Virus record (IMG/VR): IMGVR_UViG_3300034143_000002
DNA from: a virus
Reading direction: 5' to 3' (one strand)
Length of the DNA: 57,778 bases
Shown: piece after piece, positions 1-57,778 of the stretch
Layout of the letters: each line of letters opens with the position of its first letter
How positions within the stretch are numbered: the stretch's first letter is position 1
Made by a program: the position numbers and the translations under genes
The notes under the pieces: generated by a model
What the model was told of the DNA's origin: nothing
Database searches by the model: none
What the model saw: the letters and a program-made list of their open reading frames with translations, nothing else

Positions 1-127
1 GTGGCCGTCGAAGCATTGCCGCTCAAGGTGGCCGTGATCGTGCCCGCAGAGAAGTTGCCCGATGCGTCTCTGGCTACTATGGCGCTCGCCGTGTTGGCGC
101 TCGCTGCCGTCGTCTTACTGTTGGGCA
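1..127. repeat. Terminal direct repeat, copy 1 (identical to 57652-57778 and 56983-57109)
   Basis: Exact identity read directly; lies inside fibre coding repeats. Confidence 0.95.
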
Positions 128-1052
128 GAGTACCGGCCACCTCAGCGGTTGCCAGGTCAACAGCGTTTGAGGTCGAGCCAGAGCCGATCAGGTTGGTCGC
201 ATTCGTCGCGTTCGTTGCATTCGTCGCGTTGGTGGCCGTCGTCGCTGTCGTGGCGGTCGTCGCCGTCACAGCCGTCGTGGCGTTTGCTACCGTACCCGTC
301 ACCTTTGAGCCAGCGAGCGAAGTTATCCAAGCCGGATCAGCGTATGAGCCTGAGCTATAGAGACCGTTCGTCACGGTCGAAGCATTGCCGCTCAAGGTGG
401 CCGTGATCGTGCCTGCGCTGAAGTTGCCGGATGCATCGCGCGCCACTATCGCGCTCGCCGTGTTGGCGCTCGCCGCTGTGGTGTTTGCATTTGGCAGAAC
501 CCCATTGACTTCCCCCGTCGCCAGATCAACCGCGTCTGTGGTTGAACCGACCCCGATGAATATCGAGGCCGTGCCGGGGGTTGAGCCACCTGTACTGCCA
601 CCGGAAGAGACCGTGCCGACGTTATGCACCCTGATCGCAGCCCATGTCGTCGTGGCCGGTGAAGCAGGAACTTGGAATGATCCGAACACAGAGAACACAC
701 CGACGGGCCGACCTGTGCTGTCGAACAGGTATGCGCCAAGCTTGGCGGTCGGATTATCCGGTGAAGATTCCGTGGCGGGCACTGTGATAGCCGGGCACGA
801 TGCCTGTGTGCCTGTCACTGTGCAGGTGACTTTGCTATAGAACTTCGACGCTCGCACGTCGCTTGGGTTAGCAGCGAACACGGGCTTGCCGTCAGACCTC
901 ATAAAGTTGTTGAGCGGATATATCCTCAGCTCGAAAGTCGCTGAACTGCCCTGATAATCGCCGAAGGTCTGCGCGCCGATTGTGACCTCCTGCGCCGTCG
1001 CTGTAATGACAGAGGCCAACAGGAAGGCCAGTAGTAGAAGCACCCGTTTCAT
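1..1052 (-). CDS. Tail fibre, N-terminal part (open to window start; in frame with 53685..57778 if circular)
   Basis: Absent from ORF track (no stop in window). Manual minus-strand translation from ATG 1052 (13 nt below the stop of 1066..1752) is open to position 1. It reads MKRVLLLLAFLLASVITATAQE..., then VDLAT.EV.G.LPN..TTAASANTASAIVARDASGNFSAGTITATLSGNAS repeats as in the main fibre ORF. Confidence 0.7.
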   Translation of the reverse strand, partial: MKRVLLLLAFLLASVITATAQEVTIGAQTFGDYQGSSATFELRIYPLNNFMRSDGKPVFAANPSDVRASKFYSKVTCTVTGTQASCPAITVPATESSPDNPTAKLGAYLFDSTGRPVGVFSVFGSFQVPASPATTTWAAIRVHNVGTVSSGGSTGGSTPGTASIFIGVGSTTDAVDLATGEVNGVLPNANTTAASANTASAIVARDASGNFSAGTITATLSGNASTVTNGLYSSGSYADPAWITSLAGSKVTGTVANATTAVTATTATTATTATNATNATNATNATNLIGSGSTSNAVDLATAEVAGTLPNSKTTAASANTASAIVARDASGNFSAGTITATLSGNASTA

Positions 1053-1065
1053 CTTGTATCTCCTA

Positions 1066-1752
1066 TCAAATGTCGAGTATGTCGTAATGGTTGAAAGCAT
1101 AAGGGGAGCCTGTGCCTGTTGAGCCGCCTGTGCCCCCTGAAGCTGCGAAAGTAAAAGACTGGACTTCGGACTCCGCCCCATAGGTACCGCCAGAAGAGTG
1201 AGAGACGCGCACGTAGATCGTCTGCGCCGAAGTTTCCGTGTCGGAGCGATTGATGTTGATGACGCGCGGAAGCTGCACGCCCGTCTCCGTGTTATCTGTG
1301 ATCAACTCCGTCGCGCCGGTCATGAGCGCGTTGTCTGCCACGCGCACGCGCCGCTTCCTGGCAAAGGGCGTATAGCCGTCAATCGCCAGTTGAAGTGTGG
1401 TCTGCGTCGCAGCTCCCACCTGTGAGACCGTAGGGGCCGCTGTTTCGCGCTGGTAGAGCACAGTGAAGGAATAAGCATCCTCAAGGTTTGAGACATCCGG
1501 CACGCCATCGGCAGTGAAGTTGATGATCGAAAAGGTAATGTTCTGGTCTACGTCCGGGTTATAAGGAAAGGAGACAGTCTGGCCGGGCACGAAGACGCCG
1601 AAGAGTTGCGCCTGGCTGGGCGGTTGCGACGCGAAGCGCCACCAGACCTGACAATAAGCGACCGGGGCCGTGCCCGCCGGATAGAAGCGAGGCTCGGCAT
1701 AGGGGCGTGCTACGATATTCGCACCACCGGATGATTTAGCCAGTAAGTCCAT
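1066..1752 (-). CDS. Tail-associated hypothetical protein (228 aa)
   Basis: ORF track 1066..1782. ATG at 1752 overlaps the upstream stop (TAATG), so the start is trimmed. Sits between tip protein and fibre. Confidence 0.55.
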   Translation of the reverse strand: MDLLAKSSGGANIVARPYAEPRFYPAGTAPVAYCQVWWRFASQPPSQAQLFGVFVPGQTVSFPYNPDVDQNITFSIINFTADGVPDVSNLEDAYSFTVLYQRETAAPTVSQVGAATQTTLQLAIDGYTPFARKRRVRVADNALMTGATELITDNTETGVQLPRVININRSDTETSAQTIYVRVSHSSGGTYGAESEVQSFTFAASGGTGGSTGTGSPYAFNHYDILDI

Positions 1753-1994
1753 TACGTTGTGAGGGTCTCCGCGTAGCCGCACAGACCATCCGCGCGGTGA
1801 AAGCTGAAACGTATAAGCGTGCCGACGGCGACCGCTAGGCTGCCAGCAGCGACGTGCCCGTTGGCATCAGATGCGATATCGGCCAGCGCAGCCCCGTTGG
1901 TCACATCATAGACATGCACAGTCTCGCTCGGGAGCAGTGTCTCCGTTCCGTCGCGGTTATCAAGCTTCACATCGAAGGCGGCGTAGGTAGCCAT
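1752..1994 (-). CDS. Small tail-module protein (80 aa)
   Basis: Tightly packed between 1995..4148 and 1066..1752; no motif recognised. Confidence 0.5.
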   Translation of the reverse strand: MATYAAFDVKLDNRDGTETLLPSETVHVYDVTNGAALADIASDANGHVAAGSLAVAVGTLIRFSFHRADGLCGYAETLTT

Positions 1995-4148
1995 CTAAAT
2001 CGTCCTCACTAAATCAAACTCAATCTGATCCAGCCCCGGACGCACGCCACCAATCGGCGTAGTGCCTGGCCGCTCGCTGGGCCCGCCGCCGGGGTTGTCT
2101 TCAGCACCGCTGCCGGGCTGTGGCGGCGCTTGTGTCGAATCTTCCAACCGGTCGTAGTAATCCACCGGATAAGCCTGCGCTTCGATCACAACCTTCAGAT
2201 CGGACTGGCGCTGGAAGCTCATGATGCGGAAATACTCGAAGGGCTCATCTTCGATCTCATGTGATACGACCTTGATGACTTGATACTGGTGCAGTTCGAG
2301 AGCGTAGGCGTACCATGTGGTGAAAGTGACTCTCAGGTTGTTCTTCAGGCCGCCCTGATCGAACTCTCCAAGATCGAGGAGCAGATTACCGACACGTACA
2401 GCTTCGCCGAGATTAGTGATCCCCAGTGCAGAATATTTCTTCTCGATGACCCGTATCGAAGTATCCCCGAGGGCCTTCCCTGCTTTTAACTGCTGCGGTT
2501 GGTCGCTGAAGGTTAAAGGGCGCTCGACGTTGCCATGCGAGGCGTCCTCAAAGGTCAACACAATCTGGTTTGCTAATTCACCGTCGCTGATAGCTGATCG
2601 CTTGACGGAAGTAATCTCGGCGGTGCCCAGCTTTTCAAAGACGATGTTTCGATCAGGGCCGTAATCTGTGAAGACGGGGATGCTGTCGTCAATTACCTGG
2701 CGCTCGAGCGGCAGGACTCTCCACTTACCATGGTGCTCGAAAGGAAGCGTGAAGCGACCGAAGAGGCAGATGTCGTTGATCTGCTGCTGGGCCGTGCGCT
2801 CTGTCAACTCGGCCACAAAGGTTGAGCGAGTGCCGGTGAAATGGTTGCCGTTAGCGTCGTTGTAGCCGACCTGCTCACTGCACCAATTTGCCAGATAAAT
2901 GAAGTCGCTCATCACGAAACGAACCGGATCGAGCTTATGACCCCAGCGAGGCTCACGGATCACGTCAAGCAAACACCAAGCCCGGATGATCGTGTACTGC
3001 TCTGTGAAGGTGTCCTGATCCGTGTAGACGCGAATCTCATCCCGGCCTTCGACCGTGCATTCTCCGTTCAGGTTTCCGGGGCCATAGCCAGCGGGGTTGA
3101 CGGGGCCGTAGACCGCGAAGAAATGTGCCGTCCGGCTGTAGTTGCCGATGCCGGGAGAAAAGCCCGTCCTGCCCTGCCCTCGTTCGCCTCGTCGCACGTT
3201 GAGGTGCTCGAAGCCGATCAAAGCGCCGTTGACCTTGCAGCTCGTCACTGACTTGAGACGCCCTTCGCCGATCCTGAAGAGCACGCGCACGAAGCCCTGA
3301 TCAGGGTGATTAGTATTGAACTGAGGGGTATAAGCGAGCAGCTCCAGTTGACGCGCTACGCGCGGGCCATAATGCACGCGCAGGGCTTGCTTCAGATTAG
3401 TCTCATTGCCTTTGCTCGTAGCTAAAAGCGCCGGGCCTTTGGTCTGGTTGTTAATTAGAGATTCAATGACCGTATCGAATCCCAGGTAGAAAATGTCTGT
3501 GCCATGGCGAGCGACACACTCTGCGCGAGAGGTGGCAATCGTGGTGAAGGGCTGGCCACTGCCGTTGAGTTGACCCGTGACGCCGCCGAGATGGCGGTCA
3601 TACGGGCAATCATTCGCCAGGCATTGCTCCTGATCGGTCAGAAGCCCGCCGAAGATCACAGCATGGCATCCTGCAACGGCACGGCGACTCGGCAACGGCA
3701 GAAGAGCAGAGCGGAAGCCCGAAGCGGCGGTCGTCTTGAACATGCCGCCCCCGGCCCTCTGCGGCGTGCGCAAGTGTCCTGACCATTCCGATACAAGTAA
3801 ATCAACCTGCGGAAAGTAGTAAAAAACCTCAACCTTGCTGCCTTCACCATGCGCTCTAAAGAGCCGGGAAATTTCACGATCCCTGATCTCCGAAAAGGTA
3901 AGGGATATTTGCTCATCGGCAATGGAGCTGGTGCGATTGATCGGAAGGAAGTTGGAGCCGACCAGCCTGGCCTCAACCGTGAGGGTCAGCGCGGCATAGT
4001 CCGGCAGTTCATTGAGAGCCCTGGCCGCATAGTATTTCGTGCCGTCAGGCGCGGGCCAGTAGACAGCCACGATCTCCGAGACCTGCGGTCTCGCAATGGC
4101 TCGCAATGCCGCAAGCTTCGTCTGGTCAGTTGTGCTCTCGATACTCAT
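1995..4148 (-). CDS. Tail tip/hub protein (717 aa), N-terminal region lambda gpL-like
   Basis: 4-nt overlap with the gpM-like gene. N-terminal third has gpL-style layout with a Cys cluster (CHAVIFGG..CLANDCPY..C). Size and position fit a tip/central-fibre protein. Confidence 0.55.
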   Translation of the reverse strand: MSIESTTDQTKLAALRAIARPQVSEIVAVYWPAPDGTKYYAARALNELPDYAALTLTVEARLVGSNFLPINRTSSIADEQISLTFSEIRDREISRLFRAHGEGSKVEVFYYFPQVDLLVSEWSGHLRTPQRAGGGMFKTTAASGFRSALLPLPSRRAVAGCHAVIFGGLLTDQEQCLANDCPYDRHLGGVTGQLNGSGQPFTTIATSRAECVARHGTDIFYLGFDTVIESLINNQTKGPALLATSKGNETNLKQALRVHYGPRVARQLELLAYTPQFNTNHPDQGFVRVLFRIGEGRLKSVTSCKVNGALIGFEHLNVRRGERGQGRTGFSPGIGNYSRTAHFFAVYGPVNPAGYGPGNLNGECTVEGRDEIRVYTDQDTFTEQYTIIRAWCLLDVIREPRWGHKLDPVRFVMSDFIYLANWCSEQVGYNDANGNHFTGTRSTFVAELTERTAQQQINDICLFGRFTLPFEHHGKWRVLPLERQVIDDSIPVFTDYGPDRNIVFEKLGTAEITSVKRSAISDGELANQIVLTFEDASHGNVERPLTFSDQPQQLKAGKALGDTSIRVIEKKYSALGITNLGEAVRVGNLLLDLGEFDQGGLKNNLRVTFTTWYAYALELHQYQVIKVVSHEIEDEPFEYFRIMSFQRQSDLKVVIEAQAYPVDYYDRLEDSTQAPPQPGSGAEDNPGGGPSERPGTTPIGGVRPGLDQIEFDLVRTI

Positions 4149-4552
4149 ACGGCGCGTTCTCGCCTCTGCTGCAATGAAAGCCCGGTGGAGAACAGCTTGA
4201 TCATGAACATGTCAAAGCTGAGCGTGTGCTCTACGAACTTCGCCAGGTAATCCTGGTTATCTCGCGGGCACGTAATCCAGAAGCTGGAATTCCCTTCAGC
4301 TTTTCGTCTGACAAAGAAGTCCCAGAGATAATCAGCTCTGGATTCAATGGTGAAAGTGCCGCCCTGCGTAGAGCGATCGAGCACACCAGGCAGCACTTTG
4401 AATACAAGTTTCCATGCGCGCGTGCCTTCGCTCGACCCGACAAGCGCCGAATCTTCGTAGCCATCGCCGAAGCTGGCTTCGAGAATGTCGAAGCCGATCA
4501 CGCATGAAAGGCCGAAGGAACCGATGACCTCTAATCTCTCGTAATCCGGCAT
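4145..4552 (-). CDS. Minor tail protein, lambda gpM-like
   Basis: SFGDGYEDSA matches the RFGDGYSQRA signature of lambda gpM. Immediately follows the tape measure (1-nt overlap). Confidence 0.6.
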   Translation of the reverse strand: MPDYERLEVIGSFGLSCVIGFDILEASFGDGYEDSALVGSSEGTRAWKLVFKVLPGVLDRSTQGGTFTIESRADYLWDFFVRRKAEGNSSFWITCPRDNQDYLAKFVEHTLSFDMFMIKLFSTGLSLQQRRERAV

Positions 4553-7500
4553 CAGCTCATCCCCATGTTTCTACCCAGTTGACCGATGAAGCTGGCATCA
4601 CTGGTGCTTGTCGCGAGCACGGCTGCACCCACCGCGCCGGGATTCTCTTCCGCTCCTATCGCCAGGACTTGACCTGCCGGCATTGAGCTGATCCGTGCGA
4701 TTTGCTCAGCGAGCTGACCGAGCACTCCCATGATCGCGGTCACACCGATGCTCGAAGATCCGCCGCCATTGCTCGAAGATGAGCTTTGAGAGCCACTGCT
4801 CGCAGGAACATAGCCACCATCCAGGCGCTGCACCGGCGCGCGCGGAACAACTACAGCATCGCCGCTATTGAGCGCATCCATTGCGTCAACACCGACGCGC
4901 TCTGTGGCGTTTGAATTGAGAACGTATTCGCCGCCGTCAAGGACAGCATGAACCCAATCGCGCCCGCGACGCGCAGCATCAACAAATCCTCCCGATAGTC
5001 TTCGGACAAAATTATTTTCTTTGGACGCGGCATCGCCGTACTCTTTATTGAGGGTCAGCTTGCTGTTCTGGCCTGTGCTTTCGGCATAGGCTTGAATGAT
5101 TTCTTTCGAGGGCTCTAGCCTGATCGTTTCGAGCAAGTGTGCTTTCACCTTACCGCGCCCGAATGACTGCTCTCCGATAGCTTTTATTTCGGAGAGCGTT
5201 TTCATATCTTTCACATCAACGGCATACTCTCCCTTAATAGCTTCGCGCAGCTTTTTCTCAGTGCCATTGCGGAAGTGACGCCAGAGCAGAAGCCCGCCAA
5301 CGACAGCACCAACAGCTACAGCAGTCCACGGATTTGTTAGCAAGGGAGTGAGTGAGCTAAACATGCTGCCGCCACCAGCCGCAGCGCCGCCCGCGCCCGC
5401 TCCACCTGCTGCCGCTCCCGCTCCGCCGGCAGCAGCACCACCGCCGCCGAAGATCATGCTCATCATTCCAGCACTCGAGCCTGCCGTTGCAGCTCCAACG
5501 CCAGCGAAAGCATTTCCCGCCGCCGCCGCACCACCAGCAGCACCACCGCCGCCGAAGATCATATTCATCAAACCAGCGCTTGAACTTGAAGTGGCCGCTC
5601 CAACATTGGCAAAGGCGTTTCCACCCGCAGCCCCGCCTGCCATTGCCGGGGTTGCCGCGCCACCCCCACCGGAGTTGAAAAGGTTTTTGAAGCTGTTGAA
5701 AATGTTGCTAAGAGAGAAGCCGCCGCCCTTGCCGCCGCCGTGCCCTAACATCCGATCATTCCCTTCCTCATCCTCTGAGCGCGGGTTGAACAGCGATTGC
5801 AGATATTTACTAACCTTGCTCTTAATGAATTCTTTGACGATGTTAAGGAACAGGTCAGCGAAGCCCTTCTCAATTCGCTTGAGCATACCGATTACGCCGC
5901 CCTCGAATGAAGTCAGAGAGCTTCCTAAAATATCGCCTATGGAGTCGGAAACTTCTTTGACTTTCTCGCGGTATGCGACGAGCGGGCGCTGCATGATTTC
6001 AGCCATCTTGTTTTGATGGCCCACTTCTTCAAGCTGCATACGCTCTCTGAATAGTGCTTCTATTTCGGCTTTTTCTTGAGCCGTTTTACCTTGAAGATTT
6101 ACACTCCCCTGCGCCGCGAGAATATCTATCTGCGCTTGGCGGTTTCTTAGAATCTCACTCGCAACGTCCTGAGCTTGACGCTGTTGTTTTATGTAGGCGG
6201 GACTTGCGCCAAGCCGTTCTAGCTGGTCAATCTTCGCGTTTCCTATTGCAATCGAAAGATTGAGATTTTCCATCTCAATGCTGCGGAGTTGGTTCGCATG
6301 TTGGCGTGCGCTCTCAATATCCTTCTGCCGCCCGGCGGCGATGCGTCGGTCTGCTTCTTCCTGAGTCGCAACCTGCTTTTCGGTGATGCCCTTAATCTGG
6401 TCGTTGATTCGGCGGAATTCTTGGACGTTTACGTTCGCGGCATTTTCGATGCCTGCAATCATGTTTCCCGCCGCATCGTAAACCACGCCGACGGCTTCAA
6501 ATAAAGCCCGCTCTTCTGAGGTCAGCGCTTCAAGGCGGCGATTGAACGCCGCCGTCTGAATATCAAGAATTTTCTTCTCTAAACCCTCTTGCGTGATGAT
6601 GCGATTCTCTGCAATCGCGCGGTAGGTTTCGATTGATCGTTGATCTATACTTTCACCGATGGACAAAAGGCTCTCTTGGTGCGCGCGTAATGATTGAATC
6701 TCTGTCTTTGCCGCGTCATCATCAATCCTTTGGACGTTTCGGTTGTACTCACTGCGAGCCGCCGCCGCCTTCTCGGTCAATTCCTTAACCTGTAATTCCC
6801 TATCCCGGCCCTTTGAAAGCTTCTGCGCGGCGACAAGCTCAGCATCAACAGTCGCCAGCTTAGAATTGAGCAACGCCTGCTCCGCCTCCTTTGATTGGCG
6901 AACAAACTCATCAAGGTTGATAGATTGCTGGTCGTATGACCTCTTGGCTGCCTCTGCGGTTTCACGATAGACGCGCTCAGCAGTTTTCTGTTGAAGCTCC
7001 AAGCCCTTGATTGCGGCGCGCGTGGCGGCATCCTTTTCGGACGCGCCGCCCTTACCTCCCCCGCCGCCACCACCACCGAGCCCCGCTAGATTCACGTCCC
7101 GCACAGGCCCGCCGCCCCGCATGATCTGCTCTATCTCTTCTTTTGAAAGTTTATGACCGCCAGCGGCGCGCACGTCGCGCTCTAAGGGGTCTGCTCCTGC
7201 CGTGCGCGCAATCCAACTCCAAGCCTCTTTCGCGGTTTGTCCGGCGCGGTAAGCCCAATTAGCGATTGATTGCAGCTTGACAATCATCTCGCTTCCATTA
7301 TTGGAAACCGCCTGCAACTCAGACCTGAAAGTTGCTATGTCGCCAGTGGCTAGAGCGAAGCCCGCCGAAAGCAGATGAAGCACAGAACTTGCAAGGTAAG
7401 CGATGACAACCTGCAACTGAATGAAGGGCGCTATCAGAGTAACGATGCCGCCATACAAAACCTCGCCAGCCTTAACCACCGCGCCGATAGAATCAATAAC

Positions 7501-8883
7501 CCCTAACAAAGTTCGGTTTACAATGTCGCCTACTTCATCAACGCTTGAACCGCTGCGCTGTAACTCCGCCTCAAACCTGTTGATGTAAGCCAGCATCGTC
7601 GGCAGCATCTTCACTCCGATGTTGGCCGTAACGATTGAGAGCCTTGCTTCAAGCTCCGTCAGCTTGTCGCCAAAGGCATCGGCAGCCCGCGCGCCATCAT
7701 TCGACATAACGAGCCCCGCGTCCTTCATCCCCTTAATGAAAGCCGGAAGGTCGCCGCCCGTCTGCTTGATAAGCGCTAAAATATCCTTGCCGCCCTTGCC
7801 AAAAAGCTGCATGGCAAGGGTCGTTTGCGCGTAGCCTTCGGGCATCCGAGAGAGTACGCGGAAGGCGTCAACAAGCGCCGTCTCGTTGTCTTTGGTAGAG
7901 ATTGCAAGGCGGTCTAAGACGGCTATCTGCTTCTTGCCGCCCTGCTCCGCCTGCCCTAAAAACTTATCGAAATATCCGAGCCCTGTGGTAAGCCCTTCAA
8001 GGCTTCCGCCGCTCTGGTCGGCGGCCAATTTGAGAGCGCCCACAGTCTCCGCCGCGAAGTTGATCTTGCTTGAAGCGTCGTAGATTTCACCGCCGACCTT
8101 TGCGGAGTGCTGCGCGAGTTTGACAAAGCCAAGCCCTAAAGCCCCGACCATGAGCGTAAGGGTAGCGACAACGCCAAGCCCTACCCCCACAGGCCCGGCC
8201 CATGCTCCTATCACACCGCCGAAGCTTGTCGCTTCCGCCTTCGCTGCCGTGAGGCTCTTGGTAGTGCGGGCGATTGCGGTTTCAGCGCCCGAAGCCGCGC
8301 GCTCGGCTTGTGTAATCGCCTTCTGTGATTCACCAATTAAATTGTTTGAGTAGGTGCTAAGCCGCCGCGCCTCCTTCGCGCTCTGTGCTACCTCTTTTTC
8401 AAGTTGCGCCGGGCTGAGCCCTCGCATGTGCGACACAAGGGCGTCAACCTTTCGGGCTTCCTCTCTTTGCTTAAATTCCTCTGCCGTTAATCGCCTGATT
8501 TCTCTGGCCTGCTTTTGCTTCGTTGCGATGATTCGAGCCGATTCTTTGACAACGCTCTCCGCTTCGTGCTTTAAGCTTGCTGTAACAGAAGCGGTTGACT
8601 CCTTGACTTCTGCCGCCGCCCGCGCCGCAGACGCGCCAGAGCGCGCGTAGCTTCTATCAATCGTGATGGTAGCTTTGGCGACTTCATCCGACGCGCGAAC
8701 GGCGGCGCGCACCTGAGCGTCGGATATTCCCCCTAAGCTACCCGAACCACCAAGAGCCTTTCGGGCGCTTTTTTCCGAGTCGGCGTCTATCGCCGCGAAG
8801 GCGCTCCTGATGCGCTTCACCTCGGCTAACGGCTGCGAGCCGTCCGCTTTGATGGTTAAAGCTATGAATCTTTTTCCCGCCAT
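4552..8883 (-). CDS. Tape measure protein (1443 aa)
   Basis: Largest helical/coiled ORF in the tail module, with hydrophobic segments and a Gly/Ala-rich tandem duplication (NAFA.VGAAT..SSAG.M.MIFGGGGAA x2). Precedes the tip genes. Confidence 0.9.
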   Translation of the reverse strand: MAGKRFIALTIKADGSQPLAEVKRIRSAFAAIDADSEKSARKALGGSGSLGGISDAQVRAAVRASDEVAKATITIDRSYARSGASAARAAAEVKESTASVTASLKHEAESVVKESARIIATKQKQAREIRRLTAEEFKQREEARKVDALVSHMRGLSPAQLEKEVAQSAKEARRLSTYSNNLIGESQKAITQAERAASGAETAIARTTKSLTAAKAEATSFGGVIGAWAGPVGVGLGVVATLTLMVGALGLGFVKLAQHSAKVGGEIYDASSKINFAAETVGALKLAADQSGGSLEGLTTGLGYFDKFLGQAEQGGKKQIAVLDRLAISTKDNETALVDAFRVLSRMPEGYAQTTLAMQLFGKGGKDILALIKQTGGDLPAFIKGMKDAGLVMSNDGARAADAFGDKLTELEARLSIVTANIGVKMLPTMLAYINRFEAELQRSGSSVDEVGDIVNRTLLGVIDSIGAVVKAGEVLYGGIVTLIAPFIQLQVVIAYLASSVLHLLSAGFALATGDIATFRSELQAVSNNGSEMIVKLQSIANWAYRAGQTAKEAWSWIARTAGADPLERDVRAAGGHKLSKEEIEQIMRGGGPVRDVNLAGLGGGGGGGGKGGASEKDAATRAAIKGLELQQKTAERVYRETAEAAKRSYDQQSINLDEFVRQSKEAEQALLNSKLATVDAELVAAQKLSKGRDRELQVKELTEKAAAARSEYNRNVQRIDDDAAKTEIQSLRAHQESLLSIGESIDQRSIETYRAIAENRIITQEGLEKKILDIQTAAFNRRLEALTSEERALFEAVGVVYDAAGNMIAGIENAANVNVQEFRRINDQIKGITEKQVATQEEADRRIAAGRQKDIESARQHANQLRSIEMENLNLSIAIGNAKIDQLERLGASPAYIKQQRQAQDVASEILRNRQAQIDILAAQGSVNLQGKTAQEKAEIEALFRERMQLEEVGHQNKMAEIMQRPLVAYREKVKEVSDSIGDILGSSLTSFEGGVIGMLKRIEKGFADLFLNIVKEFIKSKVSKYLQSLFNPRSEDEEGNDRMLGHGGGKGGGFSLSNIFNSFKNLFNSGGGGAATPAMAGGAAGGNAFANVGAATSSSSAGLMNMIFGGGGAAGGAAAAGNAFAGVGAATAGSSAGMMSMIFGGGGAAAGGAGAAAGGAGAGGAAAGGGSMFSSLTPLLTNPWTAVAVGAVVGGLLLWRHFRNGTEKKLREAIKGEYAVDVKDMKTLSEIKAIGEQSFGRGKVKAHLLETIRLEPSKEIIQAYAESTGQNSKLTLNKEYGDAASKENNFVRRLSGGFVDAARRGRDWVHAVLDGGEYVLNSNATERVGVDAMDALNSGDAVVVPRAPVQRLDGGYVPASSGSQSSSSSNGGGSSSIGVTAIMGVLGQLAEQIARISSMPAGQVLAIGAEENPGAVGAAVLATSTSDASFIGQLGRNMGMS

Positions 8884-8920
8884 TTATGTTAGCCGCGCCC
8901 CGCCGATGAAAGACTAATCT

Positions 8921-9203
8921 GGAATGGGATTTAATTATTTGGAGGGGTTCCGCGTTGACGCACCCCGCCAGAATGAGCATAGAATAATCAAGGATTTAAT
9001 TACTTAGAGGGTGCAACGCCCCTGCCCAAATGAATTATATAGAGCCGAATCGCATACCTTTTTGGAGGGTGTTACGCCGCAACACCTACAGCCCCGAAAC
9101 GAGCATACACGTCTCAGGAATTTAATTTTTAGAGGGTGTGAGACATTGCCCTCACGCATCTAGGGTAGGGTGTTTTGGAGTCTAATTTTTGGAGGGTGTG
9201 AGT
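8921..9203. repeat. Five degenerate tandem units (58-67 bp period) carrying the ~26-nt module-boundary motif
   Basis: Cores ATTTAATT-N-TTNGAGGGTG at ~8927-8951, 8992-9016, 9059-9075 (partial), 9117-9143 and 9179-9203. GAGGG(T/G) anchors at 8942, 9007, 9065, 9132 and 9192. Confidence 0.8.
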
Positions 9204-9458
9204 ATGAAGAATAGAAAAACGATCATCGCAGGTATGTTCCTGCTTTTGCTGTTTGTAGTCGGATGGACTGGATACGGGCAGAAGGCGGCAAGGCAGCAAT
9301 GGGAATATAAAATGCTGTACTTGCCGGATGAATCAAGCGAAGAGGCGAGCCTGAAAACTTTGAACACACTAGGCGCGGAAGGGTGGGAGGTTATCGAGTT
9401 TCACCAAAGGGGAATTGACACCTTGAGCGGTCAATATCTTTTCAAACGATCAAAATAA
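9204..9458 (+). CDS. Membrane-anchored small protein, DUF4177-like (moron-like)
   Basis: GGAGG RBS plus ATG 9204. N-terminal TM/signal IIAGMFLLLLFVVGW. WEYKMLYL...LNTLGAEGWEVIEF...YLFKR resembles DUF4177. Own hairpin downstream. Confidence 0.55.
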   Translation: MKNRKTIIAGMFLLLLFVVGWTGYGQKAARQQWEYKMLYLPDESSEEASLKTLNTLGAEGWEVIEFHQRGIDTLSGQYLFKRSK

Positions 9459-9460
9459 AT

Positions 9461-9486
9461 AAGGGGCAAAGTTCCCTCTGCCCCTT
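9461..9486 (+). terminator. Stem-loop after DUF4177-like gene
   Basis: AAGGGGCA-N10-TGCCCCTT, 8-bp perfect stem 3 nt after the stop; no clear U tract. Confidence 0.45.
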
Positions 9487-9560
9487 CCCTGCCTCGCCTT
9501 GCCGTGCTAGCCAAGCCTTACCTCGCCTGACCAAGCCAAGCCTAACCTCGCCATGCCTTG
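9482..9560 (-). repeat. Pentanucleotide-periodic array a (CNNGG units on minus strand)
   Basis: Minus strand reads caagg catgg cgagg ttagg cttgg cttgg tcagg cgagg taagg cttgg | ctag | cacgg caagg cgagg caggg aaggg. 15/15 units end in GG. Confidence 0.9.
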
Positions 9561-9566
9561 TAAAGC

Positions 9567-9782
9567 TCAACGCTTTTTCTTGCTTGCATCTTCGGTGGGC
9601 CGTCCGCCGCGATCTGGTATGAACGCTTCAACCTCGCCCCTCTTCACGAAACGGCGTCCAGCAATATCAACCGTGCTTAGCTTTGTCTGCCTAATTAAGT
9701 GATTGATGGCTTGGCGCGTTACTCCGCGAAGCTGTGCGGCCTGAGCGACTGTGAGTAGTTCGTCGGGGTCAATCTTTACCAT
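9567..9782 (-). CDS. HTH DNA-binding protein (excisionase/MerR-type)
   Basis: LLTVAQAAQLRGVTRQAINHLIRQTKL...IAGRRFVKRGEVEAF. Divergent from the cassette promoter. Confidence 0.6.
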   Translation of the reverse strand: MVKIDPDELLTVAQAAQLRGVTRQAINHLIRQTKLSTVDIAGRRFVKRGEVEAFIPDRGGRPTEDASKKKR

Positions 9783-9839
9783 GCCTCAGAGTATACACAA
9801 CCACTTTCCGCTTGACAAGAAATAAAACTAACTTACCTC

Positions 9840-9868
9840 TTGACAAACGGAAAGGGGTTCTTTATAAT
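9840..9868 (+). promoter_or_regulatory. Consensus sigma70-type promoter
   Basis: TTGACA (9840-9845), 17-nt spacer, TATAAT (9863-9868). A second TTGACA lies at ~9812-9817. Confidence 0.6.
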
Positions 9869-9906
9869 CCTTTTGTCAGTTGGAAAACAGATAAGGAGCA
9901 AATCAG

Positions 9907-10053
9907 ATGAACAGCACAACCAACAAAACGATCATCACGATTTCAACGACGGACGCCAAGCGGGTCAACAAATACGCCATCAAAAAGAGGGTAGAGCGAG
10001 ACGCCTTCGGACGCGCTCAGGTTGCGGAGTACGTGAGGGGTATTCGCCTGTAG
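9907..10053 (+). CDS. Small RHH-like regulator candidate (48 aa, below ORF-track cutoff)
   Basis: AGGAG 8 nt before ATG 9907. MNSTTNKTIITISTTDAKRVNKYAIKKRVERDAFGRAQVAEYVRGIRL has a beta-strand-then-helices pattern. Stop TAG at 10051-10053. Confidence 0.4.
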   Translation: MNSTTNKTIITISTTDAKRVNKYAIKKRVERDAFGRAQVAEYVRGIRL

Positions 10054-10062
10054 AAGCGAAAC

Positions 10063-10097
10063 GGGACAGGCGAGCGTTTGGGCCGCTCGCCTGTCCC
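10063..10097 (+). terminator. Strong GC hairpin (attenuator/terminator candidate)
   Basis: GGGACAGGCGAGCG-TTTGGGC-CGCTCGCCTGTCCC, 14-bp perfect stem between the RHH-like ORF and 10131. Confidence 0.55.
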
Positions 10098-10130
10098 TTC
10101 ACACCATTTACCACTTGAGAGGGGAAAACG

Positions 10131-10508
10131 ATGCGACAAAAGTATAACACGAAAGCGTTGCCACCGCCGGAAAGTCGGCCAGTCAGCGAATTCATCAGAG
10201 AGCCCGTCAAGGAATGGTCAACGCTTCCCATCACAGAAGAACGGGCGCAGGAACTCGTTGACCTGCTCACCGATGACCTCAACGACCACACGACGGACGC
10301 CATCATTGAGTTAATAGCGGGCATCATGCCGCAAGCGAGCCCTGACGATGAAACCGAGAGTGACAGGTGGCAAAGATTCATCGCGGGCTCTGCGGCCATC
10401 CTTCACGCCTTCCGCCACTCGTCGCGCTGTCAAAACGCGCTTGGCGACCACATCATCCACTTGAAAATCGGTAAGATTAAAGAGAAGGAAAGCGAGGGCG
10501 AGCGATGA
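10131..10508 (+). CDS. Acidic hypothetical protein A (125 aa)
   Basis: Paralogous to the next ORF (I[TS]..[ER]A.EL...D..ND.....A.I.L..GIM). ATGA overlap with it. Confidence 0.6.
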   Translation: MRQKYNTKALPPPESRPVSEFIREPVKEWSTLPITEERAQELVDLLTDDLNDHTTDAIIELIAGIMPQASPDDETESDRWQRFIAGSAAILHAFRHSSRCQNALGDHIIHLKIGKIKEKESEGER

Positions 10509-10879
10509 AAGGAGACGAAGGGAAGCTTGACGCGCTCTGGCGTATGCAGCAGATAAGGGACAAAAACGACGACTATAAAGCCATTTCGAGGGATGAAGCC
10601 GCCGAACTCGCTGAAACCATCGTTGACTATGATAACGACGTGAGAGCCCACGCCCTTATCACGCTGCTTAACGGCATCATGTGCGTTGTATTTTCAGGGG
10701 AAGGCGGGCGCTCACTCGCGGAAGATTTGGTATGGTGCGCCACGCGCCGCGCCTACACGCTGTCGCTGCATTGTAATTACTCGCTTTCTGAATTCGCCAG
10801 CTTAGACCCTAAGAACGCACGCGACAAGCGCGTGCTGGAACACGAATACGACGAGGACGAAAAGAAGGAGCAACAATAA
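10505..10879 (+). CDS. Acidic hypothetical protein B (124 aa), paralog of A
   Basis: Shared motif with 10131..10508. TAATG overlap with the 207-aa gene. Confidence 0.6.
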   Translation: MKGDEGKLDALWRMQQIRDKNDDYKAISRDEAAELAETIVDYDNDVRAHALITLLNGIMCVVFSGEGGRSLAEDLVWCATRRAYTLSLHCNYSLSEFASLDPKNARDKRVLEHEYDEDEKKEQQ

Positions 10880-11502
10880 TGTCAAATATAGTCAAAGCAA
10901 AAGTCACGATCAAAGGCGTCCGCCCGCTCTTACTCCATCACTTCGGGCCTGACGCTCTACCGCTTGAGAAGCAGGAGAAAACAGGAGTCGCCGGAAACGA
11001 CCCCGAAGAATGGCGCAAGACCGCGCTCGTCACGAAAGACGGCCAACTCTACCTAGAGCCCACATACATCTTTGCCTCTATCAGAGACGGCGCGAAGTAC
11101 ACGAAGAAAGGTAAGGGCTCAATTCAATCCACAGTGGCGGCAACGCTTCAAGTCTTGGATAACGCTGTATTGATTGACCGCCACTTTCCCGGCTTCCCTA
11201 ATGGTCATGCTTTTGATCTGGCGACGGCAGAGCCGCCGCCGCGAGACAAGGACGCGCCTGTTTACTTGGACGTTCAATCTGTGAGGAATCCGACAACCAA
11301 AGGGCGCAACGTGCGCTACCGTGTCGGAGCGTCAGTGGGATGGTCTTGCTCGTTTACGATTCTCTTTGATAAGACCATCGTTGACCGAAACACCATGCAA
11401 ACGGTGCTAGGCGACGCGGGCGTGCTTGTCGGCGTCGCTGACGGGCGCTCAATCGGCTTCGGGCGCTTCACGGTTGAGAGTTTTGAAGAGATTAAGTCTT
11501 GA
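10879..11502 (+). CDS. Hypothetical 207-aa protein with RAMP-like features
   Basis: KVTIKGVRPLLLHHFG, LEPTYIFASIRDGAKY, and the C-terminal helix plus G-rich loop VLGDAGVLVGVADGRSIGFGRFTV resemble RAMP (Cas7/Csm3-type) motifs. Unverified. Confidence 0.6.
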   Translation: MSNIVKAKVTIKGVRPLLLHHFGPDALPLEKQEKTGVAGNDPEEWRKTALVTKDGQLYLEPTYIFASIRDGAKYTKKGKGSIQSTVAATLQVLDNAVLIDRHFPGFPNGHAFDLATAEPPPRDKDAPVYLDVQSVRNPTTKGRNVRYRVGASVGWSCSFTILFDKTIVDRNTMQTVLGDAGVLVGVADGRSIGFGRFTVESFEEIKS

Positions 11503-11507
11503 GTTTT

Positions 11508-11606
11508 CCCGGCACGGCAGGGCTTGGACGGGCAGGGCATGGGTTGACTTGGAATGGCCCGGCGAGGCTTGTCAGGGCTAGGTGAGGCATGGAAGGCAAG
11601 GCAAGG
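11508..11606 (+). repeat. Pentanucleotide-periodic array b (CNNGG units)
   Basis: cccgg cacgg caggg cttgg acggg caggg catgg gttga cttgg aatgg cccgg cgagg cttgt caggg ctagg tgagg catgg | aagg | caagg caagg. 15/17 in-phase units end in GG. Confidence 0.9.
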
Positions 11607-11611
11607 TTCTT

Positions 11612-11914
11612 ATGCCAAAAAAGAGACAGCCAATAGAAATCTGGCGAGAGACGCGGCGCAGGGTGTTAGAGCGCGACGGCTATAAATGCGTCCGGCCATC
11701 CTGCGGCGCGCCCCTCACGGAAAAGACCGCACACATTGACCACATCGAATCAGGTAAAAATGCGACCAACGAAATGAGCAACTTGCGCTCGCTATGTCGG
11801 CGCTGCCATGTGCTGCGCGCCGACCCCCGGCACAGAGGCATGATTGCTGGCGCTCTCAAGGCCGGAATAATCGGCCCTGACTGGCGCTCGCAAGTTTGGG
11901 ATGATGATTCTTGA
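11612..11914 (+). CDS. HNH endonuclease
   Basis: RRRVLERDGYKCV..C......HIDHI.....N...NLRSLCRRCH. ORF-track GTG 11582 lies inside array b, so ATG 11612 is preferred. Confidence 0.8.
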   Translation: MPKKRQPIEIWRETRRRVLERDGYKCVRPSCGAPLTEKTAHIDHIESGKNATNEMSNLRSLCRRCHVLRADPRHRGMIAGALKAGIIGPDWRSQVWDDDS

Positions 11915-11919
11915 TTTTA

Positions 11920-12019
11920 CCCGGCGGGGCGAGGCGAGGTCAGGCTGCGCGAGGGTTGGCTAGGTCAGGCGAGTCTCGGCGCGGCGAGGCCCGGCAAGTC
12001 TCGGCACGGCAAGGAGGGG
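11920..12019 (+). repeat. Pentanucleotide-periodic array c (20 in-phase CNNGG units)
   Basis: cccgg cgggg cgagg cgagg tcagg ctgcg cgagg gttgg ctagg tcagg cgagt ctcgg cgcgg cgagg cccgg caagt ctcgg cacgg caagg agggg. 17/20 end in GG. Confidence 0.9.
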
Positions 12020-12035
12020 CGGCTATGCCGCCCCT
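12015..12035. terminator. GC hairpin between convergent genes
   Basis: AGGGGCGGC-TAT-GCCGCCCCT, 9-bp stem between the HNH end and the end of 12038..12391. Confidence 0.5.
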
Positions 12036-12037
12036 AT

Positions 12038-12391
12038 TCAACCCGCCAACGCCGATGCCGCAAACATCTCGAATATGGCCGTTACTCTGGCCTCATGCGC
12101 TCTCCTGTAGGCGGCTTCTATCTTATCCCACAAAATAACCAACTCCCATTCTTCGCTCGTTAGCTCATTCAAATTCAGCGGCTTTCCTGAGTTGCGCTCG
12201 TCAATCAATCGTTGTATTCGATTGACGACAGCATCTTCAAGGTTTTCCTCTGCCTTTGCGGAGTACATTTTAGGGCAGACGGGGCAAAAGCCGTCCGCAC
12301 CAGCCTGATAGAACTCGCAAGCTTCCTGACCTGGGCACTGCTCGTCTTCGGATACCGGGTTGTGTAGCTTCTCGAGGCGGGCCGCTATCAA
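12038..12391 (-). CDS. Hypothetical protein (117 aa), tail-chaperone position
   Basis: Position only (after the major tail candidate, before the tape measure once the cassette is removed). Confidence 0.45.
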   Translation of the reverse strand: MIAARLEKLHNPVSEDEQCPGQEACEFYQAGADGFCPVCPKMYSAKAEENLEDAVVNRIQRLIDERNSGKPLNLNELTSEEWELVILWDKIEAAYRRAHEARVTAIFEMFAASALAG

Positions 12392-12405
12392 CTTCGAGAA
12401 GGGTT

Positions 12406-13158
12406 CTATTTTTTTTCCTGCAACTCCAGAGCACTCGACATGTACTGCTGGATTGCCGCAGCCTTATGGTGCTTGGGTACACGTCCCCTGTAACCAGTGG
12501 CCTTCTTCTCGTCGAAGACGCGGTCGTAGAGCTTGGCGAGACGTGCCATCTTCGGCGGAATCTGCGTGTCGCTCTTTCCGAGCTTGGTGCCCTGCACGAG
12601 CCAGACCGAAGACTGAATGGCCTTGTAATCAGAGCTTTCGTCCGCGCTCGGTTTCGGGTTGCGCGGGAAATGCTCCGTATCAATCTGCTCGCCGGAGAAT
12701 AGGCAGCGCACCGTGATCGAGGAAGGCTTGCGCTTTGCACCCCAAGGAATGTTAGTGAGCTTCTTGTTGCTGGTCGGCGCGATTGCTTCGCAGGCAAGCA
12801 GAGCCTCCTCGATGACGAACTGCTTTTCGTCAGGCTCAATATGATCTTGCCAGTCTGATGGCGGGTCCTCTCCGGGCTCTCCGTAACCTTCGACGCCCGT
12901 CGCAATCTCGTTGTAAAGCTCAATCGCCCCTTCGGTCGTCGCGCTCTTCGTTTCGACGGCGTTTTTAACTGCCGCCTGACCAAGCTTCACCTCGCGTCTC
13001 ATGTCATAGCCGATAACGGCTTCGTCAGAGCATGGCCCAACAATATGCACGACTTCGCCAAAGCCCTCATCGGATTCAAATTTCACGGGGATGCGCTGGA
13101 CGGCATCTGCGTCATAGAGCACCTGATTCTGCTCTGAGTTAACTTCATCCTGGTTCAT
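12406..13158 (-). CDS. Hypothetical protein (250 aa), tail-chaperone position
   Basis: ORF track 12406..13245. GAGGAG RBS 9 nt before the internal ATG 13158 (MNQDEVNSEQ). Confidence 0.5.
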   Translation of the reverse strand: MNQDEVNSEQNQVLYDADAVQRIPVKFESDEGFGEVVHIVGPCSDEAVIGYDMRREVKLGQAAVKNAVETKSATTEGAIELYNEIATGVEGYGEPGEDPPSDWQDHIEPDEKQFVIEEALLACEAIAPTSNKKLTNIPWGAKRKPSSITVRCLFSGEQIDTEHFPRNPKPSADESSDYKAIQSSVWLVQGTKLGKSDTQIPPKMARLAKLYDRVFDEKKATGYRGRVPKHHKAAAIQQYMSSALELQEKK

Positions 13159-13287
13159 CTGAGAGATCTCCTCAATACAAGAATTTGACCTGGCAAGTGC
13201 TTGGACCGGCGGGGACGTGCGAGCTGTTGGAGCCAGGTTCACCAATCGCGTCGCAGTACCGCCCCGCCGGATAGAAATAGTTCTTTG

Positions 13288-14379
13288 TTAGGTATAGCTC
13301 TGGACCGTGTTGACGAGCGTGGCGGTGACAGGATTGAGCCCCGTGCCGTCGTCGAAAGGCTTCATCTTGATCTGCTGCGTGACCAGACCATTTCCGCTCG
13401 ACAGCTCAACCGTTTCATACCGCACCTTCGGACAGTGGATGGTTAACTGGTGATAATAGGTCGCAGCTATAAGACCGCCCTTGAGTACCAGCGCCCAGTC
13501 AAGGGCTTTACGCGCCCTCAAAGCGGCCATTTCGTCTGATTGGCTCAAGAGGCGACTGACTTGGCTCGCCATCAACTGTCGTATGCCGAATAAACATTCG
13601 GCTCTGATCGCACCGCTCGTGCGATCCGCGGCGCTCTGGAACTTGTCAGCGCCCGGCATGTAGCCCTCTTCCTTGAGGTGGTTGTTGTTGATGCCGAATT
13701 CCCATGATCTGAAGCGCTTGGCGGTGCCGTAGTTGACGAGGTTAGCAAGCGTACCCGCATCGCTAATCTTGGCGGTCGCTTGGCTGTTGTACAGATAGTG
13801 CAGCCCACTCTGGCGCTGCGCGAGCGCCTGCGCGACTGAGAGTCCAGACGGTTCGACGACTTTCCCGGAGCCAATGAGTTGGAATGATGTATCCACCCGT
13901 TTGGCCCCATCACCCTTGAGCGAGAGGTTATCCACGACGTTTGAGGGCAACTGGCGGTTCAAAGCCGTACCGATTATTTCGATCAGGCTGGTTGTCGGAA
14001 GTTGTCGCGAGACAGTCGGGTCCTGCAAGGTGAAGACGTGCTGGTAGACGGTCGGCGCAGTGACCGAATTCGGCTGAGTCGTAACGACGGAACCGAATGC
14101 CAGCAGAAGAAGCCGCCCAATCATTTCGCTGGAGAGCGCGATGTTGTGCTGCGCCTCGGCGTCCCATCCTTCGAGGTACTCTTCGGTGGCGAATTCCGAG
14201 CCATGTGCGTCCTCGGCGTTATCCGAGGTCATCGGCTCGTACTTCGACATGTTCTTGTCAGTGACCTGAAGCTGCACGTAGTCGGTCGGATCAGTCGTAT
14301 CCGTCGGTGTGTCGTAATCAGCCTGCGGAACACCGCTGATTAAAATCTGTCTTTGCGATTCATGAACTGTTCCCATCAC
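13288..14379 (-). CDS. Major tail (tube) protein candidate (363 aa)
   Basis: First large ORF after the head-tail joining chain. No motif recognised; call by synteny. Confidence 0.4.
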   Translation of the reverse strand: MMGTVHESQRQILISGVPQADYDTPTDTTDPTDYVQLQVTDKNMSKYEPMTSDNAEDAHGSEFATEEYLEGWDAEAQHNIALSSEMIGRLLLLAFGSVVTTQPNSVTAPTVYQHVFTLQDPTVSRQLPTTSLIEIIGTALNRQLPSNVVDNLSLKGDGAKRVDTSFQLIGSGKVVEPSGLSVAQALAQRQSGLHYLYNSQATAKISDAGTLANLVNYGTAKRFRSWEFGINNNHLKEEGYMPGADKFQSAADRTSGAIRAECLFGIRQLMASQVSRLLSQSDEMAALRARKALDWALVLKGGLIAATYYHQLTIHCPKVRYETVELSSGNGLVTQQIKMKPFDDGTGLNPVTATLVNTVQSYT

Positions 14380-14419
14380 ATACTCCTTTTAACTCTGGCC
14401 TGCTATTCAATCTTGCGCG

Positions 14420-14725
14420 TTACTTCTTTTTGTTTGACTTCTTCACTGCCTGCGTGTCTGTGGCCGAAGACTCGTCCACCGCATCCGTGTTCGCGGACTT
14501 CTCGGGCTCTGCGGGGACGGCTTCTTTCTTTTCCACCGGAGGAGGAGGGAGAGCCGCCGGTGCAACCTCGAAGAGTCCCGTCCGCTCAAGCGTTGGCCAC
14601 TCTTCCTCCGCGACTTCGAAGGGCTGCTCGCTACGTACAAATGAGCGACGGAACTCGCCGGCACCGATGTGCGCGACGGGGGTAGTCTCTTCGGGCTTAA
14701 AACGAATCTTGATCGGGTTACTCAT
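14420..14725 (-). CDS. Hypothetical protein (101 aa)
   Basis: Last member of a chain of 4-nt overlapping genes (16812 down to 14420). Confidence 0.5.
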   Translation of the reverse strand: MSNPIKIRFKPEETTPVAHIGAGEFRRSFVRSEQPFEVAEEEWPTLERTGLFEVAPAALPPPPVEKKEAVPAEPEKSANTDAVDESSATDTQAVKKSNKKK

Positions 14726-15186
14726 AACTGTCCTTCCACTAGTTGGCCGGTCTGGTTGATAAAGAGAGGCAGATTGACGAGCGCATGCGGGTGATTATTT
14801 GCCGTTGTGTAATCGCTTATGATCCTTCCGGGCAGGCAGTCGAGCACCCGCTCTCCAAGCGAAGCGTCCTCGCAGACTATCAGCGCAATGGCTTTGGCGA
14901 TTGAAAGCGCATCCTCAAGGGCCGCGTCGAATGATGCCCCATCTTTTCTATCGCCAATCTTGACGAGAATGATGAAGATGAGCTTTGCGTCGAACTCTTC
15001 CATCTCCTCGCCGCCAGCGCTCGGAGCTAGGCTTGAGGTGCAAGGGCCTGTCTGTATAGTTCTGTTTTTCGTGATCGCATCGTAAGAGGTGGGAAGAACA
15101 TCGACGCCGTGCAGAGTCTCATCCTCTGCCGCCGCCTCGACGATCTCCTTCACGAAATCAAATCCGCTCTTTCTTACGGTCGTCAC
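14722..15186 (-). CDS. Head-tail joining / tail terminator-position protein (154 aa)
   Basis: 4-nt overlaps on both sides; synteny only. Confidence 0.45.
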   Translation of the reverse strand: MTTVRKSGFDFVKEIVEAAAEDETLHGVDVLPTSYDAITKNRTIQTGPCTSSLAPSAGGEEMEEFDAKLIFIILVKIGDRKDGASFDAALEDALSIAKAIALIVCEDASLGERVLDCLPGRIISDYTTANNHPHALVNLPLFINQTGQLVEGQL

Positions 15187-15752
15187 TCTGTCACCCCGCT
15201 TTGCGCGAGAGCGCTGCTCGCGATCATTTCAACTTCACCATCAAGCCGCTGCTCTGTTCTCTCGTCGTATGGATTCGGCTCCATCCCGTCAGAGCGCGGG
15301 CGAACGATAAACTTCTCTCCACCATCTGCGATGTAGGACTCCCCCGCTTCCACGTTACCCACGCCGATGAGAAGGAACTTGCTCTTCCTCGGCCTGATCA
15401 CTTCCCCCCGAGGCCCATGGACGCCCGTGCCGGTTGCAACTGCTTCGGCGATGTCGAAGCGTGTAGCCTTCAGTGCTACTTCCCTGGTCTTTCCGCTCGG
15501 CAGATGGACCTCACCTGAGCGAGCGGGTTTCTCCACCAGAGCCGAGGCGATGATGAGCCCTTTGAAACGCGCGCCGTCCCCATCTATCTCCGGCTTCTGG
15601 ATACCTTTGCCGACCCGGCCGGGAGCCTCATCCTTCATGATCTCGACGCCACGCTCTGTGACCTGCCTGTGAGCGTCCGCCATACCGCGCTTCAGATCAG
15701 GAATGAGCGCGTCCAGCTCTGTCATATCTGCTTTAATCGTGACAGCTGTCAT
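15183..15752 (-). CDS. Head-tail joining protein, HK97 gp10-like candidate
   Basis: N-terminus IKADMTELDALIPDLKRGMADAHRQVTERGVEIMKDEAP resembles the gp10 family; 4-nt overlaps. Confidence 0.45.
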   Translation of the reverse strand: MTAVTIKADMTELDALIPDLKRGMADAHRQVTERGVEIMKDEAPGRVGKGIQKPEIDGDGARFKGLIIASALVEKPARSGEVHLPSGKTREVALKATRFDIAEAVATGTGVHGPRGEVIRPRKSKFLLIGVGNVEAGESYIADGGEKFIVRPRSDGMEPNPYDERTEQRLDGEVEMIASSALAQSGVTE

Positions 15753-16144
15753 GAGACCGGTTTCAAAACTAATGTGTATGTGACGGCAACCTCGCCGTGG
15801 TATTGAGGCGTGACCCTCAAGATTGCATAATTCGTGTCGCCGTCGATCACTCGATCATCAATCGTCGGCATGAATTCCAGATCAATGGTGGCACATTTGA
15901 AAGTCCATTCCCGATGCGGAGCTCTCTCTTCATCAGCTTCTCTGAAGCCATCTGCCCCCGATTTAGGAAAAGGATATGTCTTATCCTTGAAGGTACCGCG
16001 TACAGGGACAACGCCATCTTCAGTCCCGTCGTTGTGTCCTTCCAGCCCGGATGTCGCGACGGCATTCCTCAGCAGCTTGATGGTGCGCCCGTAGCGCGCC
16101 ATGTGCCTCTTGGCCATCAACTGTTGTGCAGTGGGGGCGCTCAT
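15749..16144 (-). CDS. Head closure-position protein (131 aa)
   Basis: Synteny; 4-nt overlaps. Confidence 0.45.
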   Translation of the reverse strand: MSAPTAQQLMAKRHMARYGRTIKLLRNAVATSGLEGHNDGTEDGVVPVRGTFKDKTYPFPKSGADGFREADEERAPHREWTFKCATIDLEFMPTIDDRVIDGDTNYAILRVTPQYHGEVAVTYTLVLKPVS

Positions 16145-16812
16145 CCAATTGCGATCCGTTTGGAGTCAGCAAGTAGAAGCCTTGCCATCTGCGGCAGGTC
16201 TTCCGGCACCTCGCCCGCACCTTTGCCGCTTGGCGCACGTCTAATTTCCGTTGCGCCCTCAACCTTTTCCATCGTTAGACCCGGAGTGAGCATTGCCGCC
16301 GCCAAGGCGTCATTCGCCATCTTCGCCATGGTGAACCCGCACGCCACAACCACTTTCTGCGGGACACTGCTATAGCTCAGATATGTGACTTTGACCTGCG
16401 GTTCCATCACCCCTGCGAGCATTTCAAAAACCACTTCCTCGACGCCGGCTAAGGTGGCCAATTCCAGATAGTTCTCCTGGTTGTTGACGAGTACCTGCGA
16501 GACATTAAAGGAGAATTCCTGCCCGGGCCCTGTGATGAGTTGATAGCTCTGTAGCGTCATCACTGGCGGTTGGTTGACGGAGATTCGCCGCGTATGCGGG
16601 TTCCACTGATGAGTTTCAATGATCGGGGCGGGCGAGAATTCTCGCCCGCAATACGCGTCTATGGCGCGTGATGCCATTGCCGCGAGCGGCACAAGTTCTT
16701 CCGCCGTCTGACCTGCAATCGCCGTCTGCGCGCCGAAGAAAGCTGCGCGATCCAGAAAGGCTTGCGGGGCCATGTAGCAATGACCCAATACTGCGTCTGA
16801 GACTAAAGACAT
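16141..16812 (-). CDS. Head-tail adaptor-position protein (223 aa)
   Basis: Synteny after the capsid genes; 4-nt overlap downstream. Confidence 0.45.
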   Translation of the reverse strand: MSLVSDAVLGHCYMAPQAFLDRAAFFGAQTAIAGQTAEELVPLAAMASRAIDAYCGREFSPAPIIETHQWNPHTRRISVNQPPVMTLQSYQLITGPGQEFSFNVSQVLVNNQENYLELATLAGVEEVVFEMLAGVMEPQVKVTYLSYSSVPQKVVVACGFTMAKMANDALAAAMLTPGLTMEKVEGATEIRRAPSGKGAGEVPEDLPQMARLLLADSKRIAIG

Positions 16813-16828
16813 TGAATAGCCAAACCCT

Positions 16829-17668
16829 TTACATCGCGGTCGTTCTACTCACCTCGTTCCAATTCACGCCGTCGCTCACGAACGTCACCACAAAGACCTT
16901 GCCGCTCACTGTGTCGGTGGCAAGGGTTCCTGTCGTCTTAAAGTTCGTGCCAAAGGTGATCGTGTAGGAGGAAGTGCCGGAGGTAGTAACTACGAGCCTG
17001 ATGGTTCGTCCTCCCGTGCCGGTCATGGACGCCGCATTGATGGTGGCGCTCTGTGTCGGCGTATATGGAATGACATCCCCCGCACTCGAAACGGTCGAGA
17101 TATCAACCGGCGTCGTCGTCGCCAGAGCTGAAGTGACCGTGCTTTGCACGGTGGTCGTCGAAACGCTTCCGCCGGTAATCGTGTGCCCGGCGAGCGTAGA
17201 CGGAATATCTGCGTCCACGAGCGCGCGGAACGTAGGCGCAGCGGCTGATCCGGTCGTCGGCCCCGCCCACACTCGATTTGCCGATTGTGTAGCCAAGGTG
17301 ATAGCCAGCGTTCCGCTTGTCGTAATTGGCGAGCCTGCAAGCGAGAAGATATTCGGCAGTGTGGCCGCAACAGATGTGACCGTGCCGCCCGATGCCGCCA
17401 GCGTCCAAGTGTTGGCCGCAGAACAACGGTAGATTCCCGGAGCCTTGATGCCGTCTGTCACAGTCAGGTGAAAAACGTTCGGCCCAGCCGCACCCGTCGG
17501 GTTACAGGTTGAAGGCAGCTTCGGGCCAACCCTCACGATGGCCGAGCGCTGCGCGTCCGATGCGGACTGCGCCTCCACGTTGGGCCGCGAGTTGAAGGCA
17601 ATGACTACCGCCAGCGCCAAGAAAGTGAGCGCAAGCAATAACGTTGATATTTTCTTCATGATTCTCAT
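16829..17668 (-). CDS. Thr/Ser-rich fibre-like protein with N-terminal signal peptide (279 aa)
   Basis: MKKISTLLLALTFLALAVVIAFNSRPNVEA|QS. Also GSPITTSGTLAITLATQSANRVWAGPTTGSAAAPTFRALVDADIP, a fibre-repeat style motif. Confidence 0.6.
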   Translation of the reverse strand: MRIMKKISTLLLALTFLALAVVIAFNSRPNVEAQSASDAQRSAIVRVGPKLPSTCNPTGAAGPNVFHLTVTDGIKAPGIYRCSAANTWTLAASGGTVTSVAATLPNIFSLAGSPITTSGTLAITLATQSANRVWAGPTTGSAAAPTFRALVDADIPSTLAGHTITGGSVSTTTVQSTVTSALATTTPVDISTVSSAGDVIPYTPTQSATINAASMTGTGGRTIRLVVTTSGTSSYTITFGTNFKTTGTLATDTVSGKVFVVTFVSDGVNWNEVSRTTAM

Positions 17669-17708
17669 TTGTCCCTTCAGACAATTTCGACCGGGCTAAA
17701 CCCGTCTC

Positions 17709-18026
17709 TTACTCGATGACTTCAACCGCGTCGCCGAAGCTTGAGCGCAGTTGCTCTTCTGTCTCTTCGTCAACGGGTCTTGAGGTCACACAGTCATCAC
17801 CGAAGTGGGTGCGGCCAAAACCACCGCGCAGTCCCGTGACGCGAAAGCGCTTGCCGCTCTTCACATCCGCCGACGTGATCACCGCCTGCTTCGCTTCGAC
17901 AGTCACCGTGGCCGTCTCCGGCGCAGGGCTATCTTGTGCATCGGCCCGCGATTCCGGCGGACCGGGTAATTGATCGAGCGCCACTACGCCCTGTTTCGTC
18001 TTCAGTCCCATGAATTCCGTCTCCAC
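17709..18026 (-). CDS. Hypothetical protein (105 aa) downstream of capsid gene
   Basis: Position; possible head accessory protein. Confidence 0.45.
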   Translation of the reverse strand: METEFMGLKTKQGVVALDQLPGPPESRADAQDSPAPETATVTVEAKQAVITSADVKSGKRFRVTGLRGGFGRTHFGDDCVTSRPVDEETEEQLRSSFGDAVEVIE

Positions 18027-18086
18027 AAAAGGATTGATTGAAGGCCACGGCGGTCAATGAGCCATGGCCTTCAATCAAATAGCTGC

Positions 18087-19541
18087 CTATTCGCTGATCT
18101 GCGGCACGCGAATCTTGTGCTGGAAGTTCACGGTGTGAACGACCAGACCGTTCATCAGGAACGGCACGAAGACGCGCGAGAGCGTGTTGTTGTAGCCCGG
18201 AGGCAGTTCAAGGATGGTCGGACTGGGACTGATCAGCCACGCCATCGACATGCCCGTCAGGTCAACGACATCAATGTCCTCGACGGTCGTCGGGCCGGCG
18301 ATGTTGTAGTAGCCCATGCCGTTACCCTGCGCGTCGGCAGGCACGCCGATGATCTCGGACAGATACTTGCCGGACAGGCGCAGACCGCCTCCTGAAAGGT
18401 GGAGGTCAACACCACCTTCGGGACGACTGTTGGTTATCCGGTAGAAATCTTCCAACTCGGCATCAATCGCGCCCTCGACCGGCAGAGAGCAGAAGGCAAC
18501 GATGTTGCGTGCAGAACCGCCAGCGTTCCTGATCTTGCGCGCCGCCTTCTTGAGCAGCTCGCGATAGGTATCCCCCCCGGCCTTAGTGGTGCTCGTGCCT
18601 TCGCCCTTCAGTTGCGCACGCAGGCCGTCGAAGGCGTTGGCATCCGTCAGTCCCTCTTCATCGTTGAGCGTCTTCGCAGCCGTGCTCTTGTTGCCCTGAA
18701 GAATGAGGGTCTGGTTCTTCTTCGCGATGGAGGTCACTGCGCCCACGACTTCGAGGTTATTGCTCCCCGACAGGTCGAAGTTGACCATACCCGATTGCTC
18801 GACCGCCGCCGCCAGCTTCATGCCGATGCCGGTCGGCGAAACGATGATCGCGATAGGCGCACTGTCTGTGCCGAAGGTCGAATTGGAGAATGCGCCGGAG
18901 AAATCGCCCAGCGAGTTGGTCGTCTGCGCGCCGGGGATGGCCGTGCGCTTCGAGTAGGAGTGCGAGACGCCGTTGGAGCGGATGCGCTGGATGCGCTCGG
19001 CCACGGTGAACTCGCGCAGATAGATTTCCCAGAGCATCTGCTCAAGGTCGGTGCGAACCAGCGGGCCGCCGGAGCCGCCGCCCACGTCGAGGGTCTTGCG
19101 CACGGCCAGCGAGTCAGTGCCGAAAAGACCCTTGCCCGCCGCTTCGTAGAGCTTCAGGCCGCCGTGGTCATTCGTGACCGGTTGCGCGTCCTCAATCTCG
19201 CGGCCATCTTTCGCGAGCAGCACGCGGCACATCGTTTCCAGATCGTGATCCTGTACTACGTAATGACCACTCGCGTTCTTCGCTCTGATAAATGCGCGCG
19301 GGTCGTCCATGACACGGTCGGCGGACAGATGGCGGAACTCCTTGCGTTCGCGTGCCAACGTCTCAAAATTCTTCTGGAGCAGCGTCTTTGAAGCCTGCTG
19401 TATTTCCTCATCCGTCTTGCCGGTCGCGGCGGGCGGATTCGCCGGATTGGTGGCGGCCTGTGCGGCAGCGCCGCTGGCCAGTCTCTTTGTGATTGCCTCA
19501 AGACGCTCCAGCGTCGAGGGCTGTGTGTTCTCTTCTCCCAT
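18087..19541 (-). CDS. Major capsid protein (484 aa)
   Basis: Follows the protease/scaffold gene. Helical N-terminal region, then a capsid-sized body. Antisense 330-aa ORF judged a shadow. Confidence 0.8.
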   Translation of the reverse strand: MGEENTQPSTLERLEAITKRLASGAAAQAATNPANPPAATGKTDEEIQQASKTLLQKNFETLARERKEFRHLSADRVMDDPRAFIRAKNASGHYVVQDHDLETMCRVLLAKDGREIEDAQPVTNDHGGLKLYEAAGKGLFGTDSLAVRKTLDVGGGSGGPLVRTDLEQMLWEIYLREFTVAERIQRIRSNGVSHSYSKRTAIPGAQTTNSLGDFSGAFSNSTFGTDSAPIAIIVSPTGIGMKLAAAVEQSGMVNFDLSGSNNLEVVGAVTSIAKKNQTLILQGNKSTAAKTLNDEEGLTDANAFDGLRAQLKGEGTSTTKAGGDTYRELLKKAARKIRNAGGSARNIVAFCSLPVEGAIDAELEDFYRITNSRPEGGVDLHLSGGGLRLSGKYLSEIIGVPADAQGNGMGYYNIAGPTTVEDIDVVDLTGMSMAWLISPSPTILELPPGYNNTLSRVFVPFLMNGLVVHTVNFQHKIRVPQISE

Positions 19542-19601
19542 GATTAGCGTCAGTCTCCTTAAAAAGATTTTTCTGGTTTTCTGGTTTCAGTCTTCTCTCG
19601 G

Positions 19602-20990
19602 CTAGCCGACGCTAAGCGTGCCCGCGCGCGGCAGAGGCTGGAGGCTGTAATCCTCAAGCGCCTTCACGGCGACCTCGCTCGTAGCTTTTTCTAGCTCAAG
19701 CAATTCCGCAGCTTTCTCCGCCGCATCGAGCGCGGATGCGAGCTGCTGTGTCAATTCGGCCTTCTCTAACTCCAGAGCGGCCATCTTCGTTTCCAACTCG
19801 GCGGCTTTTGTTACGGCTTCGGCGCTCGCGGCGACTGACGCGCTCTTCATGGCTTCGTCGCCCTCGGCTTCCTTATGCGTGCATGCCGCACCGGCTTCGA
19901 CGAGGCAGTCGTGCGCCTTGTCGAGCAATCCCTGATCGGCACCGCTGTTGCGCGCTCCCGCCTTGTGCGAGAGCCCGATCACGCGCGAGACCGCGTCGTA
20001 GTAGTACCAATCGTCGTAGTAGGACGAAGTGCCCTTTTCGGCAGCTTCGGCAATCTCTTCCGCGATCCACGCCTTCATCGTCGCGGCGAACTCGTCCACG
20101 GACGTGTTGGCTTCCGTGACCAGCTCCGCCTGCGCTGCGGCATCCTTGCCGCGCGCCTCGCGACGGAGCCGCGAAACAACCGACGAAAGCGAATCAACGT
20201 ACATATAGAAGTTGTTCTGCTTGTCGTTGAGCACGTCGGCGAACATCGCCTTCGCGGCGCTCGCGCCCGGCTGTGCAGATTTGTTGTTTTCGGCACCCGT
20301 TATTTCCGCCATTACAGTCTCCTTAAAAGATTTTGCGGTCTGCACCCATGCCGTCTGATTGCAGGGAATGCCGACCATCGAGGATTCGATATAAAAGACT
20401 TTGGTGATCGTGCGACCGCCGTCCGCGCGCTTCTTCCATTCGAGAATGAGGACGGTGACGGAGACACCCAGCTTCAGCTTCGACTTCTGAAGCATGTTGG
20501 TGATCTGCACGGCGCGCGGGTTCTCGTCCGCACCCACCGGCGTGATCGAGAGATCAAGGCAGGAGAGCAGTTCATCCTGGCCCGCGATGGGGCTATATTC
20601 CTTGCGCCTGACGATCTCTGCACCGGCAACCTTCCCGTAGACATCCTCCGGCACGTCGTATTCATGATTGAGGAAGATCGTGGTGCCGACAGCTGCGGCC
20701 TTCATCTGCTCGATGGCTGAGAGGTCGAAGTCATCGCCGGATAGATCAATGGCGGTTGAGGAGGCTGTGACCGGAATCGTGCCGTCGGCGCTGGCGCTCT
20801 TAAACTTCGGAACATCGGTCGAGAAGAACTTGGCAACTGGATAACCGAGAGATTTCAGGAGCTTTCCGGCGCTCTTTTTCTGCGCCTTAGCCTCACGAAA
20901 AACGGCCTGCAAATCGAAGTCTTTGACCTCGAAATCAGGCGTCCAGCGAGGAATGGCCGTCGTGTGCTTATCTTCCGTCTCTTCGCTCAT
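19602..20990 (-). CDS. Prohead protease fused to scaffold-like coiled coil
   Basis: GTTIFLNHEYDVPEDVYGKV resembles the HK97-family protease motif. C-terminal AAELETKMAALELEKAELTQQLASALDAAEKAAELLELEK is coiled coil. Confidence 0.65.
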   Translation of the reverse strand: MSEETEDKHTTAIPRWTPDFEVKDFDLQAVFREAKAQKKSAGKLLKSLGYPVAKFFSTDVPKFKSASADGTIPVTASSTAIDLSGDDFDLSAIEQMKAAAVGTTIFLNHEYDVPEDVYGKVAGAEIVRRKEYSPIAGQDELLSCLDLSITPVGADENPRAVQITNMLQKSKLKLGVSVTVLILEWKKRADGGRTITKVFYIESSMVGIPCNQTAWVQTAKSFKETVMAEITGAENNKSAQPGASAAKAMFADVLNDKQNNFYMYVDSLSSVVSRLRREARGKDAAAQAELVTEANTSVDEFAATMKAWIAEEIAEAAEKGTSSYYDDWYYYDAVSRVIGLSHKAGARNSGADQGLLDKAHDCLVEAGAACTHKEAEGDEAMKSASVAASAEAVTKAAELETKMAALELEKAELTQQLASALDAAEKAAELLELEKATSEVAVKALEDYSLQPLPRAGTLSVG

Positions 20991-21021
20991 CCGGTTATCG
21001 GCGTGTCGTTTGTGTGACCAA

Positions 21022-21072
21022 AGGGCTCCCGAGCATAAGCACGCTCACGGGCGCTCGTTGTCCGGGAGCCCT
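21022..21072 (-). other. 10-bp-stem hairpin in the leader of the head operon
   Basis: AGGGCTCCCG (21022-21031) pairs with CGGGAGCCCT (21063-21072). Lies between the motif copy and the protease start (20990). Confidence 0.5.
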
Positions 21073-21110
21073 CTCCCTGCCCCATCGGAAGAAGAGACTA
21101 AACTGGAATG

Positions 21111-21139
21111 AAATTTAATTTTTGGGGGGTGTGAGTAAG
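21111..21139. promoter_or_regulatory. Module-boundary motif copy (upstream of head operon)
   Basis: AAATTTAATTTTTGGGGGGTGTGAGTAAG. Confidence 0.6.
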
Positions 21140-21192
21140 ACGCAGGAGTGAAAATTAATTTATAATCGTAATAATCAACTGCGGGAGGAAAA

Positions 21193-21402
21193 ATGCGAGT
21201 AGATATAGACGGTATAAGATACGTTCCTGAATCGCAGGATTCTGATGCTCAGGAGTTGAATGCTCTAAGACAGGAGCGCGAAGATGTTATGAAATTGCTT
21301 CGCAGGGTTTGTGAGGAGCATGGTGACAACAATTGGCCTGACGACCTGCATCTGTATGATGTTCTTGTGAAGCACCTCTTTATCCACTTGGATATAGAGT
21401 AG
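21193..21402 (+). CDS. Hypothetical protein (69 aa), opposite strand
   Basis: GGGAGG RBS before the ATG. Acidic small protein, convergent with 21413..21739. Confidence 0.45.
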   Translation: MRVDIDGIRYVPESQDSDAQELNALRQEREDVMKLLRRVCEEHGDNNWPDDLHLYDVLVKHLFIHLDIE

Positions 21403-21412
21403 TGACGTTCAA

Positions 21413-21739
21413 TTAATGAAGACCTCTAATCCTTCTTGGCCCGTCGGGATTACTCGGCGGCGAATTCTTTTTGAAACTGAAGTAAAGTATGACTGCGCTG
21501 TCAATCGAACTCCTGAATGTCAATACGAACCAACCTGCTTCCCTATAGCGGCGCATCATCTCACGTATCCCCGGATTGCTCAGATCAGCAGGGAGAATAT
21601 AGGGGACGCTATCTTCTGGCGTATAGTTGAGCTGAAGATGAAGATCAATCTCATCCTCAAGATCATCGAGGCGTGCCTCTTCGTCAGCAGAGACAGCCCT
21701 CTTCATTAATTCCAGAATTGTGCCGGGTGAAATAGCCAT
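21413..21739 (-). CDS. Hypothetical protein (108 aa)
   Basis: ORF track only. Confidence 0.45.
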   Translation of the reverse strand: MAISPGTILELMKRAVSADEEARLDDLEDEIDLHLQLNYTPEDSVPYILPADLSNPGIREMMRRYREAGWFVLTFRSSIDSAVILYFSFKKNSPPSNPDGPRRIRGLH

Positions 21740-21856
21740 CGCCTCCGTCTCAGTTAAAAACCGAAATATATACTGGCCTCATAGTTAATCATAGATTCAT
21801 ATGATTTTATGATTTCAATTTAATCACCTATCGAGCTGGCCCCCTCATAATCTTGA

Positions 21857-22024
21857 TTAATTGAGGCTAATGGACATCCAGAGACGTTCATCAACGATCT
21901 GCTCAACGCTCATTTCGCTTCGACAGTCGCCACAATCGCAGACATAGCCGGTTTTCCATGCAATCTCCTGCATCGCACCGCACACTCGGCAGTAGAGTTT
22001 AAGTCTCCGAAACCCGTTGCTCAT
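21857..22024 (-). CDS. Small zinc-ribbon protein (55 aa)
   Basis: ORF track 21857..22198 overlaps the portal gene. Internal ATG 22024 follows AAGGGAG. CRVCG...CDCGDC. Confidence 0.4.
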   Translation of the reverse strand: MSNGFRRLKLYCRVCGAMQEIAWKTGYVCDCGDCRSEMSVEQIVDERLWMSISLN

Positions 22025-23432
22025 CTCCCTTGTCTTTAGCGGATTCACCATTGCCATCATCTTTGCCGCTTCCATTATTCTGCACCTCCGGTTCACGCAG
22101 TTTATCACCATCGAAGTACTGTGCGTTGATGACTGAAAGAGGTATAGGCCCCGCAGAGGTAGGGACAAGTATCTCGTCTGCCGCAGGCATCTGCTCAATC
22201 GCGGGCAGCCCCGCTGCGCGACGTGCCTCGTTTGTGCTTAACCACGCACCGCTACCGGTTTGAATCTGCGTGACCTCTGCGGTCTGCTTCTCGTCACGAC
22301 GAGACATGATTGGGTACGAGAGCATAAGGTTATGCTCTTTGTACCTTCCGAACTTGCGCACGATCTTCGCATTCTCCAGATCGAGTATGCGCTTCAGAAG
22401 TGCGCCAGGCCCCTCCATCGAGTTCGCGAGCATGGCCTCCGTGTTGGCTCGCGAAGAGTCAACCATCTCACCGAGCATCGCCAGCGGCAGTTGGAAGATG
22501 GCCGCGACGAGGCGCTTAAAATAGAGCTGTTTATCGAGCAGCTTGATCTCGCGCTCGGTCGCATCGAAGCGCAGGAACTTCGGGTCTTTCAATCCCCCTG
22601 CGATGGCGAAGGCTTTACGTACCGCCTGGATCTCCTGGCGCATCGCGTCTACCTGCGGCTTGTTGACCCCCTCGCCAAGGTTCAGGAGCCCGCCGGGCGT
22701 GCGATCAATGACCTGCTGCAAGAGCACGTCATCACCTTCGAGAAGAGCGCGCACGGCCAAGTCTAAGGTCTCCACATGCGATAGTCCGAGGTCGTCATAC
22801 GACATCGGACGATTGACCAGTACCATGGCCATCTGGTCAGGCAGCCAGCGCTTGACCGTGCTGCCCGAGGCGTCCTTCATCTCAGCGTAGCGCGGCAGTG
22901 TCTGGTCAGTTCCGTCCCAGCCTTGCACTAAGGCGATCTTACCGGCGTCGAGCGGCCAGAGCTGGTAGGGTGTGCCGTTTCGACGGATGACCTTCTCAAT
23001 GGCTCCGTGCCCGATGACGAGATAGTCTTCGACGAACTTCTCTTTGATGACGCTGTAAGAATCCCCCGTCGTGTTCGGCTCATTGAGCAGCTCTTCGATC
23101 AAAGCTTCGACGCTCGTATTGACCGGCTTTTTTAAGTCGTATGGGACGATCTGCCAATCGGCCCGCGCGACCGTATCCCGGTAGATGTCGAGCGCCGCGC
23201 GGACGACCGGTGAGTATTGGGAATAATTACGAAGCCGTCTGACGCTGCGCTTCTTGAAGAGGCGCGCCGTCGTGTCTTTGCCAGTACTCACCAGCGCGAC
23301 CGCCCCTGACGAGGAGTCGAAGCCATCGCCGACGCTATGATCTCGAAGCGACTTATTGGCCCTTTCTCTAGCCGTCAGAGACGGGATACCTTGCGCTAAT
23401 GCGCTTTTTACAATCGAACTTAATCTACTCAT
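21999..23432 (-). CDS. Portal protein (477 aa)
   Basis: Size and position between terminase and protease; acidic C-terminus. Confidence 0.8.
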   Translation of the reverse strand: MSRLSSIVKSALAQGIPSLTARERANKSLRDHSVGDGFDSSSGAVALVSTGKDTTARLFKKRSVRRLRNYSQYSPVVRAALDIYRDTVARADWQIVPYDLKKPVNTSVEALIEELLNEPNTTGDSYSVIKEKFVEDYLVIGHGAIEKVIRRNGTPYQLWPLDAGKIALVQGWDGTDQTLPRYAEMKDASGSTVKRWLPDQMAMVLVNRPMSYDDLGLSHVETLDLAVRALLEGDDVLLQQVIDRTPGGLLNLGEGVNKPQVDAMRQEIQAVRKAFAIAGGLKDPKFLRFDATEREIKLLDKQLYFKRLVAAIFQLPLAMLGEMVDSSRANTEAMLANSMEGPGALLKRILDLENAKIVRKFGRYKEHNLMLSYPIMSRRDEKQTAEVTQIQTGSGAWLSTNEARRAAGLPAIEQMPAADEILVPTSAGPIPLSVINAQYFDGDKLREPEVQNNGSGKDDGNGESAKDKGDEQRVSET

Positions 23433-23677
23433 TTGTTACCCCGTCGCTCGAAGATCATCCTTGCCGGCAAGGTGGCGAAATAAATAAAGAGATGCCATAG
23501 CAGCAAGCTCATGCTGTAGGGCCATATCAGAATCGCCACTGCTATTTGACGGTCGGAGGGAGGCTCTGTCTGCCCCTCAAGGCGCGCACCCAGCGCGCAC
23601 AAGCAAGAACTGCCGATTCCTAAACATATATAGGCCGCTATGATGGCTGCGATTAAGATTGCCAATTTAAGCATCAT
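23429..23677 (-). CDS. Small membrane protein (82 aa, 2-3 TM)
   Basis: LAILIAAIIAAYICLGIG and VAILIWPYSMSLLLWHLFIYFATL; overlaps neighbours. Confidence 0.5.
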   Translation of the reverse strand: MMLKLAILIAAIIAAYICLGIGSSCLCALGARLEGQTEPPSDRQIAVAILIWPYSMSLLLWHLFIYFATLPARMIFERRGNK

Positions 23678-23940
23678 TAAAATCCTCGAAGATGGTCATT
23701 GATCATCCGATTGTGTATCCGCCTGAGATAGCTCCCGGTATTCTCGTCGGCGACTGCCCGCGAAAACTGCGCGAAGGTAATTTCAGACAGGGCTGCTGCG
23801 CTTCCTCTCAGCTCATCCTCGCCGCCGAGTTGCGCGACCATAAAGCCCGGAACCATATGGTCGCCGTCGGCAAAGCGCATCCTGACGGGCTGCTCGACCG
23901 CTGTGCTCAAGCTGAAATAGATTTCATTGGCTTCAGCCAT
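23677..23940 (-). CDS. Hypothetical protein (87 aa)
   Basis: ORF track; packed between neighbours. Confidence 0.45.
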   Translation of the reverse strand: MAEANEIYFSLSTAVEQPVRMRFADGDHMVPGFMVAQLGGEDELRGSAAALSEITFAQFSRAVADENTGSYLRRIHNRMINDHLRGF

Positions 23941-23944
23941 GTAT

Positions 23945-24205
23945 TTATGCCTCCGCTATGCGAACCCAACCCCTCTCGCGCATCGCCTCTTTATCCAGTC
24001 GCTCAAACACGCTCAAGGAATCATACGATGATGGCACACCGATAATTACTAGATCGGTGATCCCCTGCTCGCCAAAGTGCTCTTTGAGTTGCGCCGCCAC
24101 ATTCTCAAATTGAGAGAGAGGGAGGGTGAGGTGAATTATCAGCACGTCTCCGCTTTTGACAGAGATTGCTTCATTGATGATGACGTTTATTTTCTCTTCA
24201 GCCAT
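23945..24205 (-). CDS. Hypothetical protein (86 aa)
   Basis: 8-nt overlap with the terminase large subunit end. Confidence 0.45.
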   Translation of the reverse strand: MAEEKINVIINEAISVKSGDVLIIHLTLPLSQFENVAAQLKEHFGEQGITDLVIIGVPSSYDSLSVFERLDKEAMRERGWVRIAEA

Positions 24206-26009
24206 TTTTCTGCACCCTCGCCAGGATTGCCTTCATGCCAGTCTGCGACGGCGCGCTCACGCCGCTCGTGCTGCCGACCGTAATCACGACGTTGTTGAAA
24301 AGGAAGTCCGGCGAGATCGCCAGCACGAAGCCGTCGCCGTCGTCGGGGGAGCGATGTTTACGTTTTCTGAACCCCTCAACTTTAGGCTCTAAAATCTTGC
24401 AGTCCTTCCCGGATTTGTTGCGCCACTTGAATTCGCGCTCACAGAGATCTTCTTCCAGCGCCGGCGGCGGCGAGACCACCCTCAGAGTCTTCAGCGTCTC
24501 CGCTGCCTCCGCATACATTTCGGTGACGAGGTTGTAGAATTTATCGCTATAGGATGAGCCGCCGAAGTGAACTTCATAGACCTGATAATCCGGGAATGCC
24601 TCAATGAGCTCGTCGTCCGTTTTCAATCCGTCAATAACGCCACTGCCGTAGCCGGCGTCGACGCGGATGTGCAAGGAAGTGACTCCCTCCTCTTTGAGAG
24701 CGAGAGCGACTTTCCTGATCGCCGCGATGTAGTCCGGTGTCTCCTGTTGCAGTAAATCACACGCGCACCATGCCAGGTTATTCCAATTCACGTAGACTGT
24801 TCCCTTATCCGAGCCGAAACGCGCAGCGTCGACACCAATGCGCGCTCTCGTCCTATCTCCCTCGACATGTGGACGCTTGGTGGCCGCTTCGTAGCGCCCG
24901 ACAGGAATTAACGTCTTGTCCGAGCTGTTAGGCGGCGTGATGCCGAGCACGTCCGTCATGAAGCGCGAGTTCGGCAGAAAGATCGTGCCCGCCGGACAGG
25001 GCACGCCCGCAACAATCACGTCATACGGAAGCTCGAACGTGAAATCGTCCTCCGAATGCTCATTGACGATCTGACAATCCTTCTCAAGCTTCCTTTCAAC
25101 GAAGTCGCGCTTAACCGCTCCCGGGATGATCTCTTTGCCTGCAACCACGTTCGGGTGATAAAGCGTTGAAACACGGAATGATTGAACGTAGGAGCGCGCC
25201 TTGCACCGGTGGAACATCGAGGCGCGACTCTTCGGGTTGGCGAACATGAGGACGAGCGAGTTGCCGCCCGATGTCATCGTCTCGATGGAGTCGAAGACGG
25301 TATCGCCGACGCCGTCGGCCTCGTCAATCAGGAACAACTGAAAAGCTTCGTGCTTTCCCTTGGTGCGCTCCTCTCCCTTGCCCAGGCCCTCGCTCACGGT
25401 ACGGTGCGCGGCGAAATGCTTGGCCGTGATCTTAATCTCTTTTTCGAGGATGCGGCCTGGAAGTCCCTTGCCCTCGCGGTCGCCTCGTATCTCCGACCAC
25501 AGGCCGAAGCGCGCCTGGTCGCCGCCGGGAGCGAAAGTGAAGATCGCTGATGGGGTAAAGCAGTCTAGGAACCAATTCAAATCGCCGGACGCGGTTTTAG
25601 TTTTGCCAATACCGTTGCCTGATTCAACGCGAATCCAGTTTTTAATAATTTCGCCGGGCTTCCAACAGGTCAACTCCTCTTCCGATAATTCACCCTTTTC
25701 AAACTTATCCTTCTCTTCCTGCTGGCGCATGACGCGCGCGCACGCTTCAAGGATTTCGACTTGTCCCGGGTGATCGGCATCCATCCCTTTCCAGGGCGTC
25801 CAGCCCAGGAACTTCGGGATGTATTCGACAGGCTTGAATCTATATGGAAGGAAACGGTCGGTCTGCGCAGCGGGCCCGTAGAGACGCAACGCGGACTGTG
25901 CCGCCGCAGTTCTTTCCGGGCCGGGCGGCATCAGTGCTATGCGTTGCCTCACTGCATCCGGGCTAAGCATCAGAAGTAACAGGAGTAGGAAGCTCATCAC
26001 GAGAGACAC
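24198..26009 (-). CDS. terL: Terminase large subunit
   Basis: Walker A ESGNGIGKTKTAS, Walker B FQLFLIDEADGV, nuclease-sized C-terminal half. The true start may be the internal Met (MPPGPERT, ~25931). Confidence 0.9.
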   Translation of the reverse strand: MSLVMSFLLLLLLMLSPDAVRQRIALMPPGPERTAAAQSALRLYGPAAQTDRFLPYRFKPVEYIPKFLGWTPWKGMDADHPGQVEILEACARVMRQQEEKDKFEKGELSEEELTCWKPGEIIKNWIRVESGNGIGKTKTASGDLNWFLDCFTPSAIFTFAPGGDQARFGLWSEIRGDREGKGLPGRILEKEIKITAKHFAAHRTVSEGLGKGEERTKGKHEAFQLFLIDEADGVGDTVFDSIETMTSGGNSLVLMFANPKSRASMFHRCKARSYVQSFRVSTLYHPNVVAGKEIIPGAVKRDFVERKLEKDCQIVNEHSEDDFTFELPYDVIVAGVPCPAGTIFLPNSRFMTDVLGITPPNSSDKTLIPVGRYEAATKRPHVEGDRTRARIGVDAARFGSDKGTVYVNWNNLAWCACDLLQQETPDYIAAIRKVALALKEEGVTSLHIRVDAGYGSGVIDGLKTDDELIEAFPDYQVYEVHFGGSSYSDKFYNLVTEMYAEAAETLKTLRVVSPPPALEEDLCEREFKWRNKSGKDCKILEPKVEGFRKRKHRSPDDGDGFVLAISPDFLFNNVVITVGSTSGVSAPSQTGMKAILARVQKNG

Positions 26010-26484
26010 CCAATAACTTTGAAAGCAATTCTAAATCGTCGACTTTATGGTCAACTTTCTGGCGGCGCCCACCCGTCTCTTTCGCGAGGTCGTCAAGGAC
26101 GCCTCTGAAAGCCTGCACCTCCGGGGAGTTGAATACTTCAAACTCGACTTTCTTTTGGTTCTTACCCGTGCCGATGATCTTGACATCATCAACGTACAGC
26201 ATGTTTTCGCCGAGCAGTTCTTCTTCCATCTTTTCGGCGAGCATAGTGAGTGCTTCGACGCGGCGCTCTACCAAAGCAAATCCCCGTTTGAGCGCGCTCT
26301 GTTCCGACGCCTGCTCCAACTCCTCAATCTTTACTCCGAGTCGTTTGCGGTAGAAATCCACCTGCTGGCGAGAGACCTGGTAAGACGGACGGAACTTCTT
26401 CGCGGCTGCGTTGATCTCATCAGTGCGCATCCCTGCGGAGACTAATTCTTTCAGGTGCTCTTTTTGTTTTAGCCCGAGCCTCAT
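25963..26484 (-). CDS. Terminase small subunit candidate (173 aa)
   Basis: Directly upstream of terL. N-terminal HTH-like segment and coiled coil; synteny call. Confidence 0.5.
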   Translation of the reverse strand: MRLGLKQKEHLKELVSAGMRTDEINAAAKKFRPSYQVSRQQVDFYRKRLGVKIEELEQASEQSALKRGFALVERRVEALTMLAEKMEEELLGENMLYVDDVKIIGTGKNQKKVEFEVFNSPEVQAFRGVLDDLAKETGGRRQKVDHKVDDLELLSKLLGVSRDELPTPVTSDA

Positions 26485-27007
26485 GTTTGCGTACTTCCAG
26501 ATCGTTCTCTTTTAACTCTGCTTCCAGTTCAACGATCAGCTGCTGTATCATCCGGCGCTTCCGTTCGTCACCCTTCATCAGCTTATTGATGAAATTCTCC
26601 AGCCCCTCGTTCCAGACGCCATGTCTTTCGACAATGTCGTCAAAGTCCTCTTCGTCATGCCCGACTGTAATCAGGTCGTCTAACTCGTCCTCGTAGTCGC
26701 AGTGCTTCAGCTCGTGATCTACTAAAGCGACCTTCCACTTCAACGGGCGCAAATCCCACTTCGGTTTGGTAATCTCGATGCAGAAGAAAGATTCCGGCTC
26801 GCCCTCAGAGCCCGGTGTTGCGAGATGGGCCATGAGCCCCGTCACTTTGCGCGCCCGCCCGGCAAGCTCCCTTCCCATTTGCTTCGGCGGTTCACTCACG
26901 AAGACGTACTCGATGCGTGCGCCGGCGAGCTGCGGGTGAAACAAATCAATCAGCCTCTGAGCGATGTATCTGGCCTCGTGTGCGGGCCCATATTCTTTTC
27001 TGGGCAT
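26420..27007 (-). CDS. Putative phage metallopeptidase (HExxH)
   Basis: VALVDHELKHC (HELKH) followed by an acidic segment, in SprT/phage-metallopeptidase style. Confidence 0.55.
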   Translation of the reverse strand: MPRKEYGPAHEARYIAQRLIDLFHPQLAGARIEYVFVSEPPKQMGRELAGRARKVTGLMAHLATPGSEGEPESFFCIEITKPKWDLRPLKWKVALVDHELKHCDYEDELDDLITVGHDEEDFDDIVERHGVWNEGLENFINKLMKGDERKRRMIQQLIVELEAELKENDLEVRKHEARAKTKRAPERISLRRDAH

Positions 27008-27031
27008 CTTGATTCAAAGAGCGTTAAATTT

Positions 27032-27217
27032 TCACTGCTGATTGCTGACCAGTTCGACCTGTCCATGCGTGATAAAGAACTGTGCCCCGCAATCGTGAGG
27101 GCAAATGACAGAAGTGTCAGCCGACCAAGTGCCATCCTCGTGCTCCGTGATCTCGTGATCGTCGAGTGACATCGAACCGCCGCAACGTGGACAAGGGATC
27201 GTCTTCATTTCACCCAC
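27032..27217 (-). CDS. Small zinc-ribbon protein (61 aa)
   Basis: CPRCGG...CPHDCG. Confidence 0.5.
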   Translation of the reverse strand: MGEMKTIPCPRCGGSMSLDDHEITEHEDGTWSADTSVICPHDCGAQFFITHGQVELVSNQQ

Positions 27218-27272
27218 CCTCCATAACCGGAGTAGGAGATAACGATTAAGAAAATTTTAAATAACCAGCTTC

Positions 27273-27401
27273 TCACGACTTCTGCTCCCTCTGCGCCCGC
27301 TCCTTGTAGTAGTTATCGAGCAGTTTCCCGATAACTAAACTCAGGATGCCGATCAGAGCGACGATGACACTGGCTACACCGCTATCTAATTTCCTGCGCA
27401 T
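27273..27401 (-). CDS. Very small single-TM protein candidate (42 aa, below ORF-track cutoff)
   Basis: Manual translation: MRRKLDSGVASVIVALIGILSLVIGKLLDNYYKERAQREQKS. Overlaps the HD-GYP stop by 16 nt. Confidence 0.3.
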   Translation of the reverse strand: MRRKLDSGVASVIVALIGILSLVIGKLLDNYYKERAQREQKS

Positions 27402-28027
27402 TGAAGCTTCTCCTCTGGAATTCTGAAGAACGCTTGAACTACTCTTGGGTCGAACTGGCTCCCACTACAGCGCGTCAGCGCCGCGGCTGCCGCCTGATAG
27501 CCTAAACCTGCGCGATAGCATCGATCATTCGTAATGGCGTCATAAGCGTCGGCCACAGCCACGACGCGCGCTCCAAGGGTGATCCCTGCGCCTGCAAGGC
27601 CGCACGGGTACCCGTATCCGTCAAATCGCTCGTGATGCTGGCCGACGATATCAACGATATGGACTGGCATCTCCAGCTCGGCGAGGGCCGCTGTGCCCTC
27701 GATGACATGTGCTCGCATGTGCATGCGCTCGATGGCCGTTAATGCGGCTTCCTTCTTGAGCACAGAGTCTTTCGTGCAAATCTTGCCGATGTCGTGAAGC
27801 TGTGCGCCGTAATAGAGCGCGAGCAAAGCGCCCCGCTCAAGCTTCAACTCTCTGCCGATAAGCACAGAGACACGCGCGACCCTCACGGAGTGATCGCGCG
27901 TGCCTCTGTCTTTCAGTTTGAGAGCGACGAGCAGGGCAGCCGTTGCCGCTCGCAGTTCGTTAGCGTTCACGCCCTCTCTTCTGCTCCTGTAAAAGCTTGT
28001 CCCGAATCTTCTCGACGTTTTGATCAA
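27386..28027 (-). CDS. Stand-alone HD-GYP domain phosphodiesterase
   Basis: QLHDIGK plus HHERFDGYGYP motifs intact; no receiver or sensor domain. An alternative GTG start at 27970 (after GAGAGGG) would give an 11-nt overlap with the upstream gene. Confidence 0.85.
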   Translation of the reverse strand: MIKTSRRFGTSFYRSRREGVNANELRAATAALLVALKLKDRGTRDHSVRVARVSVLIGRELKLERGALLALYYGAQLHDIGKICTKDSVLKKEAALTAIERMHMRAHVIEGTAALAELEMPVHIVDIVGQHHERFDGYGYPCGLAGAGITLGARVVAVADAYDAITNDRCYRAGLGYQAAAAALTRCSGSQFDPRVVQAFFRIPEEKLQCAGN

Positions 28028-28253
28028 TGCGCTCGACCGTTTTCCATCGCTCTTCTAATAATTCGCGCGTGACAGTCTTTTCCTGTGCACGCTCGACCGC
28101 ATCAATCCTGTCAGAGGTTCGAGCCTGCGAAACCCAGACGGAGAGAGCTCCGCCGATGGTGGAGAGAATTAGTGCAGCTATGATTGTTCCCGCGATCTGC
28201 GAGAATGAGAGATGCCCTGATGCAGGCGTTCTGCCCTGTACCACCTCTGACAT
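27960..28253 (-). CDS. N-terminal TM plus coiled-coil protein (97 aa), i-spanin/holin-accessory-like
   Basis: IAGTIIAALILSTIGGALSVWV, then a charged helical tail. Confidence 0.5.
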   Translation of the reverse strand: MSEVVQGRTPASGHLSFSQIAGTIIAALILSTIGGALSVWVSQARTSDRIDAVERAQEKTVTRELLEERWKTVERIDQNVEKIRDKLLQEQKRGRER

Positions 28254-28262
28254 GCGCGCTCC

Positions 28263-28670
28263 TTACTGCTGCGGAAACGCCTGATTCAAAGCGTCGCGCA
28301 ACGGGACGAGGAAGCGGGCGAACTTCGGACGCCTGATCTTGTCTGCGACCAGCGCTGTCACGGTGGAGATGGCCTGATTGATGAGCAGGTCCTGCCAGCC
28401 GCTGAACACACTCGAAGATGCTGCCGCACTCAGGGCCTGCACGTTCGAACCGCCGGGAAGCGCCAGCGCCCAGTTCAGCAGATTGCCTGTCTTGACTTTG
28501 TCTTTCTGTCCCCAGAACAGGGAGTAAAGCGCCATCAGAGCGCCGATGAACTGGATGACGTAGGTGACGAAACCTTCCTGCTGCTCAGGAGTGATCTTGC
28601 CTTTTGTGGCGAGAAAGGTGCCGATGAGTCCGAGTGCCCAGCGAAGTGCGGATGCGATTTGTGGATTCAT
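28263..28670 (-). CDS. Holin-like membrane protein (135 aa)
   Basis: GGAGG 5 nt before ATG 28670. MNPQIASALRWALGLIGTFLATKG...VIQFIGALMALYSLFWGQKDK gives 2 TM segments. Confidence 0.5.
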   Translation of the reverse strand: MNPQIASALRWALGLIGTFLATKGKITPEQQEGFVTYVIQFIGALMALYSLFWGQKDKVKTGNLLNWALALPGGSNVQALSAAASSSVFSGWQDLLINQAISTVTALVADKIRRPKFARFLVPLRDALNQAFPQQ

Positions 28671-28820
28671 ATAGCCTCCGAATAAAAGATTTGGCAGGCG
28701 CAAGGGGCTTGAAGAGGCACACAGGACGACCTGAGTCCAAAATGTGATCGCCAACGCTTTGCGGTGCGGCAGCTCCATTCCGAGAGCGCCTGCTTGAGGC
28801 CAGAGACTAGACCAAAGAAG

Positions 28821-28846
28821 TAATTAATTTTTTGGGGGTGTGAGTA
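28821..28846. promoter_or_regulatory. Module-boundary motif copy
   Basis: TAATTAATTTTTTGGGGGTGTGAGTA, ending 1 nt before the stop of 28847..29377. Confidence 0.6.
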
Positions 28847-29377
28847 TTAGGGAAGAACCATCGAAGACGGAGATTTCTGCTCCGTCCAGCAGTAGACCAT
28901 CTCAAATGCCCCGCGTGAGATATCCGGCCTTTGTCGCCGGCGCTCATCGATCATCCGGGTCGTAAGCATGCCTGCAAGTATCGCCTCTACATCATGCTCG
29001 GGAAGCTTCGTCTCTTCACAGAGGTCTTCGAGCGTAAGGCAGCTATAAGCCTTGAATGCTTGTGTAATGGCTTCAAGGTCTCTGTCTACCGTGCGCGTCC
29101 CTCGATTGCGAACGCTGCCAATCGCTTCGTTCAGAATATCGGCATAACCCGGATGCTTGAGTGCCAGCGCGAGCAACTCTCGTCCGAGGTCGAGCGATTC
29201 CTGATGCTGATCATTATCTCCCGCCCGCTTCCTGCACGGCTTGCATTGATTCTGCCGGCCGTCCTTTTGTTTACGGTTCGCCTGAAAACTATCAAGCGAC
29301 TTCTCCTGCCCGCATTTCGAGCAGCGTTTGAGCGTAATATTTGACGGAAGCACTTCGAGGGATAGGGATTGCATCAT
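28847..29377 (-). CDS. Zinc-finger plus wHTH-like regulator candidate (176 aa)
   Basis: CSKCGQEKSLDSF.....DGRQNQCKPCRK, then a helical C-terminal domain. Confidence 0.5.
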   Translation of the reverse strand: MMQSLSLEVLPSNITLKRCSKCGQEKSLDSFQANRKQKDGRQNQCKPCRKRAGDNDQHQESLDLGRELLALALKHPGYADILNEAIGSVRNRGTRTVDRDLEAITQAFKAYSCLTLEDLCEETKLPEHDVEAILAGMLTTRMIDERRRQRPDISRGAFEMVYCWTEQKSPSSMVLP

Positions 29378-29422
29378 AAATCTATAGTGCCTGCTCCTGA
29401 TGAGGAGGTGCTGAATTGAGTC

Positions 29423-29959
29423 TTACGCGCGCCGCCGCGCCCGCCTGGCCTGTTCCCGCTCGTATTCCAGCCGGGCAGCTTCAGAGCGAATCTGCCTCAG
29501 CTTGACGATATATTGCTCGAAAGCACCACGTGGAAGGAGAGAAAGCTGTAATTTCAACTCCGTGGAGACATCCGTCTGATCCCGTGCGATCGTAATCAGC
29601 GCGCCACTCGCCTCCAGTTCCGGAAGACGCGCCTCCTGCGATGGTCGAAGCTTCCCGTCTCTGTCCTTACATTCAATCGCCCAGAACCGCCCCGTGACCG
29701 GCACAAGGGCCGAGATGTCTGGCCAGCCGTCGGGATAGCAGAGTTGGCGCGGACCTTTGACCGTCTGAAGGGTCATCGAGTCTGTAACCTCGGCGATCAC
29801 GTTCGAACGGAGTAGATATTTCAAGATCACAGAGCGGATTTTCGATTCCGGGACATCCAGCGCGCGCAGATCCGATGGAACAGCGCGAGTCCTTCGCCTG
29901 TCCTCCGGAAATAGCCCGCCGCTGAAAGTGCGCCCCGTCATCCCTTGCTGCTTATACAT
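29423..29959 (-). CDS. VRR-NUC domain nuclease
   Basis: DGWPDISALVPVTGRFWAIECKDRDGKLRPSQEARLPELEASGA (PD-(D/E)xK, VRR-NUC pattern). Confidence 0.8.
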   Translation of the reverse strand: MYKQQGMTGRTFSGGLFPEDRRRTRAVPSDLRALDVPESKIRSVILKYLLRSNVIAEVTDSMTLQTVKGPRQLCYPDGWPDISALVPVTGRFWAIECKDRDGKLRPSQEARLPELEASGALITIARDQTDVSTELKLQLSLLPRGAFEQYIVKLRQIRSEAARLEYEREQARRARRRA

Positions 29960-29968
29960 AAGCGGGGA

Positions 29969-29995
29969 GATTTATTTTTTGAGCCTGTGAGTAAG
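29969..29995. promoter_or_regulatory. Module-boundary motif copy (10 nt upstream of VRR-NUC start)
   Basis: GATTTATTTTTTGAGCCTGTGAGTAAG. Confidence 0.55.
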
Positions 29996-30142
29996 CAGGC
30001 CGGGGCATGCGAGGCGAACCTGACTTAACCAAAAGAAACAGAGCAAATAACAGGGTTAGGCGGGAAGTTCCATACCACTATAGGAATGGAGCATCAGAAC
30101 TCCTGCGATGCCAGCGTTCAATCAAGTATTGATGAGAATTCA

Positions 30143-30352
30143 TTAAAAGATTCTACGATCTCCTTCTGATATAGGGCGGAATGCGATATACCAGTCTAAA
30201 GAATTTGAACCGCTCTCATAAACACATGCCCCCTTGATTCGAGCAAAATCTATCCAGCGAGCAATTGTTGCTTCAATACTGTTGCACTTCCTTGGAGGAT
30301 CTTCGTCAAACTGCTCGCAGATAATCCTTATGGTTTCAACTGGATTGTCCAT
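30143..30352 (-). CDS. Hypothetical protein (69 aa)
   Basis: Internal Met of ORF 30143..30601 (MDNPVETIRI...). The upstream part of that ORF overlaps the better 30336..30608 ORF. Confidence 0.4.
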   Translation of the reverse strand: MDNPVETIRIICEQFDEDPPRKCNSIEATIARWIDFARIKGACVYESGSNSLDWYIAFRPISEGDRRIF

Positions 30353-30608
30353 TTTCAGAATCCGTAGAGATTTCTTCAATGTGAGATAAGATGAAGACAT
30401 CCCACCATTGCCGGCCACAGTTCTCGCACTCTGTACGCTGGCGCACCATCTTTTTGTCGCCATCATCAACCATCTCGAACTCGAACCTATGGGGCGGGAC
30501 AATTTCTTTGCCCCCGCAGTATGGGCACATCTGACCTTGTATGCGTGCGTAGCTCCGCTGGTCAATTTCAGTAATTTCACCGTCACCTGATGCCATCTCA
30601 TCCACCAT
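30336..30608 (-). CDS. Zinc-ribbon protein (90 aa)
   Basis: CPYCGG...CENCG. Confidence 0.5.
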   Translation of the reverse strand: MVDEMASGDGEITEIDQRSYARIQGQMCPYCGGKEIVPPHRFEFEMVDDGDKKMVRQRTECENCGRQWWDVFILSHIEEISTDSENGQSS

Positions 30609-30900
30609 ACATCGATTGATACTTCATATTTCTTGCCTCTTCGGGGTGCGCGTAAACAATCCCGTGAATCTCGTCGAGGATCACTTCACCCGGCTTGAAC
30701 ATTCGGTGATACTCCGTGCGCGTGCCGAACCTCTTGAGCCATTTCTTTTGCCAGCGGCGGCTACTTTTTCGCTTGTGCCGCTTGACCTGAACCTCTACGC
30801 GAGAGAGCGGCACTTCGATTATCTGAAGGCCACCCAAGGCTTGGGCAGGAAAGGGCTGGAAGCCTGGATTGTCAGCCATTACCATCCTCCGCAGCGTCAA
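30598..30900 (-). CDS. Hypothetical basic protein (100 aa)
   Basis: ORF track; overlaps the downstream gene by 11 nt. Confidence 0.45.
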   Translation of the reverse strand: MTLRRMVMADNPGFQPFPAQALGGLQIIEVPLSRVEVQVKRHKRKSSRRWQKKWLKRFGTRTEYHRMFKPGEVILDEIHGIVYAHPEEARNMKYQSMYGG

Positions 30901-31048
30901 ATTCCGTCAAAGTGGCGACTGGCTTCATCCGGTAGGAGTCCCTGCGATTTTGGCTCCGGTGAGAGGTGCATACGCCGGAAAAGCTTTCGCCTGCCGGCAA
31001 ATTGAGCCAGATGCTGGGATCCTACGAAATATGCTGGAAATGAATCGT

Positions 31049-31270
31049 TTAAGCAGCTTTTGATCTTCGCACTGTGTCAAGCTGCTCAAGGTGCTGCTTG
31101 ACCTTCTTGACGAACTCCAGCGTGCCCGGCGCGAATGCCTGGACAGTATTGCCGCGCTGCGAGTTGGCCGCTTGCCCGTCTTCGACATATTTGACCAGAT
31201 CGCGAACATCGCACTCGATTTCCAGCAGTTCTGAGAGTTCCGTCTCGATCAGTTGTGCTTTATGAGGCAT
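31049..31270 (-). CDS. Hypothetical protein (73 aa)
   Basis: ORF track; GGAGG-like sequence (aggagggatt) before the ATG. Confidence 0.45.
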   Translation of the reverse strand: MPHKAQLIETELSELLEIECDVRDLVKYVEDGQAANSQRGNTVQAFAPGTLEFVKKVKQHLEQLDTVRRSKAA

Positions 31271-31597
31271 AATCCCTCCTACGTCAGGTTAGGAAACATG
31301 AATTGACACGGGGAGTTGGTCTTGATTATTCTTCAAGACGTGAGGGGATTCTGAGGCGGCGCATGTGGCGTGCGCCGAGTGAAGGTTATCCGAACAATAC
31401 TGAGCGCGCTGTGGTGATGTAGCTACAGGGCGCTCATTGATTTTAGAATTACCATATACCACTCCCTTTTAGCCATCGAAGAGAGCCGCATCTTAGTATC
31501 TGCGTCGCAAAGCTGCGCGCCGTCGAGCTCGACGGTCGCGCCACGTGCGCCACCAATTTCTAAATGATGATAGCCAGTTGAACATGAAAGTCTTTTC

Positions 31598-32968
31598 TTA
31601 TGCTGCGCGCTCGTCCTCTTCCGCCACTGACCGCGGGGCTTGTTGAGATTCCCGTGCAGCGAGCAGCGCGGCTGAAGGATTTTGTTTATGATCAACCAGT
31701 ATCTTCTGGACTGTGGACATGGCCACCTCTCGATCACCCAGTGCATCGGCAAAACTATTCGTCAGGCTGGCCTCAGCCTGCGGGTAAAAACGCTTGAACA
31801 GACGCTCACATTGTTCGCGCGTGGCATGCTTGAATTCGATCTTCACATCCACACGCCCATCTCGGATCAGTCGACTATTTAGGCGGTCGAGATGATTCGT
31901 CGTCATAAAGACCATGCAGCCCTCCCGGGCCGTAATGCCATCGAGAGCCTGTAATAATCCTTGAAAGGTCACGCTGTGGTATGAATCCGCGGAGATAACC
32001 CGCTCACCGCTGACAGCAGCATCCACTTCTTCGATCAGGACTATGCTGCCTGGAGGTACGGCGATCAACAATTCATTGAGCCGCTCATCGGTCATCATCG
32101 TCCCGCCCACATTGAGAATATAGAGGGGGATATTGAACTCATGAGCGATGGCTTCGATGATCGAAGTCTTGCCCGAGCCCATGACGCCGTGCAGCAGATA
32201 GCCGCGCCGGTAAGGAATGCCGAGCGAGCCGTACCATTGGCGTGATTCAAGGAACTCCCGCACGTCCTCAGTCAGTTTCTCCAGGATAGAGCTGGGGAAG
32301 ACGAGGCTTGCGAAGGTGCGCCGGTTGATCTTTGCCAGCCGGACCCATTGGCCGTAGTTTGAACTGTATATCTCGCAGCGGCCCCGCGTGGCATCAATCG
32401 TGCATTGGCGCGCCGCCTCTAAAAGCTCGCGCATCCGCTCCTGGCGACGACCGAACATGCGGATATGAAAATATTCAATCACGGGCCCGCGCAGAGCTTC
32501 CTGAGTGGCCTCCATCGCATCCTTGCGTACTCGCCAGAGCCAGACTCGGCGGCCACGGAATCGGAAAATATGATGTCCGGGCGCTGGGGTGAAGAGGATG
32601 CGTGGGACAATGCGTTGCGTGGAATTGTGTGGCGTGTGTTGATTGAGCGCCCGTTCCTCGCTGTGCTTCATCTGGGCCGTGAGCGACCGACAGCGTAGGC
32701 TATAAGGATGCTTATCCAAAAACAGGGCGACACTGTCAAAGAGCGGATCGTTATTTATGATGTCAACTTGAATGATTATCTGGCGCTTGAGCCATGACCA
32801 AAACGCCCTCGGTGTGTTCCGACTCAAGGCGACGAGGCTGGTAGTGATGATGAGTAGAATGCCGCCTGAGACGATCTGGCTTTCAAGTGTCTGGCGGAGA
32901 TGCGCAATAAGTTGCTGCCACATTTCAAATTTCCTCGGAGGAGCTTGACCGCTCTCTAAATAAAGCAC
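31598..32968 (-). CDS. Membrane-anchored AAA+ ATPase, BCS1-like
   Basis: TM GGILLIITTSLVAL. YRRGYLLHGVMGSGKTS (Walker A), IVLIEEVDAA (Walker B), MVFMTTNHLDRLNSRLIRDGRVDVKIEF (sensor/Arg finger region). Start overlaps the helicase stop (TAGTG). Confidence 0.8.
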   Translation of the reverse strand: MLYLESGQAPPRKFEMWQQLIAHLRQTLESQIVSGGILLIITTSLVALSRNTPRAFWSWLKRQIIIQVDIINNDPLFDSVALFLDKHPYSLRCRSLTAQMKHSEERALNQHTPHNSTQRIVPRILFTPAPGHHIFRFRGRRVWLWRVRKDAMEATQEALRGPVIEYFHIRMFGRRQERMRELLEAARQCTIDATRGRCEIYSSNYGQWVRLAKINRRTFASLVFPSSILEKLTEDVREFLESRQWYGSLGIPYRRGYLLHGVMGSGKTSIIEAIAHEFNIPLYILNVGGTMMTDERLNELLIAVPPGSIVLIEEVDAAVSGERVISADSYHSVTFQGLLQALDGITAREGCMVFMTTNHLDRLNSRLIRDGRVDVKIEFKHATREQCERLFKRFYPQAEASLTNSFADALGDREVAMSTVQKILVDHKQNPSAALLAARESQQAPRSVAEEDERAA

Positions 32969-34464
32969 TACTGGTGAACATTAATCTTGAATCCCTTTTC
33001 TACTAACCCGTGAAGCCGCTTCCCGTATTGATCAAACTCTTCCCTGGTCATAATGATGTCGTGCTGGGTCGAAGCATCGGAGTGAAGGAGTCGGCCTGTC
33101 CGTTGCAACTCCTGCCTCCGGGAACCGAAGAGGAAATCGGCCTCGATGATGTGTTCCAGGTCATTGATCGAGACGCCTTCATCCATCACGCGCGAGGCGA
33201 CAAAGGCTTTGCTTGCGCGCGCCACGTCCATCCGCTTCGAAGTCCCCCCATGCACATGAGGGAGAGAAAACCGCTTGGCGATCTGCGTCCCGAAGTCAAT
33301 GGAATCGGCGAAGATGAGCGTTTTTCTACCCGGATGATAGAGGTCGCCGATTTTGATGAGCTTCGAGGCTAGTGAAGATACGATCCACACGTCCACCGTA
33401 TGAAAGTCTTTACCGAGGATGGCGATAAGAGATTTCCAGTCCTGGCCGATCGGATATCCCGTCAGCGCGATAATGTAATTGGTGCGCCCGTCTTCGCGGT
33501 AGGGCGAAGCAGAGAGGCCCATCCGGTATTTCGTCTTGAGGGTGGCGAGCTTGGAGAAAGTGGTCGCCGGCAGCCGGTGGCATTCGTCGAAGAGCACCAT
33601 CTGAAATTCACTCTTCCGCACTTTTTCGTAAGCGTTGTAGGTGACGACCTCGAGGTCTCCGCTACTTACCCTGTAGAGCAATTCGTTAAATAGACGCGGA
33701 GCATGCTCTTTTAGATAACCCTTCCACTGATCAACCAGCGTGCGCGTCGGCACGACGATCAATTTTCTCCCCTTAATCGAATCCAGTGCGGCCATCGCGA
33801 GAAAGGATTTCCCGGCACTGGTCATCCAGAAGATGCCGACGGCTCCTAGCCGCATGAACTCCTTGTAAGCGTCACCCTGGAATTCATATTTACCCTCGAA
33901 GTTGAATTTGACCTCGGGTGATCTCTTGTCGGCCTCGGCAACGGGGCGGGGTACAAAAGGGAGATAGCCATCTTCGATGAGCTGAGCGAGAAGCTGAAAC
34001 TCTTTTCCGCGAGTAATGACGCCGGAGTCAGAGCGCAGGCCGGAGAGATATGATTTGTAGTGCTCGGCGACAGGCTTGTCCTGGCGGTTAAAGAGGAGCT
34101 TGCCGTCCAGTACCTGAAGATCACCCGGAGGCTTTTCCAGCCCTGTCGCGGCTCTCAGGTCTTCGGGCACGTCTCCGAGCCAGAGCGTATAGCGGTTAAT
34201 GAGAAAGAGGTTGTAAGAGGCCGTCGCACGCTCAAGCCAGCCGACGGAGAAATCCACGAAGCGAGGCACGACGCAATACCACTCGTGGCCGCGCTTCGGA
34301 ACTAATACATAAGGCTCTTTGAGAAACGCTGTAAAGTCGGCCTCTTTAAGCTGAGGATAGTGTGCGGACGCCAGCGCCCGCGCGCGCATCCGGGCCAGGC
34401 GCAACTCTTCTTCAGCTTCATTCAGGAGCGATTGTGCGTAGGAGATTTTTTGGTAGAGTTCCAT
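32968..34464 (-). CDS. SF2 (DEAD/DEAH-like, XPB/Res-type) helicase
   Basis: WMTSAGKSFLA (motif I), VLFDECHRLPA (motif II DECH), LSASP, and C-terminal helicase motifs FGSRRQELQRTGR. Confidence 0.85.
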   Translation of the reverse strand: MELYQKISYAQSLLNEAEEELRLARMRARALASAHYPQLKEADFTAFLKEPYVLVPKRGHEWYCVVPRFVDFSVGWLERATASYNLFLINRYTLWLGDVPEDLRAATGLEKPPGDLQVLDGKLLFNRQDKPVAEHYKSYLSGLRSDSGVITRGKEFQLLAQLIEDGYLPFVPRPVAEADKRSPEVKFNFEGKYEFQGDAYKEFMRLGAVGIFWMTSAGKSFLAMAALDSIKGRKLIVVPTRTLVDQWKGYLKEHAPRLFNELLYRVSSGDLEVVTYNAYEKVRKSEFQMVLFDECHRLPATTFSKLATLKTKYRMGLSASPYREDGRTNYIIALTGYPIGQDWKSLIAILGKDFHTVDVWIVSSLASKLIKIGDLYHPGRKTLIFADSIDFGTQIAKRFSLPHVHGGTSKRMDVARASKAFVASRVMDEGVSINDLEHIIEADFLFGSRRQELQRTGRLLHSDASTQHDIIMTREEFDQYGKRLHGLVEKGFKINVHQ

Positions 34465-34493
34465 TTATCCTAAATTCATCTTTGATGAGACTG

Positions 34494-34949
34494 TCATAGA
34501 GTCAAAGAGAACATACCGTTTTCACGTCCCCTCGAAACCAACCCGCGCCGCTCCAGCGCGCTGATATGCTTTGCAATCGAAGCCTTTGAGCGGATGCCGA
34601 AATGGCGAGCAATCTGCATATATGTGGGTTGGTGCCCTTTCCTTTCAATGAAGCCTCTGATGTATTCGAGAATTTCTCTCTGTCGTTCGGTGCGAGGGAT
34701 GCCCTTTTTGACGAGATCATCTCCAGCTTCAACTTCAGTAGTTTCCGGTACCAATCTAAATAATGGACCCGGAAGTCGAAACGGCTGGTGACATTTCCGG
34801 CAGTAGACCTTCCCTTTCGGCCCGATGTACTTAACATCTTTAGGACTCCACCCCTGCGAGCCGGGATGATGCGGCGAGTGCTGAAGCGTCTCGCATCCGG
34901 GGCACGAGATCGTGACGATCAGGTCCTTAATCTCGAACTGAGCTTTCAT
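34494..34949 (-). CDS. Zinc-ribbon plus LexA-type wHTH DNA-binding protein (no peptidase domain)
   Basis: CPGC...CRKCH, then TERQREILEYIRGFIERKGHQPTYMQIARHFGIRSKASIAKHISALERRGLV. Confidence 0.7.
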   Translation of the reverse strand: MKAQFEIKDLIVTISCPGCETLQHSPHHPGSQGWSPKDVKYIGPKGKVYCRKCHQPFRLPGPLFRLVPETTEVEAGDDLVKKGIPRTERQREILEYIRGFIERKGHQPTYMQIARHFGIRSKASIAKHISALERRGLVSRGRENGMFSLTL

Positions 34950-35242
34950 TGCTTCTTCGCTGGCGGAGCAGCTCGCTTCTTGGAAGGTTTCCGTTTTATC
35001 CGCCGCCCGTCGGTTCTGTAGCCGCGCGCAACATCATCGCCGATGGCGATAGCTTCCTTGGCTTTCAGCCCTCGCTCACGTGCCGCCACGTATGCCCCAA
35101 TGGCTGCGGTCTCGACGGCTTCATCCCACATCCTGCTGCCGAGCCGTTCCAAGGCACGCTGGTCGCAAGGCACGCCGGAATTAACAGCATCAAATAGTTT
35201 CGCGCGATGTTTGCGCCACCAACTCTGAAACGCAATGCTCAA
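34946..35242 (-). CDS. Hypothetical protein (98 aa)
   Basis: 4-nt overlap with the downstream LexA-like gene. Confidence 0.45.
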   Translation of the reverse strand: MSIAFQSWWRKHRAKLFDAVNSGVPCDQRALERLGSRMWDEAVETAAIGAYVAARERGLKAKEAIAIGDDVARGYRTDGRRIKRKPSKKRAAPPAKKQ

Positions 35243-35258
35243 AATTATTCCCTCCCGA

Positions 35259-35501
35259 TCAACCCACTAGTTCAGGCCCACTATCCGCCGCGGCGAAAAC
35301 TTGTCGTCGGCCGACGCCTGATCTGAGTCTGACCATGCCCGCGATAAAGCGAGAGCATGGACCGTGTCCATAGCCCGAGTGCCTGACTCTCCAGCGCTTG
35401 ACCAGATCAGTACTGGACTGCCCGCTGGAGGTGAGAGTGACGGCGAGATGTGCGCCGCAGCGGCAGTACAACTCACGTTTTCTCTTTTGTTGTTGCTTCA
35501 A
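35259..35501 (-). CDS. Arg-rich hypothetical protein (80 aa), weak call
   Basis: TTG start overlapping the upstream stop (TTGA); low-complexity sequence. Confidence 0.3.
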   Translation of the reverse strand: MKQQQKRKRELYCRCGAHLAVTLTSSGQSSTDLVKRWRVRHSGYGHGPCSRFIAGMVRLRSGVGRRQVFAAADSGPELVG

Positions 35502-35869
35502 TTATTCTCCTTCGAAGGTGACACCCATTCGTGACGAGTGCGCATGCGTCGCCGAAACTCGACACGGCCTCGCAACATTCTGGTCTTGACGGGGCAATCA
35601 CAACTTGTCAGCACACGAGGTGCGGTCGTCGTGCTTATCACGCCCTTCGCCGGGTCTTTGAAAACCAGAGTGACCGTGTACTCTTCACGGGTGCAAACAA
35701 GCCCGTGTCCCCACTGCACCCTGCCCTCTGCGTCAAGATCGAGCACGAAGGCGATGCCGCTCTCGTCGCTGGCCTCGATACAGTCTTCCAGCAGCTCGCC
35801 GTCGAGATAGACTTCCCATTTCAATGACTCAGGCATACCCGCGTGTATGCGCATCCGATTCCCTTCCAT
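35498..35869 (-). CDS. Hypothetical protein (123 aa)
   Basis: ORF track; first gene downstream of the integrase. Confidence 0.45.
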   Translation of the reverse strand: MEGNRMRIHAGMPESLKWEVYLDGELLEDCIEASDESGIAFVLDLDAEGRVQWGHGLVCTREEYTVTLVFKDPAKGVISTTTAPRVLTSCDCPVKTRMLRGRVEFRRRMRTRHEWVSPSKENN

Positions 35870-35878
35870 CGTTTGAAC

Positions 35879-35939
35879 GGGGAGGCGGGAGCCCCTGTTG
35901 CCGGGCTTAGAACACCGGCGAGCCCGAGCCCGCCTCCCC
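35879..35939 (-). other. 61-nt compound hairpin downstream of integrase
   Basis: GGGGAGGCGGG (35879-35889) pairs with CCCGCCTCCCC (35929-35939), with an inner GCCGG/CCGGC stem; no U tract. Confidence 0.5.
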
Positions 35940-36032
35940 TTAGATTGATTTTACCGATAGGCAAGAATGCCCTTTTGTTTTGTAATAGGCGGGCTTCCTC
36001 CTTTTCTTTTTGTGTTGTTAGAGCAAAATCAA

Positions 36033-37127
36033 TTAGTTGATACGGCTCCTGAGCTGAGCCTTCCAACCCCCGCCGCGCTTGGTGCGCTTGCGACGCTTGG
36101 ATTTGCCACTGGGCGGGCGAAACGGCACTCGCATCTTTTTGGCTGCACGCTTGCGCGCGGCATCTCCGCCCGAGCGGATGTAGCCTTGCGTCGTCTGCAC
36201 GTAGACGTGGCCGAGAAAGTCCCGCACGAGCTCAATGTCTTTGCTCTCCTTATGAAGGTGTGTGGCGGCGCTGCGCCTCAGGTCGTGCGCGGAGAAGTGA
36301 GCACAGCCCGCTTCCTCACCACGGCGCTGCAAAGTTTTGTAGATGGCTGCGGCACTCAGCCCCCTCTCTGTGTGAATGCCACCGTGCCTGTCTACGGGAC
36401 ACAGCAATGGGCCGGGCTCGTTCCCTCTCAGACGAAGCCAGAGGTTGATGCACCGGCGCGCCCCCCCATCCAGGAAGTGAACCGTGCGATCCCGTTCGCC
36501 TTTGCCGTGAACTCTCAATTGATGCGAGCGGGGCGTCCAGTCCGAGAGGTGCAAACGAATACTCTCGCAGCACCGCAGGCCGCCACCGTAAAGGATGGCC
36601 AGAAGAGCCGCATCGCGCGCGCCGGCAGCGGTCGCGCTCGCGCGGTCACAGATGCGAAAGAGAGCACTGATCTCAGAGACGGAGAGTGCGCGTCCGGGCC
36701 TGACCAAGTGATTGCCTCTCACTCCTTTGACATCCCGGATTTCTTCCAGTTCCTGAACCGACATCTGGTTGAGACGCCAGGCGCGGCGCGCCACCTCTTT
36801 GAGAGCCGAAAGCGTCGAGTTGATAACGCTCGCAGCATACTCTTGGAGCAGGAGCCGGTTGCGCACGTGCTCGACGGCCGGAGCACGCAGCGCTCGCCAG
36901 TCGTAGTCCATGATGGTTGCCTGATCCTCGCCCACGAGGATGCGCGCGGCCCTCTCCAGGTTGACCCGTTGACCGCGCTTGCCGCCTTCGGCCAAGTAGT
37001 CGAGGTAGGCGTTGCAGGGGGCGAAAGGATGGTTCGAGGGAAGTCCCGCGGGGCTCGAATGGACGAGGTGCAGCACGCCCATCTGGGAATCTTTTTCGAG
37101 GGTGATGTGGCCTGTTTTAACGCTCAT
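36033..37127 (-). CDS. int: Tyrosine integrase/recombinase
   Basis: LRCCESIRL (Arg), HGKGERDRTV, FSAHDLRRSAATHL (HxxR), FLGHVYVQTTQGY (His..Tyr). Confidence 0.9.
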   Translation of the reverse strand: MSVKTGHITLEKDSQMGVLHLVHSSPAGLPSNHPFAPCNAYLDYLAEGGKRGQRVNLERAARILVGEDQATIMDYDWRALRAPAVEHVRNRLLLQEYAASVINSTLSALKEVARRAWRLNQMSVQELEEIRDVKGVRGNHLVRPGRALSVSEISALFRICDRASATAAGARDAALLAILYGGGLRCCESIRLHLSDWTPRSHQLRVHGKGERDRTVHFLDGGARRCINLWLRLRGNEPGPLLCPVDRHGGIHTERGLSAAAIYKTLQRRGEEAGCAHFSAHDLRRSAATHLHKESKDIELVRDFLGHVYVQTTQGYIRSGGDAARKRAAKKMRVPFRPPSGKSKRRKRTKRGGGWKAQLRSRIN

Positions 37128-37178
37128 CCATTTGCTCCGAATTTTTGCAGCCTCAAGCCCTGGATTTCAGCCCCATCT

Positions 37179-37206
37179 GACGAGTGACGAGTGACAAGTG
37201 ACAAGT
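37179..37206 (+). repeat. Four tandem heptamers GAC(G/A)AGT upstream of int
   Basis: GACGAGT GACGAGT GACAAGT GACAAGT, 52 nt upstream of the int start codon. Confidence 0.85.
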
Positions 37207-37271
37207 CGTTTCACACAATGAAAATCAGCCCGAAGCCGCCGGAGGGGGGCGCTTGCCCGCCCTTTTTGCGG

Positions 37272-37305
37272 CTAGGTAATGACAATGTGTTTTGTCATTA
37301 CCTAG
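37272..37305. other. 14-bp perfect inverted repeat (6-nt spacer) in int-proximal intergenic region
   Basis: CTAGGTAATGACAA-TGTGTT-TTGTCATTACCTAG. Confidence 0.85.
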
Positions 37306-37349
37306 AAAGGGTGCTGACAAGACGTTTTTTCAACACCCAAACGGAGGCT

Positions 37350-37904
37350 CTAAACCGGCCTCAAATGAGTAGGCGCCTCGCGCTCCGCCGGGCTTGCCGC
37401 CGCCACTTCGTGACTCGTCAACAGCCACCGCTTGAGTTGTCCTAGTTGATGAGCCAGACCGCCTGCACCCAACTCCACCGCACACCCTACAGGCTGCCAG
37501 CGCGTTACCGGCACTGCCTGCTTGTACGTTTGACCGCCGTAGACGAAGGCGCGCTCCGGCCTCCAGAGCTGGCAATGATGCTTGAGCTTTTGCACCCACT
37601 CGTCGCGCCTCGCTTCAGCTTGCGCCGGAGTCAACTTCTCGTCATGGCACTCGATCAGTGTGGCCCAGGGTATCGGGCCATACTTGGCCGAGACGATCAT
37701 CACATTCAAATAGGGTGCTGCAAGCGAGCTTCCTTCACGACCTCGATACACAGTACCCATCGCGTCGTAAGCCTCTTTCAGTTCGGCGACATACTTTCGC
37801 ACGACGCGAAATGCCGGGCCGTCAAATACCTTGAAAGCGGGTTGCTTTTCAGCGCACAGCACCTGCCGCTCCGCGCTGCTCATCACCAGGAGTCTTTGTA
37901 TCAT
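37350..37904 (-). CDS. Hypothetical protein (184 aa)
   Basis: GGGGGAGGGG RBS before the internal ATG 37904 of ORF 37350..38171. MIVSAKYGPIPWATLIECHDEKLT resembles DUF6884-type proteins (unverified). Confidence 0.45.
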   Translation of the reverse strand: MIQRLLVMSSAERQVLCAEKQPAFKVFDGPAFRVVRKYVAELKEAYDAMGTVYRGREGSSLAAPYLNVMIVSAKYGPIPWATLIECHDEKLTPAQAEARRDEWVQKLKHHCQLWRPERAFVYGGQTYKQAVPVTRWQPVGCAVELGAGGLAHQLGQLKRWLLTSHEVAAASPAEREAPTHLRPV

Positions 37905-38484
37905 TGCCCCTCCCCCGTAAAATCTCATCCACCTTTTTCTCTCCAACTCCGTGCCGTCGGTACAACTCTCTGATCGCTCGATCTTCCTCGTTAAATTTCT
38001 CAGAGAGTGCTTCAGGAGAATTAAGACGCGTCTGCTCCGACGGTGAAAATTCGAGCGTGAAGAGATTCTGATTCGTGACCGGAAAGATTTGAGCTTCAGG
38101 GTGTAGCTTCTCGCGGGCACTACTAAATCCCAAGTTGTTCTCAAAAGGAAAAATCTGCGGAATGCCATCACTCAAATGCAGACCATGGCGTCCGGCTATC
38201 TCGTCAATCTCCGAGCGGTCATCCGCCTGAAAGATCAGAATGCCCCACATACACTTCGCCCATAGAACGTGAATCATCTGCATGAGCGAATTCGCCGCCG
38301 TGTGCGGTCGATACAGCTCCCATTCGACCGTGGCGGCGAAAATGCGTGCGCCGGCTCTCATCGGAGAGATCAGCATCGCCACCGCCTGCAAGTCCTGGTC
38401 GCGCAGCTTCTCGGAAATTTCTTTAACCGTCGTATCGTAATATGGCCTGCCGTTGTGGGTCTCATAGAACTCTTTTATGTTCAC
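37849..38484 (-). CDS. Hypothetical protein (211 aa)
   Basis: ORF track; globular-looking composition, no motif recognised. Confidence 0.5.
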   Translation of the reverse strand: MNIKEFYETHNGRPYYDTTVKEISEKLRDQDLQAVAMLISPMRAGARIFAATVEWELYRPHTAANSLMQMIHVLWAKCMWGILIFQADDRSEIDEIAGRHGLHLSDGIPQIFPFENNLGFSSAREKLHPEAQIFPVTNQNLFTLEFSPSEQTRLNSPEALSEKFNEEDRAIRELYRRHGVGEKKVDEILRGRGNDTKTPGDEQRGAAGAVR

Positions 38485-38678
38485 GTGGGCTACCTCGAAA
38501 GCGAATATTTAATTCACAATCCTATTGTTGAGCGTCTTTCATGGAATACTCATTTTGAGTTGTCGGTAATCACTCCGTACGAATACAGAAGGAATGCCAC
38601 GATCACTGACGCGACTAACTCCCAACCGGGTCCCGTCTCATTCACCTCTACACCTCAACGCTGCTCATGCAAGGCTGT

Positions 38679-38948
38679 TCACTGTGGCTCTTCTCTCTTC
38701 CTTTGCAGGTCAAAAACTTCATGAGACGTACGAATCTTTCCGCGATAGTAATAGCGATCATCGTCGCCGTCGGTAACGAAGTCTTCGTCAATCTTAATGA
38801 TGCCGTCCAAGCGCGCTATCTCGACGAGTGAATGCAGCGACATGCCGATTGAGGTCGCATCTCCGCGACGGCGGGCAGTGCGCGCCAGCGATGCCAAGCG
38901 ATTGTCTGGAATCTCGAAGGTTTGAGGAACGTAAACTTTAACCTTCAT
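38679..38948 (-). CDS. Hypothetical protein (89 aa)
   Basis: Internal Met (MKVKVYVPQ) of ORF 38679..38978. Confidence 0.4.
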   Translation of the reverse strand: MKVKVYVPQTFEIPDNRLASLARTARRRGDATSIGMSLHSLVEIARLDGIIKIDEDFVTDGDDDRYYYRGKIRTSHEVFDLQRKREEPQ

Positions 38949-39014
38949 CAGAACCTCGCAGGAAACTTCGGTTTTCAAACCGAAGAGGAATGCGTAGCCA
39001 CTGCGTGCAGGCTT

Positions 39015-39200
39015 TCAACTTCGCGCCTCTTCGCGCCGTGCCATTCGCGCGAGCAAGCGCACGTAATCACCAAAAGGGTTGACATCCTTAGTGCGAAACA
39101 AATCAATGCTGCGCCGCCCTTGACGCAACCCCGTGTAGCAGGCATCACACACGTCGTACTCGTTCAGAACTTCTTCGCGCTTACATAGCGGACAATGCAT
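39015..39200 (-). CDS. Small zinc-finger protein (61 aa)
   Basis: CPLC...CDAC. Confidence 0.45.
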   Translation of the reverse strand: MHCPLCKREEVLNEYDVCDACYTGLRQGRRSIDLFRTKDVNPFGDYVRLLARMARREEARS

Positions 39201-39255
39201 TGCTCAACCTCCGATAATTTCTGTAGAAGCCCCTTCTTTGAAGTCGGGGAGCTAT

Positions 39256-40368
39256 TCACTGACAAAACTCCTTGAGCCTCGGATACCCGCTATGTTCGAC
39301 ACCATCGAGCCAGCGTCCCGCTTTCTTTTTGCCTGCGAGGACATACTCAATGCCGTGAAAAGTTTCGACCGGAACATTACGGCAGGAGGAACAGAAATCC
39401 TGCATGAGGCCCTCACGCTCTATCCAATTACAGCCACCCTCGCAAGGATTATTTTCAGTACAGCCGCAGGCGACGCACGCCGGGCCGTCATCACCTTCAG
39501 GCGGATCAGCCGAGCCGTCCAGTGGTTTCCACTCTCCCCACTGTTTATCGAAGAACTCCATTCCGAAGAGAGCGCAAAAATCGCGCACGCCGCGAGCCCA
39601 CTGGGGAGACATGGCTCGCGCGCGCCGCGGGCTTCGGAAATAACTCTCTCCACCAAGGAGCACACCCTGAATGCGTCGCGCATGAGGAGTATCCCAGTGC
39701 GCGGTGGGGCCGATTGTGTAGGGCCAGTTACGGATGACGGACAATTCAACAGGCGCGATCAGCGGCTCCAGCGATAGCAGCCGTACCTCGAAGGGACAAT
39801 CGAGAAGATGAGGGGCCCGCTTCTCCAGATACTTTTGATTACCCGCGCTCACGGCTACATGCACATGCCGGAACTTCTCGGCGAAAACTTTACTCGACCA
39901 ACCGCGTTCATTCCGGTAGAGCTTAACGAAGCGCGCCAGCTCATCGGCATGTTTGGTCAGGAACTGGTAGATGTGCATGTTCTGCGCGAGCATCTCGTCA
40001 AACACTCTGCTCCTCATCTCGTAAGTGATGAGAGGTATCCCCGCTCTCTTGATCGGCAGCATTAGGTCGCTCATTGATTCGACGAAGATATTTCGCGGAT
40101 GGCCGCGCCAGCGTCTGGGAAGGTCGAGGTTGACGAGCTCGAAACGGATGTGCTCAAGGTTAGCCGCGATGTAAGCCAGGCCGTTGCCGACCCATAGATT
40201 CATCCCTTCGGCGTAGCAACGCAGGCAATCATCTCCCGCCTTAATGCAGAAGTGCCCGCGACGCTCGGGCTCGACATCAGTTCGGAACGCAGCGAGCGGA
40301 TTCCAGGTCGCGCCCTCAGTGCCGGTGATCTGGTCGCGCGTCCACTCGATCGGGGTTCTAGCTCCCAT
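39256..40368 (-). CDS. Phage Gp37/Gp68 (DUF5131)-like protein with Cys-rich C-terminal extension
   Basis: TPIEWT....ATWNPL......CIKAGDDCLRCYAEG at the N-terminus. C-terminal ACVACGCTENNPCEGGCNW...CSSC. Confidence 0.65.
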   Translation of the reverse strand: MGARTPIEWTRDQITGTEGATWNPLAAFRTDVEPERRGHFCIKAGDDCLRCYAEGMNLWVGNGLAYIAANLEHIRFELVNLDLPRRWRGHPRNIFVESMSDLMLPIKRAGIPLITYEMRSRVFDEMLAQNMHIYQFLTKHADELARFVKLYRNERGWSSKVFAEKFRHVHVAVSAGNQKYLEKRAPHLLDCPFEVRLLSLEPLIAPVELSVIRNWPYTIGPTAHWDTPHARRIQGVLLGGESYFRSPRRARAMSPQWARGVRDFCALFGMEFFDKQWGEWKPLDGSADPPEGDDGPACVACGCTENNPCEGGCNWIEREGLMQDFCSSCRNVPVETFHGIEYVLAGKKKAGRWLDGVEHSGYPRLKEFCQ

Positions 40369-40392
40369 GATTGATATAGCGCCCCTCTCTTC

Positions 40393-40698
40393 TCAAGCTC
40401 GCGCTTCGACCCTCGAAGCACGAGGCCATTTTTCAAGTTCCGCAGTACGCGCCCGCTCGGCGCGAGAAGCGCAGCTATCCTCCAGTCGAATGCGAGCGCG
40501 CAGCATCACCTGGCGCGAACCCTTGATGATCTTTCGCTCCCCAACTTCATCTACATGCACGGCGATGGGCCGCACTCCGGGTCTACGTTGCGCGCCGTTG
40601 ATTTGAGTGTAGGATTCTCCGACGAGCACAACCTTCCGACCGCAGCCACCTTTTTCAGTGCGGCAGAAGTAGACATATTCTTTAGGGTGTTTCCGCAT
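40393..40698 (-). CDS. Hypothetical protein (101 aa)
   Basis: Internal Met (MRKHPKEY) of ORF 40393..40719. Confidence 0.4.
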   Translation of the reverse strand: MRKHPKEYVYFCRTEKGGCGRKVVLVGESYTQINGAQRRPGVRPIAVHVDEVGERKIIKGSRQVMLRARIRLEDSCASRAERARTAELEKWPRASRVEARA

Positions 40699-40719
40699 GG
40701 CTAAATTCCTTTCGTGCAC

Positions 40720-40935
40720 CTATTCGGGCTGGCGCACGCCTACCATTCGCTTGCGCTTTGGTTGCAAACCAAGTCGCTCGCGCAAGCCCGCGCAAGCGTT
40801 CAGTTCACGCTCCGGTATGCAGAGCGCGCACACCCACTTGCCGTCCGCGTCTCGCATGTGCAGGCGCTCCGATCCTTTGCTACACACTTCACATTTGAAC
40901 CGCTTGGACAATGCGTCCCCTCCTCTAATCATCAT
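40720..40935 (-). CDS. Small zinc-ribbon protein (71 aa)
   Basis: CEVC...CALC. Confidence 0.45.
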   Translation of the reverse strand: MMIRGGDALSKRFKCEVCSKGSERLHMRDADGKWVCALCIPERELNACAGLRERLGLQPKRKRMVGVRQPE

Positions 40936-40956
40936 TCGAAACGGTAATGATCTTGC

Positions 40957-41187
40957 TCATGCTTCCCCCCGCTCGCTCCTCGCTTGCCCGCGGCAGCCGC
41001 GGCATCTCTTTGGCGGATTCTTAAATCCCTTCTCTTTGAAGAACTGCTGCTCGCGCTCCGTCCAGATAAAATCAGATGTGCATTCGACGCAGCGAATAAA
41101 CTGGTCAGAAAATGGTTTCTTATTTTCCTCGCGCGCCTTTCGTCGGTGGCGGACATGATCGCTCAAGTGTTTATTCTTAGGCGCCAT
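40957..41187 (-). CDS. Zinc-ribbon protein (76 aa), zf-trcl-like
   Basis: FIRCVECTSDFIWTEREQQFFKEKGFKNPPKRCRGCR. Confidence 0.55.
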   Translation of the reverse strand: MAPKNKHLSDHVRHRRKAREENKKPFSDQFIRCVECTSDFIWTEREQQFFKEKGFKNPPKRCRGCRGQARSERGEA

Positions 41188-42097
41188 AGCTATCGCTCCA
41201 ACTCTTCGGCTCGCGGCCAGTGCGTTGGCCTATCTCATCCACACAATGCGTGCAGGGACGAGCGCCTTTACCCTGAACCACCTCCGATTTCGCTCCGAAG
41301 CATTTGGAACAGGGAGCATCAGTGAACTCGCGCTTCGGTGGCTTCGGACGTTTCATCTCCTCGATCTCGCCGTCAGCAGTTCCCTCCTGATGAAGTTTGC
41401 GAGCGAGCCCGCCAACGTTTTCGATCAACCTGCCCGACACAACCTTTCCTTGCTGCTTCCAGATTTGGACGAGAACAAATGCGTCGTCGAACGGGAATCT
41501 GGAAAAGACATTTTTTCCACAGCACCCACAGCACCGGTCCGCGCTAGCGGGCGCTGTGTCTGCCTCTGTGTGTGCCTCTGTCTCTGCTTCTGTCTCTGTC
41601 TCTGTGCTAGCAACTTGATAGCAAGTTGCTAGCACTTTGCTAGCATCGCCGGAAGCCGATGTCCCGACGGCACTTACACCTTGATCACCCCCCTGAGCAT
41701 CCCCAGCCGGTAGTGGAAGTTGCTCCCCAGGCCCAGGCTCCTGCAATCGAGGCTGCCAGGGCTCCAGAAACCCAAACCTGATCAGCGCCTCGAAGTCCAC
41801 CGGTTCCTGCGCACCGATTCGAGAGGCGACCCAGGTCGAGTCGAAGGGGATTTTGTTTTCAGTCTTTGACGCCAACCATGTGAGCGCCAACGCGTGAAAC
41901 TTCGTGGCGTCAGGCAACTGCTGGAACTCATAATCTTCAAGCTGCTCGCCATAGAGTTTCACCCAAGGAGGGTTGCGATCTTTGTAATGCTGGTACTTCC
42001 GCAGATCACGGATTTGTAAATACTTCGATTGAGTTTTCTGACGCGGTGTCTCGACCGGCGCCAGGTGTCTTTTCTGTTCTGCGGATTGATCAGACAA
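41177..42097 (-). CDS. Replisome-organizer-like protein (306 aa)
   Basis: NPPWVKLYGEQLEDYEFQQLPDATKFHALALTWLASKTENKIPFD resembles the phage replisome organizer N-terminal domain. Low-complexity TETEAETEAHTEAD linker; C-terminal CxxC pairs. Confidence 0.45.
   Translation of the reverse strand: MSDQSAEQKRHLAPVETPRQKTQSKYLQIRDLRKYQHYKDRNPPWVKLYGEQLEDYEFQQLPDATKFHALALTWLASKTENKIPFDSTWVASRIGAQEPVDFEALIRFGFLEPWQPRLQEPGPGEQLPLPAGDAQGGDQGVSAVGTSASGDASKVLATCYQVASTETETEAETEAHTEADTAPASADRCCGCCGKNVFSRFPFDDAFVLVQIWKQQGKVVSGRLIENVGGLARKLHQEGTADGEIEEMKRPKPPKREFTDAPCSKCFGAKSEVVQGKGARPCTHCVDEIGQRTGREPKSWSDSYGA
41551..41644. repeat. CTCTGT-type microrepeats plus GCTAGC palindromes inside 41177..42097
   Basis: ctgcctctgtgtgtgcctctgtctctgcttctgtctctgtctctgt, then GCTAGCAACTTG-ATAG-CAAGTTGCTAGC (41606-41633) and a third GCTAGC (41639-41644). 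Confidence 0.8.
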
Positions 42098-42370
42098 GCG
42101 CAGCTACCTTCCCTGGTTAATCGAGCATGATGAATGACCAGCTCCGTCGGTCAGGAGCGATCAAAAGCGGGAGACCAAATTCTTTACTGCGGTCAGGCGG
42201 ATGATCGCGCGCATGCGTGTGCTCGTCAGGAGAGTCGTGTGTTATTGCGGGAGTGCGTGGGGCCTGCACTGGGCTCCCTTGGGGTACGGCCCCTGATGAA
42301 TTTCTGTTGTCAGGGGCCGGGTTCGTTGCTATAGTGGACATGGACTCAGGTTCTCCATTTCAAAGGTAGT

Positions 42371-42415
42371 AGGCCACTCAGACGTTTTCGCAGGCGACGA
42401 GTGGCCTTTCGTTTT
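42371..42415 (+). terminator. Hairpin with T-rich tail (reads as a plus-strand terminator)
   Basis: AGGCCACTC-N19-GAGTGGCCT followed by TTCGTTTT. Confidence 0.45.
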
Positions 42416-42444
42416 ACAAGCGATTCAATAATTACGAATCATCG

Positions 42445-42690
42445 TCATTGACTCTCCACTTCACTGGTTTGCTTAATGAAAGAAAAGTAAGCGTCGCCAG
42501 CAGCGATTATGATTTCCGATTCAGTCTTGCCGCCTTCAATCGCTTCCAGGGCTGCACGCCTCGCGCGATAAAAGCCCGCCTCCTGATTCACCCGTTGCGT
42601 GACAGCTAGCAACGTGATCCGCTTCGCCTTGATGGTGAGAGCCGTGGCTCTTTCAACAGGGCTTTGATCACGTTTTGTTCCCATGGACAT
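42445..42690 (-). CDS. Hypothetical protein (81 aa)
   Basis: First ORF after the long untranslated region downstream of the Cro-like gene. Confidence 0.45.
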   Translation of the reverse strand: MSMGTKRDQSPVERATALTIKAKRITLLAVTQRVNQEAGFYRARRAALEAIEGGKTESEIIIAAGDAYFSFIKQTSEVESQ

Positions 42691-42858
42691 TTACATTTAC
42701 CCTGAATGAAAAAAACTTTCTGTCTTACGGAAGAAGGGGCCGAGCATTTGCTATCCACTCGCCCCATTGCCCCGATGCCGTCCTAAACCCGTAACCGGCG
42801 GGCCTCGCCGTCTTCACCCCTACGGGCACACTCGAAACAAAACTTCATAGCCCACATA

Positions 42859-42924
42859 GAGCGGGCGAGCACTCGTAACTCGCCCGCTCCGCGCGCGGCA
42901 GTCGTCGCCCCCAACGACTGCCGC
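42859..42924 (-). other. Two adjacent 11-bp-stem GC hairpins in a 324-nt untranslated region
   Basis: GAGCGGGCGAG-N9-CTCGCCCGCTC (42859-42889) and GCGGCAGTCGT-N8-ACGACTGCCGC (42895-42924). Coordinates read from sequence lines, +/-1. Confidence 0.7.
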
Positions 42925-43014
42925 AAACTTGAGGTTGAGATAAGTGAAACATTTGATTGACCGGTAATTTAGTGCTTTGGTAGTATCATCCCTGATAGTA
43001 TTACGCTTGCAAGG

Positions 43015-43233
43015 TCAGGAATTGGCAAGTGCCGTGATTTCCTGAATCTCAAGCACTTTCTCCTCGACCAATTCGCCGAGTCGTTTAGCGATTTTTCTTA
43101 ACAATCTCGGGTTAGGACGGAGTTGATTAAGCACTTGAGAGACAGCGCTCCGATCCTCTTCGAGGTCGCGAGCAATGGCCGTCGCGTTCGTTCCCAAAAT
43201 CGCCATCAATGCATTGGTTTCACTGACCGTCAT
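43015..43233 (-). CDS. Cro-like HTH regulator (72 aa)
   Basis: LGTNATAIARDLEEDRSAVSQVLN. Divergent from the CI-like gene and heads the long minus-strand transcription direction. Confidence 0.6.
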   Translation of the reverse strand: MTVSETNALMAILGTNATAIARDLEEDRSAVSQVLNQLRPNPRLLRKIAKRLGELVEEKVLEIQEITALANS

Positions 43234-43250
43234 GGTGTATTCTTCCTCAA

Positions 43251-43264
43251 GTAACAGGTGTTAC
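43251..43264. promoter_or_regulatory. Operator-like palindrome in CI/Cro intergenic region
   Basis: GTAACA-GG-TGTTAC, 18 nt from the Cro-like start codon. Confidence 0.45.
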
Positions 43265-43327
43265 AACTGCGATGGTAGCCATAATGTCGAAAACTGTCAA
43301 TCACTTTTTAGACGAAACGGGGAAACA

Positions 43328-43798
43328 GTGACTGTTGGAGAGCGCTTAATCGAAGCTTATAAAGAGTCGTTGGGCACGGAAGATAAGAAGATTATTGCGA
43401 AATATCTGGGCTTCGAGACGGACAAGGCTGTTTACAAAGTAATTAATGGCGAGCGGGAATTAAACTTCGATGCGCTTATAAAATTCAGGAATTCTACGAA
43501 ACGTTCCATAGATTGGCTGCTCACTGGTGAGGGCCCGGATATAACTTCAGCGGTCGAATCGGAGCAGGAGGCCCGCATCGATCTCGACGAAAGTGAGACC
43601 ATCTTCATTCAGGGCCTGGCAGAGGTTGAAGGGAAAGGATTTGATGAAGTAGTTCGCGAACTTGTGATTGAGGCACTCCGACAAAGAAGCTCCACTCTCT
43701 TTACAGACTACCGCCAACTCGATCCAGATCAACTCGAATCGTTACTTAAACAATTATTGAAAGTTAATCACAATGGGGGAGGAAGGAAAACTGCTTAA
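43328..43798 (+). CDS. CI-like repressor (HTH, phage CI/P2 C-type)
   Basis: In-frame GTG 43328 chosen, because the ORF-track start overlaps the Cro-like gene. VGERLIEAYKESLG..KIIAKYLGFETDKAVYKVINGERELNFDALIKFRNSTKRSIDWLLTGEG. Confidence 0.65.
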   Translation: MTVGERLIEAYKESLGTEDKKIIAKYLGFETDKAVYKVINGERELNFDALIKFRNSTKRSIDWLLTGEGPDITSAVESEQEARIDLDESETIFIQGLAEVEGKGFDEVVRELVIEALRQRSSTLFTDYRQLDPDQLESLLKQLLKVNHNGGGRKTA

Positions 43799-45171
43799 TC
43801 CGCCGAGCCCTTATCCTTTACATCGGACAGGAGGGTGACGGGATGAGGTCTCTTTTTCGTCACTGACTTCCTCATGATGATACTACGTTTACGAGGTTTG
43901 ACTTCCGTGCGTTTATTTAGCAAACCCGAATGTCTTCCATTATTAACCATAACCGAGAAAGCCTGCTGAGTTATACCAAGGCGCAGCGCTGTTGGCGTAG
44001 GCTTACCCTCGCAAGCAGTTAATGCTTCAACGATCAACTTTCGTTCAAAGAGTAAAACCTCTTCCTTGAACGGAAGGCCCGCTGGCACGTAGATCGCTTC
44101 GCTCAACTCCTCAAACATCTGAATAGCAATTTTAGATCGCTGCTCAAGCGTTACGTATTCTGCTGCTAATTGAAAAGCGTGCTTATACACCTCGAATGAT
44201 TCAGCGAAGCGTCGCAGCTTGGCTAGAGATTGAGCTTGTAACTGTAAAGACTCCACCGCCTCAACGAACTCCCCTGCATCTTCAAATTGTTCAGATGCAC
44301 TGCGCGCTAAAGCTTCGGCCTCAGAGTATTTTTGTTCTGCTAAATAGATGCGAGCCTGTGAATCATCAACATGGACGAGCGCACCTTCATCCTTTAATGC
44401 TGTGAATAATATTCTGGAGCGGGTTATGTGGGCATGCGCTTCGGTGAAATCCGAGGCTGTCATGCATAACAGTCCTAAATTGTTTTCCAACCGAGCTAGA
44501 TAGCGGGTGTGCCCGGCTTGTTCCAAATGTACCCGGCATAAGAGAAACTCATCGTAAGACTGTTTCAAATTTCCGGTGTTCTTCGCAACAAGACCGGCTT
44601 CATTATGAAGGGTCGCCTGAAGAGTATGGCTGCCGCTCGCTTCGACGAGCTGCTTTATCTCATTCAGGACGTTGAGTGCCTCACCATACCGCCCCTGTGA
44701 TCTCACAACCAAGGCAAGGTTTAGCTGTGCCCACAACCTGGTTCCGTTTGAAATCTCCTTAATGCGATCAATAGCGCATTTGAGACGTACCTCCGCTTCA
44801 GGTAATGAGCCCTGCCGCCAGTACATAATCCCGAGCGTGCTTTCTGCCTCGGCTGCATATTCCGGTTCATTGAGCTGGATATATCGATCAAAAGCTGCGG
44901 TAACAATATCCTTGGCTAATTCCTGAAGGTTGGCTTCTTTGCGTGCGCTGCCGATCCACCCAGTCAGAGAGCCTGCGCGTAATAAAACTTGCGCCGCCGA
45001 AACAGGATTCAGCTTCTCTATCCTGGGCCAGTGACCCGCGCCTTTCCAAAACTCCACGAGTTCCTCAACTGCTAAATCATATTCACCTGCCCGCTCTTGA
45101 TTCAGAGCTTTTTCACAGGCGTCTGTCGCTCGCTTGTCAATCGCATTTGAAGAAGGTGTTCTGACTGGCAT
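43795..45171 (-). CDS. TPR-repeat protein with C-terminal Fis-type HTH (458 aa)
   Basis: Repeated A..lG..y...G....A helices through ~350 aa. C-terminal ERKLIVEALTACEGKPTPTALRLGITQQAF. Confidence 0.7.
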   Translation of the reverse strand: MPVRTPSSNAIDKRATDACEKALNQERAGEYDLAVEELVEFWKGAGHWPRIEKLNPVSAAQVLLRAGSLTGWIGSARKEANLQELAKDIVTAAFDRYIQLNEPEYAAEAESTLGIMYWRQGSLPEAEVRLKCAIDRIKEISNGTRLWAQLNLALVVRSQGRYGEALNVLNEIKQLVEASGSHTLQATLHNEAGLVAKNTGNLKQSYDEFLLCRVHLEQAGHTRYLARLENNLGLLCMTASDFTEAHAHITRSRILFTALKDEGALVHVDDSQARIYLAEQKYSEAEALARSASEQFEDAGEFVEAVESLQLQAQSLAKLRRFAESFEVYKHAFQLAAEYVTLEQRSKIAIQMFEELSEAIYVPAGLPFKEEVLLFERKLIVEALTACEGKPTPTALRLGITQQAFSVMVNNGRHSGLLNKRTEVKPRKRSIIMRKSVTKKRPHPVTLLSDVKDKGSAD

Positions 45172-45301
45172 GAAGCTGCACCCTATACCTTTGATTTGAC
45201 TTAGGTAATGCGCCTTACAAGAAAACTTGTAGAGGCCGGTTTCTTAACCTATGATGAGGACGACAGTTCTTACTCCCACCATTCCGAAACCGGAGCCTTT
45301 T

Positions 45302-45496
45302 ATGAACAAAACAAAAAGAGCCGCTATAACTCTGGCGTTGTTGGTAATCATGGCCGTCTCTACACAGGCCGGTGATATGGGTATGCCAGGTGATGAGTCG
45401 CCGACGGAGCCAACAACAACGAGCGCGCCCTCGACAGACATCACGCTGATAGATTATCTGGGCATTATCATCAGCATCGCGACGAGCCAAATCTAA
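45302..45496 (+). CDS. Small secreted pre-peptide candidate (64 aa)
   Basis: GGAG 6 nt before ATG 45302. MNKTKRAAITLALLVIMAVSTQA|GDMGMPGDESPTEPTTTSAPSTDITLIDYLGIIISIATSQI. Divergent from the TPR gene. Confidence 0.45.
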   Translation: MNKTKRAAITLALLVIMAVSTQAGDMGMPGDESPTEPTTTSAPSTDITLIDYLGIIISIATSQI

Positions 45497-45753
45497 GGCT
45501 CAGCTTTCTATGATTCAACTGTGGTGGCCGCTAACTATGCTGGTTGGCGGCGCAGTTTAAGTGTGCCCGCCGTCGGGGGGCGGAAGATTGAGAAACTGAG
45601 GAAACGCTCGCATCTTAGCCACAGTTTCTGTGAAAAGGCAATAAGCAAAGATCTTTGCCTGATAACCTTAGACACCGGATTTTGCGATTCGGATACTAGC
45701 AAAGACAATACTATTACGCAAGATACTATCAGAGAAGCCATGCTATTTGTATA

Positions 45754-45999
45754 ATGCGAGGCATGGTCACGATTGATATTCCTGGGGCCGCTGAGAAGCG
45801 CGGGATTAAAAACTCGTATCAGTTGATGAAGGCCATCAACTCGGCAGGTGGGGCGCAAGTGGATGCGGCTACTGCCTCTCGCTGGTGGAAGTCCAAAAGC
45901 ATGACGATGATCAGCACGACCACCATTGATACGATCTGCCACTCCCTCAAATGCAAGCCAAGCGACTTCATCATCTACCAGGCAAACGTAAAAAAGTGA
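45754..45999 (+). CDS. XRE-family HTH regulator (HTH_26-like)
   Basis: SYQLMKAINSAGGAQVDAATASRWWKSK...ISTTTIDTICHSLKCKPSDFIIY. TATAAT overlaps ATG 45754, so a leaderless start at ATG 45763 is possible. Confidence 0.65.
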   Translation: MRGMVTIDIPGAAEKRGIKNSYQLMKAINSAGGAQVDAATASRWWKSKSMTMISTTTIDTICHSLKCKPSDFIIYQANVKK

Positions 46000-46290
46000 T
46001 TACCTCACGACTTCCCTTCTCTGTTCAATACGCTGCCAGATTTGCTCACGCATCATTCTATTTCTCGCCGCTCGCTGCTCTGCCCTCTTAGTACGGGCTG
46101 TGGCTTTGCGCTCGCTCGGGCTCGGGAGATGATGTGGATCATCAACAGGCAGTGCGTAGAATCCCTCTACCCCTGAATCTACACTTACTCTTTTTGCACC
46201 GTGGAGAAGTCCTCGGCATCTGCACCTGCACCTTGATTCTTTGGCGTTTTCACAGTTGACGATTTCAGCATGTGATAGGGTTCGTGGCAT
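46000..46290 (-). CDS. Hypothetical basic protein (96 aa)
   Basis: ORF track; divergent from the par operon. Confidence 0.4.
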   Translation of the reverse strand: MPRTLSHAEIVNCENAKESRCRCRCRGLLHGAKRVSVDSGVEGFYALPVDDPHHLPSPSERKATARTKRAEQRAARNRMMREQIWQRIEQRREVVR

Positions 46291-46331
46291 CTGTTCGGCT
46301 CCTTCGTGGCTTAATGATGAAAGGATATATA

Positions 46332-46441
46332 CACCCCTCTGTAAAGAATAGCAAGAGAAAATGTGCGTACCACTGTAAATATTTATTGCGTTGCTGATAG
46401 TTCTGTGCGATAGTGCCCTCCGTGTTGATTACAGAGGGGTG
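46332..46441. promoter_or_regulatory. 13-bp inverted repeats flanking the par-operon promoter region
   Basis: CACCCCTCTGTAA (46332-46344) and TTACAGAGGGGTG (46429-46441). An extra CTGTAAA lies between them. Confidence 0.6.
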
Positions 46442-46476
46442 CAGGTGAAAATGTCAGGACAAAAAGGACTCCAACC

Positions 46477-46680
46477 ATGACCGCGAGACAATTTGCTGCC
46501 GAGATGAACGTTAACTACAGAACAGCTCTCAACTGGCTCGACGCGGGGCTGGTGCCTGACGCTGAATACATTTCATCTCCGATTGGATCTTACTGGGAGA
46601 TTCCTGCAACAGCACTGAAGATGGAACGCCCGAAGCCTGGGCCAAAGAGGAAAATCAAACAACCGGAGGCTGCACAATGA
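46477..46680 (+). CDS. Small HTH protein (67 aa), first gene of par operon
   Basis: [31 protein letters not shown] overlap with parA. Confidence 0.55.
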
Positions 46681-47477
46681 AAGTGATCGCCATCGCTAAT
46701 CAAAAAGGAGGCGTCGGAAAAACCACAACGGCGGTCAACCTCGCTGCGGCTCTGCAATCACAGGGGCGAAAGGTGCTGGTGCTCGACCTTGATCCCCAGG
46801 CGACAGCCACACGCTTTCTTCTCGACCGCTATGGCACAGACGGGGAGACGGTTTACGACGTACTGATGCACGGCAAGCCTTTGTCAGAGGTTATTCTCAA
46901 GACTCCCGTCGGCATTCCCGTCGCTCCCAGCAACTTCAATCTGGCGTCCCTCGACCTTGACCTCAATAGCGCCTTAAACCGCGAGCACAGGCTGGCGGAT
47001 GCATTGGAAGAGGTCACAGGCTTCGACTATGCCCTGATTGATTGTCCGACCTTTCTGGGCTTCGCCAACATCAACGCATTCGCCGCCGCTCAGAGTGTGC
47101 TGATCCCCATAGAGTGCGCGCCGGAATCATGGGAAGCGGTTCCCTATCTGATGAATACCCTCAGAAAGATCATCGTCCAGCTCAAACATCCATTAACGAT
47201 CTTTGCGCTGCCGACTTTTCTTGAACGGACGAATATTGCACGGGATATCCACACGGAGATTTGTGCGCACTACGAGGCGTACACTCTTTCGCCGATCAAT
47301 AAGAACGTCCGTCTGAAAGAAGCGTTCAACGCGCGCAAGCCGATTATTCAATACGATCCGGCAGCATCAGGAACAATGGACTATCTCAGGGCTGCAAAGG
47401 AGATCATCAGTGGACACGAAACCGAAACGGAGATACGGCGCAATCAGGAAGGGCGAGGAAACAGCGGCAGGAACTAA
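46677..47477 (+). CDS. parA: ParA/Soj-type partition ATPase
   Basis: [25 protein letters not shown] (deviant Walker A), [15 protein letters not shown]. Confidence 0.9.
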
Positions 47478-48543
47478 CCAGGAAGTATTCGACAAGTTTT
47501 TCAAGAATGACGGCTCGGACACTTCCCTTCCCATGCAAACGCGCGTTGCCGCGGCTGAGCGGGAAAGTAGTACCACGGGTACTACCACCCCTACCCCTAC
47601 TACCACCCCTACCCCTTCGATACCGATTGCGCCAGTCAGAGATTTCACGCGTTTCGCTAATTCAATCGTGCGAGATGGAGTCACCGGCGGGCTCTTCACT
47701 GGTAAGAGCAAACAGGTTTATGACTTTCTATATTCGCAGACGCGTGGGTACATCACCCCCCGCCGATCAGTGCGCATTCCGATGGACCGCCTGCGCGTCG
47801 GCGCAGGGCTCGGATCAGACAAGTCGCTGCGTTCAATCCTCCAGCGGCTCAGTGCGGTCGGCTTGATAACCATTCGTGAGATCGGCGGCACGCAGGGCGG
47901 CAACGATTTTACAGTCTTCTTACCTGAAGAGATCGAGGGAGAGCAGGCGACCCCTGCTACCACGGGTACTACCACCGCTACCCCTACCACCACGGGTACT
48001 ACTTTCGACCACGGGTACCCCCCGCAGAAAGCAGTAGGGGTAGCGGTGGTGGATTCTACCAGTGGTAGCAGGGGTGCAAATATTGAAAGCGTTGAAGGTT
48101 CCGCGCCACCTAATACTTTCTTTAATACTACAGAAAGAAAGAATGATGATGATGACGCGACAGCGCTGGCCGGGTTGAATGAAGTGCTCAAACAAGTTGC
48201 AAAGGAGATTACTGGCAGGGAATTATCGCCGACGGAATCTGATCGCTGGCGAGAGCTTGGAGAGGTGCTGGCAGCCGAACTGAAGATCGCAGCCGGACGC
48301 ACCACGGTCTCTTCAGTCCCTTCTTTTCTGGCTGAGCATCTGCGCCGTCGTCTCTGGAAAGTGGACAAGCGGCAGGCGCGCGCAGAGGGCATGGAACTTC
48401 CCGACGAAGCTATGAAGACTGCACCCACAGTAGACGCCAAGCAGTGCCCGGATTGTGCAGGCTCAGGCTGGCATTACCCGGACGGAATGGAAAAGGGCGT
48501 CAAGAAATGTCGGCATGAAAACTTGAGCAGTGAAGGGAAGTGA
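47410..48543 (+). CDS. wHTH initiator/ParB-like protein (377 aa)
   Basis: AAGGAG 7 nt before GTG 47410. [55 protein letters not shown] is wHTH-like. Two Thr/Pro linkers; C-terminal CPDCAGSGW...C. Confidence 0.6.
47950..48075. repeat. Nested inverted repeats plus ACCACGGGTAC iteron-like copies inside 47410..48543
   Basis: Outer arms 47950-47961/48064-48075 (12 bp); inner arms 47971-47987/48034-48050 (17 bp). ACCACGGGTAC at 47959, 47989, 48008 and also 47572. Confidence 0.85.
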
Positions 48544-48689
48544 AAGAGCTGTAGTCTGCCGCGTCTGATAAAGTTCTTTTCACTGCTATGGGCTTTGCGA
48601 CATAAATGACAGGCGGGGAAAGATTCGGAAAGGGTAAACTCTCCTGAGCACTGAATGGTCAGCGGCTTCGAAATTTTTCACCTCAGGAG

Positions 48690-48908
48690 ATGATTATCAT
48701 GGCAACAGAGACCACATTTGATCAGGCGATTAATGATTTGGATATGGCAGCCGGAGAGGTTCTCAAACACCTTGCGGGTGGTGAATGGCCGGACGAGATG
48801 CCGGAAGATTTACCGCCTGCCGCGCAAAGCATGTGGAGGGCCTGCAAGCAAATCCAGATTGAAATGTCGACTGAAGACTTTCAGGAATACCAATCAGACA
48901 GGAGTTGA
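48690..48908 (+). CDS. Acidic hypothetical protein (69-72 aa)
   Basis: AGGAG precedes the start; ATG 48699 has the better spacing. Confidence 0.45.
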   Translation: MIIMATETTFDQAINDLDMAAGEVLKHLAGGEWPDEMPEDLPPAAQSMWRACKQIQIEMSTEDFQEYQSDRS

Positions 48909-49009
48909 GACGGTCGTGTCTAACCCTCCTTATCTGAAGCTCTCAAACTACCGCGTACAACTGCCACCTCAAATAAATTCGGGGGAGAACGGCGTGAAGA
49001 AGTGTTTCC

Positions 49010-49660
49010 ATGAATGATTACCTGTTTAGGATCGGAGAACCCGACGGCCTGCACCTCTATTTCAATGTGGCTGCCAATTCACGCAGCGAGGCAGTCCAGA
49101 TAGCCAATGAAGATATAGCTGAGGAGCGTGAGAGCTCACATCTCTATTTCAGCCTTCGTGTCCCGGATGCTGACCTGGTCATCAATACCGACTTTCGTGT
49201 TACAGAAGAGATGATCGTCGAAGAGGCGCCGGCTAATCGCGAGGTGTTATTCAGGGCTCACAAGTACCTCTCCGAGCAGGGCTATGAATACGGCGGCGAC
49301 GAGAGGGATCTATGGCATGACAGGGACCCCGACTTCACGAAAGCTATCTACACGGAGGACGGGGAGGGAATTTACGGGCTCTTCAAAGTGCATGCGTATT
49401 TCGAACATAACATCAATAATTACACCTTTCGGGTGGAAGCGATTTTGTACCCGGTAGGCGGGGCACGAATCGCCGAAGGGGAAGGGAAGCTGAGATACAC
49501 TGTCGACTTTCGCGACCGGCAGCTCTACACGACACTGGACGAGTTACCGTTGATACTTGGATTTTATGAAAGTAAGTTTGAACTCCTGATCAATGCACTA
49601 AGGCAGGCGGATCCTCTTGACGGTTTACCACTCGATTATTCAAGGCCGGATAATACTTAG
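49010..49660 (+). CDS. Hypothetical protein (216 aa)
   Basis: ORF track; no motif recognised. Confidence 0.5.
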   Translation: MNDYLFRIGEPDGLHLYFNVAANSRSEAVQIANEDIAEERESSHLYFSLRVPDADLVINTDFRVTEEMIVEEAPANREVLFRAHKYLSEQGYEYGGDERDLWHDRDPDFTKAIYTEDGEGIYGLFKVHAYFEHNINNYTFRVEAILYPVGGARIAEGEGKLRYTVDFRDRQLYTTLDELPLILGFYESKFELLINALRQADPLDGLPLDYSRPDNT

Positions 49661-50040
49661 GTCTGATTATCTGAAGCTCACTTTGACGCGCGCTTGCGCC
49701 TGATTTCTTTCTTCCCGAACAGCATTCCAGACATTTATTTTGACCCCTCTTTCTCTCCTCTTATTTCCACTTTTTGACCTGCACCTTTTTCTTCTTCAGA
49801 CATAATAAAGCTCCGGACTTCATCTCACTCACATAGCAGATTTCCCACTGGCTCTAACCTTATATCCATCCATAACAAGCAAAAATACTGACCCCAAAAT
49901 AGAAATAAAGCTGGCTGTAATTAGCTCGAATATCTGATGGCTCGGTGCTTTTCATACAGGTTTGTAGTTGGCAGGCTTCGTGATGCAAAAATATAAGCAT
50001 TGACGATCTGTAATAATATCTATACGCTTGAAATTGACTG

Positions 50041-50060
50041 AAGCGAGCAGGATTTCTGCT
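50041..50060 (-). promoter_or_regulatory. oriT nick-region candidate
   Basis: The minus strand reads AAATCCTGCTCGC (ATCCTG|C, as in the RP4-type nic core) at 50047-50053, within the small IR AGCAG-GATTT-CTGCT, ~60 nt upstream of mobC. A short match that could be chance. Confidence 0.3.
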
Positions 50061-50111
50061 TAGCGAAAAGTCACCCCGCTCAAACTCACAAAATCCAACA
50101 GGAGCAATTGC

Positions 50112-50468
50112 GTGGCTAAATATGGCCGCCCCCGTCTGCCCGAAAGCGAGCGCAGAGAAGCGGGAGCCCTTCACATCCGGCTCAACAAGGAAGAGCGACA
50201 GATCATCGAAGAGAAAGCGTCTTCTGCCGGCGTGACGCCCCACGAGTGGGCGCGCGCGGCGTCGCTGGAGCGCGACCCTCCGCCGCGCAAAATCATCCCC
50301 GAACTGAATCGCCAAGCTTGGCTGGAAATGGCCCGGCTGATGGCCACCTTGAACGGCGCGATCTGGCGCTTCCAGCCCGGTGGGGAAGAGTCCGTCAGGG
50401 AGGCCGTGGAGGCTGTCCGGCAGGAGTTGGCCGCGGTCAGAAATCAGCTGATCGGAGGCTCATCGTGA
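50112..50468 (+). CDS. MobC-like relaxosome accessory protein
   Basis: GTG start. GALHIRLNKEERQIIEEKASSAGVTPHEWARAASL (RHH-type MobC pattern). GTGA overlap with the relaxase. Confidence 0.65.
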   Translation: MAKYGRPRLPESERREAGALHIRLNKEERQIIEEKASSAGVTPHEWARAASLERDPPPRKIIPELNRQAWLEMARLMATLNGAIWRFQPGGEESVREAVEAVRQELAAVRNQLIGGSS

Positions 50469-51835
50469 TCGGCAAAATAACGGGGGGCGCGAGCTTCGCA
50501 GGCGCTCTGGAATACCTGACGAAGATCAAAGAGCCGAAGCTGCCTGAAGAGAAGGAACCGTACCGGCAGAAGCTCAAGGAGGCGAAGCTGTCGCCGGGCG
50601 AGCACGCGCCGCCTTTCGAGGCCGGAGAGCGCCACCGGGTGATCGGCGGCAACATGTCGGGGCTGACCAGGGAGGAGCTTCAGAAAGAGTTCGAGGCCAT
50701 CTGCGGCCAGCGGCCAGACATAGAGAAACCGGTTCATCACGTCTCTCTGAGCGCGGGCGAGAACGACCGCCTGAGCGTCGAGCAGTGGCAGGAGATTAGC
50801 GAACGATACATCCATGAGATGGGATTCAAGGATGCCCCATACGTCGTCATCCAGCACCGTGACGGGGCCCACGATCACGTCCATATCCTGACCTCGCGCG
50901 TGGATGTCAACGGCCATGTCGTCAGTGACTGGCAGAGCAAGCAGCGGGCGGAAAAGGTGCTGCGCGGCGTCGAGCGCGACTACGGGCTGGAGCAGACGAA
51001 GTCGAGCACGGAAGTCGAGCGCGCGGCCCCGAAGCGCGGCGAGATTGAAGTCTTCAACCGGACACGCGAGCTATCGGCCAGGATGGAAATGCAGAGCCAT
51101 GTCGACCTTGCCCTGCAAGATAATCCTTCCGCCACGGCGTTCATCGAGCGCTTGCAGAATTCCGGCATCGAGGTCGTCCCTTACGTGCAGGACTCCGGCC
51201 TCATGACCGGTATCAGCTTTCGGAAAGGGAAGGAGCTGATGAAAGGTTCCGACCTCGGGCGCGGCTTCTCCTGGCCTGCGCTTCAACGGCGCGGGCTGGA
51301 CTACCAGCCGGAGCGGGATCGCCCGGCGGTCGAAGCCGCCAGGGAACGCTCGGCGCTCGAGGAGCACGCGCAGCCAACTGGCCCGTCCACTGTGGAGCGA
51401 AACTTCGGCGACGCGGTGAGAGATATAGGTGAGCGGACAGGGCAATACCTGATCGATCAGGCCAACCCGTTGAGACCTCTCGAAAATCAGGTGAGAGCCA
51501 TAGAGGTGACGGGCCGTGCCCTCGTCGACGGCGTGACGGCTCTCAGGGACACGCTCTCCAGACAGTCTGACCCGGCGCAGCCTCAGAGGGCGGCAGGGCC
51601 TGAGCCTGACGGTCGAGACTCGATCCAACGATTGCAGCAGACCACTGGGCTGGAGACGGCCAGAGATGGCCAGGGCGCGCTCGAACACCTCAACGAGATC
51701 GCCGGGCCGCAGCGCCCGGACTCCGCTGAGCCCTCTCTCGAAGACTCACTGACCCGGACACCCGGCATGACCCCTTCACAGGAGATTGCAAACGAGGAAC
51801 ACACCATCGAACAGGCAATCGAATTTATACTCTAA
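50465..51835 (+). CDS. Mobilization relaxase (MobA/VirD2 family)
   Basis: GGAGG 6 nt before GTG 50465. VIGKITGGASFAGALEYL N-terminus. HHVSLS, and the His triad HRDGAHDHVHIL. Confidence 0.85.
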   Translation: MIGKITGGASFAGALEYLTKIKEPKLPEEKEPYRQKLKEAKLSPGEHAPPFEAGERHRVIGGNMSGLTREELQKEFEAICGQRPDIEKPVHHVSLSAGENDRLSVEQWQEISERYIHEMGFKDAPYVVIQHRDGAHDHVHILTSRVDVNGHVVSDWQSKQRAEKVLRGVERDYGLEQTKSSTEVERAAPKRGEIEVFNRTRELSARMEMQSHVDLALQDNPSATAFIERLQNSGIEVVPYVQDSGLMTGISFRKGKELMKGSDLGRGFSWPALQRRGLDYQPERDRPAVEAARERSALEEHAQPTGPSTVERNFGDAVRDIGERTGQYLIDQANPLRPLENQVRAIEVTGRALVDGVTALRDTLSRQSDPAQPQRAAGPEPDGRDSIQRLQQTTGLETARDGQGALEHLNEIAGPQRPDSAEPSLEDSLTRTPGMTPSQEIANEEHTIEQAIEFIL

Positions 51836-51846
51836 AGGAATTATCA

Positions 51847-52845
51847 ATGAGCAGTAACCTTCAATTTTTTTCAGATATCAAAACCCAGCTCTCCGAGCTC
51901 ACGAAACAGGTCGCAGCAGTGCAGACACAGCTGTCGGCCAAACAGAATGGCTCTCTCAGCACAGAGGCTATCGGCGCGCTCCTTGCACGTGAAGGACAAA
52001 TCACGAGGGAAGATTTCGCGGGCAAGCTGGCCGCACTGATCACTCCCTACATTGAGCAGGTCGTCCGGCGCATCGCGGATATGGATTCGAAGCAGACCGA
52101 GCTGGAGGCTTTCTTCAAACAACATGAAGTGGCCGTGCGCTCTACCACGAGCGAGCTGGATGCGGCTTTCGTCAAGATGCGAAAGGAAACTGCCAAAGAC
52201 TGGAAGGCCCAGCGCGAGCAGGTGCAGGCAGACTTGGGACATCTTGACGAGTTCGTGAAGTGGCTCCTGCCGCAACTGGAGAAGAACGCGAAAGACAACG
52301 TATTGGCGGTCGCCAAATGCACGAGCGCAGTCGCAGCCTGTGAGGCACTCTTAGTCAAGATCACGAAACCGGTAGAGCAGAGCATCCAGCACCTGGACAG
52401 GATTTACACTCAGGGCGAGACCGTCATTAACGAGGCTGCGGAGCGGCTTCGCAAGACGTACGCGCGCCTGCGCGAGCCCATCTTGTGGCGAGTCACCTAC
52501 ACTTTGGCCGCCATGTTTCTGATGCTCGTTTTAATGAGCGGCTTTATCTTCTGGCGCACACGGGCGGCGATCAATACCAACTGGCAGGAAATGACCGAGC
52601 ATAGCGAACAGCAGAAGCAGGAGATGAAGGGCTTGCTGGAGCAGAGCCTCAAGGAGGCCAGGGAGTCTCAGATTGATGGCGAAATCAAAGTTAAAATGTG
52701 GGATAGCATGCTCAAGAGTTTATCGCCGCAGCAGCAGGAGGAAGTGATCAGGAAATACCGGGAGCTGGTCAGTATTGCCGAACGGAAGCGGATTGACGAT
52801 CAGATGGGCGCGAGCTACGAGCAGATGAATCGGAAAAAGAAGTAA
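51847..52845 (+). CDS. Coiled-coil membrane protein (332 aa)
   Basis: Long heptad-like helices with a central TM YTLAAMFLMLVLMSGFIFW; directly downstream of the relaxase. Confidence 0.55.
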   Translation: MSSNLQFFSDIKTQLSELTKQVAAVQTQLSAKQNGSLSTEAIGALLAREGQITREDFAGKLAALITPYIEQVVRRIADMDSKQTELEAFFKQHEVAVRSTTSELDAAFVKMRKETAKDWKAQREQVQADLGHLDEFVKWLLPQLEKNAKDNVLAVAKCTSAVAACEALLVKITKPVEQSIQHLDRIYTQGETVINEAAERLRKTYARLREPILWRVTYTLAAMFLMLVLMSGFIFWRTRAAINTNWQEMTEHSEQQKQEMKGLLEQSLKEARESQIDGEIKVKMWDSMLKSLSPQQQEEVIRKYRELVSIAERKRIDDQMGASYEQMNRKKK

Positions 52846-52856
52846 GTGTCGTATGA

Positions 52857-52888
52857 AGAATTATCAAATTACGTAATTTGATAATTCT
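52857..52888. other. 32-bp perfect AT-rich palindrome
   Basis: AGAATTATCAAATTAC|GTAATTTGATAATTCT, 11 nt after the stop of 51847..52845. Confidence 0.9.
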
Positions 52889-53050
52889 GTGTTGCTTACT
52901 TGTAGAAATACTTGAGCGTTTGTGTTTCCCCATCAAACATAACTGTTATTATCGGACGCAAATAGTTGACAGCAAAAGACTTAGAGGAATCCTTACTTAC
53001 TTACACGAGTGGGCAGATTCATTATGCACGCCTATCTGCTTGGTAACGTC

Positions 53051-53491
53051 CTACTTAACCACGCAGTCCTTCAGCTCGACATTTAGACTTTTTCCATCCA
53101 CAGTCCCCTGCACTGTGGCAGAGCCGCCTTTTCTCAATCGAGCGACCGCACTCTTCTGTGAGTCATCAACAAAGCATTGGACGCTGACGATAGACATCTC
53201 CTTGCCCTTGAGCGTGACAGAGGTTGAGCCCAGCACGGTATCAATTGATTCAACTGTGCCGGTAACAAGCACGACCTTACCGTTATATCTGTCATCGGCG
53301 GCAACCTCGTTCTCGTCATAAGCGGTGGCCAGCGCCAGAGCCGTGACTGTGATTGGAGAGGCTGATGGCGACGGGCTGCTGGATGAGCCGGAACTGCCCT
53401 GCTTATTCTCTGGCAGCTTACAGCCGAGGACGAGAGCAAGCCAGATGATCAAAATAAGAGAGAGGTTGTGAAGTGGAGATTTGTGGGTCAT
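53051..53491 (-). CDS. Lipoprotein with OB-fold (tRNA_anti-like) domain
   Basis: Lipobox LALVLGC and an S-rich linker. YDENEVAADDRYNGKVVLVTGTVESI...VTLKG...VQCFV...LRKGGSATVQGTVDG...VELKDCVV matches the tRNA_anti-like pattern. Confidence 0.7.
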   Translation of the reverse strand: MTHKSPLHNLSLILIIWLALVLGCKLPENKQGSSGSSSSPSPSASPITVTALALATAYDENEVAADDRYNGKVVLVTGTVESIDTVLGSTSVTLKGKEMSIVSVQCFVDDSQKSAVARLRKGGSATVQGTVDGKSLNVELKDCVVK

Positions 53492-53626
53492 GGACGTTCC
53501 TTTGGAGTCAGGTTTTCCAAGAGCAATCCGAGCATACAGCTATTTAGGCCGATCTTAAAGCTCACGGAATTACTCAAGTACTGAGAAAGCCCCGCATTCC
53601 CTGCCCCCAGTTTACATTGCGTACAC

Positions 53627-53676
53627 CAGATAGAATTCCGCCCATGAGCTTGTTTCATTGGGCGGAATTCTATCTG
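53627..53676 (-). terminator. 18-bp perfect stem-loop just downstream of the fibre gene
   Basis: CAGATAGAATTCCGCCCA-N14-TGGGCGGAATTCTATCTG, 9 nt after the fibre stop; no U tract. Confidence 0.55.
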
Positions 53677-53684
53677 GGTGATAA

Positions 53685-56600
53685 TTAATTGGTCTTGTAA
53701 ACTGCGTTGATGTTGATAGTTGATGTGTTGGTGAAGGCAGCGTCCGTTAATGCAGTCGCCGTACCATTGTTATTGGCGTAGAGGTTGACTGTAGTCGTAG
53801 CAGAGGGCGTTGTCTGCCCGAACGTCGTGCCTGTGTAAGACGCGCCGTAGATGACCACCTCGACCGGTTGGAAGCGATTCGACGAAGAAGTCGCCGCAAC
53901 CGGCAGTCCGGTCAAAGTGGCCGTCCCTGTTGATGAGCCTTTGTTAGACAGCAGCATGTAGGCATCAACGTAAACAAGGTCGCCAACACGCGTGTACTTG
54001 CATACCTGTGCAGTGTAAGTCAGCCCCGTGCTTGCGCCGCCGAACTTGAGCGAGATCGTGCATGATCCTTCATCATAGTTCGCGAGCGATGTTCCCCCAA
54101 AGTTTATCGAGGTGGCTGCGGCGGCTCCGAGGGTTGGAGTTACCAGAGTTGCGTTGTTTGCACGGACGAACCCGCCGCCATCGCCCGTCTCGTCACTGAC
54201 CACGCCCGCAAGTTGTGCGCTGGTAGTCGCAGCAAACTGCCCCAGTGTGCCGCTCGTCGCGCCGTAAGTGGTCGTATCAACAGAGAGCGTGCCGTCACTG
54301 CCTGAAGTCTTCACAAATCCATTGCTCGTCAGGTTCGAGAGCTTCGCTATATTCTGCGTCGTGTTGACAGTGACCGTATTGGTCGAGCGTGTCAGCCCCG
54401 TCGAGAATGTTAACGGGACTTCGTAAGCGCTCGATGCCGTGTAGGCCGCGCTGCCGAGCGTACCGCCTGCTCCGACGTTCAAGGTCGAACCGTCCGTCCC
54501 CGCGATAGTCAGGGTGTTATTGACCGTGAACGTCTTGGCACTTGTCAGGTTGAATGTGCCCGTCGTTGTCGTGACCGTCAGGCCGTTGTAGGTCTTTCCG
54601 GTCAGAGCGGAAGTGATGCGGCCGTCGGCCAGAGTGCCGCTCGAAATGTTGCTCGCATTCGTCGTATCAACATTGGCGACGTTGCCTAACCCGACATCGC
54701 CTTTGACTATCCCGGTCGGCGTGGTGATGTTTGGCGAGTTGCCGAATACTACTGAACCGGTTCCGGTCTCATCAGAGATGGCTCCGGCAAGGCCCGAGCT
54801 ATCCGTCACGCTGGAGACAACGCCGGTTGTCGTCGTAACCTTCATTAAGCCGGTGGAGAGGGTTGATAGGGCCTGCTCTCCTGAGAGCGTGGCATCCGGG
54901 ACTTGAGTAATATATGTGGCATCCGTAGGCGCTCCACTTCCACCGCACGTCGTACCGGCATCAACAAAATTTCCATCAGCGTCTGTTTTTACACAGTTGT
55001 CGGGGGTCAGAGTGCCCGTCGTCGTCGCGATCTTCGTAGAATTACCGGAGATGGAATCAAGGGTAGAACCATCCAACACGAGGGAGGGAGTAACAACCGA
55101 CGTGCCGAAGTAGCCGGTGCGAGGACGATTGGCCGAACTTTGCCCGATGTCAACCGCATCGTCATCCGACGCTCCAAAATAGTCGTCAGTAACTATCCAA
55201 CGATTCAGGCCGCTGGTGCGAAAATAAAGAGACCCGCCGACGTTCGCCGTCCCGATTGCGATGTCTCTGGTCGTTCCAGAGCCCGCCGCGCGCGCCATAA
55301 TTTCGTAAGGTGTGCCATCACCAAAGGCATTGATGTCGAGCGTTTCAAAGTTGTCCGCATCATAGTACCGTCCATAGACGTGAACATTATTCCCGAGGAG
55401 TGTGCCGGGCCGCATATCCCAACTACGGTCGAAGCTGCCAATGGGAATCCCACCCACTCCGAAATATATGCCTGAGTTTGAAAGGTAGGACGCAGATGTA
55501 GCGGTGGTTGCTTGAATAGCGCCGGAGCCAACAACTCTGAGGACGCCGGAGCTTGTCACCTCAATGCCGTTGCCGCCGCTCGCCGTTGCTTTGAACGGGT
55601 TGATGGCCGAGCTTGAATTAGCTACGGCGGAAATCATGTAGCCCGTTCCCGTATTGTTATTTGTGTCCCGGACAGCAAACAAATCAGCTGACGCGCCCGT
55701 TGCCCCGCCCCATGTCATAGTGATTTTGTTCGCGCCCATCGAAGGTAGAAAATCGCTTGTCGGGTTCGCGAGCTGATCCAGTCGGACGGAGGCGTAAGTC
55801 TGCGCGCCGGTCAGGAAAGTATTCGCCGAGGCCGTTCCACTTCCGAGTCGTGCGGTCGCAATCGTTCCACTGCCGATTGCGGCAGCATCGAGCGAGCCGC
55901 CGCCTGCGGCGTTCTGGTGATTGTGGGTTGCATTGACGAAGCTGGCGATAGTCGGGGTGATGATGGTTGGGGTGTCGTTCCCCATGAGCAGCCCTGTACC
56001 TGTCTCGTTTGTGATCGAAGCCAGAAAGTTCGCGCTCGTATCAGAGAGACCATAACCTGAGAAAGTTGTTGGGTTAGTTCCCGCCGTCACTCTGCCTTGT
56101 GCGTCGGTCGTTACGCTTCGATAGGTGCCAGCCGTGCCGGTGTTCTTGAGCGTCGTCGCTAGCGCGCCGCCCGCAGTCGTGATGTCACCGGTGAGTGCTG
56201 GAAACCTTGCAGCCAGAAGCAGACTACCAGCGTCGAGGCCCGCATAGCCGCTCGCCGCATTCTTGTTTGCCGTATTTTCGTAAGTGGTCGTATCAACAGA
56301 GAGCGTGCCGTCACTGCCTGAAGTCTTCACAAATCCATTGCTCGTCAGGTTCGAGAGCTTCGCTATATTCTGCGTCGTGTTGACAGTGACCGTATTGGTC
56401 GAGCGTGTCAGCCCCGTCGAGAATGTCAGCGGGACTTCGTAATCACTTCCCCCCGACGCCGAAGAAAAGCCGCCACTGCCATTGCCTTTTAAGATCGAGG
56501 TGCCTGAAGTCGCCGGTGCGTAGTCTGTGCCCGATACGGCAGCAGTAAAGGCGGAGGTGCCGTTGCCTTTGAGGAGACCGGTCAGTGTGGCCGCGCCAGA

Positions 56601-57778
56601 GCCGCCTTGAGGAACAGGAAGGATGCCAGCGACTTCTGCTGTTGCCAGATCAACAGCGTTCGAGGTCGAGCCTGAGCCGATTACGTTCGTCGCATTCGTC
56701 GCATTGGTTGCGTTCGTCGCCGTTGTTGCGCTTGTGGCCGTTGTGGCCGTCGAGGCATTGCCGCTCAATGTAGCCGTGATCGTCCCGGCTGAGAAGTTGC
56801 CCGATGCGTCGCGCGCGACAATGGCGCTCGCGGTGTTGGCGCTCGCCGCTGTTGTATGCGTGTTCGCCAGCACGCCATTGACTTCTGCTGTTGCTAGGTC
56901 TACAGCACCTGTCAGGGAACCAGAACCTATTACATTTGCCGCGTTCGTCGCGTTCGTCGCCGTTGTTGCGCTGGTGGCCGTTGTGGCCGTCGAAGCATTG
57001 CCGCTCAAGGTGGCCGTGATCGTGCCCGCAGAGAAGTTGCCCGATGCGTCTCTGGCTACTATGGCGCTCGCCGTGTTGGCGCTCGCTGCCGTCGTCTTAC
57101 TGTTGGGCAATATCCCATTGACTTCGGCGGTCGCTAAATCCACAGCCCCTGTCAGAGAGCCAGAACCGACTAAATTAGTGGCATTGGGCGCTGTACTACT
57201 AAAGGAGAGCGTTGACACGTTAGAGACCGGCGCGGAGGCCGTCATCATCTGCCCTTCTGTCGGCTGGATATTCGGAAGAAGGTAGACCGTGGAAGTCGTG
57301 ACAGAGGGAGGGGCTGATAGCCCTACATAGTTTGAGCCGCCGCCGCTTGTGTCCTGAATGAACCTTATCTGAGCGGCTGAGCCACTATTGCCGAGAACAA
57401 AATTCCCGCCCGAATACTGAAAGAGGGATTCGGCAATAGTGGTTGAGCCCGCCCCACCTGTGAAGTATGGGAAGCGATTCGTCAGGATCGTCGTCGTGAC
57501 GGTCGCCTTGCTGTTCAGCTGAGTTTGAGCATTTGAAGAGAGCCCGGCGATATTCAGAAAGTCTGTTGCGCTGGGAGTGGATTCGCCTTTGTAAGCGTTG
57601 GCGCTCGTAGCTGTAGTCGCGTTCGTCGCCGTTGTTGCGCTGGTGGCCGTTGTGGCCGTCGAAGCATTGCCGCTCAAGGTGGCCGTGATCGTGCCCGCAG
57701 AGAAGTTGCCCGATGCGTCTCTGGCTACTATGGCGCTCGCCGTGTTGGCGCTCGCTGCCGTCGTCTTACTGTTGGGCA
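53685..57778 (-). CDS. Tail fibre, main part (open to window end; ORF-track TTG 57677 is not the real start)
   Basis: 1330+ aa, Thr/Ser/Gly/Ala-rich. Repeats GSGSLTGAVDLATAEVNG.L.N..TTAASANTASAIVARDASGNFSAGTITATLSGNASTATTATSATTATNAT x3 and EVPLTFSTGLTRSTNTVTVNTTQNIAKLSNLTSNGFVKTSGSDGTLSVDTTTY x2. Confidence 0.8.
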   Translation of the reverse strand, partial: PNSKTTAASANTASAIVARDASGNFSAGTITATLSGNASTATTATSATTATNATTATSANAYKGESTPSATDFLNIAGLSSNAQTQLNSKATVTTTILTNRFPYFTGGAGSTTIAESLFQYSGGNFVLGNSGSAAQIRFIQDTSGGGSNYVGLSAPPSVTTSTVYLLPNIQPTEGQMMTASAPVSNVSTLSFSSTAPNATNLVGSGSLTGAVDLATAEVNGILPNSKTTAASANTASAIVARDASGNFSAGTITATLSGNASTATTATSATTATNATNAANVIGSGSLTGAVDLATAEVNGVLANTHTTAASANTASAIVARDASGNFSAGTITATLSGNASTATTATSATTATNATNATNATNVIGSGSTSNAVDLATAEVAGILPVPQGGSGAATLTGLLKGNGTSAFTAAVSGTDYAPATSGTSILKGNGSGGFSSASGGSDYEVPLTFSTGLTRSTNTVTVNTTQNIAKLSNLTSNGFVKTSGSDGTLSVDTTTYENTANKNAASGYAGLDAGSLLLAARFPALTGDITTAGGALATTLKNTGTAGTYRSVTTDAQGRVTAGTNPTTFSGYGLSDTSANFLASITNETGTGLLMGNDTPTIITPTIASFVNATHNHQNAAGGGSLDAAAIGSGTIATARLGSGTASANTFLTGAQTYASVRLDQLANPTSDFLPSMGANKITMTWGGATGASADLFAVRDTNNNTGTGYMISAVANSSSAINPFKATASGGNGIEVTSSGVLRVVGSGAIQATTATSASYLSNSGIYFGVGGIPIGSFDRSWDMRPGTLLGNNVHVYGRYYDADNFETLDINAFGDGTPYEIMARAAGSGTTRDIAIGTANVGGSLYFRTSGLNRWIVTDDYFGASDDDAVDIGQSSANRPRTGYFGTSVVTPSLVLDGSTLDSISGNSTKIATTTGTLTPDNCVKTDADGNFVDAGTTCGGSGAPTDATYITQVPDATLSGEQALSTLSTGLMKVTTTTGVVSSVTDSSGLAGAISDETGTGSVVFGNSPNITTPTGIVKGDVGLGNVANVDTTNASNISSGTLADGRITSALTGKTYNGLTVTTTTGTFNLTSAKTFTVNNTLTIAGTDGSTLNVGAGGTLGSAAYTASSAYEVPLTFSTGLTRSTNTVTVNTTQNIAKLSNLTSNGFVKTSGSDGTLSVDTTTYGATSGTLGQFAATTSAQLAGVVSDETGDGGGFVRANNATLVTPTLGAAAATSINFGGTSLANYDEGSCTISLKFGGASTGLTYTAQVCKYTRVGDLVYVDAYMLLSNKGSSTGTATLTGLPVAATSSSNRFQPVEVVIYGASYTGTTFGQTTPSATTTVNLYANNNGTATALTDAAFTNTSTININAVYKTN
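54263..54426. repeat. 164-bp direct repeat, copy 1 (2 mismatches to 56279-56442)
   Basis: Read directly; encodes the EVPLTFSTGL...VDTTTY module. Confidence 0.9.
56279..56442. repeat. 164-bp direct repeat, copy 2
   Basis: Read directly. Confidence 0.9.
56947..57109. repeat. Internal copy of the terminal repeat (163 nt identical to 57616-57778)
   Basis: Read directly. Diverges from the copy at 1-127 only after position 57109/127. Confidence 0.9.
57652..57778. repeat. Terminal direct repeat, copy 2
   Basis: Identical to 1-127. Confidence 0.95.

What the first reader, a model, noticed from the sequence alone, without database searches (positions are those of the whole stretch)
9189..12035. Opposite-strand accessory cassette splitting the tail operon (anti-defence / moron-like architecture)
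From terminase to fibre, the minus-strand late genes are contiguous except here. About 3 kb of mostly plus-strand genes sit between the chaperone-position genes and the tape measure, which are normally adjacent. The cassette contains the following. (1) A self-contained DUF4177-like membrane gene with its own hairpin. (2) A divergent HTH gene. (3) A textbook TTGACA-N17-TATAAT promoter (9840-9868). (4) A 48-aa RHH-like ORF with an AGGAG RBS. (5) A 14-bp perfect GC hairpin (10063-10097). (6) Two paralogous acidic ~125-aa proteins and a 207-aa protein, all translationally coupled (ATGA, TAATG). (7) An HNH nuclease. A strong promoter, a small autoregulator and small acidic proteins inserted in a structural module is how acr-aca and other anti-defence loci look.
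Basis: partly seen in the sequence, partly recalled or inferred. Interest (0 to 1): 0.75.

Follow-up and report, generated by a model that had tools for sequence, protein, structure and literature searches.

The report
Phage VIPR RNA-guided interference locus

Summary
The anti-defence (acr-aca) reading is not supported.

- **The 207-aa protein is a Vipr.** It has a RAMP (Cas7/Csm3-like) fold and matches the solved SUSP1 Vipr protein (PDB 36pp). The residues that read GGY are conserved.
- **Three repeat arrays flank the genes.** They have period 5 (GGY-NN)n with 11, 16 and 17 variable units, at 9560-9461 (-), 11508-11606 (+) and 11920-12035 (+). Nothing comparable occurs in the other 55 kb. They fit the published vrRNA definition.
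- **vipr, HNH and arrays travel together.** Across about 100 related loci, HNH is present in 85 of 105. Arrays of at least 9 units lie within 1.5 kb of vipr in 68 of 94 distinct loci, a 40-fold enrichment.
- **The 1-nt-skip targeting code works in this clade.** Related guides match a rival phage's portal gene (28/30) and terminase gene (23/24). They also match this window's own vipr (17/18) and HNH (18/20).
- **Targets of the window's own guides were not found.**
- **The remaining genes are locus-specific.** These are HTH_17, the 48-aa ORF, two mildly acidic near-orphan proteins and the DUF4177-like gene.

The cassette sits next to the tape-measure gene in at least 13 unrelated phages. I file it as a new member of a known kind.

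The parts
9204..9458 (+). Small membrane protein gene, DUF4177-like (sub-threshold). It is neighbouring cargo, not VIPR core.
   Evidence: Pfam DUF4177 E 2.6e-4, 21.6 bits against a cut-off of 25. An N-terminal hydrophobic helix is visible in the sequence. It has no relatives in about 100 VIPR loci by tblastn. A DUF4177(weak) gene does lie next to vipr in L124.
9461..9486 (-). Intrinsic terminator hairpin ending the minus-strand HTH_17/vrRNA-A transcript. It may act in both directions.
   Evidence: Terminator scan: 11-bp stem with tail ATTTATTTTG on the minus strand. RNA fold dG -20.6, z -3.3.
9487..9560 (-). vrRNA-A candidate. It has a leader TTTAC, 11 variable YNNGG units (NN = AA AT GA TA TT TT CA GA AA TT TA) and then constant terminal units ..CACGGCAAGG...
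   Evidence: Sequence read. The period-5 detector finds 10 chained GG units. It starts 6 nt after the HTH_17 stop codon. The same layout, an HTH gene followed by a minus-strand array, occurs in L005/L064, L009, L023, L027 and L126.
9567..9782 (-). HTH_17 (excisionase/MerR-like) DNA-binding protein, divergent from the vipr operon. Probably the locus regulator.
   Evidence: PF12728 27.7 bits. phrog_66 at 7e-7. HTH_17 homologues sit at the same position in L001, L004, L123 and L126. In 20 other loci a Cro/C1-type HTH takes this position.
9790..9868 (.). Divergent promoter region: P(+) 9840-9868 for the vipr operon and P(-) 9818-9790 for HTH_17/vrRNA-A. It contains two 16-nt direct repeats, ACTTnCCnCTTGACAA.
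   Evidence: Promoter scan gives 12/12 and 10/12. The repeat is D10.
9907..10053 (+). 48-aa basic ORF of unknown function; first gene of the plus-strand operon.
   Evidence: ORF with an AAGGAG SD. No hits in Pfam, PHROG or PADLOC. No relatives in related loci.
10063..10097 (.). Perfect 14-bp GC-rich hairpin between the 48-aa ORF and the next gene. It may be an attenuator or an RNA stability/processing element.
   Evidence: dG -31.7, z -6.3. L001 has a hairpin at the same position, after its first small ORF (sequence).
10131..10508 (+). 125-aa mildly acidic helical protein of unknown function, from a small fast-evolving family. Not VIPR core.
   Evidence: The word-index search finds only itself. 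Full HMMER finds 11 relatives, E 1e-20 to 3e-4. These relatives occur paired with HTH_17 but without vipr. The AF2 model is poor, pLDDT 44.
10505..10879 (+). 124-aa acidic protein, possibly a distant paralogue of the 125-aa protein. Its reading frame is translationally coupled to both neighbours.
   Evidence: Only itself among 5.8 billion proteins. Weak links to the 125-aa protein and to ORFs at matching positions in L004, L005 and L001. Overlaps ATGA and TAATG.
10879..11502 (+). vipr: a 207-aa RAMP protein, the vrRNA-binding and DNA-targeting subunit.
   Evidence: A profile of the family hits PDB 36pp 'SUSP1 Vipr protein' at E 6.7e-9; the single sequence hits it at 7.5e-5. AF2 pLDDT 86.6. Foldseek top hits are Csm3/Cas7 at E 3e-8, probability 1.0. 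phrog_4652 at 6e-16. There are 1571 homologues. H20, R148, D188 and R190 align with SUSP1 H17, R138, D177 and R179.
11508..11606 (+). vrRNA-B candidate. It has a leader TTTTC, 16 variable units and a constant end GGCATGGAAGGCAAGGCAAGG(TTC). That end also supplies the SD of HNH.
   Evidence: The terminal motif GGCAAGGCAAGGTTC recurs in L001, L005, L026 and L029.
11612..11914 (+). HNH nuclease, 100 aa. It is the conserved VIPR accessory (vap-type) gene of this clade.
   Evidence: PF01844. It is present 2-800 nt downstream of vipr in 85 of 105 loci at about 37-74% identity. D43, H44, N57, H66, C26 and C62 are conserved in at least 95% of 77 distinct homologues.
11920..12035 (+). vrRNA-C candidate. 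It has a leader TTTAC, 17 variable units, a constant GGCACGGCAAGG and a terminal hairpin at 12015-12035.
   Evidence: Hairpin dG -21.5.
8926..9202 (+). Four to five ~26-nt boxes (GGAnTTTAATTnTTnGAGGGTG) in the gap between the tape-measure start and the cassette. Their function is unknown and they may not belong to the system.
   Evidence: (family D2).

Best explanation
**What it is.** Region 9461-12035 is a VIPR (Viral Interference Programmable Repeat) locus of the nuclease-associated kind.

**Transcription (inferred).**
- The strong promoter at 9840-9868 drives one plus-strand operon: 48-aa ORF, hairpin, two locus-specific acidic proteins, vipr, vrRNA-B, HNH, vrRNA-C.
- The divergent promoter drives the HTH_17 regulator and vrRNA-A, ending at the terminator 9486-9461.

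**Targeting (from the published SUSP1 and P. fulva work, inferred here).**
- Vipr protomers polymerise along each vrRNA, one per GGYNN unit.
- Each protomer holds the GGY bases and presents the NN dinucleotide.
- The filament reads double-stranded DNA by the 1-nt-skip code. The target reads NNx NNx..., and x usually falls on the codon wobble position.

**Consequence (inferred).** Binding silences transcription. In this clade the invariably linked, catalytically intact HNH nuclease probably also cuts the bound DNA.

**Likely targets.** They are genes of competing phages of the same host. This is shown for related loci and only inferred for this one.

**The other genes.** HTH_17, the 48-aa ORF, the two acidic proteins and the DUF4177-like gene are variable cargo or regulators, not core.
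For: **Protein**
- The family profile matches the solved SUSP1 Vipr at E 6.7e-9. The match covers the thumb Arg and the G-loop GxGRF.
- The confident AF2 model (pLDDT 86.6) finds Csm3/Cas7 RAMPs at E 3e-8.
- The residues corresponding to the four that read GG/Y in SUSP1 are invariant (R148, R190) or nearly invariant (H20; D188, which varies D/N) in the family (paper 10.64898/2026.04.26.720927).

**RNA**
- The window has three arrays with 10-17 chained GG units. The maximum in 100 simulated windows was 7.
- A logo over 2159 units from 149 arrays gives position 3 = C/T in 86% of units. Positions 4 and 5 are variable.
- Arrays are 40-fold enriched within 1.5 kb of vipr. They are present there in 68 of 94 distinct loci.
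- Guides are not shared, even with loci whose Vipr is 85% identical.

**Linkage**
- vipr and HNH are the only proteins conserved across the neighbourhoods, in 105 and 85 loci respectively.
- The HNH catalytic residues are intact.

**Code**
- In an all-against-all search of clade guides, only the 1-nt skip exceeds the shuffled control: 17 hits against 5. Skips 0, 2 and 3 stay at control level.
- Specific in-frame matches, with the skipped base on the wobble position:
  - L026 guide to the L020 portal gene, 28/30.
  - L082 guide to the L036 terminase gene, 23/24.
  - L004 guide to this window's vipr, 17/18.
  - L123 guide to this window's HNH, 18/20.

**Published description.**
Against: - No target was found for the window's own three guides.
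  - Nothing above shuffled controls appeared in the window or in about 110 related loci.
  - Six exact-seed scans of IMG/VR and one of JGI metagenomes gave either nothing or AT-rich chance hits.
- Expression and processing of the vrRNAs are not shown. No separate promoters are predicted for arrays B and C.
- The invariant structured 3' tail described for SUSP1 is only loosely paralleled here.
- W178 of SUSP1 is a glycine in this protein.
- Arrays B and C carry several degenerate units, and at 16-17 units they reach or exceed the top of the published 9-16 range.
- The published text links nuclease-bearing VIPR types to cellular defence islands. This locus is in a phage.
- HNH cleavage of VIPR targets has not been demonstrated anywhere.
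Confidence: 0.87

Rival explanations
1. This is an anti-defence (acr-aca-like) locus. The strong promoter and small regulator drive small acidic inhibitor proteins that block host defence systems.
For: - A perfect promoter sits next to a divergent small HTH gene.
- Two small, mildly acidic, fast-evolving near-orphan proteins are present.
- The cassette lies inside a structural module.
- Relatives of the 125-aa protein are paired with HTH_17 elsewhere, without vipr. That pair therefore forms an independent small module of unknown function.
Against: - The conserved content of the cassette is a RAMP protein, an HNH nuclease and guide arrays.
- No cassette protein matches an Acr or Aca family, or anything anti-defence, in Pfam, PHROGs or PADLOC.
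- The 207-aa protein is 65-86% identical across many phages. That is unlike Acr proteins.
- The acidic proteins are absent from most VIPR loci.
Confidence: 0.08
2. The HNH gene is a free-standing homing or packaging endonuclease. The G-rich period-5 tracts are structural DNA/RNA elements such as G-quadruplexes, terminators or recombination sites. Neither has anything to do with RNA guidance.
For: - Small HNH genes are common selfish inserts between conserved phage genes.
- The GG-N3 repeats could form two-tetrad G-quadruplexes.
- Two arrays end in hairpins.
Against: - HNH is linked to vipr in 85 of 105 loci from many phyla.
- The arrays show a pyrimidine preference at position 3 and hypervariable NN. 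G-quadruplex or terminator function does not need either.
- NN strings of related arrays match rival phage genes in frame under the 1-nt-skip rule, at 28/30 and 23/24.
Confidence: 0.03
3. This is a degenerate or minimal CRISPR-Cas remnant: a solo Cas7-like gene left from a type III/IV system that has lost its array and other cas genes.
For: The Foldseek top hits are Csm3/Cas7.
Against: - The window contains no CRISPR repeat-spacer array and no other cas genes.
- The only sequence match among solved structures is Vipr, not Cas7.
- The protein is flanked by pentanucleotide arrays, as VIPR requires.
Confidence: 0.02

Closest known systems
VIPR systems (Viral Interference Programmable Repeat). The reference member is Escherichia phage SUSP1 Vipr/vrRNA, type II, PDB 36pp. 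Sources: bioRxiv 10.64898/2026.04.26.720920 and 10.64898/2026.04.26.720927.
   Same: - A ~20-kDa RAMP protein with the thumb Arg and G-loop residues conserved.
- Flanking arrays of YNNGG units with constant GGY and hypervariable NN.
- Phage-encoded, with no CRISPR array.
- The 1-nt-skip code holds in this clade, with the skipped base on the wobble position.
- Some guides aim at other VIPR loci.
- No self-targeting was found.
   Different: - The partner gene is an HNH nuclease, not the DNA-binding vap1 of SUSP1.
- There is no SUSP1-type pseudoknot tail. Instead there are semi-constant terminal units, GGCA(A/C)GGCAAGG, with or without a hairpin.
- One vrRNA is transcribed divergently together with an HTH_17 gene.
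- Extra locus-specific genes lie between the regulator and vipr.
- W178 of SUSP1 is replaced by Gly.
- The host lineage is Acidobacteriota (Pyrinomonadaceae-like), inferred from the closest named homologues.
Nuclease-associated VIPR types (types III-V in the preprint). The HNH-bearing one is probably type III, judged by elimination from the text and the legend of fig. S21.
   Same: - Vipr plus a predicted nuclease vap.
- In many related loci a single array follows vipr-HNH.
   Different: - The preprint describes types III and V as enriched in cellular defence islands and acting for the host.
- This locus, and 60 IMG/VR relatives, sit in phage genomes, often inside morphogenesis modules.
- The type assignment could not be checked because the classification tables are not available here.
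Class 1 CRISPR backbone subunits (Csm3/Cmr4/Cas7).
   Same: - RRM core, thumb hairpin and glycine-rich loop (Foldseek E 3e-8, TM about 0.5).
- Oligomerisation along a guide RNA, known for Vipr from the cryo-EM paper.
   Different: - 9-17% sequence identity.
- No repeat-spacer array, no Cas6/Cas5/large subunit, no adaptation genes.
- The guide is a pentanucleotide repeat read discontinuously.
acr-aca anti-CRISPR operons.
   Same: A strong promoter, a small HTH regulator, small variable proteins and a position inside a phage structural module.
   Different: - The conserved genes are an RNA-guided effector and a nuclease, not inhibitors.
- There is no homology to any Acr or Aca family.

Membership tests
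VIPR system | Vipr protein with a RAMP fold (RRM core, thumb, glycine-rich loop) | tested here: met
   The AF2 model has pLDDT 86.6 and pTM 0.83. Foldseek against PDB gives 126 hits at E<=0.001, and the 50 listed best hits are Cas7-family (Csm3/Cmr/type VII) backbone subunits of CRISPR effector complexes; best E 2.7e-8. The C-terminal motif is GxADGRSIGFGRF.
VIPR system | Sequence homology to an experimentally characterised Vipr | tested here: met
   The only PDB sequence hit is 36pp 'SUSP1 Vipr protein'. E is 6.7e-9 with the family profile and 7.5e-5 with the single sequence.
VIPR system | Residues that hold the GGY bases (SUSP1 H17, R138, D177, W178, R179) | tested here: met
   These align to H20, R148, D188, G189 and R190. 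R148 and R190 are invariant, and H20 and D188 (D/N) are nearly invariant, in 41 homologues. W178 is not conserved.
VIPR system | Tandem YNNGG repeats (at least 4 units, typically 9-16) in the intergenic DNA flanking vipr | tested here: met
   Three arrays have 11, 16 and 17 variable units. The maximum chance chain was 7 in 100 simulated windows. No comparable array lies elsewhere in the 57.8 kb.
VIPR system | GGY conserved and NN hypervariable among related loci | tested here: met
   Over 2159 units, position 3 is C 54% and T 32%, and positions 4-5 are near-uniform. The window's guides have no match above chance in the arrays of other loci (skip 3).
VIPR system | Invariant, structured 3' tail after the repeat tract | tested here: inconclusive
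   The terminal units tend to be GGCA(A/C)GGCAAGG(TTC) in close relatives. Across 144 arrays only 18 carry the strict motif, against 6 in mid-array windows. Arrays A and C end in stable hairpins and B does not. No covariation test was done.
VIPR system | Linked accessory (vap) gene acting on DNA | tested here: met
   HNH lies downstream of vipr in 85 of 105 loci, with the catalytic D-H...N...H and the Zn cysteines conserved.
VIPR system | Guides recognise targets by the 1-nt-skip rule (NNx) | tested here: inconclusive
   The rule holds for the clade. The 1-nt skip gives 17 hits against 5 in the control, and other skips stay at control level. In-frame matches are 28/30 to a portal gene and 23/24 to a terminase gene. 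For the window's own three guides no target was found.
VIPR system | vrRNAs are expressed and form an RNP with Vipr; the RNP binds or represses DNA | not testable with these tools
   This needs small-RNA sequencing, pull-downs and reporter assays.
VIPR system | Assignment to one of the seven published types | not testable with these tools
   The type tables and trees (data S4, fig. 5, fig. S16) are not held as text. The HNH partner points to a nuclease-bearing type.
acr-aca anti-defence operon | Homology of the small proteins to known Acr families, or of the HTH to Aca families | tested here: not met
   There are no such hits in Pfam, PHROGs or PADLOC. The HTH is a generic HTH_17.
acr-aca anti-defence operon | Inhibition of a host defence system | not testable with these tools
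   This needs plating on defended hosts.
CRISPR-Cas | Repeat-spacer array and further cas genes next to the RAMP gene | tested here: not met
   The tandem-repeat and repeat finders show no CRISPR-like array. The only conserved neighbours are HNH and the pentanucleotide arrays.

The most novel reading that the evidence does not exclude
The HNH-type VIPR cassette may be more than a silencing device. It could be a mobile, RNA-guided 'homing' or cassette-replacement element.

- **Location.** It lodges at a preferred slot beside the tape-measure gene, and beside portal or terminase genes in other phages.
- **Guide specificity.** Its guides aim at rivals' vipr and HNH genes and at the neighbouring morphogenesis genes.
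- **Proposed mechanism.** HNH would cut co-infecting rival genomes near that slot. Recombination with the homologous flanks would then copy the cassette in.
- **Role of the acidic proteins.** The fast-evolving acidic proteins between the regulator and vipr would act as inhibitors of rival VIPR complexes.
Probability: 0.12. Interest if true: 0.8.

Novelty: new member of a known kind. Interest (0 to 1): 0.5.

Why it matters
VIPR was described only in 2026, and experiments exist for a few proteobacterial type II systems. This locus adds four things.

- **An independent check of the definition.** It satisfies the published features (RAMP protein, GGY/NN arrays, 1-nt-skip code) in a distant, nuclease-linked clade from soil phages of Acidobacteriota-like hosts.
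- **Nuclease-bearing VIPRs are common in phages.** They often sit inside morphogenesis operons and repeatedly next to the tape-measure gene. The preprint's text does not mention this placement.
- **Concrete phage-against-phage guide/target pairs.**
  - Guides match rival portal and terminase genes.
  - One pair of phages (L020 and L026) target each other; the L026-to-L020 match lies in a portal gene.
  - Rivals' guides match this phage's own vipr and HNH.
  - The attacking phage L004 appears to escape its own guide by a Ser-codon switch and an Ile-to-Val change.

  These pairs could be tested directly.
- **A warning for annotation.** A cassette with a strong promoter, a small HTH and small proteins is easily misread as acr-aca if the non-coding arrays are ignored.

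Tried and rejected
**DNA and RNA library searches**
- blastn of the cassette against the GenBank phage collection found nothing.
- Rfam, permissive, over 8800-12300 gave no ribozyme or known RNA.

**Target searches for the window's guides**
- A mismatch-tolerant local search with skips 0-3 was run against the window and about 110 loci. Nothing exceeded shuffled controls.
- Six exact-seed scans of IMG/VR were run.
  - Four gave no hit.
  - The guide A seed gave 5 hits that do not extend beyond the seed.
  - The guide C seed (units 7-15) hit one in-frame site shared by two contigs (L110/L111), and the exact match extends to units 7-16. Those contigs are 35% GC, the match does not extend further, and no other guide converges there. 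I judged it chance.
- One scan of JGI metagenomes with guide A gave 4 hits, all non-coding and 26-32% GC. I judged these chance.

**The acidic proteins**
- The word-index protein search found nothing for either acidic protein.
- The AF2 model of the 125-aa protein was too poor (pLDDT 44) to use for a fold search. The idea that it is a Cas11-like small subunit therefore remains untested.

**Other attempts**
- A search for relatives of this phage through its tail-tube protein, to find a cassette-free allele, found none in IMG/VR.
- Other assemblies of the same phage (L121, L122) are 100% identical, so they say nothing about guide turnover.
- A universal rule that the cassette is always next to a tape-measure gene was rejected. 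Among 31 tested large neighbouring ORFs, 11 are tape measures. The others include portal, terminase, ligase and methyltransferase genes.
- PADLOC hits (mad1 for the HTH, ZorE/DpdF for HNH) are generic domain matches, not system membership.

Full report
**Observation**

The window is a phage genome, or most of one. Its late genes are on the minus strand: terminase large subunit 24198-26009, portal 21999-23432, major head 19602-20990, tape measure 4552-8883 and a J-like tail protein 1995-4148. The stretch from 8884 to 12037 lies between the tape-measure start at 8883 and the 117-aa gene at 12038-12391. It carries mostly plus-strand genes.

- HTH_17 gene at 9567-9782(-).
- A 12/12 sigma-70 promoter at 9840-9868, with a divergent 10/12 partner at 9818-9790.
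- A 48-aa ORF with an AAGGAG.
- A perfect 14-bp hairpin at 10063-10097, dG -31.7, z -6.3.
- ORFs of 125, 124 and 207 aa joined by ATGA and TAATG overlaps.
- An HNH gene, whose conserved start is the ATG at 11612.

Some of the descriptions are weaker than stated.
- DUF4177 is below Pfam's cut-off.
- The two "paralogues" are related only at E about 0.3-0.5.
- They are only mildly acidic, with pI 5.2 and 4.8.
- The 207-aa protein is basic.

**What was missed**

Reading the intergenic DNA showed G-rich tracts with a 5-nt period. A scan of the whole window for GG dinucleotides spaced by 5 found only three strong places, all inside the cassette.
- 9461-9560 on the minus strand, directly after the HTH_17 stop codon.
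- 11508-11606, directly after the 207-aa gene.
- 11920-12035, directly after HNH.

The GG chains are 10, 15 and 17 units long. In 100 simulated windows of the same first-order composition the longest chain was 7.

Each array begins a few bases after a TGA stop codon with a leader TTTAC or TTTTC. It continues as YNNGG units and ends in near-constant units, GGCA(A/C)GGCAAGG. Arrays A and C then run into stable hairpins. The hairpin of A (9461-9486) has its U-tract on the minus strand. It is therefore the terminator of the HTH/array transcript, not of the DUF4177-like gene.

**Identity of the 207-aa protein**

- Pfam has nothing for it. PHROGs places it in phrog_4652, of unknown function.
- It has 1571 homologues. 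Many are 65-86% identical, and some come from Pyrinomonadaceae MAGs.
- A profile of 41 homologues hits exactly one solved structure, 36pp "SUSP1 Vipr protein", at E 6.7e-9. The single sequence hits it at 7.5e-5.
- An AlphaFold2 model is confident, with pLDDT 86.6 and pTM 0.83. Its best Foldseek matches are Csm3/Cas7 backbone subunits of type III and VII CRISPR complexes, at E 3e-8 and probability 1.0.

Two 2026 preprints describe VIPR systems. They report the following.
- A ~20-kDa ancestral RAMP protein, Vipr.
- vrRNAs made of 9-16 YNNGG repeats, with GGY constant and NN hypervariable.
- An invariant 3' tail.
- A vap accessory gene.
- Recognition of double-stranded DNA in which each NN pairs and every third target base is skipped.
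- Repression of competing phages and satellites.

The SUSP1 residues that hold the GGY bases are H17, R138, D177 and R179. They align with H20, R148, D188 and R190 here. R148 and R190 are invariant in the family, and H20 and D188 (which varies D/N) are nearly invariant. W178 is a glycine here.

**Test across related loci**

I fetched 60 viral (IMG/VR) and 41 genomic (GTDB) loci, plus several metagenomic contigs that encode relatives. The hosts named in the records span Acidobacteriota, Armatimonadota, Bacillota, Cyanobacteria, Chloroflexota and Chlamydiota.
- The only proteins conserved across the neighbourhoods are Vipr (105 loci) and the HNH protein (85 loci). HNH always lies 2-800 nt downstream of vipr.
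- The HNH catalytic and zinc residues are conserved in at least 95% of 77 distinct homologues.
- Period-5 arrays of at least 9 units occur within 1.5 kb of vipr in 68 of 94 distinct loci. Their density is 0.44 per kb there and 0.011 per kb elsewhere.
- In 2159 units, position 3 is a pyrimidine in 86%. My detector did not require this. Positions 4 and 5 are nearly uniform.
- The window's NN strings are not shared with any other locus, even those whose Vipr is 85% identical.

These results meet the published definition of vrRNA arrays. The invariant structured tail is only partly paralleled.

**The targeting code in this clade**

I converted every array of at least 10 units into its NN string and searched all loci with skips of 0 to 3.
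- Only the 1-nt skip exceeded the shuffled-unit control, with 17 windows of at least 18/20 against 5. Skips 0, 2 and 3 were at control level.
- At the stricter threshold of at least 19/20 there were 7 hits, against 0, 0 and 0 in three shuffles.

The individual matches are informative.
- The first array of L026 matches the portal gene of L020 at 28 of 30 positions, with the skipped base on the wobble position.
- An L020 array matches L026 at 19/20, so the two phages target each other.
- An L082 array matches the terminase large-subunit gene of L036 at 23/24, also in frame.

The window's own VIPR genes are also hit.
- An L004 array matches codons ADGRSIGFG of the window's vipr (11437-11463) at 17/18. 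L004's own vipr differs there by a Ser TCN-to-AGY switch and an Ile-to-Val change, scoring 15/18.
- An L123 array matches the start of the window's HNH (11615-11644, PKKRQPxEIW) at 18/20.
- The expected numbers of such hits on the window from shuffled guides are 0.05 and 0.4.

**Targets of the window's own guides**

None was found.
- Local searches gave nothing above shuffled controls and no self-target.
- Exact-seed scans of IMG/VR and JGI metagenomes gave either no hit or chance-like hits in AT-rich DNA.
- One 10-unit exact, in-frame match of guide C lies in 35% GC viral contigs. It does not extend and is not joined by other guides, so I treat it as chance.
This negative result is therefore weak.

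**The other genes**

- HTH_17 recurs at the same divergent position in the closest relatives. In 20 other loci a Cro/C1-type HTH takes its place. It is most simply the regulator of the locus.
- The 48-aa ORF has no detectable relatives.
- The DUF4177-like ORF has no relatives by tblastn in the other VIPR loci, but a DUF4177(weak) gene lies next to vipr in L124.
- The 124-aa protein has no relatives among 5.8 billion proteins.
- The 125-aa protein has 11 distant relatives by exhaustive HMMER.
  - One of them (P0124, seen on two contigs) is paired divergently with an HTH_17 gene but has no vipr nearby. One of those contigs (L118) also carries cellular-looking genes alongside.
  - Another is followed by a DUF1206 gene.
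- These genes are therefore variable cargo, and their function remains open.
- Base composition and GC3 of all cassette genes match the rest of the phage.

**Position**

- In the window, L001, L006 and L126, the cassette lies in opposite orientation between a tape-measure gene and the genes upstream of it.
- In L009, L011, L016, L019, L027, L031, L047, L069 and L123, a tape-measure gene follows vipr-HNH-array directly in the same orientation. L124 probably has the same layout.
- The tape measures belong to different PHROG families.
- In other loci the neighbour is a portal, terminase, ligase or methyltransferase gene, so the rule is frequent but not universal.
- The main text of the preprint and its supplement held here do not mention this placement.

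**Verdict**

The cassette is a VIPR locus of the HNH-associated kind, with three candidate vrRNAs. It is a new member of a kind described in 2026.
- **Mechanism.** The steps are taken from the published SUSP1 and P. fulva work and are inferred here.
- **HNH.** Cleavage by HNH is an inference from strict linkage and intact catalytic residues.
- **Type.** The type assignment, probably the HNH-bearing type III, could not be verified.

Noticed in passing
window 8926-9202: Four ~26-nt boxes GGAnTTTAATTnTTnGAGGGTG, plus a fifth TTTTGGAGGGTG near 9060, fill the 300-nt gap between the tape-measure start and the DUF4177-like gene. By eye, the boxes appear to be followed by short GC-rich inverted repeats (not tested by folding). 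The last box supplies that gene's Shine-Dalgarno sequence. The boxes are absent from the equivalent gap in L001. How the tape-measure gene is transcribed across or after the cassette is unclear.
   Followed up: partly
window 11437-11463 and 11615-11644: The window's own vipr (G-loop codons) and the start of its HNH gene are near-perfect 1-nt-skip targets of arrays in rival phages. L004 array @6628 scores 17/18 and L123 array @10615 scores 18/20. Both matches are in frame with the skipped base on the wobble position. L004's own vipr differs at that site by a Ser codon-family switch and an Ile-to-Val change.
   Followed up: yes
L020 1109-1153 and L026 7919-7948; L036 1121-1156: L026 and L020 carry guides against each other; the L026 guide matches the L020 portal gene at 28/30. 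An L082 guide matches the terminase large-subunit gene of L036 at 23/24. In this clade, guides aim at essential morphogenesis genes of other VIPR-carrying phages.
   Followed up: yes
L009, L011, L016, L019, L027, L031, L047, L069, L123 (co-oriented); window, L001, L006, L126 (opposite): The vipr-HNH-array module sits directly beside a tape-measure gene in at least 13 otherwise unrelated phages. Elsewhere it sits beside portal or terminase genes. The held text of the VIPR preprint does not mention this.
   Followed up: partly
L118 1853-2585 and L119 1742-2474: A divergent pair, HTH_17(-) and a relative of the window's 125-aa protein(+), occurs without any vipr gene; in L118 it lies beside cellular-looking genes. 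This suggests the pair is an independent two-gene module of unknown function.
   Followed up: partly
L124 11049-11276: A DUF4177(weak) small gene lies next to the VIPR module in a second phage, L124. It may be recurring cargo.
   Followed up: no
L004 5560-5880; L123 9180-9871; L001 9652-9954: Some close relatives carry a second HNH gene upstream of vipr. In L001 the ORF just upstream of vipr has a weak, sub-threshold RNase III domain hit (E 0.0025), which makes it a possible vrRNA-processing candidate.
   Followed up: no
window 11600-11614 (and L001, L004, L005, L026): The last constant vrRNA units (..GGCAAGG) lie 5-10 nt upstream of the HNH start codon. They look like its Shine-Dalgarno sequence, so Vipr binding to the unprocessed transcript could affect HNH translation.
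   Followed up: no
L110 1103-1132 and L111 8442-8471: Units 7-16 of guide C match exactly (20/20, in frame) a 581-aa ORF in 35% GC viral contigs. I judged this chance because of the composition mismatch, the lack of extension and the absence of convergent guides.
   Followed up: yes
window 192-278, 56686-57659, 56710-57167: 9-nt periodic repeats occur at both ends of the contig. A 240-nt tandem repeat lies inside the 1330-aa minus-strand ORF 53685-57677. The same repetitive gene may wrap around the contig ends.
   Followed up: no

What the first reader, a model, noticed from the sequence alone, without database searches (positions are those of the whole stretch)
9482..12019. Three arrays of 5-nt-periodic CNNGG repeats bracketing the cassette genes
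There are three non-coding arrays: a (9482-9560, minus orientation), b (11508-11606) and c (11920-12019). Each consists of 15-20 consecutive pentamers ending in GG (15/15, 15/17 and 17/20 in phase), such as CGAGG, CAAGG, CTTGG and TCAGG. All three share GCACGGCA(A)GG. Arrays a and b are inverted relative to each other and flank the ~1.95-kb HTH-to-207-aa block. Arrays b and c directly flank the HNH gene. Strict 5-nt phasing with degenerate units is not a normal terminator, promoter or CRISPR feature. Several roles are possible. It could be a binding platform for an oligomeric or ring nucleic-acid-binding protein (TRAP-type proteins read NAG triplets at ~5-nt spacing). It could form two-tetrad G-quadruplexes (GGN3)n. 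It could mark recombination or mobility boundaries of the cassette or the HNH gene.
Basis: seen in the sequence. Interest (0 to 1): 0.8.

Follow-up and report, generated by a model that had tools for sequence, protein, structure and literature searches.

The report
Phage VIPR locus: guide-RNA pentamer arrays
The three 5-nt-periodic "..GG" tracts are real and are the guide-RNA genes (vrRNAs) of a VIPR system, a phage-borne, CRISPR-like RNA-guided DNA-recognition system first described in 2026, here paired with its 207-aa Vipr (RAMP) protein and a small HNH nuclease.

Summary
The 57.8-kb window holds exactly three tracts with at least 8 of 12 GG (or CC) at 5-nt phase (observed 10-11; shuffles mostly 5-7, one of 100 reaching 8), at the reported coordinates. 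They are not an unknown element. The adjacent 207-aa protein is a Vipr protein: its family profile hits the solved SUSP1 Vipr structure (E=3.6e-9), pairwise BLASTP gives E=7e-12, and its predicted fold is Csm3/Cas7-like. The tracts are YNNGG tandem repeats, with Y at 90%, near-zero information at NN, and fixed GG. [quoted passage not shown] The Vipr-HNH gene pair recurs in 13 of 13 viral and 59 of 64 genome loci across many phyla (GC 26-72%). Phased arrays are present in all 13 viral loci and 51 of the 64 genome loci. The likely mechanism, taken from the SUSP1 work, is that one Vipr protomer binds each pentamer and displays the NN bases. These read target DNA with a 1-nt skip. The conserved HNH is probably the effector nuclease. 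The window's own targets were not found. The G-quadruplex and recombination-boundary ideas are not supported. This is a new member of a known, very recent kind.

The parts
9461..9486 (-). Intrinsic-terminator-like hairpin plus T-run that ends the HTH-vrRNA a transcript. It overlaps the last unit of array a.
   Evidence: 11-pair stem AAGGGGCAGAGGGAACTTTGCCCCTT followed by ATTTATTTTG. The same tail and hairpin are conserved after the L002 minus-strand array.
9482..9560 (-). vrRNA a. Ten in-phase YNNGG units (9560-9511), a 4-nt slip CTAG, then CACGG CAAGG CGAGG CAGGG AAGGG, a conserved tail-like end.
9567..9782 (-). 71-aa HTH_17/excisionase-type DNA-binding protein. It is transcribed divergently from the vipr operon, and vrRNA a starts 6 nt after its stop codon. 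It is a possible regulator or second accessory protein.
   Evidence: Pfam HTH_17 E=3.3e-6. TIGR01764, E=1.2e-4, 22.4 bits, below the curated cut-off of 28.8. Homologues occur next to vipr in L001 and L062. L002 has the analogous layout of HTH plus minus-strand vrRNAs.
9790..9868 (.). Divergent promoter-like region. On the + strand, TTGACA-17-TATAAT (9840-9868, 12/12) lies upstream of the vipr operon. On the minus strand, TTGTCA-17-TATACT (9818-9790, 10/12) lies upstream of the HTH gene.
   Evidence: These are consensus matches only, and transcription was not measured.
9907..10879 (+). Three small ORFs of unknown function (48, 125 and 124 aa) between the promoter and vipr. They are variable cargo and are not conserved in other VIPR loci. 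A 14-bp GC hairpin at 10063-10097 follows the first ORF.
   Evidence: No Pfam, PHROG, NCBIfam or PADLOC hits. No tblastn hits in 77 related loci. Hairpin.
10879..11502 (+). vipr gene: a 207-aa Vipr protein, a minimal RAMP with RRM core, thumb and G-loop (G181-F197).
   Evidence: Profile hit to PDB 36pp_D 'SUSP1 Vipr protein', E=3.6e-9. BLASTP against SUSP1 Vipr gives 29% identity over the full length, E=7e-12. AlphaFold2 model has pLDDT 85.7. Top Foldseek hits are Csm3/Cas7 subunits, E~1e-8. Matches phrog_4652.
11508..11606 (+). vrRNA b. Seventeen in-phase YNNGG units plus a conserved 3' end, CATGG-AAGG-CAAGG-CAAGG. The final AAGG lies 5 nt before the HNH ATG, so it is SD-like.
11612..11914 (+). 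vap (Vipr-accessory) gene: a 100-aa minimal HNH nuclease with Cys4 zinc and DH...N...H motifs.
   Evidence: Pfam HNH E=1.9e-7. HNH PHROGs. Similar to the ZorE and IscB HNH domains. Lies immediately downstream of vipr in 13/13 and 59/64 loci. Catalytic and Zn residues are at least 95% conserved in 70 homologues.
11920..12019 (+). vrRNA c. Twenty YNNGG units, 17 with GG, ending in CACGG CAAGG AGGGG.
12016..12034 (+). GC hairpin (GGGGCGGC-TAT-GCCGCCCC) that closes the operon. It sits between the convergent operon and the minus-strand 117-aa gene.
   Evidence: Read directly from the sequence. Analogous hairpins follow the last array in L001, L005 and L007.

Best explanation
The region 9461-12034 is a VIPR (Viral Interference Programmable Repeat) locus carried by a tailed phage, inserted between its tail-chaperone-like genes and its tape-measure gene. 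A consensus sigma-70-type promoter (9840-9868) would drive an operon of three small cargo genes, vipr (207 aa), vrRNA b, a 100-aa HNH accessory nuclease and vrRNA c. A divergent promoter would drive a small HTH gene followed by vrRNA a.

The following mechanism is taken from the SUSP1 and P. fulva systems and was not tested here. Each YNNGG pentamer is bound by one Vipr protomer. GG and Y are flipped out and held by the RRM sheet, thumb and G-loop. The protomers polymerise into a helical filament that displays the variable NN dinucleotides. The displayed NN string pairs with double-stranded DNA that carries the same NN string with one skipped base between dinucleotides (NNxNNx...). In coding targets the skipped base is usually the codon wobble position. 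In the characterised systems this binding silences transcription of competing phages or satellites.

In this clade the strictly conserved HNH partner with intact catalytic residues suggests that the bound target is nicked or cut. This step is an inference.

Shown here: the repeats are real. The protein is a Vipr homologue. The unit logo is YNNGG with hypervariable NN. The Vipr-HNH-array association is conserved across phyla. Inferred: transcription and processing of the arrays, RNP formation, the DNA-targeting rule for this clade, nuclease action, and the identity of the targets.
For: (1) Protein identity. A profile of 31 family members hits the solved 'SUSP1 Vipr protein' (36pp_D) at E=3.6e-9 across the G-loop half. 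Direct BLASTP against the SUSP1 Vipr ORF aligns end to end (29% identity, E=7e-12). The AlphaFold2 model (pLDDT 85.7) matches Csm3/Cas7 RAMP subunits (Foldseek E~1e-8, 125 hits at or below 1e-3). The SUSP1 residues that contact GGY (H17, D177, R138, R179) align with p207 H20, D188, R148 and R190. H20, R148 and R190 are invariant in the family alignment.

(2) RNA identity. Over 32 arrays and 500 units from the window and 12 viral loci, position 1 is C or T in 90%, positions 2-3 carry 0.05-0.06 bits, and positions 4-5 are G. This is the published YNNGG/GGY-NN definition.

(3) Positive control. The same phased-GG scan recovers the four published SUSP1 vrRNAs, one upstream and three downstream.

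(4) Conserved association. All 13 IMG/VR loci with a p207 homologue (58-82% identity, GC 41-66%) carry phased arrays and the HNH gene. Of 64 GTDB genome loci (45-82% identity, GC 26-72%; Acidobacteriota, Armatimonadota, Chloroflexota, Bacillota, Cyanobacteria, Chlamydiota and others), 59 have the HNH gene directly downstream and 51 have arrays.

(5) Guide-like turnover. The closest relative (L002/L041, 82% Vipr identity) keeps the flanks and the 3' end CATGG-NAGG-CAAGG-CAAGG-TTCT, but has entirely different NN content and unit number.

(6) The 1-nt-skip code appears to operate in this clade. One vrRNA of relative L001 matches the G-loop codons of other vipr genes at 21/22 NN positions, with the skipped base at the wobble position. 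The permutation null maximum is 19.

(7) Context. The window encodes a terminase, portal, major head protein, head-tail adaptor and tape-measure protein and has no CRISPR-like repeats. This fits the phage-borne, CRISPR-free description of VIPR.
Against: No natural target was found for the window's three vrRNAs. There is no self-target (maximum 63% NN match for b and c). Five seed scans of IMG/VR and one of JGI metagenomes gave only chance-level extensions.

There are no expression data. The promoters and terminators are consensus matches only.

The arrays are longer (15-20 units; up to 25 in relatives) than the 9-16 units reported. They lack the ~40-nt pseudoknotted 3' tail of the SUSP1 clade; here the conserved 3' end is only (C/T)AAGG repeats, with or without a hairpin.

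SUSP1 W178, which stacks on G2, is Gly in this family.

Assignment to the paper's type III (HNH vap) is inferred from the text only, because the paper's classification tables were not available.

Thirteen of the 64 genome loci (cyanobacterial and very low-GC clostridial ones) show no array at my threshold.
Confidence: 0.9

Rival explanations
1. The arrays act as (GGN3)n two-tetrad G-quadruplex elements in RNA or DNA, serving as structural or regulatory signals independent of the 207-aa protein.
For: The sequence formally fits GG-N3 repeats, and the G content is 45-49%.
Against: ViennaRNA with G-quadruplex energies places no G4 in the minimum-free-energy structure of any array. Stabilities equal those of shuffles (z from -0.23 to +0.40 with G4 energies). 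A G4 model does not predict the 90% pyrimidine after GG, the near-zero information at NN, or the tolerated GG-less units. It also does not predict the obligatory co-occurrence with a RAMP protein whose homologue binds exactly this repeat.
Confidence: 0.03
2. The arrays are a protein sponge or platform for a ring-shaped or other RNA-binding regulator (TRAP-, CsrA- or Hfq-like), or a run of Shine-Dalgarno-like AGG/GAGG motifs that titrates ribosomes. On this reading they carry no guide function.
For: Many units read AAGG or GAGG. In 15 related loci the terminal AAGG sits 1-12 nt before the HNH start codon.
Against: No TRAP, CsrA or Hfq gene is linked to the arrays. The only universally linked genes are vipr and HNH. 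The conserved trinucleotide is GGY, not GGA or NAG. The NN hypervariability, together with the code-level match of a relative's array to a protein-coding target at wobble-skipping register, is expected of a guide, not of a sponge.
Confidence: 0.03
3. The arrays are DNA-level boundaries: recombination, homing or mobility sites for the cassette or for the HNH endonuclease gene.
For: In this window arrays bracket the HNH gene and the HTH-to-207-aa block. HNH genes are often mobile.
Against: Most relatives have a single array, which may lie upstream of vipr, between vipr and HNH, or after HNH (counts 6, 30 and 33), so nothing is consistently bracketed. HNH is never found separated from vipr (59/64 and 13/13 loci). 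Apart from the short shared GCACGGCA(A)GG string (11 nt in a and c; 10 nt in b), the arrays in one locus differ in sequence, unlike att or homing sites.
Confidence: 0.03

Closest known systems
VIPR type II systems of Escherichia phage SUSP1 and the Pseudomonas fulva prophage (bioRxiv 10.64898/2026.04.26.720920 and .720927)
   Same: Both have a ~20-kDa single-RRM RAMP protein with thumb and G-loop (E=3.6e-9 by profile, 7e-12 pairwise). Both have ~100-nt tracts of YNNGG repeats with fixed GGY and hypervariable NN flanking the gene. Both are two-gene core loci, phage-encoded, with no CRISPR array or cas genes. The GG-contact residues H, D, R and R are conserved.
   Different: The accessory gene here is a 100-aa HNH nuclease, not the DNA-binding vap1. 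The arrays abut ORF stop codons and lack the SUSP1 5' leader stem and pseudoknotted 3' tail. The tail here is (C/T)AAGG repeats, sometimes serving as the SD of the HNH gene. The arrays have 15-20 units rather than 9-16. One vrRNA is on the opposite strand behind an HTH gene. Vipr identity to SUSP1 is only 29%, and W178 is replaced by Gly.
Nuclease-associated VIPR types (III and V) described in the same preprint; type III is the one illustrated with an HNH vap
   Same: Both combine Vipr with a predicted nuclease accessory gene. [quoted passage not shown]
   Different: The paper reports these types as enriched in cellular defence islands and proposes a host-immunity role. Here the system sits inside the structural module of a phage genome, and 13 relatives are on IMG/VR viral contigs. 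This window also carries three vrRNAs. The type assignment could not be verified because the classification tables were unavailable.
Class 1 CRISPR-Cas effector backbones (Cas7/Csm3 filaments on crRNA)
   Same: The RAMP fold is shared (top Foldseek hits are Csm3, type VII Cas7 and Cas7-11). In both, one protomer binds per fixed RNA increment and a thumb flips out bases periodically.
   Different: The increment is 5 nt with 3 bases sequestered and 2 read, against 6 nt with 5 read. The guide is itself a tandem repeat rather than a unique spacer between repeats. There are no repeat-spacer array, no Cas6, Cas5 or large subunit, and no adaptation genes.
Repeat-motif protein-binding RNAs (TRAP-binding (G/U)AG repeats; CsrB/RsmZ GGA repeats)
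   Same: A short conserved motif is repeated about every 5 nt and read by many copies of a small protein.
   Different: Those RNAs are regulatory leaders or sponges with no information in the spacers. The motifs differ (GGY here). The partner proteins are unrelated and absent from this window.

Membership tests
VIPR (Viral Interference Programmable Repeat) system | A Vipr protein: a small single-RRM RAMP homologue with thumb and glycine-rich loop | tested here: met
   The profile hits PDB 36pp_D SUSP1 Vipr at E=3.6e-9. BLASTP against the SUSP1 Vipr ORF gives E=7e-12 over the full length. The AF2 model has pLDDT 85.7 and its top Foldseek hits are Csm3/Cas7. The G-loop G181..G185..R190..G193-x-G195-R196-F197 is invariant.
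VIPR (Viral Interference Programmable Repeat) system | vrRNA genes: tandem YNNGG repeats (at least 4, typically 9-16) in the intergenic DNA flanking vipr | tested here: met
   Three arrays of 15-20 units lie at 9482-9560 (minus strand), 11508-11606 and 11920-12019. They are unique in the window and far above shuffles. They are somewhat longer than the published range.
VIPR (Viral Interference Programmable Repeat) system | GGY conserved and NN hypervariable across related vrRNAs | tested here: met
   The logo over 500 units shows Y at 90% and NN at 0.05-0.06 bits. GG was required by the parser in most units, so only Y and NN are independent observations. The closest relative has unrelated NN content between conserved flanks.
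VIPR (Viral Interference Programmable Repeat) system | Minimal locus of vipr plus one accessory (vap) gene, with no CRISPR array or cas genes, mostly on viruses or proviruses | tested here: met
   The HNH gene lies directly downstream of vipr in 13/13 and 59/64 loci. The window has no CRISPR-like repeats. The window encodes a terminase, portal, head protein and tape-measure protein.
VIPR (Viral Interference Programmable Repeat) system | vrRNAs are expressed as ~100-nt RNAs that co-purify with Vipr | not testable with these tools
   Only promoter-like and terminator-like sites could be scanned. sRNA-seq and RNP pull-down are needed.
VIPR (Viral Interference Programmable Repeat) system | Conserved structured 3' tail after the repeat tract (a pseudoknot in the SUSP1 clade) | tested here: inconclusive
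   A conserved 3' end exists: (C/T)AAGG x2-3, then a hairpin or the HNH start codon. There is no ~40-nt SUSP1-like tail. The paper states that array architecture varies between types.
VIPR (Viral Interference Programmable Repeat) system | NN string matches natural dsDNA targets under the 1-nt-skip rule, with no self-targeting | tested here: inconclusive
   The window has no self-target (at most 63% for b and c). No convincing target was found in IMG/VR or JGI seed scans. The rule is supported within the clade by the L001 vrRNA, which matches vipr G-loop codons at 21/22 with the skip at the wobble position.
VIPR type III (HNH-type vap) | Placement in the type III clade of the Vipr phylogeny with its vap and single-vrRNA architecture | not tested
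   The paper's tree and data S4 were not available. The assignment is inferred from the fig. S21 legend (HNH shown among the type II, III and VII vaps), from the text saying types III-V carry enzymes, and from single arrays in most relatives.
CRISPR-Cas (class 1) | Repeat-spacer array with unique spacers, plus multi-subunit cas genes (Cas5, Cas6, large subunit, Cas1/2) | tested here: not met
   There are no direct-repeat families of CRISPR type in the window. The only RAMP is p207, and the neighbours are phage structural genes and small unknown ORFs. Rfam gives no CRISPR-DR hit.
TRAP-type / CsrA-type repeat-motif regulatory RNA | NAG or GGA motif repeats read by a linked or host TRAP/CsrA protein | tested here: not met
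   The conserved motif is GGY. There is no Rfam match. No such protein is encoded in the cassette.

The most novel reading that the evidence does not exclude
This widespread Vipr-HNH clade may be a phage-borne, nuclease-armed form of VIPR with three features not described in the preprints.

(i) The last (C/T)AAGG units of the vrRNA double as the Shine-Dalgarno sequence of the HNH gene (1-12 nt before the ATG in 15 related loci; 5 nt in this window). Vipr loading on the vrRNA, or vrRNA processing, could therefore gate nuclease translation.

(ii) VIPR loci attack each other at the most conserved vipr codons, those of the G-loop. The attacker protects its own gene by switching to alternative six-fold Arg and Ser codons, which changes codon positions 1-2. 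The L001 vrRNA matches 21/22 on other vipr genes, 20/22 on this window's vipr, and 17/22 on its own.

(iii) Guides of 17-25 units may be used, or each array may be processed into two vrRNAs.
Probability: 0.25. Interest if true: 0.6.

Novelty: new member of a known kind. Interest (0 to 1): 0.45.

Why it matters
VIPR is a newly described RNA-guided DNA-recognition principle: a pentamer-repeat guide read two bases per unit with a one-base skip. It has been proposed to predate CRISPR. This locus shows that sequence reading alone picks out vrRNA arrays. It also adds a well-delimited, promoter-to-terminator example from an uncultured, probably Acidobacteriota-infecting phage. The survey made here shows that the Vipr-HNH-vrRNA module spans at least six phyla and GC contents from 26 to 72%, and is frequently on viral contigs. 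That bears on the preprint's suggestion that nuclease-type VIPRs are mainly host defence systems. A minimal system of a 207-aa protein, a 100-aa HNH and a ~100-nt RNA, if it cuts its target, would also be of practical interest as a very small programmable nuclease.

Tried and rejected
- Rfam (evalue mode, 9000-12500) gave only sub-threshold chance hits and no known RNA family.
- blastn and tblastn of the cassette and of p207 against 50,697 GenBank phages gave no match. The family is absent from cultured-phage records at BLAST sensitivity.
- p207 has no hit in Pfam, NCBIfam or PADLOC. It matches only phrog_4652, of unknown function.
- Self-targets were sought under skip rules 0-3. There are none; the 100% hits at skip 3 are the arrays matching themselves.
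- Targets were sought with exact NNx seeds. Seeds were b units 9-16 and 2-9, c units 7-14 and 1-8, and a units 1-9 in IMG/VR, and b units 2-11 in JGI metagenomes. Hit numbers fit chance, and extensions fell to about 25% identity outside the seed.
- Two 20/20 sub-matches looked promising. One is c units 7-16 in L028, a 35%-GC contig. The other is a units 1-10 in AT-rich L200 and L202. Both were judged to be chance, with an expected number of such events of roughly 0.1-1 given the seeds tried.
- The arrays fold no better than shuffles, and no G4 is predicted.
- p125 and p124 were tested as paralogues and are not significantly similar (E=0.46). The second 207-aa ORF at 43175-43798 is unrelated.
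- The paper's supplementary classification tables were sought in order to assign the type, but are not held.

Full report
**Observation.** The three tracts exist as described.
- Array a, read on the minus strand from 9560 to 9482, is CAAGG CATGG CGAGG TTAGG CTTGG CTTGG TCAGG CGAGG TAAGG CTTGG / CTAG / CACGG CAAGG CGAGG CAGGG AAGGG.
- Array b (11508-11606) has 17 in-phase units, 15 ending in GG, followed by AAGG CAAGG CAAGG.
- Array c (11920-12019) has 20 units, 17 ending in GG.

I scored GG or CC at twelve consecutive 5-nt steps. Only these three places in the 57,778-base window reach 8 or more, and they reach 10-11. In 100 Markov shuffles the maximum was 5-8. Tandem Repeats Finder barely registers them because only two or three of every five bases repeat. 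Each array begins a few bases after a stop codon and is G-rich in the sense of the upstream gene. Array a follows the HTH gene on the minus strand, b follows the 207-aa gene, and c follows the HNH gene.

**Conservation.** The 207-aa protein has 1,571 database relatives, annotated at best as hypothetical proteins of Pyrinomonadaceae MAGs. In 13 IMG/VR loci encoding a relative (58-82% identity, GC 41-66%), every locus carries phased GG arrays next to the gene. Every one also carries a homologue of the 100-aa HNH protein immediately downstream. In 64 loci from GTDB species representatives, 59 have the HNH gene downstream and 51 have arrays at the same stringent threshold. Those loci span Acidobacteriota, Armatimonadota, Chloroflexota, Bacillota, Cyanobacteria, Chlamydiota and others, with GC from 26 to 72%.

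**Identification.**
- A profile of 31 family members matches one solved structure, 36pp chain D, 'SUSP1 Vipr protein', at E=3.6e-9 over the C-terminal half including the glycine-rich loop.
- This led to two 2026 preprints. They describe VIPR systems as a ~20-kDa ancestral RAMP protein (Vipr), one accessory gene (vap), and ~100-nt vrRNAs. The vrRNAs are made of 9-16 YNNGG repeats in which GGY is conserved and NN is hypervariable.
- In those systems one Vipr protomer binds each repeat, sequesters GGY and displays NN. The NN string pairs with dsDNA while skipping every third target base.
- I retrieved the SUSP1 locus (KT454805.2). My phased-GG scan finds its four published vrRNAs, one upstream and three downstream. 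The window's 207-aa protein aligns with SUSP1 Vipr over its full length (29% identity, E=7e-12).
- The AlphaFold2 model (pLDDT 85.7) has a Csm3/Cas7-like fold (Foldseek E~1e-8).
- The SUSP1 residues that hold the two guanines and the pyrimidine (H17, D177, R138, R179) align with H20, D188, R148 and R190. H20, R148 and R190 are invariant in the family. W178 is Gly here.
- Over 500 units from 32 arrays, position 1 is C or T in 90% and positions 2-3 carry 0.05-0.06 bits. That is the YNNGG signature.

**Anatomy of the locus.**
- A perfect TTGACA-17-TATAAT lies at 9840-9868 on the + strand, facing a 10/12 match on the minus strand at 9818-9790.
- Plus-strand unit: three small ORFs without relatives in other VIPR loci (48, 125 and 124 aa), then vipr (10879-11502), vrRNA b, the HNH gene (11612-11914), vrRNA c, and a GC hairpin (12016-12034).
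- Minus-strand unit: a 71-aa HTH_17/excisionase-type protein (9782-9567), vrRNA a, and a hairpin with a T-run (9486-9461).
- The nearest relative, L002/L041, has the same layout with different cargo genes and two minus-strand vrRNAs.
- The whole cassette sits on the strand opposite to, and inside, the phage's structural module. That module comprises the terminase at 24198-26009, portal at 21999-23432, major head protein at 19602-20990, adaptor at 16141-16812 and tape-measure gene at 4552-8883.
- The window has no CRISPR-like repeats.

**Differences from the characterised type II systems.**
- The accessory gene is a minimal HNH nuclease. Its Cys4 zinc ligands and DH...N...H residues are at least 95% conserved in 70 homologues. 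Its domain resembles those of ZorE and IscB.
- The arrays directly abut ORFs. They end in two or three (C/T)AAGG units rather than a long pseudoknotted tail.
- Of 71 arrays classified in related loci, 33 lie after HNH, 30 between vipr and HNH, 6 upstream of vipr, and 2 on the opposite strand.
- In 15 loci the terminal AAGG lies 1-12 nt before the HNH start codon, so it probably doubles as the ribosome-binding site. In this window it lies 5 nt before the start codon.
- The arrays here have 15-20 units, and up to 25 in relatives.
- The preprint's text and the fig. S21 legend imply that the HNH vap belongs to type III. The preprint describes that type as enriched in cellular defence islands. I could not verify the type because the tables are not held. 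In this window and in 13 IMG/VR contigs the module is viral.

**Targets.** Under the published 1-nt-skip rule, the window's guides have no self-target (at most 63% NN match for b and c). They also have no convincing target in the sequence I could reach. Five exact-seed scans of IMG/VR and one of JGI metagenomes returned hit numbers and extensions expected by chance. What this phage aims its VIPR at remains unknown.

The code does seem to operate in this clade. The vrRNA directly after vipr in relative L001 matches the G-loop codons (ADGRSIGFGRF) of other vipr genes at 21/22 NN positions (L042, L072, L078, L084). It matches this window's vipr (11436-11468) at 20/22. In each case the skipped base falls at the wobble position. 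It matches its own gene at only 17/22, because that gene uses AGA/AGG for Arg and AGC for Ser, and has Val in place of Ile. The permutation null had a maximum of 19 in 200 trials. Because 5-nt units are being compared with 3-nt codons, this match cannot result from sequence duplication.

**Rival readings.**
- RNA folding gives no excess stability and no G-quadruplex, even with G4 energies.
- No Rfam family matches.
- No TRAP- or CsrA-type partner is encoded in the cassette.
- The arrays do not consistently bracket anything in relatives.

**Verdict.** The finding is real and correctly delimited, and its strangeness is explained. It is a VIPR locus consisting of Vipr, an HNH accessory nuclease and three vrRNAs. 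The kind was published in April-June 2026, so this is a new member of a known kind. It has some clade-specific features worth following up.

Noticed in passing
L001 4625-4690 (IMGVR_UViG_3300045837_000213), matched against window 11436-11468 and L042 5561-5593: A relative's vrRNA decodes, under the 1-nt-skip rule, to the G-loop codons of other vipr genes. It matches 21/22 NN in L042, L072, L078 and L084, and 20/22 in this window's vipr. It matches its own vipr at only 17/22 because of alternative Arg and Ser codons. This looks like VIPR-versus-VIPR targeting with self-avoidance by recoding. The permutation null maximum is 19/22.
   Followed up: partly
L004 4597-4661 matched against L004 930-968 (minus strand): A 13-unit vrRNA matches a site 3.6 kb away on its own viral contig at 22/26 NN, with the skipped base in wobble phase of an open frame that runs off the locus. 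None of 300 permutations reached this score. It is a possible self-regulatory target, whereas the preprint reports no self-targets at or above 80%. The gene was not identified.
   Followed up: partly
window 11593-11614 and 15 related loci: The last (C/T)AAGG units of the vrRNA that precedes the HNH gene lie 1-12 nt before its ATG. They are therefore the likely Shine-Dalgarno sequence, and Vipr occupancy or vrRNA processing could control HNH translation.
   Followed up: partly
window 10063-10097: A 14-bp GC-rich hairpin (GGGACAGGCGAGCG...CGCTCGCCTGTCCC) lies just after the 48-aa ORF and before the 125-aa ORF. It could be an internal attenuator or a processing site. A sub-threshold Rfam PtaRNA1 hit on the minus strand (E=0.53) is probably chance.
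   Followed up: no
window 9204-9458: A small membrane-anchored DUF4177/Sp36-family protein is encoded convergently with vrRNA a and shares its bidirectional terminator.
   Followed up: no
window 192-278 and 56686-57659: 9-nt periodic (GTCGTCGC-like) repeats occur at both contig ends, with a 240-nt tandem duplication at 56710-57167 inside a 1330-aa minus-strand ORF. The contig may be circularly permuted with a repetitive fibre-like gene spanning the ends.
   Followed up: no
window 41554-41645 and 37178-37206: These are tandem short repeats in apparently non-coding DNA. (CTGTCT)n and an 11-mer TGCTAGCAACT x3.7 occur at 41554-41645. TGACAAG x4 occurs at 37178-37206, just after a 406-aa ORF. They could be iterons or operator-like sites.
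   Followed up: no
L087-L093, L103 (Nostocales) and L082, L083, L102 (Clostridia, GC 26-28%): These loci have vipr-HNH pairs but no YNNGG array at my threshold of 8/12. They may use the variant repeat consensus (NNNNG or YNNNG) mentioned in the preprint, or may have lost their vrRNAs.
   Followed up: no
Method note on bioRxiv 10.64898/2026.04.26.720920, section 27: The preprint applies a cut-off of at least 80% NN match to type III and V guides against IMG/VR. For 13-unit guides this is expected to be met by chance thousands of times in a database of that size. This is my binomial estimate. In my 3.5-Mb test set, skip rules 0, 1 and 2 all gave 5-9 guides at or above 80%.
   Followed up: partly

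Follow-up and report, generated by a model that had tools for sequence, protein, structure and literature searches.

A stand-alone HD-GYP phosphodiesterase predicted as facultative cargo in the late operon of a temperate Pyrinomonadaceae phage

The DNA analysed here (the window; 57,778 nucleotides, IMG/VR record IMGVR_UViG_3300034143_000002) comes from a temperate, siphophage-like phage of about 58 kb whose host group is the Pyrinomonadaceae, soil Acidobacteria. Its termini share an exact overlap of 127 bp, and thus the window probably represents an entire genome, about 57.65 kb long and assembling as a circle. It is the sole complete genome in its phage group, the relatives being covered as cassette neighbourhoods only, and the group shows high mosaicism. 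A megablast search of the region against GenBank phages returned no match, while a tblastn search of 50,697 GenBank phage records gave 15 matches, all of them unannotated gut-metagenome entries named "Bacteriophage sp." and none from a cultured phage. An Rfam scan of the window found neither a c-di-GMP riboswitch nor any other family.

The late genes considered here all lie on the minus strand. A VRR-NUC-type nuclease/resolvase (29423..29959; a weak PF08774 match, and phrog_5702, Holliday junction resolvase, E = 7.6e-10), which is 70% identical and syntenic in the relatives L003 and L004, closes the replication/recombination block, which lies upstream of the late operon. It is followed by a protein that combines a Zn-ribbon, matched by PHROG profiles, with a winged helix of the PCI/HTH_9/TFIIE type at residues 102-154 (28847..29377). 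This gene lies directly upstream of the holin, and in L003, L012, L073, and L077 a homologue of it likewise comes before the cassette. The protein is a candidate late-gene regulator, comparable by position to lambda Q. Beyond the four-gene cassette described below come a small Lar-like Zn-ribbon protein (27032..27217; PF14354, E = 2.5e-5, below the cut-off; 67% identical in L001), which is outside the lysis/HD-GYP unit, and a putative phage metallopeptidase with an HELKH motif (26420..27007; PF18894, E = 2.5e-17). The putative small terminase subunit (25963..26484) matches no family and is assigned by its position and by 53-59% identity to the genes that precede TerL in L001 and L003, and the large terminase subunit (24198..26009; phrog_2, E = 1.5e-18) is 79% identical to the TerL of L003. 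Lambdoid late operons run from a resolvase through Q, the S holin, the R endolysin, and the Rz/Rz1 spanins to Nu1 and A, and the window mirrors this layout with a nuclease, a small regulator-like protein, a holin, a transmembrane/coiled-coil protein, and the terminase subunits. In contrast to the lambdoid layout, it lacks both an R-type endolysin and a lipoprotein partner, and an HD-GYP gene and the gene for a 42-aa peptide follow the transmembrane/coiled-coil gene.

The first-pass annotation had described four genes in a row just upstream of the terminase genes, and all four are indeed found there, tightly packed, on the minus strand, and equipped with ribosome-binding sites. The first (28670..28263) starts at an ATG at 28670 preceded by a GGAGG site and encodes 135 aa that match PF23987, Phage_holin_10, the Pam3 gp28 family (E = 8e-10; 39 bits, cut-off 27). 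The profile bears out the earlier "holin-like" label, while the two transmembrane segments claimed for the protein are of unequal quality, one at residues 33-53 being strong and the N-terminal hydrophobic helix weaker. A conserved domain of about 80 aa forms its C-terminus. Given its family profile, small size, and transmembrane content, this protein is a predicted holin. It is 90% identical to its counterpart in the prophage L073 and 41% identical to that of L010, with a dN/dS of 0.12, and a search for relatives in IMG/VR and a set of 5.8 billion proteins recovered only the protein itself and the prophage copy. The second gene (28253..27960; 97 aa; AAGGAG site upstream), here called TMCC, had been described as a transmembrane plus coiled-coil protein, and its hydropathy and heptad pattern agree, with a transmembrane core at residues 23-41 and a C-terminal stretch of 53 residues that includes 28 charged ones and hydrophobic residues at a spacing of 3-4.

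The third gene encodes the HD-GYP protein (27970..27386). The 213 aa first given for it correspond only to the longest open reading frame, from a TTG at 28027; the true form has 194 aa and begins at the GTG at 27970, a start that fits the N-termini of homologues and agrees with P0001, the public gene call (194 aa, 100% identical). This start overlaps the TMCC stop by 11 nt. A frameshift fusion of TMCC and HD-GYP was considered and rejected, as no slippery site was seen and L003 has a plain ATGA overlap. The fourth gene, s42 (27401..27273), encodes a 42-aa peptide with a single transmembrane core at residues 9-27 and a basic C-terminal tail; it has an AGGAG site 9 nt upstream and overlaps the HD-GYP stop by 16 nt. 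That so short a reading frame is a real gene, as had been supposed, is indicated by its conservation, with 88% identity in the prophage copy L001 at a dN/dS of 0.06 (0.061) and 44% identity in L010, a different phage. Given the overlaps of 11 and 16 nt, which imply translational coupling on both sides, production of HD-GYP would coincide with that of the lysis and packaging proteins. No promoter or terminator consensus was matched on the coding (minus) strand of the scanned region.

HD-GYP is a stand-alone enzyme domain. It matches PF13487, HD_5, over profile positions 7-170 of 170 (E = 2.6e-28, 99.3 bits against a cut-off of 27.2) and PF01966, HD (E = 1e-16), and the closest NCBIfam model is a c-di-GMP phosphodiesterase family. 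No transmembrane segment and no second domain were found in it, in keeping with the earlier remark that a sensor domain is missing, and the two motifs then reported as intact, HDIGK and HHERFDGYGYP, are both there. Across 9 sequences of the phage clade and 60 broader homologues, H27, H59-D60, K63, H88, H112-H113-E114, D117, G118, G120-Y121-P122, and D141 are invariant or nearly so, and the metal ligands and the GYP motif align with those of PmGH, PA4781, and V-cGAP3. An AlphaFold2 model of high confidence (pLDDT 97.4) gave Foldseek TM scores of 0.84-0.88 to 4r8z, 9rbz, and 4mcw (E down to 6e-12), the best structural matches being PA4781, c-di-GMP-bound DvhD, and PmGH; profile searches of the PDB likewise returned V-cGAP3, PmGH, and PA4781. 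With PA4781 (PDB 4R8Z) and DvhD (PDB 9RBZ), the phage protein shares the domain, the fold (TM 0.86-0.88), the metal ligands, the GYP loop, and the Rxx(K/R) motif, and, as in binuclear enzymes of this type, there is no Glu at the third-metal position. It differs from cellular HD-GYPs in having no REC, PAS, GAF, or other sensor domain and in its place in a late lysis operon, where a coupled 42-aa transmembrane peptide follows it. Stand-alone HD-GYPs are rare (10.1101/2021.11.05.467447).

Two positions bear on the reaction. A Glu or Asp at the position of PmGH E185 binds a third metal, and enzymes that lack it are binuclear and stop at pGpG (10.1101/2021.11.05.467447). The residue of HD-GYP that aligns with E185 is G23, and thus the enzyme would belong to the binuclear class with pGpG as its expected product, rather than to the trinuclear PmGH-like class, which takes c-di-GMP to GMP and which we rejected on this residue. 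The other position concerns guanine recognition: an Rxx(K/R) motif (R314/K317 in PmGH) marks the c-di-GMP type, while cGAMP-selective GAPs have RxxQ or RxxN (10.1101/600031). HD-GYP has R150-C-Y-R153, and the selectivity position is R or K, never Q or N, in all nine phage-clade sequences. We therefore predict, from residues and model, an intact binuclear phosphodiesterase of the c-di-GMP type. The RxxR motif favours c-di-GMP as the substrate over the cGAMP-selective type, with 3′3′-cGAMP also possible: V-cGAP3 carries RxxR as well, and since the RxxR enzymes V-cGAP1 and V-cGAP3 also cut 3′3′-cGAMP, the c-di-GMP call is a preference and not a proof.

Comparison among relatives suggests what kind of gene this is. 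A cassette of holin, lipoprotein, and TMCC upstream of the terminase occurs in about 11 related phage lineages, and in about half of them HD-GYP comes right after TMCC, while in the other half there is nothing or another gene. TMCC cassettes with HD-GYP are those of the window, L001/L073, L003-6, L010, and L008/9, and those without it are L077, L080/81, L082, L083, L078, and L079. For instance, L077 and L010 differ by exactly the HD-GYP gene and its small transmembrane partner (s44), a pair of about 710 bp that is absent in L077. The TMCC family itself comprises about 51 clusters, all of 79-128 aa; a closer TMCC alignment had no match in JGI metagenomes, and its sole match among GTDB genomes was the prophage-carrying metagenome-assembled genome (MAG), and a single-protein scan of IMG/VR with HD-GYP found nothing. 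DUF7694, considered as another occupant of the slot, turned out to be part of an 8-kb island inserted in an HD-GYP gene.

One might suppose that HD-GYP is a passenger, recently captured from a bacterium and of no benefit to the phage; its identity of 40-50% to many cellular HD-GYP domains and the mosaicism of these phages would suit such an origin. This reading seems very improbable to us, as the dN/dS of 0.087 indicates that the gene is under strong purifying selection, and at least five phage lineages, which between them have three different terminase types, keep HD-GYP in this position. Furthermore, in the MAG prophage, the 8-kb island entered at the 5′ end of the HD-GYP gene in such a way that an intact reading frame was restored.

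The first-pass annotation had also reported that no endolysin could be recognised and had found it odd that HD-GYP lies where one is expected. The absence has held up: Pfam and PHROGs revealed no lysozyme, amidase, transglycosylase, or cell-wall peptidase among virtually all ORFs of 55 aa or longer, nor did Pfam among most of the alternative ORFs of 80 aa or longer; the scan covered ORFs other than three bins that run antisense to known genes, and neither HD-GYP itself nor any other scanned ORF of the genome contains a muralytic domain. The metallopeptidase at 27007..26420 was considered as a candidate cryptic lysin, and no support was found for this; it has no PDB relative, its single-sequence AlphaFold2 model is unusable (pLDDT 40.7), and it is not conserved at that place in L003 and L010. 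The idea of an endolysin slot filled by HD-GYP has not fared as well, since no relative examined has an endolysin at the cassette position, including the six lineages whose TMCC cassettes are without HD-GYP. The site is therefore better regarded as a place for facultative cargo, and HD-GYP with its small transmembrane partner, judged from these gene orders, would be such cargo, sited at the distal cassette end, rather than a substitute for an endolysin.

It could still be argued that HD-GYP replaces the endolysin as a non-canonical lysis effector. HD-GYP is soluble, has a mass of about 22 kDa, and lies beside a holin, and no muralytic enzyme was detected in the genome; in L046 the order is holin-like gene, HD-GYP, transmembrane/coiled-coil gene. 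We give this almost no credence: as a matter of established chemistry, peptidoglycan offers no phosphodiester bond for an HD-GYP to attack, the active site and the nucleotide-recognition motif are those of a cyclic-dinucleotide enzyme, and the relatives without HD-GYP are equally without an endolysin there. On our reading, HD-GYP is neither a muralytic enzyme nor a core lysis component, and the missing endolysin is a puzzle separate from it. As for spanins, TMCC fits an i-spanin-like architecture as far as its predicted segments go, with flanking charges that lean towards an N-in topology but are ambiguous, and a helical lipoprotein adjoins it in L003, L080, L083, and L077. No o-spanin lipoprotein was found embedded in or adjacent to the window cassette, and TMCC matched no spanin family in Pfam, PHROGs, or NCBIfam.

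The coupling to small membrane proteins on both sides also raises the thought that HD-GYP, with TMCC and/or s42, links host c-di-GMP to holin triggering in an antiholin-like manner. HD-GYPs, some with a REC domain, are paired with transmembrane/coiled-coil proteins in the unrelated contigs L046, L020, L030, L034, and L037, and the c-di-GMP riboswitch of phage PhiCD119 offers a precedent (PMC10333796). Nevertheless, coupled small transmembrane neighbours were present at 12 of 58 IMG/VR loci against 46 of 416 control genes, a weak excess (p = 0.023), the non-W partners show no homology to TMCC, and TMCC occurs without HD-GYP in six lineages and is never fused to one. We therefore rejected the notion that HD-GYP always pairs with a transmembrane/coiled-coil protein. 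The fully conserved catalytic site points, moreover, to an enzyme and not to a sensor, and a role in lysis timing appears improbable.

The reading that we hold, with moderate confidence, is that of a stand-alone c-di-GMP phosphodiesterase, carried as facultative late-operon cargo, that collapses the c-di-GMP outputs of the host. The pair of HD-GYP and s42 would have been inserted at the distal end of a late holin/spanin-like operon, and, judging from recognition motif and model, the most likely reaction is the linearisation of host 3′3′-c-di-GMP to pGpG in the cytoplasm. The c-di-GMP-dependent matrix and adhesins or pili would then collapse in a cell undergoing productive infection, ahead of release triggered by the holin, and the envelope outputs lost might include the phage's own receptor. 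It is conceivable that s42 tethers HD-GYP at the membrane. Against this reading, only a long latent period would give a late-expressed signalling enzyme much time for its work, although such a period would plausibly fit slow-growing Acidobacteria. The pattern of presence and absence among close relatives is, in addition, a typical signature of anti-defence genes too.

Anti-defence is indeed the other role to be weighed: HD-GYP might destroy the 3′3′-cGAMP of CBASS or the c-di-GMP of CdnE/TIR-STING systems, keeping the effectors silent until the virions are finished. The idea that phage HD-GYPs act against such signals is not new, as those of jumbo phages have been predicted to be counter-CBASS/CRISPR enzymes (Iyer et al. 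2021, PMC7824862). These and gp79 of Bacillus phage G (22% identity, TM 0.66) are phage-borne HD-GYP/HD-type phosphodiesterases with functions that are predicted only, and, unlike the jumbo phages, the window is the genome, at about 58 kb, of a temperate, siphophage-like phage with the gene in a lysis operon rather than in a defence-counter-defence gene set. HD-GYP belongs to the same family as V. cholerae V-cGAP1-3 (PDB 5Z7C) and M. xanthus PmxA, and the cGAMP-cutting V-cGAP3 is among its best sequence matches, with the top summed PDB profile score (193 bits over three matched stretches). However, the C-terminal HD-GYP domain of V-cGAP3 alone scores 138 bits, against 148 for PmGH and 142 for PA4781, its structural match (TM 0.68) is poorer than those of the c-di-GMP enzymes, and the RxxQ/N signature of PmxA-type cGAMP-selective enzymes is absent from the phage protein.

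Genomic context speaks on both sides. In L083, which has the same TMCC cassette, a sponge of the Acb2/Tad1-hairpin type (PF24729, E = 2e-10) is encoded 1.4 kb upstream, and therefore this phage group does meet cyclic-nucleotide immunity; in other viral contigs (L028, L050, L055), stand-alone HD-GYPs lie in early or replication modules, and presence and absence among close relatives is what one would expect of an accessory anti-defence gene. Yet in the window, the gene belongs to a late operon, where it is coupled to lysis genes, while known anti-CBASS genes are usually early, and the literature that we searched holds no characterised or tested phage HD-GYP. If anti-defence were its role, HD-GYP would act on the same class of molecule as Acb1 (a 2H-phosphoesterase), Apyc1 (an MBL fold), and the Acb2/Tad1 sponges, but its HD fold and family are unrelated to theirs and it has no such Pfam match; no homologue of Acb1, Apyc1, or Acb2 was found in the window, the hairpin gene being seen in L083 only. 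Taken together, an anti-defence role is possible but doubtful in our judgement, and the collapse of host c-di-GMP is favoured over an anti-CBASS/STING role. That HD-GYP and its 42-aa partner form a new class of counter-defence enzyme, erasing c-di-GMP or 3′3′-cGAMP immune signals during virion assembly, we likewise regard as rather unlikely.

Phages are considered to carry c-di-GMP signalling components only rarely; here, at least five lineages of phages from an uncultured soil phylum have an intact HD-GYP, each time in a late/lysis operon. A group of Pyrinomonadaceae phages with no recognisable endolysin, in one complete genome and otherwise in the cassette neighbourhoods, points to an undescribed muralytic family, and the unusual pair of a lipoprotein and a transmembrane/coiled-coil protein may be a new type of spanin. 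If immune cyclic dinucleotides are what HD-GYP cuts, it would represent a new family of anti-CBASS/STING enzymes beside Acb1 and Apyc1. If, instead, it is c-di-GMP that is depleted, these phages would offer a clean case of a phage shutting down the biofilm and adhesion programme of its host at release.

The four genes described by the first-pass annotation (2-TM holin-like, TM plus coiled-coil, HD-GYP, and 42-aa single-TM ORF) were confirmed on the minus strand at 27273-28670, in that order from 5′ to 3′. The holin (135 aa, minus strand, ATG at 28670 preceded by GGAGG) matches the Pam3 gp28 holin family over residues 1-55 (PF23987, E 8e-10, over the curated cut-off), and its TAA is followed after nine bases by the AAGGAG-N6-ATG start (28253) of the 97-aa TM plus coiled-coil protein (TMCC), which has a single TM segment (core 23-41) and a strongly charged C-terminal half with a heptad pattern. 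The TMCC stop overlaps the HD-GYP ORF by 11 nt, and the ORF of the 42-aa peptide (s42; ATG 27401, AGGAG 9 nt before the start) overlaps the HD-GYP stop by 16 nt. Although the HD-GYP ORF stood, its reported length of 213 aa did not; the longest ORF begins at TTG 28027, but GTG 27970, which agrees with the N-termini of all homologues and with a 100% identical public gene call, gives 194 aa. No promoter-like or terminator-like site was found on the minus (coding) strand in a consensus scan of 25800-30200, and the four genes thus have the appearance of a single, translationally coupled unit. It is preceded by a VRR-NUC nuclease and a Zn-ribbon/winged-helix protein and followed by a Lar-like Zn-ribbon protein, a PF18894 "phage metallopeptidase", a putative small terminase, and then the large terminase and portal. 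The lambda gene order is resolvase, late regulator, holin, lysis genes, and terminase, and the layout here mirrors that of lambdoid phages. As judged from this arrangement, the HD-GYP gene is operon-coupled to late and lysis genes.

The HD-GYP protein is genuine and, in both sequence and model, looks active. Its HD_5 match reaches 99 bits against a cut-off of 27, its closest NCBIfam model is a c-di-GMP phosphodiesterase family, and H27, H59-D60, K63, H88, H112-H113-E114, D117-G118, G120-Y121-P122, D141, R150, and Y152 are invariant or nearly so in two alignments, one of nine phage-clade sequences and one of 60 homologues. A PDB profile search returned the cellular enzymes V-cGAP3, PmGH, PA4781, and DvhD, and the AlphaFold2 model built from the 60-sequence alignment (mean pLDDT 97.4) is one compact helical domain that Foldseek aligns with PA4781, c-di-GMP-bound DvhD, and PmGH at TM 0.84-0.88. 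No TM segment, signal peptide, or second domain was found in it, which, together with the HD_5 match and the conserved residues, bears out the earlier description of an intact, sensor-less HD-GYP. The guanine-recognizing Rxx(K/R) motif reads R150-C-Y-R153; at its selectivity position, every phage-clade sequence has R or K, whereas cGAMP-selective HD-GYPs carry Q or N (10.1101/600031). In PmGH, a third metal is bound by E185, a residue that correlates with complete hydrolysis to GMP (10.1101/2021.11.05.467447); G23 aligns there in the phage protein. Given this motif and G23, the expected chemistry is that of a binuclear enzyme converting c-di-GMP to pGpG, with recognition residues of the c-di-GMP type, although 3′3′-cGAMP may also be cleaved, since V-cGAP3 likewise has RxxR.

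Strong purifying selection is indicated by dN/dS between the window and a prophage copy (HD-GYP 0.087, s42 0.061, holin 0.12, TMCC 0.29), and we regard it as very improbable that the gene is an inert passenger. This close relative (holin 90%, TMCC 62%, and HD-GYP 93% identical) was found in a Pyrinomonadaceae (Acidobacteriota) MAG (GCA_036389675.1), on a contig of 294-354 kb, which makes Pyrinomonadaceae the likely host. The prophage also has an ~8-kb island (L073:10350-16722, running on into L001:110-1856) within the 5′ end of its HD-GYP gene, at the point corresponding to window 27893/27882, with DUF7694, DUF4062, a pentapeptide-TIR protein, an HTH_17 protein, and IS605 TnpB; after insertion the HD-GYP ORF was restored, its N-terminus now diverged, and 26 codons of the original remain behind TMCC.

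The window equals the whole public contig (57,778 bp), and its exact 127-bp terminal overlap (1-127 and 57652-57778) suggests a circular assembly of ~57.65 kb. The overlap joins the halves (3-1181 and 53685-57677, both minus) of one ~1,700-aa tail-fibre gene rich in NAT/TAT-type repeats; its 30-mers recur at 56983, so repeats could have produced the join artificially. The genome encodes portal, capsid, tape measure, tail fibres, and repressor, as well as a tyrosine integrase (36033-37127, minus), ParA (46677-47477, plus), and a MobA/VirD2 relaxase (50246-51835, plus), a combination that is phage-plasmid-like or hybrid in lifestyle for a tailed phage. Unusually for a phage, the replication region holds, adjoining a helicase, a BCS1-like AAA ATPase (31598-32968, minus; BCS1_N, AAA, and lid domains; phrog_7485, E 8e-76). 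Directly after the giant tail-fibre gene, and masked by a longer ORF on the opposite strand, lies a lipoprotein gene (53051-53491, minus; signal LVLGC) whose product has a tRNA_anti-like OB-fold domain (PF12869, E 8e-22) and is a candidate for superinfection exclusion. Within the minus-strand structural module, a plus-strand islet (9189-11914, including a gene at 10879-11502) encodes, among others, a DUF4177 membrane protein, an HNH endonuclease, and a phrog_4652 product without known function.

Every close HD-GYP homologue (47-93% identity) comes from a phage contig, and its position there is always the same, directly upstream of terminase. For example, a 47-kb phage (L003-L006/L011) whose TerL is 79% identical to that of the window and whose other modules differ has a lipoprotein-like p157, TMCC, HD-GYP, and a 39-aa TM peptide; with GpA-type terminases, L010 has a holin homologue, TMCC, HD-GYP, and s44 (44% identical to s42), and L012 a TM protein and HD-GYP. 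TMCC and HD-GYP accompany Terminase_6 and an SPP1 portal in L008/L009, and in L007, a DNA-polymerase-A phage, HD-GYP follows the tail fibre. A TMCC profile run against 1.84 billion representative proteins found ~51 clusters, all of 79-128 aa and none fused to an enzyme, and the contexts of six of them were decisive. L077, of the same phage type as L010, has a regulator, a small TM protein plus lipoprotein, and TMCC, which is followed after a 100-nt gap by the virion gene that follows s44 in L010; the HD-GYP and s44 pair (~710 bp) is simply missing. In L080/L081, which also lack HD-GYP, TMCC stands between a 142-aa lipoprotein (lipobox LFASAC), itself preceded by a 2-TM holin-like protein, and a 48-aa TM peptide; TMCC is followed by a small TM ORF in L082 and L083, by an unrelated 208-aa protein (4-nt overlap) in L079, and by other small genes in L078. 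Therefore, the core cassette is holin, (lipoprotein), TMCC, and small TM peptide, and the site after TMCC a variable cargo site, occupied by HD-GYP in about half of the lineages; by this comparison, HD-GYP is facultatively distributed together with its tiny TM partner. Helical lipoproteins of 120-195 aa lie directly upstream of TMCC at L003:9167-9640, L083:1536-2006 (these two homologous, E 6e-18), L080:4559-4987, and L077:~1373-1960, with lipoboxes including LFASAC and FTSAC; no such lipoprotein adjoins TMCC in the window. Lipoprotein and TMCC may form an o-/i-spanin-like pair in reversed gene order, and the core is plausibly a holin plus such a pair.

The earlier statement that no endolysin is recognizable agrees with our scans: no lysozyme, transglycosylase, amidase, or cell-wall peptidase came up with Pfam and PHROGs among essentially all window ORFs of 55 aa or longer, or with Pfam among most of the alternative ORFs that reach 80 aa, the scans covering all but three bins of ORFs that lie opposite known genes. 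For the PF18894 metallopeptidase, no PDB relative was found, and its single-sequence model (pLDDT 40.7) is unusable. Thus, the earlier picture of an intact HD-GYP in a lysis-like cassette holds, but not its implication that the enzyme fills the endolysin slot as a substitute, which is hardly credible because the TMCC cassettes examined lack an endolysin both with and without HD-GYP. The missing endolysin is a separate property of this phage group, and the finding that Pfam and PHROGs detect none in a complete ~57.65-kb genome, and that the lysis-like cassettes of ~10 related contigs (including L003, L010, L046, L077, and L080) have none either, points to a muralytic family not yet described or to an endolysin gene distant from that of the holin.

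A profile-guided IMG/VR scan found 62 HD-GYP loci, most of them multi-domain proteins of 320-370 aa that may be host-like. Of the 13 stand-alone HD-GYPs, some belong to the membrane cassette before terminase and the others to replication modules, downstream of SSB (L028, L050, L055); Galperin and Chou noted that HD-GYPs are seldom stand-alone (10.1101/2021.11.05.467447). On the unrelated contig L046 (5551-7001), a 3-TM holin-like protein, HD-GYP, and a TM/coiled-coil protein directly precede TerS, TerL, and portal, with no Pfam endolysin within 6 kb, and four REC-HD-GYP genes (L020, L030, L034, L037) are followed by TM/coiled-coil proteins with 1-4-nt overlaps. Coupled small TM neighbours are in modest excess (12/58 HD-GYP loci vs 46/416 control genes, p = 0.023), only a hint of a wider pairing, and the TM partners of unrelated HD-GYPs showed no homology to TMCC. 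GenBank phages gave only 15 matches, all unannotated gut-metagenome records, and BFVD two significant structural relatives, one being Bacillus phage G gp79. Our literature search found no paper characterizing a phage HD-GYP. Iyer et al. (2021) predicted that HD-GYPs in jumbo phages serve as counter-nucleotide defences (PMC7824862).

An anti-CBASS/STING enzyme would fit the accessory distribution of HD-GYP, and the relative L083 encodes, 1.4 kb upstream of its TMCC cassette, a 74-aa Acb2/Tad1-hairpin protein (395-619; PF24729, E 2e-10), so that this phage group carries cyclic-nucleotide sponges; nevertheless, the enzyme lacks the cGAMP-selective signature and sits in a late operon, and we consider this role possible but doubtful. 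A role in the timing of lysis seems improbable. We lean slightly towards an HD-GYP that would be made late in infection and linearize the host's cytoplasmic c-di-GMP, with s42 perhaps holding the enzyme at the membrane. An ordinary enzyme in an unusual, recurrent, and uncharacterized phage context may serve to shut down c-di-GMP-dependent envelope outputs of the host before holin-triggered release.
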